A stretch of DNA of 64,000 nt from Yuukianura sp. NJ FZ-2021. Its lineage: Eukaryota. Location of the stretch: contig CM102289.1 of NCBI GenBank assembly GCA_046563655.1, positions 4,774,001 through 4,838,000 of the forward strand. Reading direction: 5' to 3'. Under the pieces are notes generated by a model. That model searched no databases and had not been told where the DNA came from. It worked only from the letters and a program-made list of their open reading frames with translations. Positions 1-64,000 of the stretch are shown here, one piece after another. Positions within the stretch are counted from its first letter, which is position 1. Each line of letters begins with the position of its first letter. The translations under genes and the position numbers were made by a program.

Positions 1-3000
1 TGTCCTTACAGAACAAACTCTTTGCACCCAAATTCAACTACATGGGGTTCTACCTCGTGCGACTGGACTCCGCCATTGAAGAACCATCTCTAGTTGACGA
101 CTGGGAAGATCATATGCGAATCTATAGGGATGATTTAAAATGGCTACTCGGACTTCCTCATCACAAGTTCTGGTCGGCACTTGTTTATTCGGAGCCAATT
201 TCTCAGCATGTTCTCACGTCGTATCTCATCCAAGCGCCACGGCCGCATGAGCACAGCTACAAGGAATACTTTGCTCACTCGAGAATTGGCCCTCTCCTAG
301 CACAAATACATGATTTCGTTTTCAGAATTTTTTTACGTCTGTCAACCTTCAAAGAAACCAAGGTTAGGCCCTGATAATTGATTCACCTCGGGGTTGTTGG
401 ATTTGTTCAAGTTGGAACTCAATCGGTTTAATTTTGTGCTTTACAGGAGGATCACATCACACCCAGCAAATGGGCTACTCTCATCTACGACCACTACTTG
501 TTCGACGTGCCGAAGTTGTTTGATCTCGTTGTCCTTTACGGCTCTAGCCGAAAGCAAATCTTAACCAAGATGATTGACAATGTTCTTAGCCATCAACCAA
601 ATTATCTCCACGACTTCAGTGCAACTCTTCCCATTTACGTTGGAAAGTGGTTAATGCAAAGCGAGCAGCTAGGAAGCCTGGTGCGGAAACAAAAGCAGTT
701 CAGCAGCGGACAATGGGATTATACTGGCTTTGAAGACATCATTCTTTTCAATGTCGATCAAGCAATCTCGCTTTATAAGCTTATCGATATCCATCCTCCA
801 TTTGCCATTGCCGCTCATACAACATCTGAGTTCGAGGTCACGTAAGTTCCGTTTTGCCTTAAAATGCTGTATAATATTATGCTTCAGAATTTCTGGGTGA
901 TTTTTGTGTATTCAGAATCGGTGCCAGTTACGAGCAAGACGTCCAGGAGTGGAAGAAAGTTATTCAACACTTACCGCAGTTGGAAAGTCTTGTAAACACA
1001 TGGAGAGTTTACATGCTAAAACTTTTCCGACTTGTACTGGCGTCTTCGACGATTCAAACTGTTGAGAGACCTCAAAAGTACGTTCTTACATCGACCTTCT
1101 GTCTATAAACGTTGTATCTAAGGATTTTTTTTTTATTTTAGTGGTGCTGTGGATGAGTTCCTGGGAGTTATTTCCAACTGTTTGGAGTCATGCATCTTTT
1201 TATATGACTATGACAAAACATTTCCTTTTGCCGCAGATATAGATGAACTACGTCGCAGAGGAGTTTATGTGTAAGTTAACTCAACCATTCTATTCGGCTG
1301 TATGCTGTTTTTCTTAATTTCAACGATGTCTTTACACTTTACCGTTCGAAATGCTATTACGTTGGTTAGCATTTTAGTAATTGAACCCTTTCCCTCTCGG
1401 GAAGGGTTCAATAACCTAACCTAGAATTGTAGAATTGTAACACCGTCAAATCGCACGCTCCGAATTGAAAAATCCTGAAGTTACGTTGTGGCTCCTTGTT
1501 AGCCTATGACTTGTTAGCCCAGGTTGTAATGCTTATGTCAACTGAAGAGTACGTGGTACAATCACTCTCTCACCCTAAACCTCTTCTCTTTTACAGAGAT
1601 TCGACCCGGGTAGAATATCTTTCGAACGCTGTTGCAGCAGCATATGAAGCGTGCGGACAGCGATATCAAGCTGCAAAAGTAGAAGTACCTGACACAGTCC
1701 CTGACCCTCTGAACGATCCAACGTTTGACAGGCAACTTCTAGGAGCATGCTCTCTCGATGTGGTTGGTCCTGAACTTATTTCTCTCGTCTCTCAAGTCAA
1801 GGATTTGTTACCTGATCTACCAGACGCTTACATAGAGGTACACTCATTACTGAATACAAAAGTTTACCGAGAAATTAAAGTTATACTTTCTTATTTCATA
1901 GGCATGTTTGAAACACTTTGGATATCAAACGGAGACTGCTATAAATGCTATTCTGGAAGGCTCGGTGCCAACCCACTTAGAAAAGTTTAAGGAGACCAGA
2001 CTTGAGCCAGTTCTTAAGCTGGACAAAGATGCAATGGAAATGGAACTGCTGTACAGAAGGTGTTATTGAAAATTGAGTTATCGACTCCGCCTTAAGTAGT
2101 GTTTTAAATATTTGTGGTTTGATGTGAACGACAGGAGAGATGCCATTCAAGATTTGCTTCCCTCTCGAGACGTAAAGCAACGGGTCCTAGAATGTTATGA
2201 AGCTCAAGAGATGCGGAAATGGACGAATGCTGAGGAAGAGAGACCGGACGATTATCTACACAAGTCACTTCTTCCAGCGTTTCGGGAGGACATTGAATAT
2301 CAAGATGAATATGACGATACATATGATGAAGGTAAGAAAAAATAACCTTTTGGTGTGCTACTTTTGGTGAATTATTGGGGTCTGCTAAGATTGGAGAATG
2401 TAAAAGCACATTGTGCTTTGTGCATCGCATTTTAACCGAAAACATACATCTCTTGTAAAATCACTTTTCATTTCCGCAATATCTTTAACAAAAATGTCAA
2501 TGTTAGTAGACGGGTACTCACTCAATTTCTTTCCATCATAATATTGCATGTAAATGGAAAGCGTTGTGTTGTATACAATCGCGACGCTTTGGACAACATT
2601 TAGAACATCGTTGAATATTTTCAACAACTAGCACAAAGTCGCCCTTCCATACGCATATTTTTCGATGATGCAAAAGCATCGTATTACTATCCGTATTACT
2701 ATTACTATCCGGAACAAGTTGTTACGCAACTTCTTCCCAATTTAGTAATTTAATTACTCATCCACTAAACGTGAGCAATACCACCTTGACTTTCATTTAG
2801 AAACTTAACGCTTGCGAATTTAGAATCCAAGCTTCAAATTCCGAGCTTTTGCGAAACTCGCGATGAGATAAGTTGTAAGAACACCCTTAAACAAATTTTT
2901 CGTGTGTCTTTTACTGTGTTATACGCTTCGACGAGATTGAACACCACCAACACAGTCTGGTTTTTGATTCTCCCGTCTTATCTAGTACACCTTAAGTAGT

Positions 3001-6000
3001 ACTTTGTAAGATAAGGAAATTTCGTAGTGGTTAAATTAAGGGACTTCTCTTCCGCTCTAATTTGTAAACCCAACCTTTTCCGTTCCTATCCTTACGTTTT
3101 TCCCGGGCCCTTAGCAGTTTCACCTTAGAAGGGGGTTTCTTCCCTTCCAAGGGCCGACCGGTCACTCAAGGTCACGACTTGACCCCCTTTTTACCTCTGG
3201 TAGTAGCAGAAAGAATTTGGCCTCAGTTGATCAGCTACTCCAGCCCGTTATTGATCTCGAGTACTCCAGCCCGAAAATCCAGAATAATCCCGCACCCCAG
3301 TGCCGCACCAACCAACTCCAAACGAACCGAACCAACCAGTACTTACTACCAATAATTCATGCCGCGGTACACAGCAATTTTAGGGGTCACCAACCCCGTG
3401 ACATGAGACTGAGATGTTGTGAGTTCAATTCCAAACAACAAAAAGAGAAAACCGCGCCGCGCCGCTTTACCGCGCTCAACTCGCTAAGTTAATGTGAAAA
3501 CCAATGAGAAAACCAAATGAGAAAAACTCTAATTGAAACCAAACGTGAATCTCTAATTGAAAACCAGTTAATTGAACGGTAAAATGAAACGGTAAACGAA
3601 ACGGTACTTTACAGAAAACGAAACGGTATGAAACGAAAATGTCGAACCCTAAACCGACAGAGTAACAACCCTAACCAACTCTCCCGGGATCGCCACACGG
3701 AGAGGAACCTCAGCAGCAGGCGGGTATCCCGACCACAATCTGCCCATCCACCAACAAGCCCCCGAGTGCATGGAAGATAGCCTGTAGCTGCCTTCTCCCA
3801 TGGAAAAGGCACTCTCAACCATGTACTCCTTTCCCAATTTTAAACAACAAAGGAGAACAGCAGCTGATACTAAATGTGCTTAGTACTAATCAACTTTCTT
3901 CTAGGAGTTGATTAGTACTAAGTTTAAAACGATTCGGAGTCCCTAACTTCAATTAAAATTCGATTAATTAGTTGTGGTTGAGTTTGTGTTTTTTCCTGGC
4001 TTTTGACTTGGAAGTGAAAAGATGAGAAGTGGAAGAGTTGTCCCTACAGTACCAATAGAGGGCGCGCGCTTCTCCCTTTCTTATGAACATGACGCTATTT
4101 TTGCAGTCTCACAACATCCCCCCTCACAAAGCCACGAAGCGGTCAGTACACTTCTTATTCAACATTTTCTCTCCCTGACCCGACTTCCCATTTCCATTCT
4201 GAAGTATTTACAAGAATTCTTACGTTCTAGATTTAACTTGAAGTTTAACATTTTTTTAAAATCAAAAGAAAAATTAATTTTTAATTTAACTATGGGGACA
4301 AAAATCATTTAGGACGAAAGCGAAAAAATTAGAAGGGAGGGATTCCAGTAGTAAGTGATCCAAAGTCCAATCCAGTTCAAAATTACAGGCAGAAGCCTCC
4401 AGGGTCTTCTCCATCCGCCGTTACTCGTCCAGACAACAGTCTCCGTTTCTGGCGGCCATCTTTCCATTTCCAGTCCACATCCAGTTGCATCTTTCCTCGG
4501 AAAGGCCAAGTCCCATCTCTTTTCCTCTGCACGAATCCATCATTGGGGAAACGCGCCTGTGTCGTAGTCAAATCCAGGTTTACTCGCTTCCTCCTGTCCA
4601 TGTCCAACTGAGTTGTCTGGAACTCAGAGAAAAGACGAGCATTAGAGTCATAATCGGGTTTGTCATTTATTTCATTTAATTTTACGCGCCGCTGGCGTTG
4701 CGTGCGTTTGTCCACTACTCTTTCGCAACACGGTTCAATGCAGGACAGTGACATGACAACTACTTCGGAATCTGTGATAGCCTCGGTACTGCCGACAGTC
4801 ACTTCTGCCCAGTCTTCCCAATGTTCAACTTCTGTGGCGATGCATTCTTCAGAATTACAGCCAAAAGTCCCAGTAATCTCTTGCCAAACTTCAGAAGTGT
4901 TGTCGCCCAATGCCGCCGTTCCAAACTGACAATGGCTTTCTTCTGGAGGATCCAACGAACATGAAACTTCCGTCTCTCGAATCAGAGTTTCCGAAGCAAC
5001 TTCGTCTTGGCTCGATGAGAGGCTAGTGCAATTCTCAAAGGCATCAATCAGTCCACAGTATTCAAACCCCGAATCTTCCAAAGATTCTTGCTCCATGTCC
5101 ATTCCAGTATCAAACGTCGAAGAGTGAGAAGCGAGAACCACCGTCGTGCCAGACTCCTGGGTCTGCGCATGAGTACGAGGCTCATCACCGCCCTTCCAAT
5201 CATTTCCTACAGTAGGGCGCTCACTCGTGATTCCCTTGTAGATCCCACTCTGATTTTCCGAAGACATAGGAGCAAACGATACCGAAGACGAATCGTCAAC
5301 GTACGAGTCCACAGGAACTGCCAGTTCCCTTGGGTCAATACCATTCCCCCTCTGCCTTGAAAACCTTTGAGAAGCCCCACCAAAACTTGACCTCTCCCTC
5401 TGACCTCGAGACTTCCATCCATGCCTGTCAATCCATCCAGAATCAGCGTCTGTGGAATGGTTGCTCCCATGGTAGGAGAGTCCAGGGTCAATGACATTGC
5501 CTGTTGTTGGCTCGTGGTACATGTTGTCCAGAGCGATTCTTCTTTCAACTTCCTCGGCTGCTTTGTACAGCTCCCTTGTGTCTGCAAAGCGTTGGCCGAT
5601 CCATCTGAGTCTGTCTCTTGATTCTGGGTTCATCAGTTCAATGACCTGCATGACCTTCTGTTCTTCACTTGGTGAAAATTCCAGCTTGTCGAAGAGTGAG
5701 CACATTGTCAGCACATAATCGGTCAACTTTTCTTCTCTGCCTTGGTAGCGATCCAGAAGTGCTCTCTTCAGCTCATATTGGTAATTCGGGTGTTCAAACT
5801 TGCGTCGGAATTCGGAACGAAACGTACTCCAACTGTCCAGGATCTTGAAGATGAACTGATACCAAATGGCAGCCATTCCTGAGAATGCTACTGGCAAGAC
5901 TTGCTCCATCATGTCCTCTTCGCAGATTCCCCAAACCTGCATGTACCGTTCCAGTTTCAGCAAATACTCGTACGGTTGTACGCAGTAGCTTCCATCAAAC

Positions 6001-9000
6001 TTCGGCAGAGGGCAATCTCTCCGATTCAGTATCTTCCGATCCACTTGCGGTACTTTGTCAGCCATTTTTGTCCGGGTCACTGCCTCAGCACAACCATTTT
6101 TCTGTACTTTACGCCTGCGCCCGCTCTTTTCCATCTTTGTATTTAATTTTAACTTTAACTTTGATTTTGCGCGCGTAGTGGACAAATCATCGTTTGGATT
6201 TGAACTCTGACATCTCTTGTTACTGACCGATCTACCGCCTAAGGGTTTCCCGTCTGAGCCCCCATGTTGTAAGATACGATTTTTCCAGTGGCCAATTAAG
6301 GGCTACAAATCCGGCTCTAATCTGAAACCCGCCCTTTCCGTTCGCTATCCCTTACGTTTACTTGACGGGCCCTTAGTAGTTTCACCTTAAGAAAGGGTTT
6401 CTTCTTTCTTAAGGGCCGATAGAAGGCACTTCACACTCCAGAAGGGTCAACAACCTGAGAATTTGCACGTAGACTTGGCCTCTCTCCTCGCAGTCCAGTG
6501 ACCTTGACCTCTGACCTTTGACTTTCGACTCCGACAGAGAAAATGACAACTCGATTCGTGAAACCGTTAACCAATCAGAAAGCTCTCCAGTTAATCAATC
6601 TTAATTGCTAGGTGACCGAAAACTCCAATTAACTCCAATTAATGACTCGTTAAGTTGAAATGAGATAAAAGAAATTGAGAAATTCCAGAAGTCAGCTGAT
6701 TCGAAGATAAATAAACGTAAACACGAATAACCTTTGACCCAATTGAATGTGTGAGCAAAACAGAGTTCAAATACCAGAGACAATCCTAATTAGAAAACCC
6801 GCGTACGCGTGCGTAGCGTTAATTGATTGAATTAATTGAGAAAAACCGATAAAAACTGAATTAAACTGAGGAAAACTGATTTGAAACCGATTTAAATTGA
6901 TGGAAAACTGATTTAAAACAATTACAATTTAATGCGCGTTGAGTGAAACAAAAAGGAAATTGAATTACGCGCAGTTCCCGTCACTGAAGGTGAACAAAAG
7001 AACAAGAAAACCGAAACGCCAAGAAAACGCGTAAACTTTAACGACGAAAACGACTTTAACGACGAAAAAGACTTTAACGTGAAACTTTAAGTGGTTCTCC
7101 GGATCACCCCGAGCAACCAAACCCTGGGCAGTATGCTGGAAGCCAGCAACACCCTGCCAATACCTGTAGTAGTCCCCGGTCGTCCTTCGAGCATCAATTC
7201 AGCAGCGTTTCCCCCTGGTTTACTGTGTACTGGAAAAGGCATGCCTGGCAGTGGAAAGGCAGGCCAAGGTCTCCTTTCTAGGCCAAAAGGCATGCTTGTC
7301 CATGCACATTGAACCATTAATTAAGGTAGTTTAGGTAGTTGATAGGTAACGGAACTTTAGTGATTTAAGTAGATTAGGATTTTAGTTAATTTTTAGGATA
7401 GTTTAGTTTTAGGTAATTAGCGTTAATTAGTTGGATAATTAGTTTTAAGTTTTGTCTATCTGTTTGCTTGGAAAAGTACTGGGTGCTGCGGCGGTAAAGT
7501 GCGGGAACAGTTTTGGTTTAAATTTGAGTGAAATCTTTCCAGAGGTTTCACTCAAATTCTCACTAGATGGCGTATGCCGTCCAGGGCTCTTTGTGAAGTG
7601 ACGCTCTGTTTTTTGTGCTCTCACAACTTCCCCCCTCCAATTGGCCCGAAAGTCATCGTGTTGAGAAATATTATTTAGCAGACTCTAATACTATTTACAA
7701 AGTAACTGTGACTCTAAATTGTTTGGAAAAATTTAAGTATTTCTTACTTAGAACTGAATTTATAATTGAATAAATTGAAAAACTTGAAGAATCCTCTTGA
7801 GTACTAACGTAGAAGGCAAGGAAACAAGATAGAATTAATTTGAAAAATGACCATTAACTGGAAAGGAAACGATGTCTTCAATCGTCTTCATCCGAGTCCT
7901 TGAACCCAAATTTCTCCTTCTTCATCATTCGAATTTTTCCATTGATCCTGAAGTTATCTCTACCCTCTTTCTCCAGAATCTCCACTCCCTCGAGTTGAGT
8001 CAGCGTCTCAATTCCACGGTGGAGTGCAGGATGAAGGAAGGCGCTGACTCCATCGCCGAAGTTCCACTTCTCCAGAAGGTCATCATCTGCAACGTCGGCT
8101 CGGGAAAGCTTCGGAGGTCGTCTGGGAGTCTCAGCCTGGGTCATACCCTTCTCCTTCTTGATTCTCACCCATGGAATGATTGGGGCCACTTCTGGAACTT
8201 CTAGGCGAGTGATCGGGGCTTCTGGGCGAGTGATTGTGGCCTCGGGCTTCTTCTTTGGAGGAGACTTGGAAGTTCTCGGGGCCGTCATTGGAACTGGAAG
8301 ATCGGCTGAAGTAATGGTGGATGATGGAATCTGCTTCACCGGAACTGACAACTTGGACTGAACTGTCTTTGAGTTTTTCGCTGTGGTCAACTTGAGGGGC
8401 TGAGCAAAGAGGTCGAACTGTGGAGGACTTGGAGAACGACCTCGAGCTTTCTTGGCAATCTGCCTCCGTTCCAGTGCTGCCTTCTGCTTCGCCATTTGAG
8501 CTGTGGCTGACAATTTGGCTGGCTTTTGCTGCTCTAGTTCTTCCTTCCGCTTCTTCTCCAGAAATTCGTCCATGTTCACAAGTGCTTCCACCTGTCTCTC
8601 CTTGGGAACTCCGAACTTCAGCCAGGTATTCATGGGAGCATCTTCTTGTTTCTGCTTCTGTTCTGCCTCGAAAACATCCATGATTTTCTGAACTTGACGG
8701 ATTGGAAGTCCTTGGCTGCGTTTCTTTGGTGGTTCGTATTTCTTCGGCGGAATGTAAGGCCGATCTGTCGTAACCCAAGCTGGAGCTCGCACTGTCAAGT
8801 CTCTCTTGTAGACATCTTTGCCTGGTTCGTTGGAGAAGGAGATCGAGATCACACCTGGGTCGATACAGAAGGAAGGAGGACGCTGAAGCCAGTGGTCGTC
8901 CATTGTTTTGAAATTGAAATTTTGGACTTTGATTGTCCCCGTCTGCCATCTGGGATTTCTCGCAGTGTTGAAGGCATCGGCCTTTTTCGCATCTCGAAGT

Positions 9001-12000
9001 GCTGAGGATCGGCTCACAAATTTGTGTTTCTTCGGAGGAGGAGCGTAGTACGTTGGAAGAATTGGCGGTGGAGGTTGAGGCTGGGACTGGCTCGGATTCA
9101 CTGGGAATGCAATCGGAGGTGGCTCTCGTGTCGGCACTGGTGGAATTGCCAAGTCCCCGAGTCGAATTCCCCCGACAATCATGTTCGGATCCAGATTGCT
9201 CATTCTGGAAGCAACAATAGAAAGGTCGGCAATCAGAAACATGGACTTCACCAACAAATTCGTTCGCGCCAATTGAGTTTAACATTAGGATTGTCTCATT
9301 TTTCTTTCCCGCGACAACAAAAGGACCTTCGAACTTGTTCATGAGAGACGCAGTGATTCCTTTCGCAGCGTTCGACAACACCCTTGATTTACGCAGAATC
9401 AAATCTCCAATCTCATAAGTCACTTCTTTTCTCTTTTTGTTGTACTGTGACATGTACTCTTTTTGAGAAGAAAGTTGATTAGCTTTCGCCAATTCCCAAA
9501 CGTAATTCATTCTCTCTGCCATTTCCTGAGTGTCACTACTTTGACCACCCGGAATTTCCAAAACATTGTCAAACGGAGTTCTCAACTCCCGTCCAAAATT
9601 TAAGTAAGCTGGTGAGAATTTCATGGTTTGATTGACACTTGAATTGAGCGCGAAGCTCAATTCTGCCAAGTATCTGTCCCATTCTTTACATTTTTCGATA
9701 GTCGCAACTATCATTGACTTTAAAGTTTCGTTGTATCTCTCAGTCACATTAGGTTGAGGATGATAAGGTGGAATGAAGAGAGCGTTTACACCAAAAGATT
9801 TGCAGAAGTCCTTGTACACGTTACTTTTCCCGAATGCTGGTCCGTTATCGGCGACAATTGTGGAAGGAAATCCCCAGCGACAGAAAACTTGCCAAAGTTT
9901 CTTTGTTACGACGTCTGCTGTTCCGCTTCGCAGAGGAAAGAGTTCGACCCATTTTGTGAAGTTGTCAACGACGACGAGAAGAAACTTGTTCTGAAAAGAA
10001 CTTCTGGTGTAAGGGCCCATCAAATCAATGTAGAGGTTTTCCCACGGCCGCTTGACTTTTGGAGATGTTCCGAACCCTGCTGGCTTGACTTTCCAGGCTT
10101 TTGCGAGTTGGCAGTCTTCACAACTTTTGACGAAATTTTGAGTGTCTTTGCGCATGGACTTCCACCAGACTCTTTTCTCCAACTTCAAGTAAGTTTTCGA
10201 CGTTCCAAGATGACCACCGATTTTGCTGGAATGAAAATGACGCAGGCAAGTCTCTCTGAGTGAATGTGGAATCCAAAGTCGCCAATGGGTTCCGTCGTCT
10301 TCCCACGGACAGTGAATGTTCCCAATGTACTTGTACAAACAGCCAGATTCGTCAACAAAAGCGGATTCTGCGCGGCGGACAATGTAGTTGTTGTGGTCTC
10401 TGGAGTTCGTAGCCGGCAATTCTTCGTTCTTCAAAAATTTGATGATTGGACCCAGTTCTGCGTCTTGAATTTGTGCATGAGCTAGTTCGTCTTTGTTCGG
10501 AATGTAGTCGGATTCAAGCGTGAGGACTTCGAAGGCACGGGAAAGAGCATCTGCTGTTCGATTCAGAGCGCCTGACCGGTACTTGATCTGATACTTATAG
10601 CCTTGGAGCTCAAGAGCCCACCTAGCCAATCGTCCCGTCGGTTCTTTGATTTTCTGCAGCCACGTCAGCGCTTGATGATCGGTTTCGATTGTGAATTCGG
10701 TAAATTCCAGGTACGCTTTGAATTTCTTGACGGCGTAGATTACGGCGAGACATTCCTTCTCTGTGATGGAGTAATTCAGCTCTGCCCCGTTGAGCTTCCG
10801 GCTGATGAACCAAACTGGAGATCTTCCTTGTTCTGTCTCTTGTAATAGTACTGCACCGATTCCGAGCCCACTGGCATCGCATTGAATTGAAAATGGTTTG
10901 GACAAATCTGGTAGACTGAGTTCGACTTGTGACTGGAGTGTTTTCCGCAAATAATCAAAGCCCTCTTGGCATTCTTTAGTCCATTTGAAAGTTTCAGACT
11001 TCCGAAGAAGTTTAGAAAGTGGAGCAGCTTTAATGGAGAAATCAGGGACAAACTGGCGATAGTATCCAGTGAATCCCAAAAATCTTTGAATGTCTTTAAC
11101 GTTTCGAGGAATTTGATAATTCGTTAAGGCTGAGACTTTGTCAGGGTGGGGACGACATTTGCCCGCCTCAATGACATAGCCAAGAAAGTCAATTTCAGAT
11201 TTACAAAACGCTACTTTTTTCGGATTTATGGTAAATCCTGCTTCAAACATTGTTTTAAAGAAAGCACGTAGATGAATCATGTGTTCTTCTACCGTCTTTG
11301 AGAAAACCAAGAAATCATCGAAAAATCCAAGGACACAATTAAATCTCAACTTGTCCATCACCATGTCCATGGCTCTTTGGAACGTTGCCGGGGAGTTTTT
11401 CATCCCTTGTGGCGTTCTTTTAAATTGGTACAGACCCCGAGGGGTAATGAAAGCTGTCTTAGGCCGGTCCTCGACCGCCACACCGATTTGAAAAAACCCA
11501 TCTGAGAGATCAAACTTTGACATTACGTGACCTTGAGAGAGATAACAGAGAATGTCGTCTATTCTTGGCATTGGGTACTTGTCGTCCTTCGTGACCGCAT
11601 TAACTTCTCGGTAGTCCACACAGAACCGGAAACTGCCGTTCTTCTTTGGAGTCAGTAGCACGTGGGAGGCCCAAGGACTTCTCGCAGGCTCCACCAAGTC
11701 GTTCGCAATCAGTTTGTCAAGTTCGTCCAGCAAAATGTCTCGTTTAACTGAGGTCATAGGGCGAGGGTGACAGAAAATCGGTTTCGCGTCTCCAGTGTCG
11801 ATTCGGTGCTCAAAGACAGAACAGAAACCCGGCTTCTTCGTGAAAATACTGGAAAAATCTGAGATAATTCCCCGCAGTTCCCTCGAGTGATCAACCGGAA
11901 GGTCAACGCCCTTCATTAAGTCGTCGATTAGTTCAACATTCTCAAGACCCTCAGACAAGGAGCACTCCAAAAGCTCATCTCCCTCATCTAAACCACAATT

Positions 12001-15000
12001 TGAGAACGGCATGTCCAACAGACCATTGCCCGGACCACCTGACAACTCCAACGACGAAGAGTGGGAATCGGAGACCACCGTCGTGCCAGACTCCTGGGTC
12101 TGCGCATGAGTACGAGTCACATCACCGCCCTTCCCAACATTTCCTACAGTAGGGCGCTCACTCGTGGTCCCCCTGTTGAGCCCACTCCGACTACGAGACG
12201 ACTTTGTTTTTGGTTTGACCTGACTTGGAAGATTCTTTGGGTCTGAATCGAATGCAGTTTCGGATTTTGAAAAAGAAAACTTGGGCTGGTCATCACTCCC
12301 GATCAACCACCCAGAAGGAAAAACCCCAGCGTTAAACTTTGAAAGAAAATCTCTGCCCAAGACCACAGAACGAGACAAATTAGGACTAACGACAAAATGC
12401 TGCTTACACTTTCCTCCCTGCCACTCCACCGTGAGGTCAACTGCTTCATCTGTGATGAATGTACCCGCCGCCTGACGAATAGAATGAGGAGATTTTAGAA
12501 GACGAATGTTGAATGTTTTAACGAGATGCAAAATTTGACCTCCCACAAGTGAAATTGAAGATCCGGTGTCTAACAAAGCTTCGAAGGCCTGATTCAGAAT
12601 TTTAACAGAAACTAATGGTGGAGAATTCTCTACTTCGGTACTCAAAGATTCGGCTGTATTGCAATTTGAAACGGAATTGGTAAGATGATCTGGAGCTACG
12701 GAAGTTAGGAGATTTCCCCGGATCGGAGCTGGAGTTATTGCTGACCCGGGGTTTTGCCGTTTCCCGAGGGCAACGACTGTGACGTACTTTGAAGCTTTGG
12801 ACAGTCTCGGCGCCAATGCCCGGATTCCTTGCAGTTGAAACAGTGTTGAGAATTGTTCGGAACTTCGGCTCCTGTGCCATTGATACTGGGTCTCATGTCC
12901 GGAGGCAAGAGACGGTCGTAGGCTGGTTTGAAAACTTGAGTGGTGCGAGGAACGAAGCTGTTTGTCGGAAGAATGCTGTTCTGTTGTGCTGGAGCCCTTG
13001 GTTGCTCTGTTCTTGGTGCCGAATTGGTAACTGGCAAGTCCTGAGTCTGCGCAGGCTTGGATTCTGGACGCTGTCCCTGAGTTTGGTAGTTTTGCGTACC
13101 CTGAGTACTCTGATTTTGATAGCGGGGAGCATGATCTCTGCGAGGCTGTCCACGATTGTCGTCTTGTCGGTGCTGGCTCTGTTCCGGTTTCGCAAAGGCC
13201 AGTCCTGGATCAATGTGAGAAAATGTCGCCGGCTCCTTGTAGGCCCTGTCCTGCTCGATGCTCTTCTCCACGTTGCATGCTTCTTGGTAAAGCTCCATTG
13301 TAGTTCGGTAACGTTTTCCAGTTTGTTCAAGTCTGCGACGAGAATCTGGGTGTAGAAGTGTCCAAATATTTTTGAGAATCTCTTCTTCCGGTGGACAGAA
13401 GGTCAGCTTGTTGTAGAGATTGCGCATGGCCAGAATGTAGTCAGTGAGTCGCTCCTCCTTCCCTTGGTACCGGTCCAGAATGGCCTTGGAGAGTTGACGC
13501 TGGAAATCGGCTGGTTCGAACTTGTTTCGGAATTCTCGACAGAAATCCGTCCAAGTAAATAACCGATGACAAATGAAGCGATACCACGTGGAAGCATCTC
13601 CCTCCATGGAAATGGGCAGAACCAAATCCAGCATCTGCTGCTCTGACAACTCCCTACTCTTTTGAAATTTTTTGAGCTCCAAAATGAAATCGTACGGCTG
13701 AACCCTGTCCTTACTACCTCTGTACTTTGGAACCTTAATGTCGCCTCCCTTCAACACATTCCCTGACTTGGACGGTCGCCTGGCCGAAGAATCCCGACGG
13801 CAACGACTCGAGGGTTCATCGTCACTCGAAAGTTCATCCGAATTCCCCTCGGTAAAGACTCGAGACGGATTCCGCGACTCAGCAACCGGAAGTGACAAAG
13901 AAGCCAACTGTGCCATCATTGTTTTCAAATCATCTTTAAGTTCATTAACTCCGGAGAGTTGTTCTTTAAGTTTGTCCATGTCTTTGCGCATGGCATCGAC
14001 GGCTTTTAATTCAGAAACGTGAGTGTCAACAACTGGTTGTTCTTTAGGTATACACGGAGGTGGTGTACTTTGTCGACTGCGCGAACCTCTGCGTGATTCT
14101 CTCTCCTGACTCTCCCCCTCCTCAAAGTCAACGCTCGCCCTGGCCCTTTTGTTCTTCTTTCCTCGCGGCGCCATTTTTGTATTGTTACTTCCGCTTTTGC
14201 TCAATCAGTTCCTTCTATCTACTACTCAAGGATTTCCCGTCTGAGCCCCCATGTTGTAAGATAAGGAATTTTCGTAGTGGTTAAATTAAGGGACTTCTCT
14301 TCCGCTCTAATTTGTAAACCCCCTTTTCCGTTCCTATCCTTACGTTTTTTCCCGGGCCCTTAGCAGTTTCACCTTAGAAGGGGGTTTCTTCCCTTTCAAG
14401 GGCCGACCGGTCACTCAAGATCACGACTTGACCCCCTTTTTACCTCTGGTAGTAGCAGAAAGAATTTGGCCTCAGTTGATCAGCTACTCCAGCCCGTTAT
14501 TGATCTCGAGTACTCCAGCCCGAAAATCCAGAATAATCCCGCACCCCAGTGCCGCACCAACCAACTCAAACGACTCGAACCAACCAGTACTTACTACCAA
14601 TAATTCAAATGCCGCGGTACACAGCAATTTTAGGGGTCACCAACCCCGTGACATGAGACTGAGATGTTGTGAGTTCAATTCCAAACAACAAAAGAGAAAA
14701 CCGCGCCGCGCCGCTTTACCGCGCTCAACTCGCTAAGTTAATGTGAAAACCAATGAGAAAACAAATGAGAAAAACTCTAATTGAAACCAAACGTGAATCG
14801 CTAATTGAAAACCAGTTAATTGAACGGTAAAATGAAACGGTAAACGAAACGGTACTTTACAGAAAACGAAACGGTATGAAACGAAAATGTCGAACCCTAA
14901 ACCGACAGAGTAACAACCCTAACCAACTCTCCCGGGATCGCCACACGGAGAGGAACCCTCAGCAGCAGGCGGGAATCCCGACCACAATCTGCCCATCCAC

Positions 15001-18000
15001 CAACAAGCCATCCGAGTGCATGGAAGAGAGCCTCTTACTGCCTTCTCCCATGGAAAAGGCACTCTCAACCATGTACTCCTTTCCCCATTTTAAACAACAG
15101 AAGAAAACAGCAGCTGATACTAAATGTGCTTAGTACTAATCAACTTTCTTGTGGGAGTTGATTAGTACTAAGTTTGAAATGATTCGGAGTCCCTAACATT
15201 AATTAAAATTAGATTAATTAGTTGTGGTTGTGTTTGTGTTTTTCCTGGCTTTTGACTTGGAAGTGAAAAGATGAGAAGTGGAAGAGTTGTCCCTACAGTA
15301 CCAATAGAGGGCGCGCGCTTCTCCCTTTCTTATGAACATGACGCTATTTTTGCAGTCTCACAACATCCCCCCTCACAAAGCCACGAAGCGGTCAGTACAC
15401 TTCTTATTCAACATTTTCTCTCCCTGACCCGACTTCCCATTTCCATTTTACAGTATTTACAAGAAATCTTAAATTCTAGATTTAACTTGAAGTTTAACAT
15501 TTTAAAAAATCAAAAGAAAAATTAATCTTTAATTTAACTATGGGGACAAAAATTCATTTAGGACGAAATTCGAAAAATTTACAAAGGAGGGAATCCAGCA
15601 GTAGGCAATCCAAAGTCCAATCCAGTTCAACATTACAGGCAGAAGCCTCCAGGGTCTTCTCCATCAGCAGTCACTCGTCCAGACAACAGTCTCCGTTTCT
15701 GGCGGCCATCTTTCCATTTCCAGTCCACATCCAGTTGCATCTTTCCTCGGAAAGGCCAAGTCCCATCTCTTTTCCTCTGCACGAATCCATCATTGGGGAA
15801 ACGCGCCTGTGTCGTAGTCAAATCCAGGTTTACTCGCTTCCTCCTGTCCATGTCCAACTGAGTTGTCTGGAACTCAGAGAAAAGACGAGCATTAGAGTCA
15901 TGATCGGTGATGTCATTTGTTTCATTTAGTTTTACGCGCCGCTGGCATTGCGTGCGTTTGTCCACTACTCTTTCGCGACACGGTTCAATACTGGACAGTG
16001 ACCTGACAACTACTTCGGAATCTGTGATAGCCTCGGTACTGCCATCAGTCACTTCTGCCCAGTCTTCCCAATGTTCGATTTCTGTGGCGATGCATTCTTC
16101 GAAATTGCAGTCAAAAGTCCCAGTAATCTCTTCCCACACTTCAGAAGTGTTGTCGCCCAATGCCGCCGTTCCAAACTGACAATGGCTTTCTTCTGGAGGA
16201 TCCAACGAACATGAAACTTCCGTCTCTCGAATCAGAGTTTCCGAAGCAACTTCGTCTTGGCTCGATGAGAGGCTAGTGCAATTCTCAAAGGCATCAATCA
16301 GTCCACAGTATTCAAACCCCGAATCTTCCAAAGATTCTTGCTCCATGTCCATTCCAGTATCAAACGTCGAAGAGTGAGAAGCGAGAACCACCGTCGTGCC
16401 AGACTCCTGGGTCTGCGCATGAGTACGAGGCTCATCACCGCCCTTCCAATCATTTCCTACAGTAGGGCGCTCACTCGTGATTCCCTTGTAGATCCCACTC
16501 TGATTTTCCGAAGACATAGGAGCAAACGATACCGAAGACGAATCGTCAACGTACGAGTCCACAGGAACTGCCAGTTCCCTTGGGTCAATACCATTCCCCC
16601 TCTGCCTTGAAAACCTTTGAGAAGCCCCACCAAAACTTGACCTCTCCCTCTGACCTCGAGACTTCCGTCCACGCCTGTCAATCCATCCAGAATCAGCGTC
16701 TGTGGAATGGTTGCTCCCATGGTAGGAGAGTCCAGGGTCAATGACATTGTCTGTTGTTGGCTCGTGGTACATGTTGTCCAGAGCGATTCTTCTTTCAACT
16801 TCTTCGGCTGCTTTGTACAGCTCCCTTGTGTCTGCAAAGCGTTGGCCAATCCATCTGAGTCTGTCTCTTGATTCTGGGTTCATCAGTTCAATGACCTGCA
16901 TGACCTTCTGTTCTTCGGTGTTTGGAGATTCAAGCTTGTCGAAGAGTGAGCACATTGTCAGCACATAATCGGTCAATCTTTCTTCTCTGCCTTGGTAGCG
17001 ATCCATCAGTGCTCTCTTCAGCTCACGTTGGTAATTGGGATGCTCGAACTTGCGTCGGAATTCGGAACGAAACGTACTCCAACTGTCCAGGATCTTGAAG
17101 ATGAACTGATACCAAATGGCAGCCATTCCTGAGAATGCTACTGGCAAGACTTGCTCCATCATGTCCTCTTCGCAGATTCCCCAAACCTGCATGTACCGTT
17201 CCAGTTTCAGCAAATACTCGTACGGTTGTACGCAGTAGCTTCCATCAAACTTCGGCAGAGGGCAATCTCTCCGATTCAGAATCTTGCGATCCACTTGCGG
17301 TACTTTCTCAGCCATCTTTGTGCGGGTCACTGCCTCAGCACAACCATTTCCCTGCACTTTACGCCTGCGCCCGCTCTTTTCCATCTTTGTATTTAATTTT
17401 AACTTTGACTTTGAATTTACGCGCGTAGTGGACAAATCATCGTTTGGATTTGAACTCTGACATCTCTTGTTGCTGACCGATCTACCGCTTAAGGATTTCC
17501 CGTCTGAGCCCCCATGTTGTAAGATAAGGAAATTTCGTAGTGGTTAAATTAAGGGACTTCTCTTCCGCTCTAATTTGTAAACCCAACCTTTTCCGTTCCT
17601 ATCCTTACGTTTTTCCCGGGCCCTTAGCAGTTTCACCTTAGAAGGGGGTTTCTTCCCTTTCAAGGGCCGACCGGTCACTCAAGATCACGACTTGACCCCC
17701 TTTTTACCTCTGGTAGTAGCAGAAAGAATTTGGCCTCAGTTGATCAGCTACTCCAGCCCGTTATTGATCTCGAGTACTCCAGCCCGAAAATCCAGAATAA
17801 TCCCGCACCCCAGTGCCGCACCAACCAACTCCAAACGAACCGAACCAACCAGTACTAACTACCAATAATTGACATGCCGCGGTACACAGCAATTTTAGGG
17901 GTCACCAACCCCGTGACATGAGACTGAGATGTTGTGAGTTCAATTCCAAACAACAAAAGAGAAAACCGCGCCGCGCCGCTTTACCGCGCTCAACTCGCTA

Positions 18001-19092
18001 AGTTAATGTGAAAACCAATGAGAAAACCAAATGAGAAAAACTCTAATTGAAACCAAACGTGAATCGCTAATTGAAAACCAGTTAATTGAACGGTAAAATG
18101 AAACGGTAAACGAAACGGTACTTTACAGAAAACGAAACGGTATGAAACGAAAATGTCGAACCCTAAACCGACAGAGTAACAACCCTAACCAACTCTCCCG
18201 GGATCGCCACACGGAGAGGAACCCTCAGCAGCAGGCGGGAATCCCGACCACAATCTGCCCATCCACCAACAATCCACCCGAGTGCATGGAAGAGAGCCTC
18301 TACCTGCCTTCTCCCATGGAAAAGGCACTCTCAACCATGTACTCCTTTCCTAATTTTAAACAACAGAGGAGTACAGCAGCTGATCTAATTGTGCTTAGTA
18401 CTAATCAACTTTCTTCTGGGAGTTGATTAGTACTAAGTTTGAAATGATTCGGAGTCCCTAACATTAATTAAAATTAGATTAATTAGTTGTGGTTGAGTTT
18501 GTGTTTTTTCCTGGCTTTTGACTTGGAAGTGAAAAGATGAGAAGTGGAAGAGTTGTCCCTAAACTACCAGTAGAGGGCGCGCGCTTCTCCCTTTCTTATG
18601 AACATGACGCTATTTTTGCAGTCTCACAACTTGACTGTTTTATTTGTTGTTTATGTATTGTAGCTGGAATGGGAATGACGGAACCGGATGCAATGCCTTT
18701 AAATCATAAACTACAACCTCGATATAATGACGAAGAAGGAAGCGACGATGAAGCTGAGGCGAATGGAAAATCTGGTGGATTTGAGGCGTTTGTGGAAGAC
18801 CCAGCAATTGTCCGCGCGAGGATGGAGCAGAGGCGAGCTGACAAGTACAATAGAGGTCGAGGTCAGAGGAATCCCGGACAATTTCAAAGGGATGTCGTGG
18901 GTAAGTCGGATTGCCATTTGATATATCGCAGTTTTGTATTTGTTCTTTGTGTATGCCAGTATTTCTTCTTTACCAGGAGTGGCGAAAGGTCATGGCCAAA
19001 GTGCTGAAGTTGTTCACAACCGTCGTAGGAAAGACGAAGCGGGAAGCCACAATCGTCGGAGGGGAGCTGATTTCAAGCGTAGAGAGTTCTAA
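1..19092 (+). CDS. ASCC2: Activating signal cointegrator 1 complex subunit 2 (CUE domain), multi-exon, 5' end outside the window; the intron 2332-18663 holds the retroelement array
   Basis: Motifs WLLGLPHHKFWS, FLRLSTFKE, FDVPKLFDL, CUE-like LVSQVKDLLPDL and YQDEYDDTYDE (exon ends 2331, G|gtaag). Splicing to the acceptor at 18663 restores the frame (EAGMG...FVEDPAIVRARMEQRR). Last exon 18977-19092 reads GVAKGHGQSAEVVHNRRRKDEAGSHNRRRGADFKRREF*, matching the ASCC2 C-terminus pattern. Confidence 0.9.
3005..4113 (-). repeat. LTR type A, copy 1 (3' LTR of the array)
   Basis: TGTAAG...TCTCACA, about 1.11 kb, alignable to 14255-15362 and 17518-18628; PPT adjacent at 4114-4125. Confidence 0.95.
4114..4125 (-). 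promoter_or_regulatory. Polypurine tract (further PPTs at 7626-7638 and 15363-15374)
   Basis: Minus strand GAGGGGGGATGT, or GGAGGGGGGAAGT at 7626-7638, immediately 5' of an LTR. Confidence 0.85.
4383..6134 (-). CDS. Gag-only ORF of the non-autonomous element, copy 1 (capsid domain plus acidic extension; no CCHC, PR, RT or IN)
   Basis: First ATG at 6134 (frame open from 6185). Retrotransposon capsid motifs PKFDG..QPYEYL, AAIWY, WSTFRSEFRRKF, DRYQGREEKLTDY, homologous to the Gag at 12735-14174. Confidence 0.85.
   Translation of the reverse strand: MEKSGRRRKVQKNGCAEAVTRTKMADKVPQVDRKILNRRDCPLPKFDGSYCVQPYEYLLKLERYMQVWGICEEDMMEQVLPVAFSGMAAIWYQFIFKILDSWSTFRSEFRRKFEHPNYQYELKRALLDRYQGREEKLTDYVLTMCSLFDKLEFSPSEEQKVMQVIELMNPESRDRLRWIGQRFADTRELYKAAEEVERRIALDNMYHEPTTGNVIDPGLSYHGSNHSTDADSGWIDRHGWKSRGQRERSSFGGASQRFSRQRGNGIDPRELAVPVDSYVDDSSSVSFAPMSSENQSGIYKGITSERPTVGNDWKGGDEPRTHAQTQESGTTVVLASHSSTFDTGMDMEQESLEDSGFEYCGLIDAFENCTSLSSSQDEVASETLIRETEVSCSLDPPEESHCQFGTAALGDNTSEVWQEITGTFGCNSEECIATEVEHWEDWAEVTVGSTEAITDSEVVVMSLSCIEPCCERVVDKRTQRQRRVKLNEINDKPDYDSNARLFSEFQTTQLDMDRRKRVNLDLTTTQARFPNDGFVQRKRDGTWPFRGKMQLDVDWKWKDGRQKRRLLSGRVTADGEDPGGFCL
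6247..6264 (-). promoter_or_regulatory. Primer-binding site, tRNA-Pro-like (identical copies at 14234-14251 and 17497-17514)
   Basis: TGGGGGCTCAGACGGGAA, 3 nt after the LTR end; TGGGGGCTC is complementary to the 3' end of eukaryotic tRNA-Pro (..GAGCCCCCA). Confidence 0.8.
6268..7625 (-). repeat. LTR type B (about 1.36 kb, single copy)
   Basis: TGTAAGATA...CTCTCACA, flanked by a PBS and a PPT. Alignable to LTR-A only over about 150 bp at the PBS-proximal end and about 60 bp at the PPT-proximal end. Confidence 0.88.
7033..7091. repeat. Short tandem repeat (about 19-bp unit ACTTTAACGACGAAAA.G, about 3 copies) inside LTR-B
   Basis: Seen directly. Confidence 0.75.
7878..9203 (-). CDS. ORF3 of the autonomous element: 441-aa Pro/Lys-rich protein of unknown function at the env position, not Env-like
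   Basis: ATG at 9203, one nt after a branch point-pyrimidine tract-CAG acceptor; intact frame; no signal peptide or transmembrane stretch visible. Confidence 0.75.
   Translation of the reverse strand: MSNLDPNMIVGGIRLGDLAIPPVPTREPPPIAFPVNPSQSQPQPPPPILPTYYAPPPKKHKFVSRSSALRDAKKADAFNTARNPRWQTGTIKVQNFNFKTMDDHWLQRPPSFCIDPGVISISFSNEPGKDVYKRDLTVRAPAWVTTDRPYIPPKKYEPPKKRSQGLPIRQVQKIMDVFEAEQKQKQEDAPMNTWLKFGVPKERQVEALVNMDEFLEKKRKEELEQQKPAKLSATAQMAKQKAALERRQIAKKARGRSPSPPQFDLFAQPLKLTTAKNSKTVQSKLSVPVKQIPSSTITSADLPVPMTAPRTSKSPPKKKPEATITRPEAPITRLEVPEVAPIIPWVRIKKEKGMTQAETPRRPPKLSRADVADDDLLEKWNFGDGVSAFLHPALHRGIETLTQLEGVEILEKEGRDNFRINGKIRMMKKEKFGFKDSDEDD
8131..12765 (-). CDS. pol: Ty3/Gypsy Pol (PR-RT-RH-IN), reached by -1 frameshift from gag, with a long C-terminal extension overlapping ORF3
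   Basis: PR LLDTGSS; RT FCVDYREVN..LGFFDDFLV; RH QCDASGLGIG..TEKECLA..TDHQAL; IN H-x6-H..C-x2-C, IDLMGP, VADNGPAF, ERYN, GPF. Domain order is Gypsy-type; no internal stops. Confidence 0.95.
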   Translation of the reverse strand, partial: GKRQNPGSAITPAPIRGNLLTSVAPDHLTNSVSNCNTAESLSTEVENSPPLVSVKILNQAFEALLDTGSSISLVGGQILHLVKTFNIRLLKSPHSIRQAAGTFITDEAVDLTVEWQGGKCKQHFVVSPNLSRSVVLGRDFLSKFNAGVFPSGWLIGSDDQPKFSFSKSETAFDSDPKNLPSQVKPKTKSSRSRSGLNRGTTSERPTVGNVGKGGDVTRTHAQTQESGTTVVSDSHSSSLELSGGPGNGLLDMPFSNCGLDEGDELLECSLSEGLENVELIDDLMKGVDLPVDHSRELRGIISDFSSIFTKKPGFCSVFEHRIDTGDAKPIFCHPRPMTSVKRDILLDELDKLIANDLVEPARSPWASHVLLTPKKNGSFRFCVDYREVNAVTKDDKYPMPRIDDILCYLSQGHVMSKFDLSDGFFQIGVAVEDRPKTAFITPRGLYQFKRTPQGMKNSPATFQRAMDMVMDKLRFNCVLGFFDDFLVFSKTVEEHMIHLRAFFKTMFEAGFTINPKKVAFCKSEIDFLGYVIEAGKCRPHPDKVSALTNYQIPRNVKDIQRFLGFTGYYRQFVPDFSIKAAPLSKLLRKSETFKWTKECQEGFDYLRKTLQSQVELSLPDLSKPFSIQCDASGLGIGAVLLQETEQGRSPVWFISRKLNGAELNYSITEKECLAVIYAVKKFKAYLEFTEFTIETDHQALTWLQKIKEPTGRLARWALELQGYKYQIKYRSGALNRTADALSRAFEVLTLESDYIPNKDELAHAQIQDAELGPIIKFLKNEELPATNSRDHNNYIVRRAESAFVDESGCLYKYIGNIHCPWEDDGTHWRLWIPHSLRETCLRHFHSSKIGGHLGTSKTYLKLEKRVWWKSMRKDTQNFVKSCEDCQLAKAWKVKPAGFGTSPKVKRPWENLYIDLMGPYTRSSFQNKFLLVVVDNFTKWVELFPLRSGTADVVTKKLWQVFCRWGFPSTIVADNGPAFGKSNVYKDFCKSFGVNALFIPPYHPQPNVTERYNETLKSMIVATIEKCKEWDRYLAELSFALNSSVNQTMKFSPAYLNFGRELRTPFDNVLEIPGGQSSDTQEMAERMNYVWELAKANQLSSQKEYMSQYNKKRKEVTYEIGDLILRKSRVLSNAAKGITASLMNKFEGPFVVAGKKNETILMLNSIGANEFVGEVHVSDCRPFYCCFQNEQSGSEHDCRGNSTRGLGNSTSADTRATSDCIPSESEPVPASTSTANSSNVLRSSSEETQICEPILSTSRCEKGRCLQHCEKSQMADGDNQSPKFQFQNNGRPLASASSFLLYRPRCDLDLLLQRTRQRCLQERLDSASSSLGYDRSALHSAEEIRTTKETQPRTSNPSSSENHGCFRGRTEAETRRCSHEYLAEVRSSQGETGGSTCEHGRISGEEAEGRTRAAKASQIVSHSSNGEAEGSTGTEADCQESSRSFSKSSTVRPLCSAPQVDHSEKLKDSSVQVVSSGEADSIIHHYFSRSSSSNDGPENFQVSSKEEARGHNHSPRSPDHSPRSSRSGPNHSMGENQEGEGYDPG
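12716..12765 (-). promoter_or_regulatory. Programmed -1 ribosomal frameshift signal
   Basis: G GGA AAC heptamer (12765-12759) in the gag frame, 7-nt spacer, then stem CCCCGGGTC / GATCCGGGG; pol is in the -1 frame. Confidence 0.85.
12735..14174 (-). CDS. gag: Gag of the autonomous element (coiled coil, capsid, CCHC zinc knuckle)
   Basis: ATG at 14174; capsid motifs; CFNCKESGHWRRDC knuckle. Confidence 0.93.
   Translation of the reverse strand: MAPRGKKNKRARASVDFEEGESQERESRRGSRSRQSTPPPCIPKEQPVVDTHVSELKAVDAMRKDMDKLKEQLSGVNELKDDLKTMMAQLASLSLPVAESRNPSRVFTEGNSDELSSDDEPSSRCRRDSSARRPSKSGNVLKGGDIKVPKYRGSKDRVQPYDFILELKKFQKSRELSEQQMLDLVLPISMEGDASTWYRFICHRLFTWTDFCREFRNKFEPADFQRQLSKAILDRYQGKEERLTDYILAMRNLYNKLTFCPPEEEILKNIWTLLHPDSRRRLEQTGKRYRTTMELYQEACNVEKSIEQDRAYKEPATFSHIDPGLAFAKPEQSQHRQDDNRGQPRRDHAPRYQNQSTQGTQNYQTQGQRPESKPAQTQDLPVTNSAPRTEQPRAPAQQNSILPTNSFVPRTTQVFKPAYDRLLPPDMRPSINGTGAEVPNNSQHCFNCKESGHWRRDCPKLQSTSQSLPSGNGKTPGQQ
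14255..15362 (-). repeat. LTR type A, copy 2 (shared: 3' LTR of Gag-only copy 2 and 5' LTR of the autonomous element)
   Basis: TG...CA, PBS on one side and PPT on the other, no TSD. Confidence 0.95.
15633..17384 (-). CDS. Gag-only ORF of the non-autonomous element, copy 2
   Basis: Same length as copy 1 with about 30 amino-acid differences by eye; intact. Confidence 0.85.
   Translation of the reverse strand: MEKSGRRRKVQGNGCAEAVTRTKMAEKVPQVDRKILNRRDCPLPKFDGSYCVQPYEYLLKLERYMQVWGICEEDMMEQVLPVAFSGMAAIWYQFIFKILDSWSTFRSEFRRKFEHPNYQRELKRALMDRYQGREERLTDYVLTMCSLFDKLESPNTEEQKVMQVIELMNPESRDRLRWIGQRFADTRELYKAAEEVERRIALDNMYHEPTTDNVIDPGLSYHGSNHSTDADSGWIDRRGRKSRGQRERSSFGGASQRFSRQRGNGIDPRELAVPVDSYVDDSSSVSFAPMSSENQSGIYKGITSERPTVGNDWKGGDEPRTHAQTQESGTTVVLASHSSTFDTGMDMEQESLEDSGFEYCGLIDAFENCTSLSSSQDEVASETLIRETEVSCSLDPPEESHCQFGTAALGDNTSEVWEEITGTFDCNFEECIATEIEHWEDWAEVTDGSTEAITDSEVVVRSLSSIEPCRERVVDKRTQCQRRVKLNETNDITDHDSNARLFSEFQTTQLDMDRRKRVNLDLTTTQARFPNDGFVQRKRDGTWPFRGKMQLDVDWKWKDGRQKRRLLSGRVTADGEDPGGFCL
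17518..18628 (-). repeat. LTR type A, copy 3 (5' LTR of the array)
   Basis: TG...CA followed by the TSD ACTT. Confidence 0.95.
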
Positions 19093-19339
19093 GAAGACTT
19101 CTTCGCCATAATTCGAATAATCTAACCTCAGTCACCCAGTCACCCGAGGCAGTAAATTATAGCACAAGGAGGAATGCGACAAAATCTTAAGAAAAAACAT
19201 GGATAAACACGGTCACCAGAGAAATTCTTGAGTAAAAAACTTTATTATCATTAAGTTTTTACCGAATGTCATATATGATTTTTTGTTAACTTTCTCTGAT
19301 GGATGGATCTTCGAGAAATGCTAGTCAAATTTTTTGCCG

Positions 19340-19690
19340 GACACATTTTGATGGAGTCGAATTTGCAACAGAGTGGAAATGAAACAAAAAATCATCCATA
19401 ATTTCCAAATTTTTAAAAATCGTTAAAAACCCCGGAATTGTGGTTGTGTAACCACATCCACTATGCTCTTTGGTAACGCTGGGAGTTGTGAAACAAACTC
19501 CATTTCATTTAGAATATCTTGACGCTTATTGGCGGCATATCTCCAACCGTGCTATCACCACGCCATGTTCACGGTTCCTCGGGCGGAATTCAGTGTTATT
19601 TTGACCCTTTTTGAAAATTTGGAAACCATATGCTTGATTTTTTGTCTATTTTCCATTTTGTTATAAGTTAGTTTGTATGATGTCAGTTTC
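19340..19690. repeat. Degenerate long inverted repeat (old MITE/foldback-like)
   Basis: About 19360-19430 is an imperfect reverse complement of about 19595-19670. Confidence 0.4.
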
Positions 19691-22524
19691 AGTTTTCAAT
19701 TAAAACTTTTCATGAATACTCAGAAACGGCATTTTGTCATTTTGCTCGTGTTTGTAAAAAAAAATATCGAACAACAGAACAATACGTGAAATTCAAAAAT
19801 TCGTAGAAACTCGCTTAATTACTGCCAAGATGTCAAGTTTCGCAAATTCGGGTATTTTCACTTCCTCAAGGTTGACATATTCAATTGCAAGAAAAATTAA
19901 TTGAATGGATTCGGGTTTGTGAGAGACTAAAAAACATTGCTTTGTGTATGGACTTGTTATTAAAATAAGAAACAGATAATAATTTGTTAGGCTTGATAAT
20001 ATTGGCAATTATTTTGATTAACGCCCATCTCACGTGCTATTTGGCATCTGAAACTTTGTCAGAAGAACGTTTCATGGATGTGTCGTTGTGCCAGGAATTT
20101 TTCAAACTTAATGAAAATGAAAGAGCACTCCAGCCAAGTAATGCCAATTCGTTCCATCACAAGTTTTCATTAGCGCGTTTGAGTGTGAATTACTACCCAG
20201 GTTGCCAAAAACAATGTTTTTGCAACGCGCGTTGAGTTTTCGTATGAATCTAATACGGTATCGGTGCTGAATTTGAAGTCATTGTAAGCCGAGCGTGCAA
20301 ACTGCATGTTTTTAATGCCTAAAAAGAACATGCGCAAAAGTTAGCGGGTAAAATGCTTTGATATGGTGCATCGGCATCCTCGTAAGCGGGTTACACATTG
20401 AAACAGTATGGATTACGCGCATGGGTAGTACATGATGAAATGGTTATGCAATTTTCATTGATGACGCAATGCATAACTTGTAGTTGAGTGAAGCGAAGTG
20501 AGTAAAACCCAAAGTAAATTCACTGCTGTTTAAGTGATGATTTTCTCACTATTGTTTCTCCGCCAATTACACACTTTGAGTCTCTGGCTTACTTAAAACA
20601 AAAGAAACCACGTTCCGTTAAAAATAAAGCGTGGTGAGTCAGTATCAAACATGACTAGGAAAAACTTTTCAGTCGTTTTTTTCTACGAAGAAAACCGATA
20701 CTCCGTAATTCCATCCACTCGGTTATCGGACACAGAGCAGGGACTGTTAGCAAGTTGACCAGGAAATCGAAAAAACTCGAAGGTACTAATTCGCTCAGCC
20801 GACAGTGTACCGGACGAGAATTGGAACAAGTATCCAATACAGTTTCTCGAATCTTATGGTAAGTTCAATCTCATATGCAAGTATTTAGTCGTAGTATGAA
20901 CGTTTCGAATGTAACTAATCTTCATTTTTATATCTAGATTCGTACGATAAGGCATGCAAGAAGGCTGAAACTTTAAAGGACTCAAGCACCCTTCAGATTT
21001 TGGATTCAAGTGAAGATTCGAACAATCGAAAAACAACAACGTTCCAAAACGTTGCAGTTGAACCTCCAGCTACATTCGGAATCATTCCACCTTACTACAA
21101 CTCCACTATTCGAACCGGAAGAAGTGTTCCAGTCGAACTCTGATGGTTCGGGGGACATACTAGGTGCAAATCCATAACTTACGTGATATATTATCATTAG
21201 TTAAAGAAGTTACTAAGTTTGAATATTAATTTAGATTCGAGTCAAGTGATTCTGCACTACAATGTTGACCAAACTGAAACCTTTGAAGAATTTGTGAAAG
21301 AAGTCAGAGGTAGATTCACAGCATTCCTATACTACACAAGAATCATGAAGTTTATGTATTATTGTAAAATTTAGCATTAGTATTAAGTATTTTGTAATTT
21401 TAGTATTGTATTTAGAGTTTACGTGTAAAGTTTGTGTATTGAAACAGTATAGTATCTGAATTAAATAAAACATGTGTAACAAACCTTTGCTGTTTCTTCA
21501 TTGAACACATAATGTTTAAGTACGGTTTAGGTAATGATTTCGCAGCGGAATTTTCATAAATACAATGTACACACGGATTCAGCACGGATTCCGCACACAA
21601 CCAAGGGGAAAACGCAACACCATTTCATTGCTCTTTACACGCGTGTTAAGGCTCATCATTGAAACAGCATTGTTTCCTCACAGCTATCACGTTATGTTAA
21701 GCTGTGTAAAAGTTGTCCAAATACTCAACTTTTCCTCATGATTTTTTCTGAACTATATCAGCGGGTAAGCATTGTGTTTTGGCAACCTGGGTATGAATTT
21801 GACAACTTGGCTCCTTCCCACACGCAATCAACGCCTCCGTTACACAATCCGAGTGAAGTCTTAAGTAGAACATCTTGTTTGAACTTTTCAAAATTCACTT
21901 TAAAACAGTTGTTCAAAAGATATTTATGTTAGTATGACAGAGGAAAGGAGTCATTGTTCTTGAAGGGGGAGTCACAGGAATAATAAAAAACCGTTTGCCA
22001 AATAAGTAATCTGCATTTTACGATGCTCGGATAAAAAAAAGTTCGTGTAGTAAACAAACTGAAAAGATGCAACAAGGTAGTACAAAAAAAACCGAAACGA
22101 CAAAGACAAAAAAAAAGACATTCATAAACATAATTTCATAAATTCAGTATTCTCAAATTAAGGTGGCGATTTTCAAAAAAAAATTAACTCCGATTCCGTG
22201 CCTTGCTTACGTGGCCATTGTTGATATCGATGGTTTGTTGTGTTGTGGACTTTCGTTAGCGGGGTTAATGATCCGTTCTGGCAAAATGTCAAACCTTAAT
22301 CCCGTCGGAATAGTTTCCGGGTCGTCCAACTTTCTTCTGACTCATTTTTTTTTCAGGTTAGCTGCATTTTTAGAAAATGAAATTTTAGTCATTACAAATC
22401 CAGCAGTGTCTCGGGAAATAAAAATAAGCAAAAGTTATTTGACTCGAGACGCTCGACGAAAAGCGTCGCTAATTCCCAACAGGCAACGAACCCAACAAAA
22501 CCGAATTTTTCCTTTTTAAATATT

Positions 22525-25483
22525 ATGAAACTTTCAAAGATTCTTATTGTTCTTGCACAACTTTCCATTGCGTAAGCTCTATTCTGCAAGTTTCTGTCTT
22601 TTGAGCCTGAAATATTGAAAAACAGATTGCTCCAAATTTTTGAAAATGGGAACTTGTAATTATAGTGCAGCAGAATGGAACAATGGCGGTGGGATTAGTC
22701 TGTTTGGCCATGAACATCATGACGTCGGACGCTATACGAGAAGCACGAACAAACTGTTTCGAATTAACGAGTCGGAGTATGATAATGAAGAGCCACCTCC
22801 AAAAATCAACGGTAAAAAATATAATTCCTTTTAAAAATCGAATTTCAAAAATTTTGTCTTCTAAAACCAAGTGAAACCGTATAGGTACGGGAGTCCCCGT
22901 AAAGGTTTCCGTTACAATTTACAGTGTTCGTGGAGTAAATGAAGTTAATGCGGTAAGAATATCAACCCTTTGCAAAATATAAAAATCACAATAAAAATTA
23001 AAATCGAAGTTAATATCTTTAGGAGCTTTCTATGGAAGTCCGATTGCAAGTTTGGTGGATGGATATGCGACTTGACTATTGGAAATCAAAGATTCCATCA
23101 GGACAAAAATTTGTTGCTGTTACTTACGACAATGTTCGAAAAATTTGGCATCCTGATCTCTACATTGGTAAAAAGCTTCACCTTTTTCAAGACATTTTAA
23201 AACAAAATATTTGAGATTTCTGGGTTTCTGAGTCAGAAATTCTGACGCGTGTGTTTTTTGAAACTCATAGACTTTGTAAAAGAAATCATTCAGCCAAAGT
23301 TATTGGGTATAACTCCAATGTCGTGGAGGTATTACAGGAATGGATATCTACGCATTTCGACGAGATTAACCCTCCGGATGGCTTGTCCAATGAAGTTTCA
23401 CTACTATCCAATTGACCAACAGGTTAAACTAAATCGTGAAATGAAAAGTTAAACTTTTCATGAAAGGGTTTAATTTCCCATTTGAATTTAGCGCTGCTCG
23501 GTAGAAATGAAAAGTTATGCGTTTCCGGACGACGTGATTGCTGTGCAGTGGAATCGGGAGTCAAATAACACTTTCACGCTCTGGAACAAAACAGATCTTC
23601 CCAACTTCAAGGTCAATGTGGAGAAACCAGAGCAATATGTCATTGTAACACATTCAGGTTAGAGGTCATTGGCTTCCAAACAATTTTAACTTTCACTTTT
23701 TCAATTTTTGCACAAATTGGAATTCCGTAGCCAACAAGTACACTAGCATCAAATTCACGGTTTTGCTTCAAAGAAAATTGAGCTACCATTTCATTCAAAC
23801 ATATATTCCATCCACACTCTTCGTCGTCATCTCATGGTTGGTAAGTTTCAACCTAACAAATAAATTAAAAGCCTAAACTTTTAGTAGTAATTATTATGAT
23901 AGTAGATAATGACAAAATGAGTCGCATACATATTACAATCGGTCAAACTACTTAAGTTCGCATCGTTATGAATATGTTTAATGAACGTACTTTGAAATAT
24001 TACAGTCGTTTCTAGTACCGCCAGAGTCTGTGCCCGGAAGAATGGCGATATGTATGACGACTCTTCTGTCGCAAACGACAATGTTCAGTGGCATCCGGCA
24101 AAATGTTCCGAAAGTTTCTTACCCAAGTATGCGACATTATTTATATTTCACTATTATTATTATTATTATTAGGTTAGGTTATTATTGTTAAAGAGTGAAA
24201 GCTCCTTTATGCGTCGACTTGCCTGTCTGTTTGTCTGTGTGTCTGTTCGCCCGTCCGTCGGAACAAATTACCTGGGAAAGCGCTCAAGATTTTCGGGATT
24301 TGTTTTAACTATTAAACACCGAAAGTACCCGGTATGATAGCTATTGAATACAGTCTCGGTTGTTGAACTTCTTGTGGGTCAAAGGTTAGGCAACATGAAA
24401 AATTACTTCTTCTTTTACATTACATGAGATAACATGAGATGAGATTATAAAAGTTGTTAATCTCATCAAAACCGACAACTTTTGCGTACGTCAAATGATT
24501 CAATTGACATCCTTCCGGGTCAAGCGTCGACGTTTTTTATTTTACCGTTCATAAAATACCAACCATAATACGTTATAGTTCACCGTGGTGCGTGTGCGTC
24601 CAGGTGACCAGCCGTTTGCGATTGCATCGCCATCTTTCGCTACTTACGTAGAGCGGTTGACAACCGTTTATTATTTACAGACATATTATTTACAGATCTG
24701 TATTAACAACGATTAGTTACTACAATGTAATAGGTGACAGCGGAACGTTCCTGTGAAAGAAAGAGAGACATGGCTTTAGAAAACGAAATTAAAATGCGTT
24801 TGAAACATCGAAACTGTTTTTAATTTGCAGAGGCACTTGACATTTGGATGGTGGCTTGCATTTTCTTTGTCTTCGGAACTCTCGTTGAATACACAGTGGT
24901 CCTCAAGTAAGACATTGATTCTACCCTTCTAACCTTTAATTAAATTCAACTTATAAAAAATTGAAAATAATACAGATAAACTTGAGTGATTGGGATAATG
25001 TAATAATGATATAATAATATGTATAATGGTATTAAATTCTTGCTTAGGCTCAGGAGTCTGATTGCGGGTGAAAATGAGAGGCTTCGTACCGCTGGATTTG
25101 ATTTGGTAATGGCACACGACAAAATTTCATGTCTTTGAAATAAATGCGGCCGTATACTACCATATTGTCTTATTTTATTGTTATTATTTTATTTAATGTA
25201 CTGGTATTCCTAACCGTTGATATTCTTTGTTCCCAGGACGACAAATCTAAGCGTTCAGTCCCAGTAAACAAATATGCATACTGGACGGAGCACTTGGAGA
25301 GATACACATGGATGGGGATAGTTGGTCTTTTCACCATTTTCAATTGGGTAAAAATGTATTAAACAGTAATAAGATTTGTTTCAATTTTGTTGACTTTATT
25401 TTCAGGTCTACTGGCCATGGCTTTTGGTTTCCGCCGGCTTCTTTGACCAGTTTGGTGAAGATTTGTACTACAGAACGGAGTAG
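22525..25483 (+). CDS. Cys-loop ligand-gated ion channel subunit, anion-channel (GlyR/GluCl/pHCl-like) type, multi-exon
   Basis: Signal peptide MKLSKILIVLAQLSIAAA; KIWHPDLYI; Cys loop CPMKFHYYPIDQQ|RC; M1 QTYIPSTLFVVISWL|SF; M2 PESVPGRMAICMTTLLS; M3 KALDIWMVACIFFVFGTLVEY; M4 ..FNW|VYW. GT-AG introns keep the frame. Confidence 0.92.
24185..24560 (+). mobile_element. Putative DINE-1/HINE-like non-autonomous element in an intron (similar stretches near 44100-44640 on - and 50550-50900 on +)
   Basis: (GTCT/GTCC)n microsatellite core near one end, followed here and at 50550-50900 by GGTCAAAGGT(C/T)A motifs; boundaries approximate. Confidence 0.4.
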
Positions 25484-25760
25484 TTTTAAAGTAATAATTT
25501 AGGATTTGAGTAAAATGTGAAATTAATGTCACAATTTCAATGAAAATGGACGTGAAACTTTTGAATTTGAAAATCGACCTTTGAGATTATTAAACCCACC
25601 ATAGGTTAACTAACTATGTTTCCTCATGGCTTAGTGGTTAATGATTTTTCTAAATTTGGACAATGCCAGGAAACGGGACTTCTAATGACTTTGTGTTTTG
25701 ACAAATTAAAGTTCCAAGTTTGTCTTAAAATTTTAGTCCACTTCTTGAATAGCTTCCAGC

Positions 25761-26489
25761 ATGGTTGTTCAATTCCTGCTCCTTGGAATTTGTTATTCAG
25801 GTCACATTTATCTTGGAGGTAACTTTTAGGAATTATTACACGAGTTTATCTTGGGTTTGTTGAAACTTTGATTGATTTTTGCAGAATGCGCAACAGTAAT
25901 GAAGGAAAGCTCCCGCCAACTTCAAATTCAATCTAATACTGGTCTCCCAATCATCACCATCAGCTCAGCAACGACATCCAGTGGAAATGGCACTAGACCA
26001 GCCATTCCCAACATTCAAATCACACAAGGGCCGACCAACGACTGGCTTTCTCAGCCAATTGGGAATGTTCTAAGCTTTTTTAGAAATGTGCTTTCCAATT
26101 TACTCGAACCTCCAAATTCGCAGAAAGTGGAGCAGAAACAAGCCACTCCGCTGGTAATTATTCCAGTTGCAATTTCGTTTCCGCCTGGCGAAGAAATCAA
26201 GGAAGAGTTTGGCGGGGCTGACCAAACGTCGCCGTCTTTCTCCAGCGGCAACACTGAAGGCCACGTTGGTTTACGGGAAGATACTCCTATCCACACAGTG
26301 TTGCCAATTCTAGAAGATGCTCAGCCGTTGCGCAGTGACGGAGATGTGGAATCTGAAGATTTAAAAAGACGGCGAGATTCTCTTGAAGCCGGGATAAATA
26401 TCAGTGAAGGTCAGCAAACTGATGCAATAGTGAGCCACATTCAAGCCATTATGGGTCACCTTGCAGCGAACAGCAGTGCGCGAAATTAA
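25761..26489 (+). CDS. Small putative secreted protein, unknown family (2 exons: 25761-25800, 25885-26489)
   Basis: Hydrophobic N-terminus MVVQFLLLGICYS joins in phase to the 205-codon ORF. Confidence 0.5.
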
Positions 26490-26766
26490 GGCATCCAAAA
26501 GTCAAACTTTAAAAAAAAATCAGTTACTTTGTAAACCTTTGTATTTTTTTTTCAATTTTAGTAAAACGCCTGAAAATGGAAATCAAATAAAATTGAAAAG
26601 TGTCGGCATGGTGACGGACATTGTTTTTAAGGAAACCATCCTGTTGTGTATTTTTTAGCTGATGATTTTTAATGTTGTCTTTTCTAAACACGATCTTCTG
26701 TGCTGTGCCTGCCTTTTGGAGGAAATCATTTCTGTTGTCTTTCCTGGATTACACAAGTCAAAAAAA

Positions 26767-28191
26767 ATGGACGCAACTACTGAAAGTTCCGTTGCACAAG
26801 TATTGAATAATTTCGTCGTAAGTTTAAAAATCACACCAAAGCATAAAACAAAGTAATGAGCGTCAAATTCAATTTTTTTTGTTCTAGGTAATGAGAACTA
26901 TGTGTTCCTACATCGACGATGTCAAAAGATTTCGATTGGTTAACCCCATTTGTAATGAGGCGGTGGTAAGCTATTATGGGAAGATCGGGCGACGTCCGTT
27001 GATTGAGTTTCGAGATGACGCCGACATCGCGAAGTTTATGACGGATATGAGAAATCGTTTGCCAGGCCTCTCCTCAATTTCGAGCTACCATGTTAAGCTC
27101 CACTACAACTTTCAACCGCACTACACTCGCCAAACCAACCCAACTTGGATATCCACTCCTCGTCTCAACCAATTCCTGGAAATGTTTCACGACATCGTGC
27201 CGGAAATCTCTGTTCAAATTAAAGGCAGAACAGCTCCAAGTCAAGTTCCGCTTCCGCAGTTACCCAACCTGCAAGTGCTCAACATTCGGACAAATCTGGA
27301 TCGACCTGTTCCAGGACTAAGACCATTTGTGATGGGCCAGTTCCCAGCTCTGCACACGTTAACCCTCACGGGTAGAAACGTTTTGAAAAGTCTTTTCGCG
27401 GGAACGACTCTTCCGAGCGTGAAGACTCTCATCTTGGACATGGCTTTGCGAATTCGTGAACATGGACATGTTGATGAAGCAGCATCCACTGACAACATTC
27501 ATTTGTTATTCCCAAACTTGAAACGCTTGGAGCTCCGCAACAGAGTCTACGTGAACTTCGAGCGTGTCAACTACGTCCTGACCAAGGTCACTGGTCTTGA
27601 AGAGCTAATTTTGAACACTGACCAATCGACATTAAACAACGGTCGAAACAACTTTGCGGCTACGTTCGCCGGTGGACGTCTTCCAAGAATGAGCAAAATT
27701 CGATTGGCGCAAATGTGCGAGGATTTGGTTCCAGGGAAGGCAACAGTTCCAGGCAGCGATGGATTTTACTCTGTTCCATCCTTGGCTAACATGAAGTGTA
27801 AGTCTCAAAATGTTTTCAAATTTGTAGTCACCGGTGTCTTAGTCTAGTCAAGTTTTTTGAAATTTTTAAAAGATTTTAAAATATTTTAATTTTTTCAGTT
27901 TTAAAGCGTTTGGATATCACGATCTCTCATGTTGGGCAGTTACGGGTCTTGATGTTCATGTCGCGCCCAAATCTTCTACCTGCCTTGCAAGCGCTCAATG
28001 TCAACTTTCCAGCTAGGAATCCAATTCAAGCCCAGGTGACCTTGTGACCTTTTCTTTTGTAAAAATCATTTCCAAAGGCTTATATTCCGTTTTTTTTTCA
28101 GTTCAAGGATGATTACTTGAAGGTACTTCGTCGGTACCATCACACAGTTCGTTTCCAGGAGAATCCGCCGAAATATACCTACCTGCTTTAA
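26767..28191 (+). CDS. Divergent F-box-like / leucine-rich-repeat protein (4 exons)
   Basis: AQVLNNFV|VMRTMCSYIDDVKRFRLVNPICNEA is F-box-like; repeats LPNLQVLNI, FPALHTLTL, LPSVKTLIL, FPNLKRLEL, GLEELIL. Confidence 0.65.
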
Positions 28192-29622
28192 ATTGTCCAA
28201 ATCTTCAAGGCACTTGAGTACTAATTTTCTAATGTCAAAAATAATCATCGAATCGAAAAATTATCCAAAACGGAATGTTTTTTTTCAAAATACCATTGTC
28301 AAAATACCAAAATAAATAACACCATTGTCAGTGCAAAAGTCTGGACAATAGTTTCATTCATGGAATGAAGTGGATAGACGGCGCTTGAGCTGATGTGGAT
28401 CCTGTGTTCATCCACGTTGCGCATTGCGACGAGATCCTACGATAACAATTTTGGAATTGGAAATCTGAAGTGTTTTGAAAAAGTGTCAATTTTTAGAATC
28501 ACCACCGGTAGCGTTGGAGGCTGTTGAAGTTCGAGTTCGTTGGATTCCATTTCGTTCTTGTCGAATTAATTTTTCGCGTTCTTCGATTCCTGTAGTACAA
28601 AGCAGCTTGAATTGCTTTCTGTCGATCCGCTTTTTAGATCCTGCATGTCTTCGTTTCATTCCATAAGTTTCAATTCAATCCTAGTATGACTCCGACGATT
28701 CATTATGCTACGATTCAACAGAACTTGCCTTTTTATTACAGAAATTCTGAATTGTGTACACAGTAATATCTTGATTTTGAAATTCAGCAGTGACGAAAGT
28801 TTCGTATCGATAAGGAAAAAGTGTGAGCTTGCCTCGCCCTCGACACAAAATGGGAGAAATTATGGGAAAAATACCAAAAAATAATACCAACCAAATTTAA
28901 AGTCCAAAATCTCCTTGTGTTGCTCAATTCGAATTTTCGGTCAGTTTCTGCTGAATGAGTCTTTTCTTATCTTTACTTTAATCTGGTCAAGATGTCCGAC
29001 GGTAGAAAGACTAAGCATAGCAACTTTGTAAAGTTTATCTCGCTCGAACTTTTATCCGATTATTAGTGTGCCCTCGTATTCAGACGAACGAACGAGGTGT
29101 GGTGTAAGAATGTTTTAGATAGGGCGGGAGTATTTTCCTTCAAAAATAATGTCAAGCAAGCTCGAATTCAGTTTCGAAGTAAGTTTGACACGTAGACCTA
29201 GACGTTGTTGCTGATTTCCAGCTGTTTACTAATTCATTCGCAAATGTACATTCAATCGGAGGTAATTTGCGGAAATTGAACATCTACGGACTGGCTGTCT
29301 ACGTGGACAACGACATCGAGTTGAAACAAGTGGTCTGCTATTCTGATTTTGACTGGGTATGGGTAAAAACAAACTGTAAACGTTAATGGTGCGTCGATAG
29401 TTGATGAATTCCTAATTCTAAGTGTTCCGTCCGTGTAAAACTAACTTATTCAACTAGTCTTACTCTGAAGTGCGTCAGCCTTATTCTAGTCACATCCTTC
29501 ATGTAAGCTACTAGAACTTATTTCGTCTACTCGCTAAAATACACACGATTGCTACAAATTACGAAACATTGTGCCACTCAAAGAATGAAGCTTTTACTAA
29601 TCGTTTGATTTTTTTAAAACAG

Positions 29623-31620
29623 CTTTTGTGAATCGAGGCAAGGAAGAAACCATGAAGCCAAGTATGAAGAAGGATTTTGGGAACATCGTCCTGTTGCTAT
29701 TCTTGTACATTCTTCAAGGAATCCCACTTGGTCTGATCGCGGCTGTTCCTATGATCCTACAAAATCGTCATGTGTCATACTCTGAGCAGGCCAAGTTTAG
29801 CTTCGCTTACTGGCCCTTTAGCCTCAAGTTACTTTGGGCACCAATTGTTGATGCAGTTTATTCTACCAAAATTGGCCGAAGAAAGACATGGTTAATCCCA
29901 ATGCAATATCTCATCGGAATGTTTATGTTAATACTGTCCTCTAGAGTTGATGAAATGCTCGACACTGCCAGCATTACACTCCTCACTATGGTATTCTTCA
30001 TGTTGAATTTCCTAGCAGCAACGCAAGATATTGCGGTTGATGGATGGGCATTGACGATGCTGCGAAGGTATCAGTTTACTTTTTTGTTTTGTTTAAGAAA
30101 ATGTTGCTAGCAAAGTGGCAGAAACTAATGACTGTTTGTTGCAGTAATCATTGATTTTCTCTGATTTCAGGGAGAACGTTGGGTACGCGTCCACCTGCAA
30201 TAGTGTTGGCCAAACCGCCGGTTACTTCCTTGGTTACATAGTATTTTTGGCACTGGAATCACCGGACTTCTGTAACACGTATTTGAGATTTGAACATCAA
30301 GATGTTGGTCTGGTTACCTTGCCAGGTAAGTAATTTAATTTTTTGGGGTTGCTTACAAAAGACGCTTTAAACAATGCACCAAAGGTTCCGCCTGTACAAT
30401 GCCATCGTATAATTTTTTTGAAGGGTTTCTGTATTTTTGGGCCTGGGTCTTCATGCTTACTACAACACTTGTTTGGATCATGAAGACAGAACTACCGGAA
30501 ACGGATTTAGAGAAAGAATCCGTTGCATCCAGTTATCAACTCCTCTTGAAAATCTTGAAATTACCTAACATTAAAACTATTGTCGCCATTCTGCTCACCG
30601 CTCGGGTAATAATTTGTCATACGGTTTAGGCTGGTTTATACTGAAATGAGATTTTCTTGATTTTGTGTAAAGATCGGTTTCGGGGTAGATTCCGCAACAG
30701 GCCTCAAACTATTAGAAGCAGGCTTACCAAAAGACAAAATCGCAATGCTGGCCATTCCTATGACTCCATTACAAATTATGCTCCCATTTGTCATTTCCAA
30801 GTACACCACCGGACCAAATCCGATGAATATTTACATCAAAGCTATGCCTTTAAGGTAAAACACTCCTAATAAATAAAGCAAAAGATATGTTTTTCCAATA
30901 TAATGTTTACTTTCTAAAAGGTTGGTGTTTGGATTCGTATTTGCCTTTCTCGTCTGGATTACTCCTTCATTTAAGCAACTCGATGGAAGTTTTTCATACA
31001 CTTACTACGGAATTGTGTTGACCATATATGCTGTACATCAGGTTTGTGTGCTTGAACAACATTTGAATTTGATTAGTGTGAAGGCTGTAATTTAATCTTT
31101 GTACAGGTCACTGTTTACAGTATGTTTGTGGCAGTGATGGCCTTCTTTGCGAAAATCAGTGACCCTGCATTGGGAGGAACGTACATGACCCTGTTGAATA
31201 CAGTTACCAATTTGGGCGGGAATTGGCCAGCTACTGTTGCCTTATGGCTGTTGGATCCGTTAACAACGAAATCATGCTCCGGTGCCCCGCTGACTAACGA
31301 TTGCTCAACTTCTATATCGGAAGCGGTAAGGCTTTACAGCGTTTAAACTTTAACCTACAGATTGTGAATTTTGAATAACCCACAGTTGTTTTAATGCACG
31401 GACCAACAACTGAATTTTAATTTTTACTTATGTTAAATAGGCTTGTCATGCTGGAGGAGGTGAATGCTTGACTCTTGTGGATGGCTACTACATTGAGACC
31501 GTCGCCTGTGTTTGTATTGGCTTCCTTTGGCTGATATGGGGGAAACCAACAATTTTACGACTGCAAGCTGCTCCACTTGCCGATTGGAAAATCGTGAATC
31601 GGAATGGCCGGAAGGATTGA
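29623..31620 (+). CDS. SLC33A1: Acetyl-CoA transporter 1 (MFS), multi-exon; start codon unresolved (ATG 29652 or an upstream exon)
   Basis: LLFLYILQGIPLGL, WPFSLKLLWAPIVD, ATQDIAVDGWALTML, GYASTCNSVGQTAG, GGTYMTLLNTVTNLGG, DGYYIE. Confidence 0.95.
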
Positions 31621-31830
31621 CTACTGATTCCAGCTTAGGTAACTTGCAAATCATCTGTACTCATCCACACTTAAACCAGAAACCGAACCCTCCGAGCCTC
31701 TATGGATACTTTGCTTCATATCAAAGGGAAATGGAATTCCTGAATCCGTAATTACGCTTCTAAAAACCAAAAATACACCTGTACAAGATAGGTGCTATAG
31801 TTATAGTTTTATAGTGGACGGTAATTTATG

Positions 31831-32460
31831 TTTCCTATAGAATGCGGGGGGGGGGGGATTAATAGGGAGTTCTGTGTCGCATGTTAGAAAGCACTTCCTC
31901 TACGTGCTGTCAATCCGTGACATGAAGTCGGCAATGCACAATTTTATAAGATCTTTTTTTTGGAATTCGCGTTTAAATGTTTCCTATAGCATGTGTGGGG
32001 GGAGTGGGGAGGGATTAATAGGGAGTTCTGTGTCGCATGTTATTATAACATATGGTGGTGAATTAATATAAAGTTACAGTGATTTGGCACTAGTCGTTGG
32101 CATCTCAAACGCCGTTCAGCAACCAACATCGGCATTTCTTGCTCAGTGAGCGTAAACGACATTATTATTAACAAATGCTAATTACGCTAATAATTATGCT
32201 TATAATTATTACGCTAATTATTATAAATTATAAATTACGCTAATAATAATGTCGTTTATTTTTAAAATCTAAATTTGCCATATATGCCATTTGGGTGAAG
32301 ACTCGAAAGTGCACTTCAGCTGTTAGATCAACTTCCATAATATGGGATAATATAAAGCACTGCCTCTGCGTTATGCCCATACGTGACGTAAAGTAGAAGT
32401 AGCAATGCACAATTTTATAAGATCGTTTTTTTTTCTGAATTCGGGTTTAAATTTTTCTAT
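31831..32460. repeat. Local rearranged duplications (31831-31886 ~ 31980-32042; 31925-31989 ~ 32396-32460) and an 18-bp perfect inverted repeat (32153-32170 / 32241-32258)
   Basis: Seen directly. Confidence 0.7.
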
Positions 32461-32640
32461 TATATGATCCACCCTTTTCGATAGAATTCTAGCCTTCTCC
32501 CAAAATATAGTCAGTACCTGACATGTATTAGCAGCAGAGTCCTTGATAGTCAAACCATTATGCCTGGAATGGTGGTAGCGACCTCTCAACACTTGACCAT
32601 TGGAAGGCAGTTTACTTCCAGTTAGTGAGTCCAAAGTTTG
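32420..32640 (-). pseudogene. N-terminal remnant of a DNA-transposon-associated protein
   Basis: GSKLPSNGQVL...FWEKARILSKRVDHIIEKFK resembles the N-terminus of invertebrate transposase-like proteins; truncated. Confidence 0.45.
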
Positions 32641-33239
32641 GAAAAACTTGAAAAGATCCGTCCAGTCATTAATTAAAATCATCTTTGTCCTTGGCGTAGG
32701 ACGGAACCGAACCGATAACGTTGACGAACTGCGTCGGAGTTACGGTCGGTTTTGAAGAACTAGTAGATGTCATGATGTACTGTTCCTCAGTTGTTATCAG
32801 TTAGAGAAACCTAACAATGATTATGTAATGTACTAATGGGGAGAGGCTAATCTAGAATTACCGTGCCCAAATTGTAACGATTACCGATAATGCAGTTGTG
32901 TCGTGATGTCTTCCAGTGATGTAGAATCCTTGGTTCACTAGCCACGCCAGATGTGGTGTATTCATCGTTTTAAATAAATGTATTAGTTTATTGAATGAAA
33001 ACTTCAAACTAATTTAAGTGTTGGTTGAGCGGCACTCAGACATTGAGTGCCAAAACTATGTAAACGAATCTTTGACAGGGTGCGGCCTTTATTCTCCTGG
33101 AACCCTCTTTCACCGCTCAACTTTCTCAAGTTTCCAAAAGTTGAGTCGGCATAAGAAATTAGGAGTTAGGAGGTGAAAGCACACGGGCCGTGTTGAGATT
33201 GTACAGCTGGCGCTACATTGGTTTAAATTTGAGTCAAAT

Positions 33240-33810
33240 AAAAGCTTAGTATCCGACCGTGCATATTCCAACATTTCTGGTTGCAGTTTGCTCAAATGAC
33301 GGATTGTCCAGTAAGCCAGATGTGCATCCTTCCTCAATGGAACTGCCAGACCTAAATACAGGTGAATTATTTGTTCAAAGCCGATTGACTCACGACTATC
33401 AATTATCCCCAATGACGAAACTCTGGTATTGGACCTGAAATACCAAAACATCGTTAGTACAAGCATGAAACAACTTCTGTATGATTTGATTGGACTTAAA
33501 AAAATTGATTTCAGTTGTTGAATTTGGTATACCAACTGAAATGGATCAATTAAAAAATCTTGAGTCTTTCTATATATCTGTCTGACTGAACAGATGTATC
33601 TGTTCCAGTAGACTCTCTGGACTCATTTCTACATCAATGGCAATCACTGGTTGTTTTAACAAATGAATCATCATTTTCGAAAATTCTAAATCGTTATCAA
33701 CGACTGTCACCCTTGTAGTGTCGCGTCCGTCTGCAGCAATATTTTCTGGATGAAGCATAAGGCCTTCCAATGGAATCGATGCATGAACAGAACTTTTAAA
33801 TGGATGAGCA
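33240..33810 (-). pseudogene. RRP6/RNase D-like DEDDy 3'-5' exonuclease remnant
   Basis: HPF..., VTVVDNDLEFSKMMIHLLKQPVIAIDVE (ExoI) and AYWTIRHL...EMLEYARSD (ExoIII), broken across frames. Confidence 0.65.
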
Positions 33811-34219
33811 AATTGTAGATAGTTTAGCCGCTGTTTCTGGTTATCGCGTCACTGTGGAACTCCACTAAGTAATGAACATTTTGTGGACGTTGGCTCGCCC
33901 GTCCGTACGTTTTCGCTCGATTCACTTTCTCCCAGTACTTGGAGGCAATGCTCGCCCCTGGCATAATGAAGCCGTAAACTGGAGATTGTATCATAGTGGG
34001 TTAGTGAATTGGTATCCAAATTTACAACAAACAAGAACATGTAATTTGACTTGCCACGACCTACACACGTCAAAGATCCGTAGTTGAAGCCACACGAAAC
34101 AAAGATCCGGCACGGCTTGGTTGTAGGCCAAGGAGGAGTGCCTTGTGGGTTGACTGGTAGTCTACTTCCCTGATGATCCCTCTCGACGCGAGCATTGATT
34201 GTGTATTCAAACACACCTA

Positions 34220-34913
34220 GAGGCAAAATGTAAGGCGAAAAAACTCTTCGTTTAACTGACGATTTCGCCAAGCATCTCCCGCTTGAAAGAAAATGCGCTT
34301 TCCTTCCATCATTCGTCCCATAAGGTAGGAAACAACGTAGGTTAGCTCGATGGCCTCTTGATGACTGTTGAGGATGCAATTTTTCACGCCAATTTCAACA
34401 CTTCCTTTCGGAAGACGTTCTTGTTGATCTCGTAATTGCGGAAGACTTTCTTTTCGAGTTCATCCAATGCAAGTTTCATCTCTTCTTGCTGTCTTTGGAC
34501 TGACATCAACTTGGTCAGAGACATTCCCCCAAGTCCAATGCCAGTAGTCGCGAGAGCGGCAGCGATTAAAATTCCAAGTGCCAAAAAAATTCCTCGTTTT
34601 GCTCTGGTCGTCACAGACGTATTGTTTCTTTTCGGAGGACAAATGGCCTTGAGGTTGGCAAGGATGATGCCGCCGTAGTTGTCATTGCACGTATCAATCT
34701 CGTCGTTGATCCGTTGACTGTTCTCATTCCTTGGTGAGATTAGATCACTCGGAGACACTAATTTTATACGTGATTGCACCACGTGAAAGCTAGTCACAGC
34801 CGTCGCACTTTTTCTCCAAATGACAAATTGTTCGGGTTTGTGGGCGGGTACCACTGATCCTTCGCCCATGGTGCCCATCAGGTCACGAGTAAGAAACAGC
34901 AAATAAAGCTCAT
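34220..34913 (-). pseudogene. Env-like class I fusion glycoprotein, N-terminal half, frameshifted and truncated
   Basis: Signal-like MSFICCFLLVT/LMGTMG (one frameshift), sequons NNT/NTS, furin site RAKR, fusion peptide GIFLALGILIAAALATTGIGLGG, heptad repeat LMSVQRQQEEMKLALDELEKK. Confidence 0.75.
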
Positions 34914-34944
34914 TTTTCCGATTTTTAGGCTTGGCTTAAATGAA

Positions 34945-35445
34945 CTATTGTCGTCTGAATTTCGCTTCTCCGTCGTTTGGGATGAACTTTCGTTTGACTA
35001 TGCTTGCGTAGGATTCGGGGAGTGCATCTAGTCCCATTAATTTGCGTTTTCTCATAAGTGTATCTTTGTTCGTCGCTTTCGTGAGAATATCCGCTGGTTG
35101 TACGCTGTCTGGCGTATGATGAAGAGTAACAAGCTTCTTATCAATTAAATTTAGGATGTAGTTGTGACGGATATCAATATGCTTCGTTTTGTCATGGTAC
35201 TCCGGGTTTTTCGCAAGTTTGATCGCACTCTGTGAGTCTGTCTTGATTACGATGCTTGTCTGAGGATAGTTGCATTCAGCAAGAATATGAATTAACCAAA
35301 TGGATTCTTTTCCAGCGTGGAAAAGTGAGGTTTACTCAGCTTCTGTGCTTGATAAGGCTATGCAAGTTTGTCGCCTGCTCAGCCAAATAATTGGAGCATC
35401 GTTGATCATGAAAAGACATCCTATGGTTGATTTCCGGGAGTTAAC
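34945..35445 (-). mobile_element. Ty1/copia Pol C-terminus (RNase H), degenerate
   Basis: RKSTIG..IIWLSRRQTCIALSSTEAE*..KTDSQSAIKLAKNPEYHDKTKHIDIRHNYI..QPADILTK; one in-frame stop; not in the supplied ORF track. Confidence 0.92.
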
Positions 35446-37685
35446 AGCAGAAATTTCTCGAAGTGTCTGAAATGGGTGGATGAATAAGGCTGTTGTGCAA
35501 AAACTAGGAGATGAGTTTGATTTGATTTAGTCCTTTATTTGTGGCACACTTGCCAAGGCGGAGGGCACAAACAAGGGAAATTTAGACTTAACTCGAGAGA
35601 GTTACACTTTGAACAATAGTAGGTCCAAGTGAACACTACTGGAGAATAACAATAGGCTCAAGTGAGCAAGAGAGACATAGAAGGTTTCTCTGCAAGTGCT
35701 GGAACACAACTTAAAGTTAACTTAAAAGCTAAACTATGGATTTGGGTCGTTTCCGCCTCCACTCATTGTCGTTGAGAATGGCCACGTCACCTGCAGTGAG
35801 GTTGACACGTCGTCCTCTCTCAAGGCAAGAAGGGGAGTCGGAAGACCGGAAGAGCACAAGTGTATCCATGGTAACCATGGCATCCGGGAATTGGGATGGC
35901 GGAAGACAAGGTTGTGTTTGCCCTTGAAGAGTGTACATTATGCCGAGCGTCCAATGTGATTTTTGCTCCAACGCAAACCACGTTGGCAAATCAGTTGTAC
36001 AGCGTTCAGATAACAGTTAGAAGCCATCGGTTTTGTCCGATCCCACGTCCAATTTTGAAGGCCAGAGAAACCCCAAACCAAGAGTCCGCAACCCGTCCAA
36101 CATGACAACCCTTTGAAAGGGCATGACGCTTGTAAGTCCAGGAGTCAGGGTGCCCGCAGGTAGCCCGAACAGGGATCATTTTGCATGGTCACCAGTGATA
36201 TATAATAGTTGATGATACGTACCCTGCAGGGTTCCTTGTTCCCAAATTGGGTATCATTCGTGACTAAATAATTACGAATTGACCAAGTTGTGTCGTTAAG
36301 GATAGACATTGGATAGCCGTAGGAATTGGTTCTTGTTAAGTGCAGATGAATGCACTGATTCGGTGTTAAAGCTTGTGGAAACATAGTAGTGTTAGTCGTA
36401 AATTGTTTTGTCCGGCAGGAATCCCAAAACTCTAATGCTCTCTTAGCAAACACCAAAACCAGACTGAGTTCATAGCTCCACTGTAACACTAAACTAACGC
36501 ACTAAAACTACAAACTAAACTATAATCGTTGAGGTTTTCGACAGAATAATCATTCTTTCTCCATCGCAATCTGGTTCAGAGTGCAATACGATACATTTTA
36601 CATTGCTTATGTCCAGCTTCATCGACTGAAAGTAATTCCTGAGTCTTTTCACGTTGTTACAACAGAGCGTTATACTCCGGCTTTGCACTAATCGTTTCTT
36701 CATATTCTTCTTCTTGTCTGTCTAATCAGAAAAATGATGCTCCACTTCAATTATAATTTATGAAATGGATTGGATGATTGGTTTTTATAGTTTTATTATA
36801 AATTAAAGTTATTACTTAAAAAACGTTGCATGTAATTGTAAAGTTAATTGATTAATTGGAAAAAACAACTCTAGACAGACCATGCTTCACACACTTGAGA
36901 TTTGAAGTGAAGTTGGCAGTTCCTCTGTTTGCTAACACTTTTTGTACATTTGAAATTGGCGCTTCTCTTTTGAGAAGCGTCTCATTTGCCAAAACACCGC
37001 CCTCCATTGAATGACAAGGACATTCAATTTTGCACAAATAAAAAGAGAAAAATAATGACCAATTCTAGATACTAGTAGATTTTAAAACACAAATGAAAAA
37101 ATGGAAGGCTTCCGTTACACTACTGGATTTGGTGGCAACGAAGGTGGCTCAAGCTTTCTACCAGTTGGCCAGGCTGGAAATTGCCGTTTGCATGACCCTA
37201 CCAGTAGGTAATGAGATAAAGGTAACGCAATCAGTCACACAATCCAGAATTTATTCACCTTATGTTAAGTAGCTAGTCTACTGGAACGGAAGGTGTTTTA
37301 GCAAATTAATTTTCACCCCCAATTTAAATATTGAAAGAGATAAAGAATTAACACTAAGTCTATCTTAACACCTATGTTATGATAGGACAAAATAATCATG
37401 TAACACTTAAGATTTTGAATCTAGCTAACACAAATTTTTAAAGTTATTAGTAAATTAATGAATATTTTTTTTTAATTCAACACTACATTCTTTAGTACTA
37501 AATGCCTACAAATTTTACACTTGAAAGTTATTTATACATACTCAATTCCTGAACTTACACTACTCCGTATCAAGTAGTTTCACGATTTAGACGACTGGAC
37601 AAAGAAACACGTGCTCTTTTACTTTCAGTTGACTCTTCTTGTCCAATTCTGTCGTTTTGAAGTTGACTTCCACAGATGGAACTAA

Positions 37686-38000
37686 CGTAAGTTGTCTTTT
37701 CCTGGGAATGTCTTCGTCAGTGTGGCGAGTTTCCACTTCAGCGGTGGAGTGTCTTCGTCTTTGATGAGGACGAGATCGCCAGGTTTGATGTTTTCTGATT
37801 CGTTCCGCCACTTGTCTTTGCTGGAGGAGATTCAAGTATTCCTTCCAGTGATTCCAAAAATGCTGGGACATCTGCTGGACACGTTTCCATCTCGAGAGTC
37901 TGTTTTCGTTGATTTCGGCCAGACTTGGTTTTGGGATGGCGAGTAGTGGTTTTCCAATAAGGAAATGTCCTGGAATTAGTGCCTCAACGTCATCTGGATC
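37686..38000 (-). mobile_element. BEL/Pao retrotransposon fragment (post-integrase DUF5641-type region)
   Basis: DPDDVEALIPGHFLIG..RW..VQQMSQHFWNHWKEYLNLLQQR/KW..PGDLVLIKDEDTPPLKWKLA..PGKD, with a frameshift. Confidence 0.85.
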
Positions 38001-39449
38001 ACGAGATTTGATTCAATAAAATATATTTTTCAACAAATTTTACATTTTTTTTTAAATTTGAATTTAAAAACAATGAAAATAAAAAACAGATGAGAATTAT
38101 AAGGCTCAATTTTTTTTTATGATTTTGTTTCTTCTTTTTTCACGTAATTTGTCAAGCCCCACTTTTATTTGTGTTCGACTACGACTGCATAATACTTTGC
38201 GTTACAAATAAAGCTACTCAAATCAAAGAACTGCATTTGAATTTGCCAGTGTCCACACATTTCCTGCAGCATGTTCATTTTTTATTACAACCAGTGTAAC
38301 ATTACACCCTGTATGTTTTGCTTGTTCATTGTGGATTAGAAGTAAATGCTAACCGACTCGCATTGGAAGGGATCGTCGTAGTTAACATAAAACGTAGGAT
38401 TTCGGAACGCATTTCTCGACAGCACTGAAACTGCTTTTCCGTTGCATCCAGGTTCATCATATAGAATAACACACTTGCTGAATTCGATGTTTACAAAGAC
38501 CGACATGAAATTGTTTCGTAGCTTGGTTAGGTTCCAGCAGCATTTGCCGAAAAAGAAACCCGAAAAGAAAGAAAATAGATTTTACTCCAAATATGGAGCA
38601 ACGGCAGAACCAATGAGAATGACGAAAAACGCTGAAGATTTGTTTTAATTGGTACTTCGAAATGTTGATTGTAAATGTAAATTTCAAATTATAAGTTTCA
38701 AGTGATTTCATAATAAATACTTGCGTTGTACACAATTAAATACGTAAAAATTACTTCCAAAACCTTTCCGCTCAATTCCCTCAAAAATGCCGACATGTGT
38801 GCCTGAACTGAAATTCAAGTGCCGACGAGTAGGTCGAAATCACTCCAACTTTTATTTCTCAGTTCGGCAATAATAGTAATAGAGGCAGAAGTAGATGGGG
38901 AGGACTAATAGGCCTATTTATGGGAGTTGATGTAGCAGCTAGCTGGAGTGCACATTCGAAATCTCACCCAAACGCATACATGGGCAACAACACATTTTTT
39001 AAATCCATTTGTTTCACTTGAGTTTATGCTGAAAATAGTAATATTAAATTACTAAGTTTAGTAATTAACTGTCCTGGTAAAGTAATTTCGAAAATATTTT
39101 TGATGCCCATATGCGATTTTGTATTGCTTCGGCTATATGGTATCAAGGAAACTGAAAATATGGTGAAAGTCCAATAGTTGACTATGGGAGAAAGCGATAA
39201 TTTCTCCAAATGGACGCCAATGTCCAACATCTATTCGAGAAAAGAAGGTCAGACCCTAGTTTTTCTTGTTAGTAAACTAACTATACGGTACATCACTTTC
39301 CATGTGTACCTTAAGTTATTACTTTATTATGTACTGCAAATATAACAAAATATTATTTGCATTAATTAAGTTAAACAAATTCACAGTTAAATAAGTTAAT
39401 TAACTAATGCTAACTAATAAAGTGCGAGACGTTCATATTCAGAATTAAA

Positions 39450-39535
39450 TAAATAATGTCACGAGTCGTGACATTATTTATATATATTCGAACCTAATTT
39501 TGTGCTCGTGACTCACGAGCACAACATTAGGTTCG
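39450..39535. repeat. Two adjacent near-perfect palindromes
   Basis: 15-bp arms with a 1-nt spacer (39450-39480); 23-bp arms, one mismatch, 1-nt spacer (39489-39535). Confidence 0.9.
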
Positions 39536-40720
39536 TAATTATAGGTTAATTAGTCTTTGCTTCGTCTGCCTATGTTAAGTTTCAAGATTTGCAACTTATG
39601 TGTTTCGTTTTTGTAAGTTGATACATTTTCTCTGTTATGCTTACATTTACAGTTTAGCCTAAATTTAGTTCAGTCCGACAGTTCAAAAACCTATAAATGT
39701 GGGTTACATTACATCTATTGCTAAGGCCTTCACTTTTTCTGAGCAATTGATTTGCTTTAGATCTCTTGCCTTGATGGCTAAATCATTCATATACTATGTC
39801 GCGTAAGTCATTGCGTTTCTAATAAATTAATGACCTATGACCATTGGGAGTGGCGTTCAGTTGTTCTGGAGAGTCATTTATTGAGTAGTTTGTCTTTTGG
39901 AGTTCACGTAGGTCAGTTAAGGTCAGTCCAGTAGAGAAGTTTACGGATTCGAGAAAGTGTACCTTAACAATATACTATTTTTAAATGATTGCAAAGCTTA
40001 TTGCGACAACAAAGCTTTATTCATTGTTCGTCGAAACACGAAAAATGAATTGTTTGTTCTAATTTTGCAGAAATTTCCGTATCAATGAGGACATCAATGA
40101 TACAATATTTAAAAAAAAACTAATAAATGAGAAAATCCAGATAGCTGACCATCCGAATTTTGCCCGCTTTGGAGTTCCAAGTTCAAGAACGAGTGGATAT
40201 TGTTCCATTAACTCCCATAGCAAGCAGACATTTAAAATGACTCCAAACAAAAACTTCATTCTTTTCCAGTCGATTCAAGCGGGTTCACTGTGTTTGGCTG
40301 CCCGATCGATGAGCAGTAGAAGCGTAAGCGAAAGGAGATTGATTGGTGTGTTGGGCTAAAAGAGGAATTAATTACTAAGATGAATGTCGAATTAATGGAA
40401 TAAGATGAGGAAATAGTGGGTAAAATGCCTGATTTTGGGAGAGTTTGAGAAGGAAAAGAAAGTAACGGGGCGTACTAGATGGATTTTGGAGAGTTACAAT
40501 CACTCCTGATTGGATGGAAATGTGGGCGACTCCGAAGAAGCCAAACCCTCCGAGTGTCAGCAGGGAAGAAGTGGGTTCCAAACGATGGGAATATCTTTGC
40601 ATTAGGCCGGTACAAAACCCAGCAGATCAAATGCTCTCTGACCCCTTCATCCCTCGTAATTACATTTGACACCCCGCCAAAGTGTCATCTCAGTCCACTC
40701 AACACACTCCGCAAGTGACC

Positions 40721-43700
40721 ATGTCCAACCTTCCCTGCTTCCCAATGTTCCCCTACTTGTCGCCACTTCAGTTCACTCAGTTCACCTCTACACTCTCCGC
40801 AAATTCAACTTCCAATCCATCAGAACTCAGTAGGAGTCCAGTCAACTCTACAATGGTCACTAGGACGCCATTTACAATCGAGAGCATTCTGGGAACTAGT
40901 CCAGCGGCACAAGGTGCCACCAACAAAGGTCGTCACTCCAAAGTTCCACCGTCGACTCCAATGAACCCCGCCAATTGCGGTCACAGAGGTCAAAGTCCCT
41001 CAGAAGGAACTTGTAGCGACCACGAACGATCACTGCATCCCTCACCACCGCTAGTACATCAGTTTCCTACTTTCCAATTCCTCCAACAGTCAGCCGCTGC
41101 TGCCGCAGGATTTCTACCGAGCCATGCCGCAGCAGAATTTTTCGGTAAGTCACATTCAAATCTGTTTCCCAAATTTTAATTTCTTACAAGGTATTTTTTA
41201 TTACAGTGGAACCCATCTTTTCGTAACTTTTTTTTATTTCTAGGTAACTTAAAACTCCAAGTTAATGGAGCAGTTTTAATTTTAACCAAAAAAAGAGGGA
41301 TTCCAATGTGCTAAATATTTAACGTGTAAATATAAATTAAGTGAAAAGGTTTTTTGTTCGTGGGCATTACTTCGTGTGGAGGTATCATGTTTGGATTTGG
41401 GAATTCATGGTAAAGCAAAACGTCGTTCGTAAAACATGGATCGGTTTTGGAATGATGGATTATTAATTTGGAGGAATACCTAAAAGATTGCACCACAACG
41501 AAGACGGAACTTAATTTGATTTGTGGATTCGGATGATTTTTAGGCTGATAAACTTTAGGAAGTCTTTCAAGTCCAATTTACCTTCCTCATCTTTCTTTCG
41601 TTTGAGCTTATAATCTGGTTAGATCAAAAATTAGCGTCAAATTCGACCTATTTCCATGTTAAGTAGTACGAAAAACAAGAGAAATATTCAGCGCATATGA
41701 GGAAAGTTTAAGATCAATCAATCAGTTGTAAAGTTTAAGATTAATGTTCATTGAAAATTGACCTAAACTTTAATGTAATTTTATCCTAACAAAAACTCAA
41801 AACTATTTATACGGGAAATCGAGGCCAAATTTTCTTCTAAGACGGAACTGTGACCTCCAAGTGCAACTTGAACTGTGACCTCCCCAATAATGTTCGAAAT
41901 AATAACATCCTAATTTTACTCGTTGCCCATTTTCGCTGAAAAACACCGGACTGCGTTGCTTAGCGAGAACGGGGTTTTAAACAAAATTTAAACCCCATTC
42001 TATTTGGTTGGAATTGTGGCCTTATGATTTTCGAATTGAATTGCGAATCCTTCCAGAATTTTTGAAACAGTCAATTCCGAATGTTCTTGGTGAAAGACAT
42101 TTTACAAGCAACATCGTTTTCAAATTCCGACTAGCGTTTTATGACAAGCTATGTTGAAGGTATTAAATGATAATTGATGTTTGTATTTTTCAGCAACATA
42201 TCCCGGACTTTACAGTCATCTCTACTCGCATCCGTTCAATGGATCACATTCGGGTCATGGAGTTCCATTTGGCGGAATTGGAGGCAACACACAAAAAAGG
42301 AAACGGCGACATAGGTAAGAAATTTACTCAAGTTCGTTGTATTAAAAGAAAAGGACAAGTTGATGTTCCGATTAGTAAATGCCCATTTCTCAAATGAGGT
42401 TTTTGTGTTAAAAGTCACGTTCTGAATTGAATGTTTTTGCAACCGTTTTCGATGGATTAGTAGAATTTTTCAAAAGTCTGTTCAAAATGGAGTGGGTTCA
42501 CAAACCCAAACGCCTCTTCCTGTCCCTGAGGAGTTGATTTTAATTTTGCGGTACGGTCAAAGTAATCCTGCAGAAGCAGAAGGAAACTTCAACTAGGTAG
42601 CCCTCTCAAAAGGTAGGAGTGTCGTCACAGCTCCCTTTCACACTTTACAGATTGTTTTTGTTTCCAAGTGGATTAGTAACCCATTAGCTTCACTCTATTT
42701 CAAATCTCTTAAGCTCTCCTGATGGAGTCAAACTTAAAAAAAAACGTACCACAGAGGTTGTGGAAATTGAGAACCGCATTCACATTAGAAAAGGCCACTT
42801 CCAAGTATAATTTTTAAACTCATTTTCTGAAATATTCCGTTTTCAATTTTTTAGACACCGATCTGTGCTGAATTAAATTTTTTTTATGAATATTTATATA
42901 AAGAATATTTATATATCCATTACTTTTTTCTTCCCCACAGTTCAAACCAAATGTGAATTTTCTCATTTTCGGGGAATACGGAAAAATGCAAAAATTATGC
43001 AGATTTGAAACGCTTTACTAAGTAAAAAAAAGTTGAAATTCCCGTAGCGGGCATTTTGGTTAGTTTTAAAGTTAGAATGCTTAAACTTTTACTCTTATTC
43101 GGATTCTCGTCTCTCGTCAATATTTTCATAAGAAATTCTGGGAGAACAGGAAAAGAAGCTTTTCCACTTTCCAAAAGCCTTGATGGATTTTGTATGGATA
43201 AACTCCATCTCTGCCTCCAAAGAGCTCTTTAAGCTCCTAAAACTTCAAACCAAAGCTTTTCAACTCAATTTACAAAAAATACAATTTCAGGCAAAAAGAA
43301 AATGCACAAAATTTATTTCGGACAGAAGATGTGGATACTAAAACAATAAGGTTTTATTTTTAACGTTGTTGGTGCAGGAGCGAAGGGCTGAGAGTGCGAA
43401 GGCTTAAACTTTCTCCATGCTGTTTAATTAGAACGTAGACGCCTTGAGCCACTCATTTAAAATTGATGTGCTCAGAATATTATAGACTTAGGTGTATTAA
43501 TTAATGTTCCTACGACCTGGAGTCACTTTAATTTACTTTAATTAAGCGTCTTTTGTTTCAGAACAATCTTCACAGAGGAGCAGTTGGAGTCCCTGGAAGA
43601 AACGTTTCGCTCTACGCATTATCCTGACGTTGTGCTGCGGGAGCAATTGGCTCTCAAGACGGATCTGAAGGAGGAGCGTGTTGAGGTAAAGTACTACAAA

Positions 43701-46691
43701 AAGTGAAATTCACACAAAATGGCTCTCAAGCTCTAAATGGAATTGTGGCTGAGTCACGGATTTTGGAAAAATTTTGCCGCAAGGGGTTGGAATGAAAAGT
43801 AGTAGAAAATCTGGGAAATCAAAAAATCTGGTGGACGGAAAGCAATTCCGTTGGACAAGGACTGAAATGGAGCTCCACTCATCCTCTTGTTTTGAGAGCA
43901 AACAAAATTAAGCGTAATGTTGATACTTGAAATAATAGAATAATCTTTTCCTCATTTCACTTTCCCCTTTTCCCAGCAGCAGCACAAATTCATTTTTAGA
44001 ACTTTTCATTCCTTTCACCACATCTTCCGTTATGGTCTCATTACAATTCCTTAAGCAAACATTCAAATGGAATCCCTCGTTTTCTCTGAGAGAAGTCTCA
44101 TAGGTCTAAATTCGTTGATTACATTATCTTCCTCCAGAGTACATGAAATATGCATTAAAATTACAAATAGGATGAAGTGGATTTGAGTTCATGTGAGTTA
44201 GCAGTAGTCACCCCATTTTTCATAACATTTTTATATCCTGCAGGCCATTCGTTAATATTTTAATAGGAAAACCGGCTAACCGGAATGTTAGTAAGTAGCG
44301 AAAGATGGACTTCAATGCAACATGTAACCAAAGGTTATTGATTAATTCAGTAGTCCAAGTAACAATAACATTGGAATTGCAAAAATGTTATAATAAAAGT
44401 TAACTTTTGACCCGGAAAAATGTCACATAGTTTTCCGTGCTACTGTGGATCAACCCGTTTGACACTTCACACGGAAAACTTTGAGCCACCGGGATAATAC
44501 TAATTATGAACAAGCCAGCGTCACTAGAGCTAAACAGTGAAATCTGTCAAAAATGTAGAGCCGTTTGCGAAATACTTGCCGCGGACGGACAGGCAGACAG
44601 ACAATGTTGATAGATAAAGTAGAATTCGATACTTGTAATAACAAAGGGCAGAGGAAGAGGAGGGTTGCTGGGAGTGGAGAAAGCATCGTGTGCATCATCC
44701 CCATCCCCACCTTTCATCCACCCCCTGCTCAACTCACCCTCTGCTCTTCTCAACAATGCATACTTCCCACAGGAATTAAATCATGTGGTTTGATTCACAA
44801 TTAACTACAATTTCTTTTCAACAATTAACAAGGCAAAATGCTTTTGACTTAGACGCTATTGGCAGTGATTGATATCTCCATCTCAATGGCTCATAAGAAT
44901 AAGTGGATGAGTTGTTGTATGGTGGTGACGTGAAGTAGTTTACGGGAATCGGAGCTTCTTATAAGTTTTTGTCCTTTTGGAAACTTTCCTATTGTGGAGA
45001 TGAAAGTGATTTTGATTGTTTGGAGAAAGTCAAAGTTGAAGTGTTCTAGTCTTTATCTACTTTCCATTTTCAATTATACGATTCGCCTTTTCCTGCCATT
45101 GTGCCGTTCCATTCCCACCAGCTCCAAGCGGCATTGGGCCGTAAAAATAAATTGGAATCATCATCTCACACAATACTCAATTTTCATAAGAATAGAAATC
45201 TCTCCAAACCTCTTCAATCGCATGAACTGGGTCCAACAGTAATTGAAAACTTGTTTCGTCATTAATAATAAAGCTGTCTCGTAAAGACGTATCGGAAGAC
45301 AAACACAAATGACAAACGCATATTATGAATATGATTGCCCGCCGTCAATGTCTATAAATCAGTTGCTGACACTAGTCTACCGTATTTCCTGGCCTATGAA
45401 GCACGTATTTTCTGTGAAATGTTAAGACTTTAGAACAAAACAAAATTTCCATTTCTGAAACCTCATTTTTCCCCAAAACTCAGTGGTGAATATAAACATC
45501 CTTTTAACCCGTGCTAACTAAGTAAGAACTCATAAGATTCAACTTATTCAGTTTTCCCGCTATTGATATCCTTTTGAAAATTTTGGTCGGCGTCTCATAA
45601 GCGAGGAAATACGGTAGTTTCATTAAACTAAGTTTTGGGGGGATTTTGTAGCGTGTTGTGCTTGACGGGAGTAGAAAGTTTGATTCTTATTTGATCTTTT
45701 GAGGTAGAGGCAGGTGAAAGCGGATTGGAAGAGATAAATTAGGGACTGGGATGAAGAAATGGTTGATGGGAGGACTTCAAAGGAACTTGGAACCCTTCGT
45801 CTGGTACCCTGTGACATGGTCACATTTCGGACGTTGTTAGTTGCTCAGAGAAAGTCATTATGACCACATTTTACACATGACGACATACATTGCCTTCCAA
45901 CAATCAAATCACAAACACAAAGGAGATTTTTCATTTTAGTCTAAAAAGACTCATCGCAAATACTGCTCAAACAAAGTTTCTCTTGCCATCGTTATAACGT
46001 CGTCCTTTGAAGACCTACCTGAATCATATTCGTCGCTTCCGTTTACTCTTCCATGTCGATTCCTTTTGTTTTTCATTTTCCAACGACTCACTGGTTCCGA
46101 TTTGAGTCGTTAAGTCCTCAATATTGGTTATTTCTCATATTTTATTTTTTGTGTTTTGTACCTTTGGAAGTCGTTAAACACATACTGCAGAGGTAACATC
46201 CTTGCCAACTGAACTGTGTGTTTCATTCGGTTCAAAGATCAGAAGAAGCTGACAGTGACAAAGGACAGATTCCATTGAAAAGCAAAGAGAGTTTAATTTT
46301 GACTTGTAGAAATTAGTTCCCTTGAGTCCTTAATTTGGTCTCATATCTAATTAGACTCTCATCTCTGTCTTCCTAGGTTTGGTTTAAGAACCGGAGAGCA
46401 AAATGGCGGAAGCAGAAGAAGGAAGAGGAAATTCGGAAGCGTAGAATTCAAGACGACACGTCTCTTTTGGAAAACTGTGGGGAAGGGCCTGGTGACGGGG
46501 CGAGGTACGACGATCCGTTGCCACGAAGTCTCTCTCCCCTGACAATCCATGAACACCGCCATCATCGTCATCATCTACCTCAACAGCAGTTGACCTCAGC
46601 CAGTTCGTCTTCGATGAGACAAAGTCCCACTGCCAGAAAACGCAGAACCAGTTCCGACTTTTCGGATAATTTGAGTGATTCTACTAATTAA
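40721..46691 (+). CDS. gsc: Goosecoid, K50 paired-class homeodomain protein (exons 40721-41144, 42194-42314, 43562-43685, 46377-46691)
   Basis: eh1 motif FTIESIL; spliced homeodomain [62 protein letters not shown]. Confidence 0.95.
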
Positions 46692-49600
46692 CATCGCAAG
46701 TTGACTTTTGTTTCTGAGCGTTCTCTTATTTCACTCATATTTAAACTCACAAAATATTCCTAACAATATGTTGTGAACATGTTTTGAGAATTAAAGTAAA
46801 TGCAGCTACGCTGAAATTGGGCCAAGTGTGGCTTAGAACCAAAGGGTTATTTACCATTTCTTCCTTTCGTGTTGATGAGAATGCACTTTGTAGGTTTCCC
46901 TCTTAAGACTAAATCCTGATTGTTTGTCCAAAACAGACTGAAAAGTGAAGGAAGGGATTAAATAACGTTTTAGCATATTGAATGACTCTGTGGAAACAAC
47001 AATGGAGACAAATAACACTCATTCAATTCATTTCTGATTTTGTTTCCCTCGGAACCGTCATATTTTGAAGTGGCCCACCACCACTAGCCTTATTGTTCCA
47101 AGTTGGAACAATACTTGTGGTTGTGAGGCTTAAGTTGACCTAACCCCATCCCCCCTTTGACTCCTAAAGTGTCAACGAACCACTTTATGAAGGTGACAAG
47201 GTGTGAAGTTTCAACAACCAAAAGGCATTGAGAGACTGTTGGAAATGGTTAGAAAACATGTGGTACTGGAGACACTTTAAAAGTGTTTATTCACAAATTA
47301 AAGTGTTAAGGGATGCTGCGATGCAGGGAAGTTCTTAACAAAATGAAATTGAATACGAAGGAGTGAAGGCTACCCTTGTTAGTTGTGAAAATGGAGATGT
47401 CATTTGTTAATCCATTTAACTCCGAGCACACTCTGTTTATTCACTTCTTCAAAAGGTGATTTTTTGGTCATCGGTGTAGAATTTCTCAGTAACATTTAAT
47501 TCTCACGTTTCTTTTACTGTGTTACATGACTGTGGTAGAAAGCAAAAGAGATTTATTTAGTATGCTAAAGATTCCAATAGGAAATCAAGGTACAGTCGAA
47601 TAACCTCGCATTGCGCAAAATATTCTGATTGGTCGGTTTGACTAATCGTTTTAACAGCTATAACATACGATTTTAACACATCTGAGACCAAACCTGTTCC
47701 ATACAAAGAGATTTGCTGTTTTAAAAGCGAAATGAATCCCAAAATTTAAGTTTTACACGTTACCCCGCCGTCAGGAGAGATGAGTCTAAAAGTTAGGCAA
47801 TTAGGGGTTCTGCTGTAAGTCTTTCAAGTGCTACTAAATAAGATGGCGTTTCATGTAACTATTTAATATTTAAGTAAAGTGGACACAACGTGAGGATAAA
47901 GTTTCGACAAAAATCCATTTAGTCCAGTTTCATAAAACACCATGATTCTGTTGACAGAGTAAAGTGTGTCAACCATTGTATATTTTTAATGATCCACTTA
48001 TTTGCTACTTTGAAGAATCAAAGTTTTTAAAAGTAGACAAACGTTAGAAAAAGAAGTGACCCAGCCCAGTTCAAACTTTAATCCTCTGGGATCGCTACAA
48101 ACATCTTGCCGAAATAGTAGGAAAAGCAACATATCGCTTGACCTCCTCTTCTGTCCAAACATCGTATTCTCTCTATTTTGTTTCCTCATGTTTGTCCGAG
48201 AACTCCAGGGGAAACCCACTTCATTTAAAACATTTCGAAATTTTAAAAGTTTTTTGGATTTTACTCATTAAATATACTATACTTTGTATTCAAGGACATC
48301 GTACATAAACACTAGTTATTTGGGTCTTACTCAAGAAAGAAGCCATGTTTGGTTTCAAATTTTACATAAGAGCGTCATTCTTTACAATCTCTCTTAAAGA
48401 AGCTCTCCAAATCACAGAAACTGATTAAAACTAAAAATTATTATTGATTTTAATTTTTGTCAAATAAAAGTTGAACAAAAACGAAGGGGACAATTGAGTT
48501 AAAATGTAAATAGCGTCATCGGAAGTACTAAACTCCACCACTCCCAACGAACATTTCCCCCCATGCGGGGATTCAGGTCTTATTTGTTTAGAACGAAAAA
48601 GACTTTTCTCTGGAGTGAAAGAAGCCACACAAATTGGAACCACCTCCACAAAAAATTACAAACCCATTATTCTCAATTAGTCAAAGAACATTTTTAATTA
48701 AAATATCAACTAATTTCAACACTTTTCTGGAGGGAGAGAGCATGTGTCGCGTTTCCTTTAAAAAAAAAGAACTTCATTAAAATTTAACAATAGAGAAAAA
48801 ATTATTCTTACAAGAACAAGGTGACCTATTTCAGTTTCTGTTTCTACTTGTTACGTAAGTTTAAAATAAAATTAAAAACCATTTTAAAAAATACCCATGG
48901 CATTGTAAAGTTTAGCTACTACCATGAAAGACACAGCACGAAATTCGGAAATTCTGATAATTCTGAACCTTAATTTGTTTGAATTCCTAAGAAGTGTCTA
49001 ATTTTTTTCTGAAACAAGCTTCCAAGCTTATTTTCTTTTTTTGAATTTATTTTGAATAAAGAAAACGGAGGGTCCTGAATTTGAAAGATTTCAATTCTGT
49101 TCGCCTACTTTAATAATATTATGCATCAGAACGCTTTTTGAAAAGTCGGATTTAACGCTGTCAAAAAAAAAACTGCGTGGAGTAGTATATTTTTTGTTGC
49201 AAAAAGAATAAAAGGATCTGGAGCCTTTGGCAGAAGTGCTTGGCACTTCTAAAGCTTTAAGTTTTTCAAAATCCTCCAAAGCACCCGTGTGCATAACCAT
49301 TCAAAAAAGCTCACGTAATATTTTTTAAAAATTCTAAAGGTGATTTTCCATTTGTAAAAATCTTGTTGCTTTCACCACCAAAAACCACCTCCCGCCTTGC
49401 CTCCTTCCATTTCATGTGCTCAATTGAATACAAATAGACACAATGGAGACCCACGGAAGAAAAAATACAGCTAACTGCATCTATTTCGATACACTTCAAA
49501 TGCTCCATTCAGAAAGTCTTCTACGGCCGATAAAGTCCTCTACATCTATTACAATTCAGTTTCTAATATTCAAAAGTTTTGGAAAACTACTCAAAACGGG

Positions 49601-52600
49601 GGATCGGTTTCAAAGACGAAGCGCCTCAGCAATGGATTAAACGTTGGAGGTTTAAATTTTTTGTAAATATGAAAATGTATTCTGTTGTTTGACATTTGAC
49701 GATAAGCTGTTCAATGTTCAAAGTTTTCAAAAGATTTTTGAAACGGTGAGATTTGTGTCTTTGGGAATTAATGTTTTAGTTGAAGAGTGATTTGTGGAGG
49801 CTAATAAGCGATTTTGAGTAAAGAGACCGCCCCATCCAAGTGTAAAGTTTTAATTTTACGTTTGTACTTGTTCCGATCGTGTCACGCTTTGTTTCCTAGG
49901 GTTTCTTGAGATTATATTGTGAATAAGGGATTGTGACATTGTGAATTGAAAGGACAACGGGATGACATGGGTTTCTTTTCTGTGTGTATCCATGACATGG
50001 TCTTCACAATGTCCAATTTCCTTTCTTCTGAGGCTTCCTATTCACTCCCATTGTTTACTCTTAAACGATACACTTCCCAAATGTCTTTCACCGTTTCTTG
50101 TTTCCACAATTGAGCTCAAATCATTTTGGTCCTAAAGCCCCCTTTCGGCTGAAACTAAAATCGTCTTATGGTAGCAACTAATAAAAAAAAGCTGGAACTC
50201 TACGAATTTTTAGAAAAAGAATATTTCAATTGGAATTTAGTGTTTTGCATGAAAATGGAATCAGTAAAAGTGTGGTGGTCAATTATGTAGTCGTTTCATT
50301 GAAATTGGAAGAGAAAGAAGCCGTAAGTTGGGTTTTGTGGGGAAAGTAATCGGACTCTGTAATCGGACAGCAGGATCTTCTTCTAATAGTATGAAAGGAG
50401 AGGAAATTGTTATTGACTCTGGAAACCTCAAAAATGGAGGAAAGGGGATGATGACATGACGCGCAGGAAATGGAACATTTCGGACATTCGGTTCAATTCC
50501 TCTTTTCAATTCGTCCTTTTAGCCTTGTTGACTTGCACACTTTCAAATATTTATTAAGTAGCAAAAGCCACTTTGTGAGTCAACCTTGTCTGTCTGTCTG
50601 GCCGTCCGTTCTTCATTCCTGCAATTATCGCGGAAACGGCTCAACAAACAACCAAGATCTTTCAAAATTCTCACTGTTGCACATCAGATGACGCGGGTTG
50701 CTCACAATTGAGTAACCTACTGGCAGCTCGACTAAAGTCGGGTCAAAGGTCAAGGTCAGCCAGTTTCGTCTCCGGTAGCTCAGAAAAAGTCTTTTAGATT
50801 GCACATTTCATTGAGACTAACAAATTTTGTTAACAACATTCGACTCTAGGTGACCTTCTTCCGTCAAGGTCAAAGGTCACTGGGCTGTTCGCAATCCCGG
50901 ATTAATTAACTTTTAACAATTTATGGTGTTTTTCCAAAAACGTTTGAGGTTTGTGTTGGATTTGGTGTTAGGATCAAGTAGTAAAGGTTGAAGATCAAGA
51001 GATTTTTGTTGTGAAGGTGAACTGTGGGGAAAACGGCGTTTTGAATGTCTTTCTCATTTGAACTTAAGAATTGCGTTGTAATAAGCCAGGACGGTTTTGA
51101 TCGTGGGTGCTGTCCATTTGCAGTTGATCATGGTGTGAGGTTTGGGGGGCCCTCAAGGGCTCAATTGGTTGATGATGTAGATAGGGTATGGGGTAGGTTT
51201 AAGGTTGTTGTTGTTGGATTAATGTTGTTGAACACAATGTTCAAATAGACTCCATGTTCCTTGGGATCCAAAGGGAGCTGAATTGTAAAGGATCAAGTAT
51301 GGAGTTTGGAGGCTATGAAGATGATCTCCATCCCTATTTATTTGAACGTTCCCTCGGATGGGTGGTCTTGTGCGGACAATGACGAAAGGAGGCACAACCA
51401 TTTCCAAAGATCACCAAATAATCACTTCCATAATCCTCCTTTTGAATCTAAATACAAAAGTATCCCAACAGAGAATTACATTTACACTTTAGTAAATCTT
51501 CACAACCAAACTCCGCTTAAGTTCAACTACAAGGGGTCACACAGGGTGGTTTGAATCTACACAAAGTTAAACCACCATTTCTTGTGAAGCTTTACTCGTA
51601 CTTTGACGATTGACGAAGTTCGCATTTTAAAATTTGCAAAATCAAATGTGCAAAACCAGCAGGTTGATGAGACTATATTTTCAGTATCATCAGAGGCAAA
51701 AGTTATCAAAAAGAAGTTTTGACTAAATTTTTTATATCTCAAATTTACGCCTATTTAGCATCGCGCTAAACGTGTTCGCTGCAATTTACCTTCGCGCCTT
51801 TGTTTTTTGTTTTTTCAAATACGTGTAAATAACCTGGGCCAGTATTTCCTTCATGTTTGCAACTTTTGCGGTCACTGTGCCGGAAGTGTTGATGAGCATG
51901 GGTTTAAGTAAGCTTTTCATTGTGTTGAAATTAATTAATTTAGATGATCTCGAGTTGTAAAGTCCAAGTTTAAAGTTGGAGTTCTTCTTTTGAAGTTGGA
52001 AAGTCCTTTGTTGTAAGTTTGAGCGTTTAAGTCTTTTGGTTGGATCTCTGATGAACATCTGCCCTCGGATTATCCTACGACACACACAGAGAGACTTAAT
52101 GTCGGAGTTGAGCGGGTTCCTGGATTCAAAGTTCCCTCCATAGCTGGAGTCCTTGGGATAAGCCTTCCGACTCAAATTCTCACTAATCCCAAATCCCGGT
52201 AATGCCCGGCCGCTTTCGTGACATGACATTGGCCAAAGCCAAAGTGAATGGCTGGAGGCCTCCCTCTGGTTCATGCATGCTCTCTCGGTCCAAATTATCT
52301 TCTCCATCGTTTGTCAACAAACACAAAAAATGCTGAATTTTAAATTGGACTGCTTTTTTTATTCAGCTTTTTCAGCCTTGAAGGTCTAAAATCATTGTAA
52401 TTCTCAAGAAAACCAACCAAATTGGGAGGAATGAGAAAAATTTAGTTGAGGAGAAAGTAAAACTGGGTGTCTTTCTTTTGTTGGTTTCGTAATATTGTAA
52501 TTTCGAATATGATTGTTGTGTTGTTTTTGTGTCCTTGAATGACAACGGAAGCTTAGCGTGTGAATGTTGGAGGTTAGGTTGAAACGTTAATCCAAGTGTA

Positions 52601-55246
52601 ATTGATCCATGTCATCGTACTCAACAGTCTCCGCCATCTTTTTTTCATCCCACCCCTTTGCTTTCAATTCTTAAATGCGATCACACACAACAAAACTTTC
52701 ACATTCACCCTCTCATGGCTCAACTTTACTAAACCTAAACCTACTTTTCAATTGAACTTCTAATTTCCATGGAGCGTTTTGAATAAGTCCAAATCTTTTG
52801 TTTTTGTAGAGTGTCCAAAATGAAGAATGGTCATATACTTCATGAAACTTCGGTAAAATTCATTGGCTTTTATTTGCAAACCTCTTTTCACGACTCGTCT
52901 TGATTGCAGTCTGCCATAGGTATTTTTATACGCAAATCGTCAACATATCTATGATTTTGTTAAAGTTAAGCCCGTTTCGTAAACTTAATCAATAGTCTGA
53001 ACTTTAACGGTGGCCTAAAGTTCAACGCTGTGAACAAATAAAAAAAAATGGATTTGTGAAAATATGAGTTCCACTACTGCACTGTAGTTCAGACTGAAGA
53101 GATTTAATTCAACAGCCGTACAATCGAGTTGAAGTGACTTTTGAGGGGATTGGTTTTATTTTGAGAAATACGAAACGTGATTTTGGGAGTTTGTTGAAGA
53201 GAGAAGTGTTATTTTCGTGATGAGATCAAGGGAGTGGAAGATGAGGAGAAAGTCCCTAAGCCCTTTTCTCATCAAGGTGAAAGGTTCTCACCTAAGGATT
53301 TAAAACCCCCTGTAGAAAGCGTCCAAAGGAAGGTGTGTTATCATGACAAGATCAACTGTCGTCTTACACTCTGCCAAATCCTTAATTTTCATCTTCACTC
53401 ATCAACTCAGGAGCCCATTTCCTAATTCCAAAAGGACACAACTTCCGCACACCTAAATTCATTACTTTCCTCAACCTCTGACCTAAGGGCACTTCTTCTC
53501 AGATAAATCTGTAATCTCATGCCACTACAACACCAACCAGTCATATCCAAGTAAATCTCTATATAAAGCTTCCTCGCATCAAAAGATAATTAAAACAACG
53601 CAATTCACACCTTTTAGATAATTTACTATTTTATCAAAAAGCTCTTCCGTCCAAAACTATGAGCAAGGCGTCATCTATTGGTTTAGATTCGCAGTTTACA
53701 CTATGTTGCCGATTCTAAAGTTGATGTTTGACTGTATTAAATTCCATAATCGTAAACGGGGTCAAATTTGTTCTCTTCCGCGTTGTTCGTGACTCAATGG
53801 GAAATCAAAATTCATCGGATTCACAGGTTTAGTCAGTCCCAGTATTTTTCCAAATGCAATCTGATCGTCTGAGTTTAGGCAGTTTCTGGTTTGAGGCTGA
53901 ATTAAGCCAAGAAAACATTTTGTTCTTTCTTCATTACATTTATTGTTGTTAAAAACCAGTTCAACCTTTAGCCTCAATAGTCATATTCCACACCAGAGTG
54001 GTGATATCTGGATAACCGACTCTTTGTTAATTGTTATGGGTACTCTCGATTTACACCAAAGTGTTCGTTTCGTCGTGAATTAAAACGAGAATGATTATCT
54101 TGATTTCGCTTTCGCTTACGTTAGGTGTGATTTAGGTGGTTAGATTTGGGTAACCAACCAACATAACTTTCGCCTATTTTAAAAAATAAATCAGCATTTT
54201 GAATTTATTTAAACCTTGTTCCAACAAAATCTAAAATTATTATGTTTTAAATTTTTAACGTAGTTCAGTTCTCGTCACTGTGACTGTGACTTATTTTCTC
54301 ACGAGTTAAGTGTGGTGTTAAAAAAAATGGGTTAATTTGCACTAAGCCCAGAGGCTGATTCGATACAGTACAGAGGACTCCGAATGTCCGAGTACGAGGA
54401 CACGTCGTCTTTTATTCGGTCTCATCTCGGTTTACAATAAAGTCAAAGTCCGTCATATGATCCTCATAAAATCTCATTCTCAAATCTCAATCCCAACTTA
54501 GATCTCTTCCCCACCCAACGTCATCAGATAATTTGCCAGTTCATCAACCAGTCCATAGCGACCGACTGTCTTTGGATATTTTTAAAGGAACATACAAACA
54601 TAACAGCTTAGAGGTACACGGAATGTCATTCAGCTCCACCTCGACATGACGGAGACGATACGATGTGGGAGATACAGTTGATTTGAATAGAAGGTTTGTA
54701 TTAATAAAATGAATTGAGTGAATGTAATTTAATAGTACTTCAGTTGAGTAACGTTGAACTTTTTTTTTCAAGGCATTAGATGTCATTTGAGGAGCACGTC
54801 GTTCAGCCAGTGCAGCACAGACGTCAATTAGCCAGTATCGTAATCGTCACATCAGTTTATTCCAAATCCACCACACGAACAGCAGCCGACTGTTTGTTGG
54901 TGGGCGTTCTCCTGTCGCTTCGCTGTCTTCGCTTCGCCTTGTGTCTAGAAATATTGGCTTTCCGTGTGCCTATTTAATTAAATGTTCTGGAAACTTGGAA
55001 ACTGGATTTGGCTAAATGTCATTTGATTAGTAAGTCAGTCCAATTTGGTTTTAATCACCGTTTGGTAGCTAATGGAAATTGAAACTATGTATAACTTATA
55101 AATGGTTGTCAATTTGTACGTTACAGATTGTCTTGCTTCGGAGCGATTTGCTCAGGAGGACGGAAAGAAGTTCGCGAAGTCTAGGGGTTACGCTTGAGTA
55201 CTAGTCGGATTAATTCTCTCTTCTGTAATCGTTGTTTGCAGCTGGA

Positions 55247-57824
<2,578 letters not shown>

Positions 57825-58168
57825 ACGAAGACAACTGAAACAGAACATTCTCTGCCGTCTGCACAAAGCGAAACGATTTAATAGAAACATTCCTTAAGTG
57901 TGCTAAACCACCTCAAATAACCCCATACAATTAAGTTACTTGAAGGCTTCTAAGTTACGTTACAAGTGACGTTGTGTCACTGGCCTTTGCCTCGGCTGCC
58001 TCCCTTGTTTTTAGAAACCCCTGAAGATTACGGATCCGGTTGGAGTGATATCAATTTTGAAGCTATGCATCAAAGGAAGACAAACTACTTAATTTATAGT
58101 AGATTAGTTACAGATCAATTATGGAATAAAGAGTACCTGGTGTGCTCCTAACGGTCTTCTTCTAGTTA

Positions 58169-61100
58169 CTAAAGAAAATCCTTAACTTTGAGTTTCTTCC
58201 GAACGGAGTTGCTGTATCCCTCTTTATACTGGTACCAAATTCCGGACGCACTAGCTGTGGGCAATATAGGCTTGATTTTACTCTCACCAGTCACAAGTTT
58301 GTTTTTATATTTTTGTATATCGACGTACCTTTTTTAGCAAGGACTTTGGCTTGTTCTGGAGTAACTGGCTTGGGAACAACCGGTCGCCCGAAGAAATCTT
58401 TCGCCACTGTACTCGGCTTCACTGTTTTGTCCTAGAATCAAATACAACACATTACCAAAGAGAAATTGCTAAGATTCAATTGGCTGGTCATACTCTGTCA
58501 TATTTATGTAACCGTTGCTTCCAGTTCGGAACCTCTGGCGGTGGTGGTCCACTGGATGTTGTGGAAGTAGATGTACTTGCTTCTGGTTGCTTCGGTTGTG
58601 ATTCTGAATGTTTAGCACCTTCCTCATTCCCACTGGTTTCCTTGATCCCCTCGCGAGGCTCTTCCTGACGCATTTTCTCAATGTCAATCTCCCTGGAAAT
58701 TATTTGCTTCAAAGTGTACGGAAATTTTTGATGTGTTGTGGAAGCCTCTTCGCGTGGAAAACTTGTTAGTTCCTCAATGTCACTGCAATAGACAAGAGAT
58801 TTAGTTTTAAGTCGCTTTAAGTTCCAATCACTCTCCTCCAGAATAGGGAAGTCATGTGGCGAGGAGGTGAGTAACTGAGCTCGCCGACGCTGTTATATTG
58901 AGTATTGCAAAGTGTGATTGTTACACTTGTCTTTAACATACGGATCTAGTTGGAAGAGATAGTTTCCTTCCGGACTCCTTTGCTGCCTGTAGGACAAATG
59001 ATACCCCAGCATTATCTCCACAATGTTCCGAACACATTCCTTTTCGGCTTGACTCCACAGCTGACTCGGAATCTAGAGGTGATTTTAGGAATTTCATCAA
59101 GAGTCGAATCAATATCGGTTGTCTCCCAAATTGTCAACGAATTTTTATTTTTGAGAACTTACGGGTCGAATCGTAGATGGTTGAATTACAGTGAGCATAA
59201 GTGGAAACACGTCCAAAATAGCACTGCTCAGGTCAAGGAACCGCCCAATTGATGCCGGCATTTCGTTCAATTGAGTTTTAAAATTTGTGAATCTGGAAGA
59301 CTGTGCTTGCATCTAGAAGCGATTAATTCAAACGTTTAGAATTAATAATATTATTTGTCAGTGAGCTTTGTCGCAGAACCGAATTCAACAGCAAGCAACT
59401 CAAAAAAAAAATACTAATAGTACTCAATATTTCTTAGCAAGGAGACTAAAAACAGTCTTACTGTGTTGCTTGGGTATTGTACGTTGAAGGTCCTTCTTCC
59501 ACCACAAAGAAAGTGAATTCCGACGAAGTACATGGGAAGGTAGGCAAGCATTGAATAGTTCTGCAGCATATTGATTCGTCCTTGAAGTTCCATGAACCAA
59601 GCATTCCACTTTAGGGACTTCAATATCTGTAAACGAAAAGGAAAGAGTCAAGATTAGCATTTCGATTCCAGAATTAGAAATTCCGAATCTAGAAAAACAC
59701 TACTAAAGTTCTGTTATTAGTAAAGTACCGTTTCAAAATAGGAGTCTCGAAATCTTGTTTTGAGGTAGTTTTCATACACACCCCCCTGCAGTTTCTCGTA
59801 GTCTCCAAAATTTTGGACAACTGTCAATACGTTTGTGAATCTGGCATCTCCTCTCGTTGGGTCTGAGTTGTTATAGTACCTTTTCCTAAACAGAAAAACA
59901 CACTAAATTAGTAATGCTAAGGTAAAAGAAGTAAAACGTGCTCTGATTGGTTGGTTGTGAAAAGCAAAGTTTCTCGAAGAGGGGTTCAATTGTATAAATA
60001 GTTTCTATAAGTAAGCAATTGCAGTATTTACCCATCGGGAAGAAAAAAGATGTCTTCCCAAACTCCAAATATTCCTTTACATTTGTCTTTTGATCCCAAC
60101 TGGTTCAGAATGCTGTGATTAAGTTTTCCGTTCTTCTGCTTGATGAATTGTAACGTAGAAAGACACGCCCTAATATCGCACTCCGATTTTTCAGCAATGG
60201 AGTGCAGAGTGCCATTATCCAAGATCATGTCTTCCTTCAGTGAAATCTCTTCAATCCTTGCGACTAGTCTGAAATTGAAATTCAATCCAAAAGAATATCC
60301 AATGAAATAAAAGACAACATGAGACGACTGAATGCAACTTACGACGAGACAGGAATAGGATGAAACTGAAGTAGCAACGCAACTTGTCTCAGATTCTTGA
60401 GACTCGGTATGTACAATTCGTTACATATACAAATGATTGGTCTTCGAAGAACTTTCTTTCTCTTGTTTTTCCCTGTTTCCTTGGCTTTACCACATACCAA
60501 GTCTACTAGCACGTCAACGGTCGCCTAGTAGAGCAAAAGGGTAGTGATTACAGGAATATTTAAACATTTTGATGTGAAGAGACAATTGATTTAGTACCGC
60601 AGGAGATCCGTCGATTTCGTCCACTATGAGACAATTCGGGCGACCATCTTGGAACATTTCAGATCTGGACTCAGTTGTAGAATCCAGAATCTTTCGAAAA
60701 ATGTCCACTGATCGGTCGTCACTGGCGTTAATTTCGACGATATTGTATCCTAACAAAAAATTTCGTATGAAATGGCATTTACATATTCCAGTCATCCCGT
60801 CTGAATGCTGGACACTCAAGTTCAGAAAGTGGAACATCTTCAGTACCTCCAACTTTTGCAACGATGTGGGCTGCAGTCGTCTTCCCAAGTCCTGTAGTAT
60901 AACAGAATGAGTGTTTTATTAGTACAATGGTTCAAACTCAAAGGTTACCTTAGTAGTAGTTACCAGCGGGGCCGTGGAGCAATACAATTTTCTGCTGCGG
61001 TCGTCCTAACTCGTCATAAGCGTCATCCTGGATAAGATTCTTCTTCCAGTGTTGCTTTTCTCTCTCTTTTTCCTCTAAAATAAAAGAAACGTCTTGAAAC

Positions 61101-62227
61101 ACAACAATTATTAATGGCAAACTCTGCAAAACACTTACCAAGTTTTGAGAATTTCTCCTTGATTTCCTTGTGTCTGGCTAAATAATCCCTCCCAAAGACA
61201 CAATTGTCCCATAACTTGAGCCAATGCAGTAAGTCCTGATTTACACTCTATAAAACACTTACATTATTGTCCTCTTACTAGATACAAATTACCATTTTTA
61301 GAAGGATAAAATTGAATTTAAACTACCTCTTCGCTCAGTAGATCCATGTAACCTCTGGGTCTGTATTTTTCCACCCAGAGTGTCGTTTCTGTCTTCTTCT
61401 TCTTCACTCCATTTGCATTTTTGAGTTCTCTGATTCCACTGGCATTAGACGATACTTCTGACTGCACTCCCCATAATTCTGAGTCTAGTTCTTCTAATTC
61501 TAGTTCCATCGTTTCGTTGTCCTTATGAAAAGATTCTGGCTTTGGAATTCCGTTCTTCCCAACATTATTAGAAGAACTTGTGCTCTGAAAAAAAAACATG
61601 GAGACATGAAGAGACATGATTCAGTTGTCAATGTTATTCGGTTAGAATATTAAACGGATGGAAGATGACCTTACGAGCAACAGCGCTTCACGCTTCAGAT
61701 TATTGAAATTGACTCCGAGAATCCCTTTGTATGTTCTTGGCTGTATTTTAGTCTTCCGGGGATCGCTTTCCTTAGTTTCAAGCGATATACTGTTGTGGTC
61801 TGGAAGAAGCCGAAGATACAGGCGGTCTCCGTTTGAGACGGTCAGAGGAACGTATGGGACGTTTGGGACATGCTTCAATACTCGTCGGTACTTTACAACA
61901 GGAGGTATAAAGGGCGACTCCAACGGTTTGTTTTTGCTCGCTGTATTAATACGTTTGGAAGACGATGGTAAACGAGAGATTTCCAAAATTTCGTCATCGT
62001 CATCAATGTCTTCCGTATCTCCGAATAATAGCAATGCGTCTGTATTTGTTCGAGGGCGTTTCGACGGTACCGGTGGACGGATGTTATCTGGTATTCCATC
62101 GGACAGAAATCAACACTTACGTTAACTCCAAATACCAACAATTGCTCAAAGAGGCTGAAAAGTTAAATAAAATTGGTGCTTTAAATTACTAACCTTTTTC
62201 TAGTCTTTTGCTACTGTATCGATGCAT
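58169..62227 (-). CDS. CHTF18: Chromosome transmission fidelity protein 18 (RFC-like clamp loader subunit); 5' end uncertain
   Basis: LWVEKYRPRGYMDLLS, LLHGPA|GLGKT, EINASDDRS, PNCLIVDEIDG, RPIICICNE, CDIRACLSTLQF, KDFFGR, C-terminal YKEGYSNSVRKKLKVKDFL*. Confidence 0.93.
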
Positions 62228-62808
62228 AATTCCGAAGGTATACTCCAGTTCAGCGTTCTTCAGCCTCGTCGAAGAATACCTATTCGACTGGAATAGTTCG
62301 AGAATCAAACAACTTAATTAATAAATCCTGGACAAACTTTGGAGGAGTGTTGGAGTCGACGAGTCGAGTACTTGTTCAACTCAACTTTAGTTAGGTACAA
62401 ACCAACAAATACAAGTAACAATTCATTGAATGCTTGGGTAATAAAAATAAATCCCAGTTTCCCATTGCTTTGCTATTGATTCCTTTCCTTCATTCCTTTC
62501 TTACTTTATTAACCGCCCTTGATTTGACATTCGCGGTTTCTTGCATTTGTTCATGATGGGTTTGGCAAGGGTGGCGTGAATGAGTTTACTAATCATTAAC
62601 TTTCATAAATTCCATTTACTGACAACTATCTAAATCATATTATAGTTACAATTACCCAGTTAATAGTTGCAGAGATATTTAGAAATTTCCATAATTCATA
62701 CCAAAAAATATTCCCCTTCAGTTCAATCAAGGTTCTGAGTAGCAATCTGCAACCATTTATTTGAAAAAGAATGTTTTGTGTTTGGATAATAAATTACTAA
62801 AGAGGATT

Positions 62809-63931
62809 TCATAGTGGATCAAACTGAGAGCCTCGGAGCGTATGCATTTTAGAGGAAGAGATTCCTTCATCCTCGTTACTCATCGAAATTTTGGAAACGT
62901 ACTCTGGATTTGTGGCCAGTTTCTCATTCATTTCGGCCAAACGCTTGTTCAGTTCAACACAGACATCAATCTAAAGGAAAACAAAAGGACATTAACAGCA
63001 ATAGAATCCAAAATGTTGCTCATATGAAACGGCCCAATGATGGAGTTACCTGATTTTCAATCTTGCGCATAACCGTTGCATTATTGTATTTTTCCTTGTT
63101 GTCCAGAAATACGACCATCCCATCCTTCTGATTGATCCTGGCGTAAATCTCTCCATCTTGAATCTGAGATTGTGTTGCGGGTGAAGTAAGTTACAAAGAG
63201 CATGTTAAATTCTAGATTGCGTCTTACCATGTATAGAATCAATTTCTCTGCCTGCAAAGCTCCGCCAGGGAGTTGAACTCTTGAAGCCAAGTCCACCAAG
63301 CTTAACGTCAGAAACGTTTTCGTCAATCGCTTAATATTCAGTTTCGTAAGAGCTGTTTTTACTTGCTTCACGAGTCCAGTGTTGATGTCCCTGGAATGAA
63401 AAAGAAGGTGCGGATTAAACATAATAACTTTACGAGTACTTACCTGAGATCACAGAACTATAGGTTCTTCTACTTGTTTTATGCATAGCATACTTACCTG
63501 CGAATGACTTCCATGTGACGATTAATAACGTTATGGAGTTCAGTCGGATTGTGCGTTTGAAAAGCTGTAGCTATCTCATTGTAAGCTACTGCGTTCGGCT
63601 TCAAAATTCTATGCAAACATGAAATTAAAAATCAATTAATCCGATTGGTAAACTCAAGATTTAGATATACATATTTTCAAGAATATAGTTTTTACCTATT
63701 TACTGTTTGAAGGGCACATTTGGGTGGTTGGGGAACTTCGCCGCAATTGCACAATGACAAAAGTACAAACTTTTTGTAAGCTTCAAGCATAATATAAGAA
63801 AGTGTAGCTGCTGGTACTCGGAGACATGCTTCAAAGAAGAACAGAGCCTCCTTGTACTTTCTGAGTGCTGCGTAGATCATTCCTCCATAATAGAAGTAAA
63901 GTAGCAACTGCTTCCCATCACTTCCCTTCAT
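62809..63931 (-). CDS. COPS3: COP9 signalosome subunit 3, 3' part (continues beyond the window)
   Basis: LLYFYYGGMIY..LEAYKKFVLLSL, DINTGLVKQV..NIKRLTKTFLTLSL, I.ARINQKDGMV.F (PCI domain). Confidence 0.92.
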
Positions 63932-64000
63932 CTAACGTTGTTAAGTTAAAATTCGAAATTAAAACCCCAGACCGTTTTACTTTGTTAATTGGCATACTTT

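Follow-up and report, generated by a model that had tools for sequence, protein, structure and literature searches.

In the fission yeast Schizosaccharomyces pombe, Tf1 cDNA enters immediately upstream of a resident Tf2 element at the identical primer-binding site (PBS), and a single long terminal repeat (LTR) lies between the two elements (PMC11042837). According to the accessible portion of that report, formation of these Tf1-Tf2 tandems was shown experimentally to be independent of integrase and to depend on Rad52 single-strand annealing (PMC11042837). Complex elements with flanking duplications and swapped LTRs are described for the Triticeae and rice in the available sections of two further sources (PMC1950507; 10.1101/452573). 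In rice, flanking duplications accompany 45 of the 63 complex elements, and the pre-integration recombination model set out in the available text also covers swapped LTRs (10.1101/452573). Furthermore, the tandem and chimeric non-autonomous elements of sugar beet form arrays of 3 to 21 LTRs and, as far as the consulted part of the source extends, keep the duplication in 73 of 97 tandem copies (PMC13570524).

The locus described here joins two element families in one chain. It lies in a window, the whole stretch of DNA that was analysed, of 64,000 nucleotides, which contains no N. Read on the minus strand from 18628 to 3005, the chain runs LTR-A, gag-only, LTR-A, gag-pol-ORF3, LTR-B, gag-only, LTR-A. 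One complete retrovirus-like element and two units keeping only the capsid gene are placed head to tail at one insertion site. The host genome appears arthropod-like or animal-like.

Materials and methods

LTR copies were delimited by self-BLAST and a repeat finder. Public sequencing data comprised five runs from two studies, with no RNA, and contigs from four of the runs were compared at k=31. The contig comparison spanned 5301-15620 only, avoiding long repeats; the outer flanks, LTR-A1, LTR-A3 and the empty site lie outside this interval.

Structure and boundaries of the chain

Four LTRs and three internal regions, all in one orientation, make up the chain, and neighbouring internal regions are separated by a single LTR. 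The two gag-only internal regions are called g1 and g2. The LTRs and the flanking duplication are located as follows.

3001..3004, plus strand: left copy of the target-site duplication ACTT, 4 bp
3005..4113, minus strand: LTR-A1, LTR at the 3' end of the chain; outer terminus processed to CA, with no 3-nt spacer
6268..7625, minus strand: LTR-B, shared by the autonomous unit (as 3' LTR) and g1 (as 5' LTR); multi-copy in public contigs
14255..15362, minus strand: LTR-A2, shared by g2 (as 3' LTR) and the autonomous unit (as 5' LTR)
17518..18628, minus strand: LTR-A3, LTR at the 5' end of the chain; outer terminus processed to TG
18629..18632, plus strand: right copy of the target-site duplication ACTT, 4 bp

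The whole chain is bracketed by one 4-bp duplication, ACTT (3001-3004 and 18629-18632), and a match of four out of four bases at fixed ends has a chance probability of 1/256. The outer ends are TG...CA and stand directly against ACTT without 3-nt spacers, unlike the inner LTRs, which retain these spacers on both sides. When the four bases flanking each candidate sub-element were compared, no internal duplication was found except for AAGT (minus strand), which precedes LTR-B and is the sole flank match. This match is regarded as a coincidence, representing the normal PPT-LTR-B joint of the family (PPT, polypurine tract), because it is present in a multi-copy contig covering 7490-7838 that differs from the window by one letter and one gap. 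Nested insertion would leave its host element interrupted and the inner element flanked by a duplication of its own, and neither sign was found at the locus. Shared single LTRs and a flanking target-site duplication, as in tandem or complex LTR retrotransposons, are both present. The chain is confirmed as a real composite of three Ty3/gypsy-type units.

The LTRs belong to two types. Pairwise substitution identities among the LTR-A copies are 98.1, 98.0 and 97.7%, with 21 substitutions between A3 and A2, 22 between A3 and A1 (the outer pair) and 25 between A1 and A2. The three copies are equidistant (1.9-2.3%) and star-like with interleaved private sites, and this interleaving rules out A3 as a simple two-block mosaic of A1 and A2. 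No simple one-step model accounts for the equidistance. LTR-B, with a length of 1358 nt, differs in type and is similar to LTR-A only in the last ~155 nt (78%) and the first ~10-25 nt. TATA or AATAAA-type signals were sought in the LTRs to place U3, R and U5; none was present in LTR-A, and LTR-B holds one ATTAAA-type site. The two LTRs of the autonomous unit are unlike, the 5' being of type A and the 3' of type B, alignable over about 155 nt at 78%. With such mismatched LTRs, the autonomous unit as it stands is therefore no product of a single standard replication cycle.

Autonomous middle unit

7878..9242, minus strand: ORF3, 454 aa, proline/lysine-rich; overlaps the end of the pol frame that is not conserved
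8134..13209, minus strand: open pol frame, 1692 aa, with domain matches to protease, RT, RNase H and integrase
12047..12190, minus strand: 144-nt island, copy of the autonomous unit, in the protease-RT linker
12735..14174, minus strand: gag, 479 aa, CCHC knuckle present; -1 frame overlap with pol

The middle unit is an intact autonomous Ty3/gypsy element whose own LTR type is B. Its pol frame carries RVP (residues 196-294), RVT_1 (521-680), RNase H (743-871), an integrase zinc domain (980-1038) and rve (1061-1151), which is the Ty3/gypsy (Metaviridae-type) order of protease, RT, RNase H and integrase. Conservation of the frame with relatives stops near residue 1330. Further Ty3/gypsy features are a capsid-domain Gag with CCHC, TG...CA LTRs, a PBS and a PPT; the one departure from the type is that its two LTRs are not alike. 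ORF3 has no assignable Pfam family, shows no resemblance to the closest pol relative and gave no usable match in the Atlas.

Gag-only units

4383..6134, minus strand: g1 ORF, 583 aa, with a Gag-like N-terminal half, no zinc knuckle and no pol
5110..5253, minus strand: 144-nt island, g1 copy, 88% identical to that of the autonomous unit
15633..17384, minus strand: g2 ORF, 583 aa
16360..16503, minus strand: 144-nt island, g2 copy, identical to that of g1

The gag-only internal regions occupy 4117-6264 (g1) and 15366-17514 (g2). They differ by 80 substitutions over 2147 aligned bases (3.7%), distributed in patches (chi-square p = 1.7e-7), and their dN/dS is 0.30. No indel separates them in the 1752-nt ORF, compared with three in 397 non-coding nt. 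Because of the number and patchiness of the substitutions, the dN/dS and the confinement of indels to non-coding sequence, g1 and g2 do not represent an in-place duplication.

The sole domain match of the two gag-only ORFs is Retrotrans_gag, and identity of their Gag core to that of the autonomous unit is only 42%. Common to both families are a 31-nt LTR-end/PBS block, a 35-nt leader (91%) and the 144-nt island (88%), and likewise the PPT and the LTR ends. With no pol and with cis signals in common with an autonomous element, the gag-only units have the make-up expected of the helper-dependent class. They constitute a diverged, more abundant non-autonomous family that has its own LTR type, A, and shares only cis signals with the middle unit. 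This family may be mobilised in trans by the proteins of the helper, for which the dN/dS of 0.30 and the higher contig depth (depth is not equal to copy number) provide indirect support. A word-indexed protein search over lengths 320-1021 gave no homologue of the gag-only protein at E <= 0.001, and in the Atlas it matched just generic retrotransposon Gag clusters (0.90-0.92). A role of the 144-nt island as a structured packaging signal is unsupported, its stability being no better than that of shuffles (z = 0.18, -0.24).

Internal joints

4117..4123, minus strand: polypurine tract of g1; spacer 4114-4116
6246..6264, minus strand: PBS of g1, within the invariant 31-nt block; spacer 6265-6267
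7629..7635, minus strand: polypurine tract of the autonomous unit; joint bridged by a public contig of run X1
14233..14251, minus strand: PBS of the autonomous unit; spacer 14252-14254
15366..15372, minus strand: polypurine tract of g2
17496..17514, minus strand: PBS of g2; spacer 17515-17517

Motif positions and junction alignments give three joints of PPT, 3 nt and LTR, and three of LTR, 3 nt and PBS. The 31-nt block formed by the LTR end and the 19-nt PBS is invariant across all three units. The PBS presumably resembles a tRNA-Pro primer site; a tRNA gene search across the window found none, and an exact metagenome scan with a 29-nt LTR-end/PBS pattern returned 0 matches. Each internal region is followed by the LTR type of its own family, g2 by A, the autonomous region by B and g1 by A. 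Until the last 12 nt before their 3' ends, LTR-A2 remains type A and LTR-B type B. At both mixed joints, the distance from the last LTR-type-specific base to the first leader-type-specific base is 36 nt, in the same window, which encloses the 31-nt block. The only long identity common to both families covers the final 12 nt of the LTR, the 19-nt PBS and a few bases past it.

The structural side of the original prediction was borne out. Its end coordinates, 3005 and 18628, are exact, and its seven-part minus-strand order with exact PPT-LTR-PBS joins was confirmed to the base. The flank comparison agrees that there is one ACTT outside and none inside, with AAGT judged a coincidence, and the lack of internal duplications and of an interrupted host element upholds the view that this is not ordinary nesting. 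The LTR alignments likewise agree with the mismatch predicted for the autonomous unit (A, B) and one gag-only unit (B, A). Moreover, the two families do look like helper and satellite, given gag-only ORFs without pol and common cis signals, and the mixed joints fall as predicted at the U5 end/PBS, both within the 36-nt window.

Public contigs

In X1 the summed contig depth, which is not equal to copy number, reached about 4000-7700 over LTR-A and 2300-3100 over g; the corresponding values were about 700-1650 over LTR-B and 180-520 over the autonomous interior. The canonical joint A-PBS-g was seen in three of the four runs (X1, X2, X3), and the canonical joint of LTR-B, PBS and autonomous leader in one of the four (X3). 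No bridge over the mixed joints at 6246-6268 and 14233-14255 occurred among the 31 pieces listed of 1988; contigs of k=31 must break at the shared 31-mer. Public contigs also contain A/B hybrid joints, which hint at hybrid LTRs.

Origin of the chain

The observations to be explained are the anatomy of the chain, its breakpoint windows, the relation of the two families and the intact genes. Judging from the sequence and from the yeast analogy, the chain somewhat more probably than otherwise arose when complete cDNAs of both families were joined by homology-directed DNA recombination at the common PBS/LTR-end block. The building block would be PBS, internal region, PPT and own-type LTR, three such blocks following one 5' LTR-A, and joining would proceed via single-strand annealing or crossover at the LTR-end/PBS identity. 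Joining of cDNAs is favoured because each internal region precedes the LTR of its own family, because both mixed joints share the 36-nt window holding the invariant 31-nt block, and because one ACTT flanks processed ends while the inner LTRs keep their spacers. It is further favoured because g1 and g2 are not in-place duplicates and because Tf1/Tf2 and rice offer precedents. The proposal is weakened because the LTR-A copies are equidistant and form neither an identical pair nor a two-block mosaic. Intact ORFs totalling about 10 kb suggest a young chain; if it is indeed young, a stepwise origin or one from three cDNAs would predict at least two LTR-A copies that are identical or a two-block mosaic.

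A cDNA substrate, a recombination pathway and an order of events are what we infer, and two routes may be considered. Tentatively, the blocks may have been added stepwise, without integrase, onto a resident gag-only copy already bearing ACTT, as Tf1 cDNA is added at Tf2. Only slightly less credence is given to the second route, in which free cDNAs would have been joined among themselves before one integrase-mediated insertion. As in Tf1/Tf2, a single LTR of the incoming type stands between the incoming and the downstream unit, and an identical PBS lies at the joint. By analogy, a Tf1/Tf2-type pathway with Rad52 annealing and a pre-existing resident element may have acted at the locus.

The original prediction offered a different mechanism, in which co-packaged helper and satellite genomes were concatenated and integrated as one unit. 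In a broader reading of it, concatenation at the PBS would take place during or just after reverse transcription, and mismatched-LTR units and hybrid LTRs would be regular products. This scenario is considered unlikely, and its specific form, where the DNAs from co-packaged helper and satellite RNAs are concatenated by intermolecular plus-strand strong-stop transfer at the PBS before a single integration, is considered improbable. Strong-stop DNA bridging two minus strands would indeed give an internal region with its own 3' LTR and a U5-PBS joint; one duplication and processed outer ends suit a single integrase event, and the common PBS block, leader, 144-nt island, PPT and LTR ends make co-packaging plausible. 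However, three units require three minus-strand DNAs per particle (retroviral particles carry two RNAs), and the bridged nick would have to be sealed rather than resolved by strand displacement. The transfer also predicts that the 5'-most LTR copies another LTR of the chain, and A3 does not, differing from A2 by 21 substitutions and from A1 by 22. Nor is the retained duplication specific to integration as one unit, being equally expected from homology-driven addition of cDNA to a resident copy, to judge from the available part of the yeast report (PMC11042837). Recombination at the U5/PBS, the alternative named in the original prediction, is considered the most likely type of event. A minus-strand template switch as modelled by Sabot and Schulman (PMC1950507) was rejected: it needs a U3/U5 hybrid inner LTR and most-similar outer LTRs, and neither is seen, the outer LTR-A pair differing by 22 substitutions and the remaining pairs by 21 and 25.

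Recombination after integration, among genomic copies, could have acted by break repair switching templates at the PBS block or by repeated ectopic conversion, and is improbable as well, since several template switches, each within the same 36-nt window, would be required. It would keep the resident duplication and find abundant templates from both families, and later conversion from active copies would explain open ORFs despite mutually different LTR-A copies. The patchy differences between g1 and g2 resemble conversion tracts, but recombination in the source lineages while they were reverse transcribed would produce them just as readily. An assembly artefact, with extra units threaded through repeated LTRs into a simpler true element such as A-gag-only-A, has only a slight probability: the window is without N, the copies are distinguishable (2% between LTRs, 3.7% between g1 and g2), the matching duplication places both outer ends at one site, every joint is exact and no ORF is interrupted. 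In its favour are repeats of 1.1-3.4 kb at 95-98% identity and mixed joints beyond the reach of k=31 contigs; short-read polishing of repeats could, speculatively, have created the equidistant LTR differences. Complex elements of Arabidopsis and Triticeae most often arise from independent insertions, nested or adjacent, whether or not LTR-LTR deletion of the intervening DNA followed (a Devos-type recombinant complex); there, 20 recombinant cases stand against 2 of template switching (PMC1950507). Here, however, neither internal duplications nor an interrupted host element are present, and recombination between adjacent insertions should leave unmatched flanks, whereas four of four bases match (chance 1/256). 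Such independent insertions are largely refuted at this locus, and the Devos-type origin is extremely improbable.

Comparison with known systems

The two unlike LTR types serve as natural markers: they tell which internal region each LTR travelled with, and they narrow both mixed joints down to the 36-nt PBS window, which homogeneous tandems cannot do. This makes the locus useful as a test case from nature, both for PBS-directed, integrase-independent joining of the fission-yeast kind in animals and for LTR exchange between helper and satellite. If co-packaged concatenation were true, a parasitic gag-only element would be linked in cis to its helper, as a two-component system in an arthropod lineage. 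A chain of helper and gag-only units in an animal was not found in the open-access literature searched. The original prediction restricted known shared-LTR tandems to plant TRIMs and Ty1, which is too narrow in view of the examples from Triticeae, rice, sugar beet and Tf1-Tf2 in the accessible parts of the sources.

Tandems formed by LTR-LTR ectopic recombination in Drosophila melanogaster resemble the chain in that they are arthropod elements with an LTR common to neighbours (PMC5932611). They differ in involving one family, inferred from short-read junctions, and the available text presents no helper-satellite make-up or analysis of flanking duplications (PMC5932611). In the wheat pair RLG_Quinta and RLG_Cereba, the satellite likewise keeps its own diverged gag and relies on the RT and integrase of its partner, and RLG_Quinta has LTR and priming motifs in common with RLG_Cereba along with signs of recombination; as presented in the accessible sections, however, the copies are dispersed and separate, not joined in one chain (PMC11302176). 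Some chimeric copies in sugar beet bear an LTR donated by another family, but these are small non-coding TRIM-like plant elements, and no chain with an autonomous helper is described in the consulted part of that source (PMC13570524).

The Poaceae complexes share with the chain an LTR common to internal regions, one flanking duplication and reported unlike LTRs, and their proposed origins, by template switching or cDNA recombination, are also pre-integration (Sabot and Schulman 2007, PMC1950507; Zeng and Sun 2018, bioRxiv 10.1101/452573). They differ in that the unit pairs described in the available text belong to a single family with three LTRs (PMC1950507; 10.1101/452573). Their template-switch type has most-similar outer LTRs (PMC1950507), which the chain does not have. 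The Tf1-Tf2 tandems are alike in that two distinct related LTR elements stand head to tail with a single LTR between and a joint at the common identical PBS, and in that the incoming unit lies upstream of a resident whose flanks are retained, as far as the accessible portion reports (PMC11042837). Both Tf elements, however, are described there as autonomous and near-identical over RT and IN, with LTRs alike. The chain, in contrast, lies in an animal-like genome, joins a helper to a gag-only satellite and comprises three units with LTRs of two types; its putative pathway is suggested by the likeness to Tf1-Tf2. The locus reveals no new kind of element or mechanism; a recombination product familiar from plants and yeasts occurs here naturally in mixed-family form.

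Structure of the chain

The chain at 3005-18628 of the window consists of two gag-only satellite units (g1 and g2), an autonomous helper unit between them and four LTRs. Its repeats were located by self-comparison of the first 22 kb of the window, which yielded three copies of a 1.11-kb LTR (LTR-A) and a 3.4-kb duplication (3004-6419 against 14254-17670).

Features of the chain and its surroundings
3001-3004 and 18629-18632: copies of the ACTT duplication, flanking the outer ends of the chain
3005-4113, minus strand: LTR-A1, from self-comparison; last LTR in minus-strand order
6268-7625, minus strand: LTR-B, 1358 nt, unlike LTR-A; between the autonomous unit and g1
7878-9242, minus strand: ORF3, overlapping the open pol tail (pol frame 8134-9219, about 1.1 kb)
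5110-5253 (g1), 12047-12190 (helper) and 16360-16503 (g2): 144-nt island, 88% between helper and satellite
14255-15362, minus strand: LTR-A2, from self-comparison; between g2 and the autonomous unit
17518-18628, minus strand: LTR-A3, from self-comparison; first LTR in minus-strand order
26891-27847, plus strand: host coding fragment, leucine-rich-repeat ORF, weak match
29652-30110, plus strand: host coding fragment, acetyl-CoA transporter 1 domain, E = 3.5e-41

Along the minus strand, LTR-A3 is followed by a 3-nt spacer and a 19-nt primer binding site (PBS), g2, a G-rich polypurine tract (PPT) with a 3-nt spacer, and LTR-A2. After LTR-A2 come a PBS, gag, pol, a third ORF, a PPT and LTR-B, and after LTR-B a PBS, g1, a PPT and LTR-A1. 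Each satellite carries one Gag-like ORF of 583 aa. The outer ends of the chain are TG...CA, without the 3-nt spacers; the four-of-four flank match at these fixed ends has a chance probability of 1/256, and the window contains no N. In self-comparison, joint positions and ACTT flanks, the coordinates and description of the original prediction proved exact.

At the LTR edges, the TG...CA core is set off from PPT and PBS by 3 nt (e.g. 14252-14254 and 15363-15365); a spacing of two nucleotides is more usual. In public sequencing runs X3 and X4, other LTR-A copies have loose ends that begin no more than 1 nt from these core ends. Together with the absence of spacers at the outer ends, this suggests that 3 nt are removed when the element integrates. 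Directly before LTR-B, the minus strand reads AAGT (7626-7629), which is how the outer ACTT duplication reads on that strand. This AAGT also lies inside a multi-copy contig with one other letter and one gap relative to the window over 7490-7838; it is therefore taken to belong to the PPT-LTR-B joint usual in this family, and its likeness to the outer duplication to be coincidental.

Both host coding fragments are located downstream of the chain and indicate that it lies inside gene-bearing DNA, not a repeat desert. No additional copy of the chain repeats was found in the rest of the window.

Helper and satellite units

The helper is intact, with a Gag of 479 aa that has a capsid domain and a CCHC knuckle. 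Its pol frame, overlapping gag in the -1 frame, is open for 1692 aa and encodes protease, RT, RNase H and integrase in Ty3/gypsy order. The best match overall to the RT-integrase part is a metagenome protein (72%), and the closest named relatives are gag-pol proteins of springtail (48%), pseudoscorpion and ticks. Judged by similarity, here and in the host coding fragments, the host is most likely an arthropod. ORF3 starts where pol conservation among relatives ends, and the overlapped pol tail is open yet unconserved. Family searches found no known protein family for ORF3. Among the variant sites listed from public contigs, seven lie in the ORF3/pol overlap; because most of them are synonymous in the ORF3 frame (5/7, against 1/7 in the pol frame), ORF3 looks like the constrained frame.

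The capsid core of the gag-only units is 42% identical to helper Gag, and these units lack the knuckle and any pol. Satellite-helper DNA sharing is limited to the LTR ends, the final 155 nt of the LTR (78%), the PBS and leader (91% over 35 nt), part of gag (66% over 131 nt), the 144-nt island (88%) and the PPT. On these grounds, a recent origin of the gag-only units by deletion from the helper is rejected. Between g1 and g2 there are 80 substitutions over 2147 aligned bases, patchily distributed (chi-square p = 1.7e-7), with a dN/dS of 0.30; indels number none in the ORF and three in 397 non-coding bases. These features indicate different, selected source lineages for g1 and g2 and rule out in-place duplication.

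g1 and g2 carry identical copies of the 144-nt island, whose neighbouring sequence is unrelated between helper and satellite. The encoded peptide is also kept in the 72% pol relative, and fold prediction gave nothing unusual for the RNA. Possible roles for the island are a cis signal common to helper and satellite, or a linker at a protease site.

Mixed joints and LTR ownership

In an alignment of the three LTR-end/PBS/leader joints, the last position that separates A from B is 13 nt short of the LTR end, and the first leader base diagnostic of gag-only against autonomous units 25 nt after the PBS start. Both mixed joints (LTR-A2 to the autonomous unit, LTR-B to g1) therefore fall within the same 36-nt interval, which includes a 31-nt block that does not vary among the units. 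Moreover, each internal region is followed by the LTR of its own family, so the chain can be described as a 5' LTR-A followed by three modules, each made up of PBS, interior, PPT and own LTR.

Parts of the stretch are present in five public runs (X1-X5) from two studies, and four runs, all with contigs assembled from 31-letter words, were compared over 5301-15620, a range set to keep clear of the long repeats. Summed contig depth in X1, which is no copy number, was about 4000-7700 for LTR-A, 2300-3100 for the gag-only interior, 700-1650 for LTR-B and 180-520 for the autonomous interior. Among the matches listed (31 of 1988 pieces), LTR-A-PBS-gag-only-leader joints occur in X1, X2 and X3, and the LTR-B-PBS-autonomous-leader joint in X3 only. 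Additionally, a contig from X1 (record 2) spans the PPT-LTR-B joint of the autonomous unit, with one other letter and one gap. These joints and the order of parts along the chain both support LTR-A as the LTR native to the gag-only family and LTR-B as that of the helper. None of the same 31 listed pieces bridges a mixed joint, and contigs of 31-letter words necessarily break at the shared 31-mer, so this is no evidence for or against the mixed joints. That the chain is an assembly artefact is considered improbable.

Public contigs also hold joints from mid-LTR-A (LTR-A2, about 14873-15101) to mid-LTR-B (about 7053-7168), in both directions. One of them, 14873 to 7053 (depth 339 in X1 and 209 in X2), lies at a short AAACG-type repeat common to both LTRs. 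Such joints hint that the genome has hybrid A/B LTR subtypes but, with sides of just 24-50 nt, are no more than a lead. X3, a run from a different study labelled as a second organism, contains both element families in contigs 90-99% alike; hence both are common to at least two labelled taxa or strains.

Origin of the chain

Nested or adjacent independent insertions are excluded, as the outer flanks match, no duplication lies inside the chain and no element is interrupted; the original prediction was right that this is not ordinary nesting. Minus-strand template switching (Sabot and Schulman, PMC1950507) predicts hybrid inner LTRs, with U3 from one parent and U5 from the other, and outer LTRs as the most similar pair. 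However, the inner LTRs keep to one type until 12 nt from their ends, and the outer LTR-A copies, at 22 substitutions, are not more alike than the remaining pairs (21 and 25), so this model fails. The plus-strand transfer at the PBS first proposed for the chain agrees with its module structure, but it requires three minus-strand DNAs per particle and nick sealing in place of strand displacement, and LTR-A3, predicted to be a copy of another chain LTR, matches none.

The favoured mechanism is that finished cDNAs would have been joined by homology at the PBS/LTR-end identity. Either a cDNA would have been added by homology to a resident copy, as for Tf1 at Tf2, or the cDNAs would have recombined before integration. 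A single duplication would be kept or created under either version and is therefore no demonstration of integration as one unit. Excerpts of Li et al. (PMC11042837) describe Tf1 cDNA inserted directly upstream of a resident Tf2, with a single LTR between them and the joint at the identical PBS, via Rad52 single-strand annealing and also with wild-type integrase. For rice, Zeng and Sun (bioRxiv 10.1101/452573) give flanking duplications in 45 of 63 complex elements and propose pre-integration cDNA recombination, swapped-LTR elements included.

ORFs are open throughout the chain (about 10 kb in all), which argues for a young chain. The LTR-A copies are mutually divergent by 1.9-2.3%, in a star-like pattern with interleaved private sites. 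This is unlike what all simple young-chain models predict, namely at least two LTR-A copies that are identical or simply mosaic. The divergence possibly reflects more than three donor cDNAs, subsequent ectopic conversion from active copies, or repeat-polishing errors in the assembly.

Comparison with known systems

Tandem or complex elements with shared LTRs are known from Triticeae, rice, yeasts and, in excerpts of PMC5932611, Drosophila. In sugar beet, 97 tandem copies are described, of which 73 have duplications and some are chimeras carrying donated LTRs (excerpts of PMC13570524), and gag-only satellites of Ty3/gypsy helpers are known in wheat (excerpts of PMC11302176). No comparable chain of helper and gag-only satellite was found in the open-access literature searched. 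What is new is the combination: a helper is linked with two copies of its gag-only satellite in a single chain, the genome is animal-like, and two types of LTR mark the joints.

Follow-up and report, generated by a model that had tools for sequence, protein, structure and literature searches.

To our knowledge, little has been established, except in yeast and a few families of plants, about the RNA features that allow non-autonomous LTR elements to use the particles of another element. These features are usually placed in the LTR ends, the PBS, and the leader. The locus described here raises the question of why a gag-only satellite element and its helper, lying side by side in a 64,000-nt stretch of contig CM102289.1 from Yuukianura sp. 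NJ FZ-2021 (the window, to which all coordinates refer), have nearly the same 93-nt block within their coding sequences. We favor, tentatively and at a little under even confidence, the reading that the block is the core of a candidate cis-acting RNA element of ca. 130 nt, which would act in the sense-strand genomic RNA and lies within the sequence coding for the PR-RT linker.

The satellite and helper units form a 15.6-kb composite on the minus strand, in the order LTR-satellite-LTR-helper-LTR-satellite-LTR, with LTRs shared between adjacent units and the bases AAGT on both outer flanks. The satellite-type LTRs lie at positions 17518 to 18628 (LTR a, running TG...CA), 14255 to 15362 (LTR b, common to satellite copy 2 as its 3′ LTR and to the helper as its 5′ LTR), and 3005 to 4113 (LTR c); the helper-type LTR, at 6268 to 7625, is common to the helper (3′ LTR) and satellite copy 1 (5′ LTR). 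Only the first ca. 60 nt (72%) and the last ca. 155 to 220 nt (77 to 83%) of the two LTR types are alike. The helper is therefore bounded by mismatched LTRs, satellite type at the 5′ end and helper type at the 3′ end, that are similar only at their ends, and because of this we regard the helper copy as recombinant. Directly after the LTR, the helper and both satellites have the same 22-nt stretch, which holds the PBS (14233 to 14254, minus strand; also 17496 to 17517 and 6246 to 6267), and on the minus strand the PPT core is confined to the three PPT sites (4125, 7637, and 15374). These common LTR termini, the PBS stretch, the PPT core, and ca. 78% of U5 support the pairing of helper and satellite put forward in the original prediction.

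The helper is an intact-looking Ty3/gypsy (Metaviridae-type) element. Its gag (12735 to 14174, minus strand; 479 aa) contains Retrotrans_gag and zf-CCHC domains, and its pol frame, open from stop to stop (8131 to 13209, minus strand) and lying at −1 relative to gag, has the order PR-RT-RNaseH-IN, with RVP at residues 196 to 294, RVT_1 at 521 to 680, RT_RNaseH at 768 to 871, Integrase_H2C2 at 980 to 1038, and rve at 1061 to 1151, all in one open frame. A GGGAAAC heptamer is present in the gag frame near the end of helper gag (12765 to 12759), and pol is probably reached by a −1 frameshift. The block was discounted as a frameshift stimulator, the slippery site being ca. 600 nt upstream.

The satellite has the makeup of a gag-only LTR element, namely, TG...CA LTRs, a PBS, a PPT, and a single gag-domain ORF of 583 aa (copy 1, 4383 to 6134; copy 2, 15633 to 17384; both minus strand), in which the gag domain is followed by the block and then by an acidic tail. 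In a domain search this ORF returned Retrotrans_gag only and lacked a zinc knuckle, PR, RT, and IN. The satellite would thus make a capsid-like protein without a nucleocapsid zinc knuckle or enzymes and, for want of these, must be recognized, packaged, and copied by helper proteins. Copy 2 is 4,374 bp long (18628 to 14255). The two copies differ at 160 of 3,427 aligned columns, including 83 of ca. 2,154 internal positions (3.9%) and 35 of ca. 1,109 LTR positions (3.2%), and the pN/pS ratio of 0.31 between their ORFs denotes purifying selection, which indicates that the two units were not copied from one RNA. Their differences are patchy, and stretches of 529, 233, and 229 nt have none; since the longest of these (5416 to 4888) includes the block, copies 1 and 2 do not testify independently to its conservation. 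Relatives of the satellite ORF numbered 0 among 7,928 candidates, and an Atlas search with the same ORF found generic gag clusters only.

The block occupies positions 5137 to 5229 in satellite copy 1 (residues 303 to 333 of the ORF), 16387 to 16479 in copy 2, and 12074 to 12166 in the helper pol frame (residues 349 to 379 of 1,692), all on the minus strand. The near-identity of the three copies was borne out by minus-strand alignment: 5229 to 5137 is the same as 16479 to 16387, the satellite copies being identical here over 211 aligned columns, and each differs from 12166 to 12074 at 4 of 93 nt. The placement of the helper copy between PR and RT also held, as did the statement that the capsids are ca. 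40% identical (41.6% over 209 aligned residues). In a self-BLAST, 5110 to 5250 matched 12047 to 12187 at 89.4% over 142 nt with an E value of 8e-45, a likeness that cannot be put down to chance. Per 93-nt window, satellite and helper share 38 to 60 bases in gag and 88 to 89 in the block, and a sensitive blastn between the two elements gave, apart from the block, matches in the gag core at 60%, in the 3′ end of the LTR at 78%, and in the PPT and the start of the LTR at 72%, and nothing else. The block is the sole internal island; the remaining high-identity patches are known cis sites. It lies ca. 2.1 kb downstream of the PBS in the helper and ca. 1.0 kb downstream in the satellite, and in neither does it occupy a Psi- or DIS-like place in the 5′ leader or at the start of gag. 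The four differences (satellite 5200, 5198, 5182, and 5180; helper 12137, 12135, 12119, and 12117) all change amino acids and fall at two spots, D-W versus V-G and E-P versus V-T. Synonymous sites, as originally claimed, are kept, with no synonymous difference in the 93 nt; the first one is the base immediately 3′ of the block.

One outside relative, P0001, was found, whose Pol is ca. 62% identical to that of the helper. A profile search for carriers of the block peptide among 1.84 billion representatives gave four matches at an E value of ≤0.001. P0001 was the only real one; the repeat proteins P0121 and P0123 have no relation to the block, and P0122 was left out. P0001 keeps 22 of the 31 block residues, versus 8 of 31 and 7 of 31 in neighboring linker windows, and the edges of this peptide island coincide with those of the nucleotide block to within about one codon. 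The four codons replaced between satellite and helper also vary in P0001. Given that 9 of 31 residues have changed in P0001, the block is not invariant, and the near-identity of satellite and helper calls for either coevolution or recent exchange. Further searches added no relative: a 58-aa word search for longer proteins gave no match and was weak, having missed P0001 itself; a degenerate DNA pattern for the block had 0 matches in a contig collection, and a Pol alignment against the same contigs gave 137 pattern stretches, none of them a relative, two outcomes that say little because the collection is confined to bacteria and archaea.

The original prediction had drawn two hairpins on the sense strand of the block. 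Both are present in the MFE fold of the helper and partly in that of the satellite, but the sense-strand energy is no better than that of dinucleotide shuffles (z = +0.10 and +0.39 for 93 nt; z = −0.75 and −0.12 for 141 nt). In the helper, the MFE fold of 131 nt (12058 to 12188, minus strand; −51.4 kcal/mol) consists of an outer 8-bp helix, a 9-bp helix, and the inner hairpins, and it outlines an extended candidate structured domain, the block plus two closing helices from its flanks, whose satellite equivalents lie at 5121 to 5251 (131 nt, minus strand) in copy 1 and 16371 to 16501 in copy 2. Applied to the satellite, this fold meets 15 substitutions, 8 at paired positions, of which 1 pair is broken; the nulls average 5.0 to 5.3 broken pairs (P = 0.0047, 0.0086, and 0.0056), in a test picked after the fold had been seen and comparing two independent DNA sequences only. 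The same test gave P = 0.014 over the BLAST-bounded 141 nt and P = 0.28 over 171 nt, and in the reverse direction, from the satellite MFE, seven pairs break in the helper (P = 0.93). On the satellite the helper-type structure reaches −41.9 to −42.5 kcal/mol versus −47.3 kcal/mol for the satellite's own MFE, i.e., ca. 5 kcal/mol above it. In the 9-bp helix, five changes lie in the flanks, and four of them exchange C and U opposite a G, where pairing is kept automatically. RNAalifold returned 40 pairs, none broken in satellite or helper, of which 6 vary; one of these has changed on both sides, from A-U to G-C, through two synonymous third-position substitutions, all four in-block differences fall at unpaired consensus positions, and the accompanying shuffle control (273/500) has no power with two sequences. 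These models support the view that substitutions in the diverged flanks preserve two predicted helices closing the block. Of 39 pairs, the bases forced by the P0001 protein allow 38 (11 are forced and 27 are possible) and make 1 impossible, versus 11 to 16 impossible pairs in slid registers, and they force two two-sided changes, A-U to G-C and C-G to U-A; this compatibility largely follows from the similarity of the peptides.

The top of hairpin 1 is an 11-nt near-palindrome with a central mismatch in all three copies. The energy of a block self-duplex was not better than that of shuffles, and no long-range pairing of the block with U5/leader or with PPT/U3 was better than shuffles either. Two satellite LTRs contain, in U3, a look-alike of the stem of hairpin 1 and the beginning of its loop; neither the third satellite LTR nor the helper LTR has it, and for this reason it was treated as chance. 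Rfam 15 had no match in the whole window, and a second Rfam search gave two chance-level matches (E = 0.8 and 0.95; 14 to 16 bits versus cutoffs of 49).

Might protein selection alone have kept the block, a 31-residue peptide being needed in helper Pol and in the satellite protein with the DNA identity as a by-product? The block is indeed read in the same frame in both elements, its peptide is conserved in P0001, and the C-terminal half of the satellite ORF is under purifying selection (pN/pS, 0.37). However, where satellite and helper have the same residue, they use the same codon in 27 of 27 cases in the block; the corresponding counts are 42 of 87 for gag and 7 of 22 for the aligned sequence flanking the block. 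At the gag rate (from a gag that is 41.6% identical), 27 of 27 would arise by chance at about 0.48^27, or ca. 2e-9, and the synonymous differences begin where the block ends. The nucleotide identity of the block exceeds what protein constraint gives, and the codon test rejects protein selection as the sole cause, an explanation that we now hold to be very improbable; as a contributing second constraint it is possible. Dual coding was also rejected: in both other sense frames a stop codon comes no later than nt 25 of the block, no ORF of at least 120 aa spans it on the plus strand, and a 140-aa alternative-frame ORF of the satellite ends in the block and is without a helper counterpart. Of the nucleic acid-level signal that the original prediction envisaged, the codon identity and the retained flank helices speak in favor, whereas the sense fold is not unusually stable. 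The antisense (plus) strand of the 93 nt does fold better than shuffles (satellite z = −2.04, with 6 of 200 as good; helper z = −2.70, with 1 of 200 as good), which would fit a structure in an antisense transcript or in minus-strand cDNA, or else a DNA site bound by protein. Yet the antisense hairpin is short, the substitutions break five of the seven affected antisense pairs (P = 0.28), and several conserved sense G-U pairs become C-A on this strand. Moreover, the block contains no copy of the PPT core, and for this reason it was also rejected as a central PPT. We give an other-strand or DNA-level element hardly any weight.

A more serious competitor, which we consider possible though not probable, is that the block is a recent recombination tract, produced by template switching or gene conversion and overlying a protein motif rather than a nucleic acid signal. 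The motif would lie in the disordered PR-RT linker, e.g., as a protease processing site or docking motif, and would be conserved both across the helper lineage and in the protein of the satellite; residual similarity would have let RT switch templates in a mixed particle, or adjacent copies would have undergone gene conversion, carrying the helper version into the satellite, or the reverse, at about the time when the copies seen here diverged. The block divergence of 4 of 93 nt (4.3%) agrees with this, being close to the 3.9% (internal) and 3.2% (LTR) between satellite copies, and so does the setting: differences between the satellites are patchy, the longest stretch free of them holds the block, and the locus itself is a recombinant composite with shared LTRs and AAGT outer flanks. 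With 9 of 31 residues changed in P0001, satellite and helper are closer than long-term constraint alone predicts. The sense strand has no thermodynamic signal, all four differences change amino acids at codons variable in P0001, as a protein filter allows, and conservation of the block above that of U5 (78%), which is uncommon between a helper and its parasite, suits a recent exchange. What recombination leaves unexplained is the retention of two closing helices in old, diverged flanks (P of ca. 0.005 to 0.014). Nor does the satellite contain any other helper-like tract: at the 28 gag sites that differ between the satellite copies, the helper agrees with copy 1 at 12, with copy 2 at 9, and with neither at 7, which gives no signal of helper-to-satellite conversion elsewhere in gag. 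The tract edges are also those of the P0001 island, a coincidence if the tract is random, although homology-guided switching could give it, and 0 changes at ca. 23 synonymous sites against four replacements argues weakly in the same direction. The window fits both an RNA signal that the parasite would need for packaging by its helper and a recently swapped piece.

Returning to the cis-acting RNA element, we infer that RNA is the acting molecule, that it acts in cis, and that its function is packaging or dimerization. The satellite would keep the helper's version of the element along with the common LTR tips, PBS, and PPT, and the likeliest role would be encapsidation or copackaging (dimer formation) with helper RNA. 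From time to time, template switching in mixed particles may renew the match between satellite and helper, which selection would then preserve. A bolder version, which we think unlikely but worth stating, is that a Ty3/gypsy encapsidation or copackaging signal consists of the ca. 130-nt PR-RT linker domain and not of the leader, and that an NC-less satellite carries this domain and continually matches it to the helper copy. If so, parasite and helper would share an internal, coding-embedded “password,” a retrotransposon counterpart of the pol-embedded packaging sequence of foamy viruses, and the segment would be dual coding in the sense of being constrained both as peptide and as RNA.

Either of the two main outcomes would be of use. 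Should the block be a cis element, a pol-embedded site common to a gag-only parasite and its helper would be a new place in which to seek such signals, a compact handle (93 to 131 nt) for packaging specificity, and a case of parasite and helper coevolving at a single RNA domain. Should it be a recombination tract, it would document very local sequence exchange between helper and parasite and, with the composite insertion, would be evidence that helper and parasite RNAs meet in one particle. Conserved RNA structure in internal domains has reportedly been noted for LARD elements.

Among described systems, the satellite most resembles the TR-GAG elements, plant non-autonomous LTR retrotransposons of <4 kb with a gag ORF only (PMC4350172). 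Like them, it has TG...CA LTRs, a PBS, a PPT, and one gag ORF without PR, RT, or IN, and like them it presumably depends on an autonomous partner. It differs in being slightly longer (4,374 bp), in lacking the zinc finger that TR-GAG1 has, in carrying an extra C-terminal half from the PR-RT linker, and in residing in a host with animal-type genes rather than in a plant. In the consulted sections of PMC4350172, no leader structure was found for a TR-GAG packaging or dimerization signal, and no internal block common to TR-GAG and a partner is described. Other autonomous/non-autonomous partnerships include BARE1/BARE2 (PMC4350172) and, in wheat, Wilma, Sabrina, and WHAM with Angela, between which gene conversion or template switching is proposed to have moved segments (PMC9744471). 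As far as the consulted sections of both papers go, these partners, like ours, share only sites recognized by the machinery, i.e., LTR termini, the PBS, and short motifs. However, their shared motifs lie at the LTR and PBS, whereas here the best-conserved piece (89/93 nt) is internal and coding, between PR and RT, and is better conserved than U5.

Cis-acting sequences within coding regions have precedents. The foamy virus CAS II/PES is a cis packaging RNA inside pol that acts with a 5′ element (PMC3705302); it occupies the 3′ portion of pol and is much longer than the block, no relation in sequence or structure is expected between the two, and its function has been proven by vector assays, whereas our block is a candidate known from sequence. 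In the LTR retrotransposon Ty1, cis elements lie partly within the gag coding sequence, and in Ty3, RNA localization and packaging depend on UTRs or POL sequences, with the NC zinc finger being critical (PMC4974528). The genomic RNAs of these elements therefore resemble the present case in having cis elements partly in coding sequence, but the essential sequences mapped for Ty1 and Ty3 are near the ends, whereas the block is internal, and the consulted part of PMC4974528 describes no discrete PR-RT linker element for either. The same source reports that, under trans-complementation with the proteins, Ty3 nt 429 to 4979 are not needed in cis, which counts against the cis-element reading. Finally, complex LTR insertions with shared LTRs have been attributed to template switching or to recombination after insertion (PMC1950507). 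The 15.6-kb composite is like those described there in that its units share LTRs and the same four bases stand on both outer flanks, and it differs in joining three units of two element types, in the order satellite-helper-satellite.

The 93-nt block lies on the minus strand in both copies of the satellite, a gag-only, non-autonomous LTR retrotransposon (5229-5137 in copy 1, 16479-16387 in copy 2), and in the helper, the Ty3/gypsy element between them (12166-12074). Its near-identity was borne out: the satellite copies are alike over all 211 aligned columns, and the helper differs at 4 of 93 positions. So was its predicted place in pol, at residues 349-379 of the frame, between RVP (196-294) and RVT_1 (521-680); the reading frame is the same in the satellite, where the block encodes ORF residues 303-333. 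The capsid domains, put at about 40% identity in the original prediction, are 41.6% identical over 209 residues. Weak homology continues for ~26 nt on each side of the block (in total, 89.4% over 142 nt; E 8e-45 by self-BLAST). Besides the block, sensitive blastn of satellite against helper recovered nothing but the core of gag, at 60%, the PPT/LTR start, at 72%, and the final ~155 nt of the LTR, at 78%. The 22 nt following the LTR, including the PBS, are identical in the two elements.

Within the block, helper and satellite use the same codon at 27/27 identical residues, compared with 42/87 in gag and 7/22 in the aligned linker flanks, which rules out protein selection as the sole cause of the identity. 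All four nucleotide differences alter amino acids, so synonymous sites are conserved between the two elements, as originally described; the earliest synonymous differences occur in the codons directly after the block. Windows of 93 nt along gag share 38 to 60 identical bases, versus 88 to 89 at the block. The original prediction had taken the block for a nucleic-acid-level signal, such as a packaging or dimerisation element, kept by the satellite. Identity does exceed what protein conservation would give, but a recent recombination tract remains a rival, and we hold this view only tentatively.

A search for relatives of the satellite ORF detected none. Among 1391 matches to the helper Pol, the top one, a protein sequence designated P0001, is ~62% identical, and those following are at ~37%. 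Of eight aligned sequences, the helper, satellite, and P0001 carry the block peptide and the five more distant Pols lack it; P0001 was also the only true match when a block profile was run against 1.84 billion representatives. In 31-residue windows, helper and P0001 are identical at 22/31 residues in the block, 19-29/31 in RT, and 8/31 and 7/31 in the adjoining linker. Because the peptide is kept in P0001, absent from the distant Pols, and flanked by linker windows of low identity, the block is a conserved island within a narrow clade, the surrounding linker being free to change. The edges of the peptide island coincide with those of the nucleotide block. Even so, the block is not invariant; P0001 departs from it at 9/31 residues, among them all four codons that differ between satellite and helper.

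Sense-strand folding energies do not surpass those of dinucleotide shuffles (z +0.10 and +0.39 for 93 nt; -0.75 and -0.12 for 141 nt); antisense folding energies gave z -2.0 and -2.7. In the helper MFE structure of 131 nt (12188-12058), the diverged flanks form outer helices of 8 and 9 bp that close the inner hairpins of the block. Satellite and helper have 15 differences here, those in the flanks being mostly C/U opposite G; eight of the 15 fall at paired positions, and one pair is lost. In a test designed post hoc, with the fold already seen and on two sequences only, changes at random positions broke a mean of 5.3 pairs (P 0.0047), and P was 0.0086 with positions fixed and new bases random, 0.0056 with flank and core stratified, and 0.014 with a local null over the BLAST-bounded 141 nt. 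Started from the satellite's own MFE, the test fails (P 0.93, with seven pairs lost), as it does over 171 nt (P 0.28), and the common structure lies 5 kcal/mol above the satellite MFE. RNAalifold gave 40 pairs, 0 broken in either sequence and six variable; one pair changed on both sides, from A-U to G-C, at synonymous third positions 96 nt apart. Counted over the structure, 77/78 cells are paired, versus 44-53% in slid registers. On the antisense strand the substitution test failed (5/7 affected pairs broken, P 0.28), and the sense strand is indicated because several conserved pairs are G-U. Bases forced by the P0001 protein fit 38/39 pairs (one is impossible) and force two further two-sided changes, a compatibility that mostly reflects peptide similarity.

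A 5'-flank 7-mer and its near-copy within the block (minus strand; 5244-5250 and 5164-5170, respectively, in the satellite, 12181-12187 and 12101-12107 in the helper) can each pair with the same 3'-flank 7-mer. Pairing is perfect with the internal copy in the satellite and with the flank copy in the helper, and the two MFE folds differ because each uses a different copy. These modeled rival pairings could represent an alternative conformation or chance. In two satellite LTRs, the U3 (4043-4065 and 15292-15314, minus strand) repeats the hairpin-1 stem and loop start as a matching 7-mer and 8-mer, with 8 extra bases between them; the third satellite LTR has an altered form of this motif, and the helper LTR has none.

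The helper has a gag with Retrotrans_gag and a CCHC zinc knuckle, and a pol frame (-1) open across PR, RT, RNase H, and IN. The heptamer GGGAAAC (12759-12765, minus strand; gag frame G GGA AAC), eight codons ahead of the gag stop, is positioned as would be expected for a -1 frameshift into pol. The pol frame continues for ~350 low-complexity codons beyond the integrase, and a proline- and lysine-rich stretch (7878-9278, minus strand) has no Pfam matches. The satellite has a single ORF of 583 aa (4383-6134 and 15633-17384) with a gag domain only, lacking a zinc knuckle or any enzyme domain. Between its copies pN/pS is 0.31 (26 synonymous and 29 replacement differences); therefore, the protein has been under selection, and the copies do not derive from a single RNA.

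Together these elements form a 15.6-kb composite that fills 3005-18628, with every unit on the minus strand. In 5'-to-3' order, it comprises a satellite-type LTR (18628-17518), the internal region of satellite copy 2 (between the LTR ends at 17518 and 15362), a satellite-type LTR common to copy 2 and the helper (15362-14255), the helper internal region (14254-7626), a helper-type LTR common to the helper and copy 1 (7625-6268), the internal region of copy 1 (between the LTR ends at 6268 and 4113), and a last satellite-type LTR (4113-3005). AAGT on either outer flank (3001-18632) is possibly a 4-bp target-site duplication. The helper has a satellite-type LTR at its 5' end and a helper-type LTR at its 3' end, which makes the array a recombinant between two kinds of element; complex elements with common LTRs have been ascribed to template switching as the RNA is reverse-transcribed or to recombination afterwards (PMC1950507). 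The window as a whole is chromosomal DNA of a eukaryote, with host exons downstream of the composite for an acetyl-CoA transporter (Acatn, E 5e-41; 29601-30110, plus strand), a protein kinase (55941-57157, plus strand), and a PCI-domain protein (63081-63449, minus strand). Other mobile-element remnants (34945-35331 and 37587-38012, minus strand; 31828-32460) include an ORF whose end we read as resembling a copia-type Pol C terminus (no Pfam match) and another with a weak DUF5641 match; short local repeats are also present.

We put it at slightly under even that the block acts in cis as an RNA domain of the sense strand, one that the satellite, lacking NC, has to have in common with the helper. 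Such a domain would account for the codon identity, the match with the P0001 island, and the pair-preserving flank changes; its role, we infer, would most simply be encapsidation or co-packaging with the helper. The block may instead be a tract left by recent template switching or conversion across a peptide motif that is conserved, with no function as RNA, which we regard as a serious, if not a probable, explanation. Recombination is abundant at this locus, the helper's unlike LTRs each being common with a satellite unit, and the satellite copies differ patchily: difference-free tracts of 529 (4888-5416), 233 (5797-6029), and 229 nt (4423-4651) are separated by clusters of up to 8 differences per 16 nt. 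(One cluster, at 5667-5682, looks like a local change of reading frame over a short span of copy 2.) The block lies inside the longest of these tracts, and its divergence of 4.3% about equals that of the satellite copies from each other. Against a tract of this kind, no other helper-like tract was seen in satellite gag. An RNA domain and a recombination tract are not mutually exclusive.

The satellite/helper pair resembles known autonomous/non-autonomous partnerships. In a wheat example, the partners have in common their LTR termini, the PBS, and one LTR motif, and the available excerpts of that report describe no internal, coding-embedded common block such as this one (PMC9744471); a concept-level search of the open-access literature likewise found no such helper/satellite block, which does not prove absence. 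In Ty3, RNA localisation and packaging rely on UTRs or POL sequences, and the interior is mostly dispensable in trans-complementation (PMC4974528). The satellite is like a TR-GAG element in how it works, although it is slightly longer, lacks the zinc finger, and has a linker-derived tail (PMC4350172). For cis sequences inside pol, foamy viruses provide a precedent (PMC3705302).

Follow-up and report, generated by a model that had tools for sequence, protein, structure and literature searches.

The window analyzed here, a 64,000-nucleotide stretch of the Yuukianura sp. NJ FZ-2021 genome, carries on its minus strand an LTR retrotransposon whose third open reading frame, ORF3, we judge to be a genuine accessory gene, an orphan that forms part of a long dual-coding module. 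ORF3 is very probably a real coding gene, and more than a chance frame because intact homologous ORFs occupy the corresponding position in two elements related to this one; with only slightly less confidence, the openness of the pol frame across it is ascribed to selection. The combined reading, that a real ORF3 lies within a selected dual-coding module, has a probability of roughly 0.7. Under this reading, ORF3 would be a selectively maintained accessory gene of one Ty3/gypsy-type lineage, overlying a pol extension of 311 to 357 codons in the +1 frame, and this extension would itself be translated and kept stop-free by selection, making about 1 kb of the element dual-coding (overprinted).

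Organization of the element and its relatives

Pfam searches of the window's pol product (P0005) found, in this order, protease (RVP, 196–294), reverse transcriptase (RVT_1, 521–680), RNase H (RT_RNaseH, 768–871), and integrase (Integrase_H2C2, 980–1038; rve, 1061–1151), identifying a Ty3/gypsy (Metaviridae-type) LTR retrotransposon. Further hallmarks of this type were a capsid-like gag domain, a CCHC knuckle, TG...CA LTR ends, a PBS-like TGG... sequence, and a polypurine tract (PPT). All features described below are on the minus strand. The 5′ LTR (TGTGAG...TTACA(ACA); 14252..15362), delimited by self-BLAST and by reading its ends, with a 3′ boundary uncertain by about 3 nt, was 97% identical to 17480–18630 and to 3004–4115, and is common to the full-length element and an upstream gag-only unit. 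Next to it lies the PBS-like sequence TGGGGGCTCAGACGGGAA (14234..14251), an identical copy of which stands after all three internal LTR ends; no tRNA genes occurred within the 64-kb window. The gag gene (479 aa, 12735..14174) matched Retrotrans_gag (PF03732, E = 5.5e-8) and the CCHC zinc knuckle (PF00098, E = 1.6e-6). Coordinate arithmetic places pol at -1 with respect to gag, and the heptamer G GGA AAC, read in frame with gag (12759..12765) and located 30 nt before the gag stop, is on the strength of its motif the likely -1 frameshift site into pol. The conserved pol body, assigned by Pfam and ending in ...VHVSDCRPFYCCFQ, occupies 9205..12765; its named relatives came from a springtail, a firefly, a crab, fishes, and other sources, with identities of at most 42%.

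At the other end of the element, the PPT GGAGGGGGGAAG was read from the sequence at 7627..7638, and the TTGGAGGGGGG...TGTGAG junction downstream of ORF3 was likewise found in both related elements. The 3′ LTR (6268..7625; self-BLAST, ends read) is divergent. Because it matches the 5′ LTR only at its ends, over the first ~28 nt (86%) and the last ~190 nt (80–82%), the window copy is a chimera, and because of these mismatched LTRs its activity is uncertain.

Beyond the integrase end the pol frame continues for 357 codons without a stop, to 8131, and this tail (8131..9204 including its stop codon) is rich in S, E, R, and G and unconserved in sequence. ORF3 (7878..9203; 441 codons plus the stop at 7880–7878) is in the same frame as gag and, by coordinate arithmetic, in the +1 frame relative to pol in the window and in both related elements. 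Since the pol frame is open past integrase, ORF3 overlaps pol and is not free-standing behind it. The original prediction of a third ORF at the env position was confirmed, and has to be amended by the same-strand overlap of ORF3, about 1 kb long, with the open pol tail, which is the element's most unusual trait.

The two related elements were found on metagenome contigs, L001 and L002. The L001 pol was 69% identical to that of the window (over 949 aa of the public protein, P0006). The layout, known from three sequences of which these two come from one metagenome, is the same in all: an ORF3 homologue, a pol tail (329 or 311 codons in the two contigs), and then the PPT and LTR, with ORF3 being the last ORF before them in 3/3 elements. 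A frame broken in sister copies had been named as part of a refuting outcome, and ORF3 was intact in both contigs. The window ORF3 matched its counterparts at E = 2e-7 (L001; 25% identity over 241 aa, collinear) and E = 6e-7 (L002), and the latter two were 55% identical to each other. A profile HMM built from L001 and L002 gave only a weak match to the window ORF3 (10.5 bits, E = 0.013), which nonetheless outscored all 1000 shuffled controls in a ranking of 1001 sequences (best shuffle, 8.5 bits). An N terminus of M-x-N...VGGI-x-L, counted from the ATG, was conserved, and the ATG with A at -3 was kept in all three elements.

Beyond these relatives, homologues of ORF3 were not obtained. No match appeared among the 8000 scored candidates of a word-indexed protein search, among the 1,835,955,588 representatives searched exhaustively by phmmer, or among 8000 candidates scored with a profile of the three ORF3s. 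A tblastn search of phages was blank; a metagenome scan yielded 360 pattern matches and scans of viral contigs yielded 25, 78, and 3, none of which was confirmed; and in the ESM Atlas the window ORF3 had no usable match, with 0.77 being the best score for L001.

Constraint on the two overlapping frames

Over the 301 aligned codons of the L001/L002 overlap, difference rates at ORF3 codon positions 1, 2, and 3 were 0.24, 0.24, and 0.49. At the amino acid level ORF3 was 63% identical, the pol tail and the third-frame control each reached 41%, and identity between the pol bodies was 90%. The dN/dS check proposed beforehand gave a Nei-Gojobori value of 0.18 for ORF3, compared with 1.01 in the pol tail and 0.05 in the pol body, values that are biased in overlapping frames although the contrast between frames is clear. 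Furthermore, in each of the three elements ORF3 remained open and homologous for 55–84 codons after pol had stopped; the 55 codons compared there between L001 and L002 differed at rates of 0.29, 0.22, and 0.53 by codon position. Spearman correlations of codon usage with the nonoverlapping genes were 0.44, 0.41, and 0.33 for ORF3 and 0.33, 0.23, and 0.19 for the tail. As judged from these comparisons, ORF3 is constrained as an amino acid sequence, and constraint is asymmetric between the two frames.

If the pol tail alone were functional, as a long C-terminal extension of integrase, ORF3 would be a chance open frame. Such extensions do exist elsewhere, for example the 250-aa one of Gypsy_Ds1 (PMC7998251, section 3.3), and the ORF3 frame was stop-free in 3.5%, 6.7%, and 2.6% of 3000 tail-preserving synonymous shuffles of the three elements, so that its openness alone is not overwhelming. 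Nevertheless, the concentration of substitutions at the third positions of ORF3 rather than of pol, the continuation of ORF3 past the pol stop in 3/3 elements, the conserved ATG and N-terminal motif, and an ORF3 codon usage nearer than that of the tail to the rest of the element all speak against this explanation, to which we give almost no credence.

The openness of the pol frame was then compared with that in synonymous-codon shuffles of ORF3. The three elements had 0, 0, and 0 pol-frame stops over ORF3, where 16.8, 12.4, and 13.2 were expected, and no shuffle left the frame stop-free, whether 5000 or 3000 were made per element. Correspondingly, T-ending ORF3 codons never preceded a codon starting with AA, AG, or GA within the overlap (0/96, 0/84, and 0/83 junctions), whereas they did so at 14–24% of such junctions within the bodies of gag and pol and at 18%, 12%, and 36% once ORF3 had run past the pol stop. 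Directly beyond that stop, additional stops in the pol frame numbered 6 in 84 codons, 3 in 55, and 8 in 55. Both the shuffle and the junction test thus found two same-strand frames open beyond chance in 3/3 elements.

An open pol frame could also be a functionless by-product of the composition or codon-pair bias of a real ORF3, with pol ending in dispensable read-on. The tail is no more conserved than the third-frame control, and single-coding genes are themselves mildly depleted of T before AA, AG, or GA codons (14–24% versus ~30%). However, T was found at 0/263 at-risk junctions, an outcome with a probability below 1e-6 per element at the control rates; pol-frame stops return at about one per 10 codons within the same ORF3 once pol has stopped; and 3000–5000 shuffles per element produced no stop-free frame. 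A by-product is accordingly very improbable. In the dual-coding reading, the pol tail would be constrained merely to stay open, perhaps also in composition, a pattern that fits a disordered S/E/R/G-rich appendage on integrase.

Alternatively, the pol frame might be held open for the act of translation and not for the protein that it encodes, which we consider unlikely. The terminating ribosome would then be carried about 1 kb further, to within ~500 nt of the 3′ LTR, and the shortened 3′ untranslated region might guard the full-length RNA from the nonsense-mediated decay that a long one elicits. Such a need would account for a tail that lacks sequence conservation yet runs over 300 codons without a stop, and for its termination only close to where ORF3 ends in each of the three elements. 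Retroviruses have RNA stability elements, and a translational device of this kind, if true, would be a distinct solution found by a retroelement.

The ORF3 product and its expression

The product had been predicted to be rich in Pro and Lys, and P and K indeed make up 14% and 11% of the 357 codons shared with pol. A charged helix was likewise recovered by structure modeling, at residues 168–252, while the two small folded segments claimed with it proved to be just low-confidence strands with pLDDT below 50. Two AlphaFold models had mean pLDDT values of 47.5 and 54.2, the helical hairpin being their only confident part. The protein, 366–441 aa long across the elements, is predicted to be basic and mostly disordered, a soft statement because of these low values. 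With the models as poor queries, Foldseek found no fold match in the PDB (best E = 7.4), and a PDB profile search with the sequence gave at best E = 0.04, to a proline-rich low-complexity protein. Pfam matched none of the three ORF3 copies. A chromodomain, a clear match to which would have refuted the original prediction, was found neither in the ORF3s (PF00385, E up to 1 across the three) nor in the whole window pol frame including its tail (E up to 0.1).

The non-Env character of ORF3 was confirmed, with no Env family match, transmembrane (TM) segment, furin site, or signal peptide-like N terminus being detected. The highest 19-residue Kyte-Doolittle mean was 0.8 in the window ORF3 and 0.5–0.8 across the three copies, and R-x-K/R-R does not occur. 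A decayed envelope gene would agree with the position between integrase and the PPT and with the long helical segment. Nonetheless, the low hydropathy, the missing TM segment and furin motif, the lack of Pfam and fold matches and of any PDB sequence match better than E = 0.04, and a frame that is under purifying selection rather than decaying make such a remnant extremely unlikely. We propose instead that ORF3 would encode a soluble and basic protein, mostly disordered but with a helical hairpin at its center. Its net positive charge and basic clusters could suit an intracellular nucleic acid-binding or adaptor role, which composition alone suggests; a nuclear or RNA-binding function in particular is possible but rather doubtful.

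As for expression, the minus strand reads CTGAT, CCTTTCTATTGTTGCTTC, CAG (9207–9205), A (9204), and ATG (9203–9201), as the original prediction had it, including the 441 codons opened by this ATG; an alternative in-frame ATG upstream, at 9242, would give 454 aa. The supposedly textbook acceptor (9205..9240) does have its pyrimidine tract and CAG, yet its score of 11/14 is tied with that of 7 others at the top. These 8 belong to 19 acceptor-like sites on the sense strand of the window element, in a crude count of YAG preceded by at least 10 pyrimidines of 14. The equivalent site scored 12/14 in both L001 and L002, a value that no other site attained in L002 and two others attained in L001. It should be noted that the tract and CAG also encode the conserved end of integrase (R-P-F-F/Y-Q), which confounds their conservation. 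Synonymous change around the motif was not visibly lower than elsewhere in pol and, being the same as in the rest of pol, argues neither for nor against a splice signal. No donor matched MAG/GTRAGT at 8/9 or better, and five sites did so at 7/9, two of them in the LTR end. Splicing of an ORF3 RNA is plausible on these motifs, and expression of ORF3 from a spliced RNA has a chance that we place a little under one half. Translation would most likely start at the conserved AUG of ORF3 itself. The RNA, most probably subgenomic, would begin at the conserved pyrimidine tract/CAG 1–7 nt upstream, in parallel with what holds for ORF3s or env in other LTR elements.

Programmed +1 frameshifting or recoding at the integrase end would instead yield a Pol-ORF3 fusion without an mRNA or AUG of its own. 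Ty elements use +1 frameshifting. ORF3 is exactly +1 to pol, its frame opens 25 codons before the ATG in all three elements, and the weakness of the splice donors is in keeping with this route. However, a fusion does not account for the maintenance of the ATG with A at -3 and of M-x-N...VGGI-x-L in the three elements, it gives no reason for a zero frame open more than 300 codons past the shift site, and no shift-prone motif was identified. Recoding is therefore improbable as the route to ORF3.

Related systems and implications

Like ORF3, the env genes of errantiviruses and insect endogenous retroviruses such as gypsy and ZAM follow integrase as a third ORF ahead of the PPT, and an acceptor-like site closely precedes them. 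The env of gypsy and ZAM is made from a spliced subgenomic RNA. A general statement to this effect on env is found in a part of PMC5408684 (section 3.5). ORF3 differs from errantivirus env in lacking a signal peptide-like N terminus, a TM segment, a furin site, and an Env match, and in overlapping pol by ~1 kb rather than by a few codons. Varied non-env ORF3s are described in portions of the same report for invertebrate LTR elements, Vesta and Juno of bdelloid rotifers (Rodriguez et al. 2017, PMC5408684); these carry a GDSL esterase, a DEDDy exonuclease, or a paramyxovirus-like F, whereas the window ORF3 has no recognizable domain. The word "overlap" is absent from the text of that article. 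In Gypsy_Ds1 of Darwinula stevensoni, likewise an invertebrate gypsy element, a 250-aa stretch with a coiled coil follows the GPY/F integrase module (PMC7998251, section 3.3). Compared by description, that extension is a pol part in one frame, while in the window element the helical protein is encoded by the frame other than pol and the pol tail is unconserved. The sORF2 of the MDG1 group (Voichek et al. 2025, excerpts of PMC11952523) is also an accessory gene of env-less gypsy-type elements overlooked by annotation, but it encodes a short transmembrane fusogen-like protein, unlike the 366- to 441-aa ORF3 product without a TM segment.

The architecture is reminiscent of the P/S overlap of hepatitis B virus (HBV), in which the polymerase spacer lies over preS/S and which a passage of PMC9093120 calls the longest of any animal virus. 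There as here, a reverse-transcribing element has a long same-strand stretch read in two frames, one being a disordered, fast-evolving part of the polymerase and the other a separate protein, dual expression being predicted in the case of the window element. The overlap of 311–357 codons compares with the whole 400-aa S gene of HBV, and codon usage suggests in both cases that the disordered pol part would be the later overprint (both HBV statements from passages of PMC9093120). The two differ in that the window overlap is at the integrase C terminus and that of HBV between the terminal protein and RT, in that the partner is a membrane protein in HBV but not here, and in having no sequence relationship.

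ORF3 adds an orphan family of accessory genes to the gypsy-type elements. Gene callers do not see this family, since its members are nested within the longer ORF of pol, and the public L001 protein (P0006) covers pol only. Literature searches found no described case of a same-strand overlap of 311–357 codons in LTR retrotransposons, and this one is comparable in length to the P/S overlap of HBV. Moreover, openness that is selected without sequence conservation makes the choice between a disordered integrase tail and translation as such a testable question. Other genes hidden in this way may be frequent among annotated retroelements.

A third ORF overlapping the end of pol

The third ORF (ORF3) of the element was re-read on the minus strand, and the coordinates and motifs of the original prediction were confirmed. 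The sequence runs ...CATGTTTCTGATTGCCGACCTTTCTATTGTTGCTTCCAG A ATG...; its CAG occupies 9207-9205, and the ATG, which begins at 9203, opens 441 codons that end at the stop 7880-7878; an alternative in-frame ATG upstream, at 9242, would give a 454-aa product. ORF3 is carried by a minus-strand LTR retrotransposon of the gypsy type. Its gag (14174-12735, minus) combines a Retrotrans_gag domain with a CCHC knuckle. The pol frame (minus), open from 13209, 158 codons ahead of the gag stop, encodes in order protease, RT, RNase H, and integrase. Judged by its motif, the heptamer G GGA AAC (12759-12765, minus), which is read in the gag frame and lies 30 nt upstream of the gag stop, is likely a -1 frameshift site into pol. 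Past ORF3 on the same strand, an AT-rich spacer of ~240 nt leads to the polypurine tract (PPT) GGAGGGGGGAAG (7638-7627), downstream of which an LTR begins TGTGAG.

A continuation of pol beyond the integrase had been absent from the original prediction. The pol frame runs on for 357 codons past the integrase motif ...VHVSDCRPFYCCFQ, up to a stop at 8133-8131, and ORF3, which shares its frame with gag, lies +1 relative to pol (12012-9203 = 2809 = 3×936+1). Thus, 1073 nt are open in two frames of the same strand, the pol-frame part (8131..9204) being termed here the pol tail.

The 5′ LTR (about 15362-14252, minus) shares 97% identity with the LTRs of both flanking gag-only units (3004-6419 and 14254-17670, minus; the units are 95.6% identical to each other). 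The 3′ LTR (7625-6268, minus) resembles the 5′ LTR (80-86%) over only ~28 nt at its start and ~190 nt at its end. By these comparisons, the window copy of the element is a chimera within a tandem array. The composite array (3001-18632, minus) comprises LTR, gag-only unit, LTR, gag-pol-ORF3, divergent LTR, gag-only unit, and LTR. AAGT flanks both ends of this 15.6-kb block (18632-18629 and 3004-3001) and may be the target-site duplication of a single original insertion that was rearranged afterwards, the chance of a 4-base match being 1 in 256. A second gag-like protein is encoded by two 583-aa ORFs (4383-6134 and 15633-17384, minus; 94% identical), which match Retrotrans_gag (E 6e-7), are about 42% identical to the gag of the full element, and carry a fused stretch of ~80 aa that is 59% identical to the protease-RT linker of pol; the linker DNA is 89% identical (5110-5250 vs 12047-12187). 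The units with these ORFs look like a non-autonomous, internally deleted relative, having LTR ends and primer-binding site in common with the full element.

Related elements with the same layout

Protein and contig searches with ORF3 itself returned zero homologues. With the integrase plus tail as query, 54 pol relatives were found, the closest of which (P0006) shares 69% identity over 949 aa and likewise continues beyond its integrase, with a pol tail of ~330 aa. Tail lengths were scored for the 33 relatives with an alignable integrase end: 27 had at most 97 aa, 3 had 120-153 aa, and 3 had at least 300 aa, namely P0006, the chromodomain-bearing P0038, and P0013 (of odd architecture). Some of the short tails may be cuts at contig ends.

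Two metagenome contigs were then compared with the window: L001 (5313 nt), which encodes P0006, and L002 (4338 nt), which is 78% identical to P0006 in the top tblastn segment. The pol frame of L001 is open to 4857, with a +1-frame ORF3 from the ATG at 3869 to 5023 (384 aa), and that of L002 is open to 3886, with a +1-frame ORF3 from 2952 to 4052 (366 aa). Both have the same PPT-LTR junction as the window, TTGGAGGGGGGGATGT/TGTGAG, which in the two contigs lies ~190 nt 3′ of ORF3. The layout is known from only three sequences, two of them from one metagenome.

The two contig ORF3s are 55% identical. Window ORF3 matched that of L001 with E 2e-7 (25% identity across 241 residues in collinear order) and that of L002 with E 6e-7, and it ranked top of 1001 sequences against an HMM of the L001 and L002 proteins, at a score of just 10.5 bits. 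All three keep the start M-x-N...[ILV]VGGI[RQH]L, and conservation extends to a KK cluster around residue 58 and to a G-V-P within a helical region; the final ~57 residues of window ORF3 are without a counterpart in L001 and L002. Collectively, these comparisons indicate that the three ORF3 proteins are homologous.

Putative expression signals and predicted product of ORF3

CTGAT, a pyrimidine run, and CAG stand directly 5′ of the ORF3 ATG in all three elements. The acceptor-like site reads CGCCCTTTCTTTCAG/G in L001 and L002, with the ATG 7 nt downstream, and CCTTTCTATTGTTGCTTCCAG/A in the window, with the ATG 1 nt downstream; position -3 of the ATG is A in each. By a crude count, this is the sole site with 12/14 pyrimidines in L002, one of three such sites in L001, and one of eight sites with 11/14 in the window element. 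These bases double as codons for the conserved C-terminal motif of the integrase, H-V-S-D-x-R-P-F-(F/Y)-Q, and synonymous change around the motif was no lower than in the rest of pol. A search of the element for a strong splice donor found none, the best candidates matching 7/9, two of them within the last 120 nt of the LTR. Spliced expression is described as usual for ORF3s (PMC5408684, section 3.5); the motifs agree with that pattern, and we put expression of ORF3 from a spliced RNA at somewhat below even odds.

No Pfam family was found in any of the three ORF3 copies, the PDB yielded no sequence relative (top E 0.04, a proline-rich protein), and an ESM Atlas search gave no lead. Neither a hydrophobic segment (maximum hydropathy 0.5-0.8) nor an R-x-K/R-R site was present. 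K+R exceeded D+E by 23, 13, and 16, with several basic clusters. AlphaFold models were poor overall (pLDDT 47.5 for the window and 54.2 for L001); in both, the conserved G-V-P sits in a helix-turn-helix hairpin (window residues 168-252; L001 153-224, pLDDT 82-91), and Foldseek found no fold match. ORF3 is thus predicted to be a soluble, basic, and largely disordered protein and not an Env, in line with the soluble, non-Env product originally proposed.

Elsewhere in the window, an ORF at 34384-34935 (minus), with 33849-34394, reads ...TRAKR/GIFLALGILIAAALATTGIGLGG..., a furin-type site and a fusion-peptide-like segment ahead of a heptad-like stretch, as in the TM subunit of a retroviral-type Env. 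It had no Pfam match and may be a true env-like gene. A DUF5641 fragment at 37590-38012 (minus, E 1.4e-4) may come from the same element as this ORF; such domains terminate BEL/Pao integrases. The window also has an acetyl-CoA transporter exon (29601-30107, plus; Pfam Acatn, E 4.7e-41), which marks it as chromosomal DNA of a eukaryote, and an LRR-like ORF (26888-27844). An animal is the probable host.

Constraint on the two overlapping frames

The comparison of frames drew on 301 codons of the overlap that align between L001 and L002. By ORF3 codon position (1/2/3), nucleotide differences were 0.24/0.24/0.49, and the same DNA read in the pol frame gave 0.46/0.25/0.26; the 55 ORF3 codons past the pol stop again had a coding pattern (0.29/0.22/0.53). 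The ORF3 pattern is the one that purifying selection on a coding frame produces. Amino-acid identity was 63% for the overlapping part of ORF3, 41% for the pol tail, 41% for the third frame, which has stops and served as a control, and 90% for the pol body, and Nei-Gojobori dN/dS was 0.18 for ORF3, 1.01 for the tail, and 0.05 for the pol body, values that are biased in overlaps and serve for contrast between frames only. Openness by itself being insufficient, it is this substitution pattern that makes ORF3 very probably a real coding gene. Furthermore, codon usage was nearer to that of the non-overlapping genes in ORF3 (Spearman 0.44/0.41/0.33 for window/L001/L002) than in the tail (0.33/0.23/0.19). 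Following the reasoning of Pavesi et al. (PMC3744397), this contrast would make ORF3 the older of the two frames, with the tail overprinted on it.

Openness of the pol frame was examined by permuting synonymous codons while the ORF3 protein and codon usage were held constant. Expected pol-frame stops were 16.8/12.4/13.2 (window/L001/L002), whereas 0/0/0 were observed, and no shuffle was stop-free among 5000, nor among 3000 per element in a second run. Conversely, when the tail protein was fixed (3000 shuffles), the ORF3 frame stayed open in 3.5%/6.7%/2.6%. A pol-frame stop requires a T-ending ORF3 codon followed by one starting AA, AG, or GA. Within the overlap, T-ending codons preceded such codons in 0/96 cases in the window, 0/84 in L001, and 0/83 in L002, compared with 14-24% in the elements' own gag and pol bodies and 18%, 12%, and 36%, respectively, in ORF3 past the pol stop. 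The boundary was sharp, the pol frame just past its stop having 6/3/8 more stops in 84/55/55 codons. These data argue, with a probability of roughly 85%, that selection has kept the pol frame open over ORF3. G-ending codons before AA/AG/GA were enriched in the overlap (window 8131-9203, L001 3869-4857, L002 2952-3886), at 48-54% vs 26-33% in the gag and pol bodies. This would enrich the tail in Glu and Gly at the expense of Lys, Gln, and Arg and hints weakly that its composition is under selection.

Non-env ORF3s are treated as a recognized category in invertebrate LTR elements (PMC5408684), long integrase extensions have already been described (PMC7998251, section 3.3), and overlooked accessory ORFs are reported from env-less Drosophila elements (PMC11952523). 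A full-text literature search found no long same-strand pol/ORF3 overlap in an LTR retrotransposon, and a printed case may still exist. The closest analogue of the proposed pol/ORF3 dual coding is the HBV P/S overlap, in which the disordered, fast-evolving polymerase spacer is thought, according to PMC9093120, to have been overprinted on preS. The tail may be kept open as a disordered integrase appendage, or it may be its translation as such that matters.

Follow-up and report, generated by a model that had tools for sequence, protein, structure and literature searches.

In a window of 64,000 nucleotides from Yuukianura sp. NJ FZ-2021 (the whole stretch analysed here, positions 4,774,001 to 4,838,000 of contig CM102289.1, assembly GCA_046563655.1), the minus strand carries, from about 35487 down to about 34220, the end of a Ty1/copia polymerase gene joined to part of an envelope (env) gene. 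We consider it very likely that this fragment is the dead, doubly truncated remnant of a Ty1/copia element, belonging to a lineage in which the gag-pol frame has been extended, in frame, by an F-type glycoprotein of 500-600 residues. A previous sequence-only reading had proposed at this place a relic of a copia lineage with a class I fusion env, and this proposal is supported by the recurrent linkage of RNase H and env, by congruent trees of the two parts and by F-like structural models of the relatives. What distinguishes a retrovirus from a retrotransposon is that it has captured a viral fusion gene. Captures of env have been documented in animals for Ty3/gypsy elements (errantiviruses and TelKA), for BEL/Pao elements (Roo, Tas and Anakin) and for retroviruses; those of the copia type are regarded as purely intracellular.

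When the relatives were aligned onto the window by tblastn, a single collinear alignment was obtained, which covers 35487/35442 to 34387 in frame -2 and continues in frame -1 from 34360 to 34220. This result implies that the RNase H and the env part are one continuous homologous unit. The C-terminal part of the Ty1/copia RNase H, that is, the end of pol, occupies positions 34948..35487 of the minus strand (frame -2, tblastn with P0013, P0020, P0024, P0027 and P0005) and aligns collinearly to the Pfam-verified copia polyproteins P0013, P0020, P0024 and P0027. It reads ...RKSTIGCLFMINDAPIIWLSRRQTCIALSSTEAE*...KTDSQSAIKLAKNPEYHDKTKHIDIRHNY...PADILTKA..., has an in-frame stop at 35334-35332 and, as had been noticed from the letters, ends at a TAG whose last position is 34945 (34947-34945). 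The pol-env junction, at 34936..34947 on the same strand, consists of this TAG, two codons and a TAA (34938-34936); RNase H and env share one frame, and nothing else lies between them. In many relatives this junction is without a stop, P0003, P0007, P0010, P0021, P0032 and P0043 being continuous there.

An env-like open frame of 183 codons (P0001) follows on the minus strand, from 34935 to 34387. Its first portion, at 34864..34935, is a linker with the degenerate remnant of a signal peptide (AKPKNRKNELYLLFLTRDLMGTMG), with which the linker and signal peptide of P0003 and P0007 align; the true position of the signal peptide in the main frame is about 34908-34864, where the degenerate sequence reads LYLLFLTRDLMGTMG. 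The ATG at 34913, formerly taken as the start of a signal-peptide-like leader, has to be abandoned in this role, as it opens the 11 codons MSFICCFLLVT and then meets a stop, outside the homologous frame. The remaining parts of the earlier description were all recovered on the minus strand. They begin with an F2-like N-terminal subunit at 34606..34863 (VIWRKS...SPSDL...C...Y...ICP; alignments A1/A2), which contains the sequon NNTS. This is followed by a furin-type cleavage motif, RAKR, at 34594..34605, by a hydrophobic, Gly/Ala-rich, fusion-peptide-like stretch at 34525..34593 (GIFLALGILIAAALATTGIGLGG), present in all 33 aligned relatives, and by the first part of heptad-repeat A (HRA) at 34387..34524, a heptad-like region that forms a long helix in the models of the relatives. 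The near-invariant positions of the F2-like part are, in P0003 numbering, R106, P111, G115, P128, C129, C149, Y153 and C165; this copy keeps two of the three conserved cysteines, C129 being replaced by Ser. The frame changes between 34387 and 34360, and the homology resumes at 34360 in P0002, which holds the remainder of HRA (EAIELTYVVSYLMGRMMEGK...WRNRQLNEEFF; 34220..34386, minus strand, tblastn frame -2 to -1) and extends to about 34220, so that the continuation of env after a shift, also claimed before, was correct. Pfam named no family for any of the pieces of the fragment.

The characterization of this copy as dead and truncated was likewise accurate: three stops interrupt its frame, which also changes once, the sequence is cut off on either side, and LTRs were not found, with no LTR-like repeat within positions 32000-38000 of the window. 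The 5' truncation lies at about 35451-35487 and the 3' truncation at about 34220-34239, and domains I/II, HRB and the membrane anchor are absent. The fragment is inert debris and does nothing itself. No second copy was detected within the window by tblastn. Whole or partial, the fragment was found in five public runs (two coded organisms, two studies), no RNA run being among those listed, and contigs from four of these five runs were aligned to it at 80% likeness. Run X1 gave 97 aligned pieces, 29 of them at 99% likeness or higher, 21 at 95-99%, 18 at 90-95% and 29 below 90%, a spread which implies that diverged paralogous copies exist. The contigs of other copies diverge from the window sequence below 34239 and above 35451, and they differ by an indel where the frame of the fragment changes. 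These data are as expected if the element has longer copies at other places in the genomes of those runs and the fragment is what remains of a truncated one.

Regarding the surroundings of the fragment, the window contains an intron-split acetyl-CoA transporter gene at 29601-31346, one exon of which matches solved chains of acetyl-CoA transporter 1 (AT-1; E 5.6e-54), and a 3'-5' exonuclease gene at 33113-33848. An intact-looking Ty3/gypsy element lies at about 3000-18600, and a BEL/Pao-like fragment, with a weak, sub-threshold match, at 37590-38012. Judged from these sequences, the AT-1 exon and the BEL/Pao-type fragment would fit an animal host. The Ty3/gypsy element of the window was rejected as a source of env: its extra ORF, at 7881-9278, is Pro/Lys-rich, overlaps pol and is devoid of env features.

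The relatives of the fragment come from metagenome and run assemblies. P0001 alone, searched against 1.84 billion representative proteins, retrieved 32 at E<=1e-3, six of them at E<=1e-10; the best match was P0003 (E 9.5e-21, 40% identity over residues 6-182), and the homology is far beyond chance. One of these 32 proteins, P0029, was discarded as an unrelated bacterial repeat protein. A word-based search for longer proteins using the fragment gave no match. RVT_2 was present in 6 of the 14 relatives of a first Pfam scan and in 2 of the 26 further relatives of a second one, which also revealed the copia protease barrel in one protein. RVT_1, the gypsy-type reverse transcriptase (RT), was found in none of the relatives scanned, every relative with a polymerase having RVT_2. 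Full gag/PR/IN/RT copia sets (Retrotran_gag_2, Pol_BBD, gag_pre-integrs, rve, SH3_retrovirus and RVT_2) were identified in P0013, P0020, P0024, P0027 and P0043, in the order PF14223, PF22936, PF13976, PF00665, PF25597, PF07727. The first four of these proteins are 1741-1942 residues long, and their env match is located at about residues 1376-1553. A length-shifted profile search yielded four long proteins (1731-1894 aa), all four with the copia Pfam set; the contigs that encode them measure 6054-6740 nt and derive from three different sources.

By their RVT_2, their copia-type gag and their gag-PR-IN-RT-RH order, the env-carrying relatives belong to Ty1/copia, and of this the fragment keeps the RNase H end only; the combination expected for errantiviruses, an RVT_1 pol with RT-RH-IN order upstream of env, was not found in the relatives. 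With respect to the junction itself, blastp showed that 22 of 40 relatives contain the end of the copia RNase H ahead of env within a single protein. The sequence-only reading had admitted that a juxtaposition of RNase H and env unique to this locus would speak for chance; the adjacency proved to be recurrent, collinear and mostly in frame in the relatives. Internally deleted derivatives that retain env were also detected (L008, P0022 and P0023).

At the DNA level, a metagenome collection scanned with alignment A3 provided nine loci. L001, a metagenome contig of 6734 nt, has a single uninterrupted ORF at 239-6184 (1981 codons), the translation of which, P0043, comprises gag, protease, integrase, RT, RNase H, linker, signal peptide, F2, RREKR, fusion peptide, membrane anchor and tail. 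Full-length LTR-gag-IN-RT-RH-env copies with a C-terminal membrane helix had been suggested as the thing to look for, and L001 shows the coding part of such a copy, in one frame and with its anchor present. L004 represents a second family, circularly permuted, in which the frame from pol to env is continuous across the circular junction; its env carries an internal stop. RNase H and env lie in different frames in three of the five loci that span the junction (L002, L003 and L006). As these frame changes occur at differing positions of the linker they look like decay or assembly error, and a programmed frameshift at the pol-env junction was rejected.

L001 and L004 are of unit length, with about 665 nt of non-coding DNA, and both end in 123-nt terminal overlaps; in contigs closed by such overlaps two separate LTRs are not distinguishable. 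As terminal overlaps of this kind are the mark of an assembler-closed circle, and the contigs that hold a full-length frame all measure about one unit (6054-6740 nt), the intact relatives might be free, possibly circular or episomal, reverse-transcribing viruses, of which the window holds an endogenised piece. We regard this as rather unlikely, because a repeated chromosomal element looks just the same once its two identical LTRs have been collapsed, because decayed copies reside inside long contigs of 15-55 kb (L007-L009) as well as within the window, and because many diverged copies are present in the runs.

In the Ty1/copia lineage that we favour as the source of the fragment, env has the layout of an F-type protein, which comprises a signal peptide, an F2-like part with three cysteines, an R-x-K/R-R site, a fusion peptide, HRA, a beta-rich head, HRB, a membrane anchor and a short tail. 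Of the 33 sequences in alignment A2, 26 have R-x-[KR]-R where the cleavage site aligns, and all 33 continue right after this site with a hydrophobic stretch; each of the 17 that extend to the C-terminus has a membrane-anchor-like segment. The relatives thus combine a signal peptide, a small subunit, a multibasic site with its fusion peptide, and an anchor; the fragment retains RAKR and the hydrophobic stretch, with the anchor absent and the signal peptide degenerate.

By sequence comparison, env is nearly an orphan. No member scored above the Pfam gathering score for PF00523 (Fusion_gly; cut-off 29.8 bits) or for PF12259 (Baculo_F). Sub-threshold matches to PF00523 were obtained for P0034 (20.7 bits) and P0030 (18.3 bits), corresponding to 2/26 and 1/19 in two scans but to two distinct proteins, since P0034 was in both; the scan of 19 counted matches at E<=0.1. 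A profile of alignment A1 compared with PDB sequences placed the F0 chains of NDV, hMPV and hPIV3 on top, with a weak E of about 0.008 and a match that extends over no more than the cleavage site, the fusion peptide and HRA. The ESM-Atlas features of P0017 point to F0 clusters (score 0.97), which share 221 of the 256 features.

Structural prediction was more telling. AlphaFold2 models were obtained for P0003 (33 sequences; pLDDT 72.4, pTM 0.56), with helices at residues 176-203, 212-224 and 233-290, and for the divergent P0018 (31 sequences; pLDDT 78.0, pTM 0.57). For both models, all of the Foldseek matches against the PDB, among those listed, were F proteins of paramyxoviruses or pneumoviruses. 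The best match of P0003 was the post-fusion F of RSV (3rki, E 1.6e-9), with 221 matches at E<=1e-3, and that of P0018 had an E of 3.6e-9, with 215 matches. The alignments span about 490-500 columns, and the TM-scores are low (0.2-0.4), as is expected from long helices that differ between the pre- and post-fusion forms. VIA-align applied to the list of Foldseek gave a Z of 9.2, and a Foldseek-independent fold search a highest Z of 7.7, both of which are middling values that exceed only slightly those often seen for models lacking relatives; the fold call is therefore based on consistency, coverage and the gap to unrelated rows. The former value was obtained with 8tvg_A (rmsd 7.2, 301 residues), and the best 50 rows were all F proteins. 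In the latter search, of 48,161 representative chains, F proteins took ranks 1-10 (Z 7.7-6.4), foamy-virus Env ranks 11 and 13, and F chains again ranks 12 and 14-16, the first unrelated chain having a Z of 4.3.

In a viral library the best matches were invertebrate mononegavirus-like glycoproteins (E 1.8e-12) and baculovirus F/Ld130 (E 1.3e-11), these two groups scoring between E 1e-12 and 1e-10, with paramyxovirus F0 next. Both predicted models contain the F2 strand and helix, HRA, the beta-rich domains I/II and HRB of the F fold. Together, these models, one replicating the other, clearly predict an F-type class I fusion protein fold for the env of the relatives. The comparison by Foldseek with paramyxovirus and baculovirus F proteins, which had been recommended as a check, was matched by the models of the relatives (E 1.6e-9 and 3.6e-9, and about 1e-11 for baculovirus F), and the fear that the ORF might have no fusion-protein fold is answered by models that fold like the F proteins of paramyxoviruses, pneumoviruses and baculoviruses.

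Trees of pol and of env were built from the 12 relatives in which the RT end and RNase H together cover at least 180 residues and env covers 250 or more, the others being left out. A deep split separates P0013, P0020, P0024, P0027 and P0038 from P0005, P0007, P0008 and P0043-P0046 in both trees, with support of 100/99 for pol and 100/100 for env. The pair of P0020 and P0027 and the group of P0007 with P0043-P0046 are also contained in both, and several inner forks are unresolved in the pol tree and in the env tree alike. Pol and env diverged together in the relatives. Between L001 and L003, env shows a dN of 0.080 and a dS of 0.897 over 447 codons, and the resulting dN/dS of 0.089 implies strong purifying selection on env in the relatives.

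This selection also bears on whether the F-like module may have ceased to be a fusogen, having been given an intracellular role (anchoring of assembly at the ER/Golgi, or superinfection exclusion) or being carried as a passenger. The retention of env by the internally deleted derivatives L008, P0022 and P0023 would agree with such a fate, as would the fact that translation as a polyprotein only gives env and Pol at 1:1, which is odd for a surface protein. Against it, the full machinery is conserved (cleavage motif in 26/33, fusion-peptide stretch in 33/33, anchor in 17/17, and both the HRA and HRB helices), and the dN/dS of 0.089 argues against the passenger version in particular, so that we give little credence to the loss of fusogenic function. 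As for a chance juxtaposition, in which a copia pol piece came to lie beside an env of other origin (for instance gypsy errantivirus, BEL/Pao element, endogenous RNA-virus glycoprotein), the retroelement debris in which the window is rich (Ty3/gypsy at about 3000-18600, BEL/Pao-like at 37590-38012) and the lack of LTRs of the fragment's own would suit it, but it is hardly believable given the recurrence of this junction, with its parts in unchanged order and mostly in one frame, among 22 of 40 relatives and the intact single-ORF contigs, the agreement of the pol and env trees, and the finding of RVT_1 in no scanned relative.

We infer that the env of this Ty1/copia lineage would carry out membrane fusion and that the lineage would be, or would have been, infectious. 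In intact members the signal peptide is located about 1450 residues into the polyprotein, often without a methionine of its own. Such an internal signal peptide could route the env part to the ER in two ways, as the end of the gag-pol-env polyprotein or as the product of a spliced RNA that would supply an upstream start; read-through from gag to env is favoured over the spliced RNA, because many diverged members have no stop between RNase H and env. A furin-like protease would cut F0 after R-x-K/R-R into F2 and F1, freeing the fusion peptide on F1, and F1 would stay held to F2 by a disulfide, in view of the three conserved cysteines in F2. The HRA and HRB helices, together with the anchor, would drive fusion as in other class I proteins. 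The env trimer may decorate budding copia particles and fuse them with the membrane of a neighbouring cell, and the resulting spread could be from cell to cell or from host to host, as in errantiviruses.

A more far-reaching proposal, which we put forward as possible though doubtful, is that these relatives form a branch of Pseudoviridae made of still-active enveloped retroviruses of invertebrates, in which everything from Gag to the fusogen is one polyprotein of about 1900-2000 residues, with VOMI added in some. The encoded parts would be Gag, protease, integrase, RT, RNase H and an F-type fusogen, and the signal peptide after RNase H would send the last module to the ER, as in flavivirus-like polyproteins. 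Assembly would thereby be tied to Env-bearing membranes, allowing horizontal spread, and the host-derived VOMI domain that some members would have gained before F2 might be a receptor-binding subunit.

A copia lineage with an F-type env module fused to pol has apparently not been described. In the available text of a study on F-type and gB-type env published in eLife in 2026 ('ancient errantiviruses', from many animal phyla), all elements are classed as Ty3/gypsy, and a copia-like env is mentioned only in a general sentence (PMC13524379). The accessible portion of a study of bdelloid rotifers reports paramyxovirus F-like env only in the gypsy-like TelKA, and calls the env-like ORFs of plant copia elements unproven and of uncertain function (PMC5408684). 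A 2025 overview (Kojima 2025) gives env captures, in its accessible text, for Errantivirus and Anakin only (PMC12440569). The terms 'envelope', 'glycoprotein' and 'additional ORF' are absent from the available text of a 2025 survey of metazoan Copia elements (PMC11889832), and likewise from that of surveys of molluscs and annelids; a study of Jingchuvirales found no capture by Copia. The search covered open full-text literature, and within it no animal copia element with a viral (F-type) fusogen was found.

If our interpretation is true, copia would become the third LTR superfamily with env capture, through a lineage whose F-type env is conserved and under selection, and this lineage would offer a mechanism for the horizontal transfers that have been invoked for metazoan Copia clades. 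It would also represent a natural example of a single gag-pol-env polyprotein with an internal signal peptide, and would widen the known distribution of the F fusogen superfamily.

Among known systems, the F-type ENV of Ty3/gypsy errantiviruses resembles the copia env as predicted here: it is a class I fusogen cleaved by furin, its fusion peptide is hydrophobic, its head and stalk are like those of RSV F, and it has long accompanied pol, according to the part of the report available (PMC13524379). The two differ in that the pol of the copia lineage is of the Ty1/copia type (RVT_2, PR-IN-RT-RH), and that env is a separate ORF in errantiviruses, whereas in the copia lineage it is often in frame with pol; given the domain order of Ty1/copia, the copia env follows RNase H and not integrase. 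The gypsy-like TelKA of bdelloid rotifers shares, in the accessible description, an env of about 600 aa with RXXR, a fusion peptide, a coiled coil, conserved cysteines and a C-terminal anchor (PMC5408684). In contrast to the copia family, which remains below the Pfam threshold by hmmscan, the env of TelKA matches pfam00523 strongly by HHpred, as stated in the same portion of that source (PMC5408684).

Lokiretroviruses (PMC7947760) and Roo/BEL-Pao (cited in PMC13524379) are, in the sections available, further independent reverse-transcribing elements with an F-like env. Judging from the same sections, they differ from the copia lineage in belonging to other pol superfamilies, the former being Retroviridae-like, and in having separate env genes. 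Plant Sireviruses (SIRE1), as far as the accessible citing texts describe them (PMC5408684, PMC3414828), share the Ty1/copia backbone and likewise have additional coding sequence behind pol. By description only, again from an accessible portion (PMC5408684), they are restricted to plants and their extra region is a separate ORF with no traced homology to viral fusogens, whereas that of the copia family is F-like. Lastly, the F proteins of paramyxoviruses and pneumoviruses and baculovirus F (Ld130) resemble the copia env, in its predicted models, in overall fold and in the order of the parts; they differ from it at about 10% identity, with no Pfam membership of the copia family at threshold, and the gene of the copia family is borne by a retroelement and fused to its polymerase.

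The env remnant, a dead and truncated copia RNase H followed by an F-type env fragment, is flanked by two host genes. One of them, split by introns, encodes an acetyl-CoA transporter (Acatn; window 29601-31346, plus strand), and the other encodes a 3'-5' exonuclease (DNA_pol_A_exo1; 33113-33848, minus strand) that sits on the env remnant's strand, immediately downstream of it. A short repeat of very high copy number was observed at positions 35732-35848, where the summed contig depth reached the thousands in all four public sequencing runs whose contigs were aligned to this part of the stretch, with loose ends on both sides. Positions 37590-38012 (minus strand) hold a fragment resembling the C-terminal part of a BEL/Pao integrase, its DUF5641 match (E 1.4e-4) falling just below the Pfam cut-off.

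The window also contains an intact-looking Ty3/gypsy element on the minus strand, at positions 3004-18630. It comprises a gag (12738-14204, minus strand) and a pol of 1692 codons (8134-13209, minus strand) in which RVP, RVT_1, RNase H and integrase are all present, together with three LTR-like repeats (approximately 3004-4620, 14253-15870 and 17517-18630). A Retrotrans_gag match was obtained for each of two almost identical ORFs of 636-639 codons (4386-6302 and 15636-17543, minus strand); one copy occupies a post-pol position and the other lies inside a short LTR-ORF-LTR unit. In addition, a Pro/Lys-rich frame of 466 codons (7881-9278, minus strand) extends over the last part of the gypsy pol in a different frame; it had no Pfam match and no env features.

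Among the related copia-env copies found on metagenome contigs, the two full-length loci had exact 123-nt terminal overlaps, at 1-123 and 6612-6734 in L001 and at 1-123 and 6453-6575 in L004, so that one unit measures 6611 nt in L001 and 6452 nt in L004. Contigs bearing long relatives measured 6.0-6.7 kb in every case. The overlaps and the unit-length contigs could reflect two LTRs collapsed by the assembler, or a circular DNA form. Internal deletions that removed at least RT and RNase H were seen in L008 (7783-11411), P0022 and P0023, which retain env directly behind integrase or protease; these could be non-autonomous forms carrying env.

One subgroup of relatives (P0003, P0007, P0040, P0043, L002, L003 and L006) conserves a basic linker motif, KRKA[LC]SS.IV.PKRPN, between RNase H and the signal peptide, just upstream of the latter, and in the window copy it is reduced to a trace, AKPKNRKN. 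This motif could be a protease site or some other signal. Finally, in one relative, P0030, a VOMI domain (PF03762, E 1.6e-43) follows the signal peptide and precedes the F2-like part, the small N-terminal env subunit, and a second multibasic site, RRQKR, comes after the domain, which could be a receptor-binding subunit acquired by capture.
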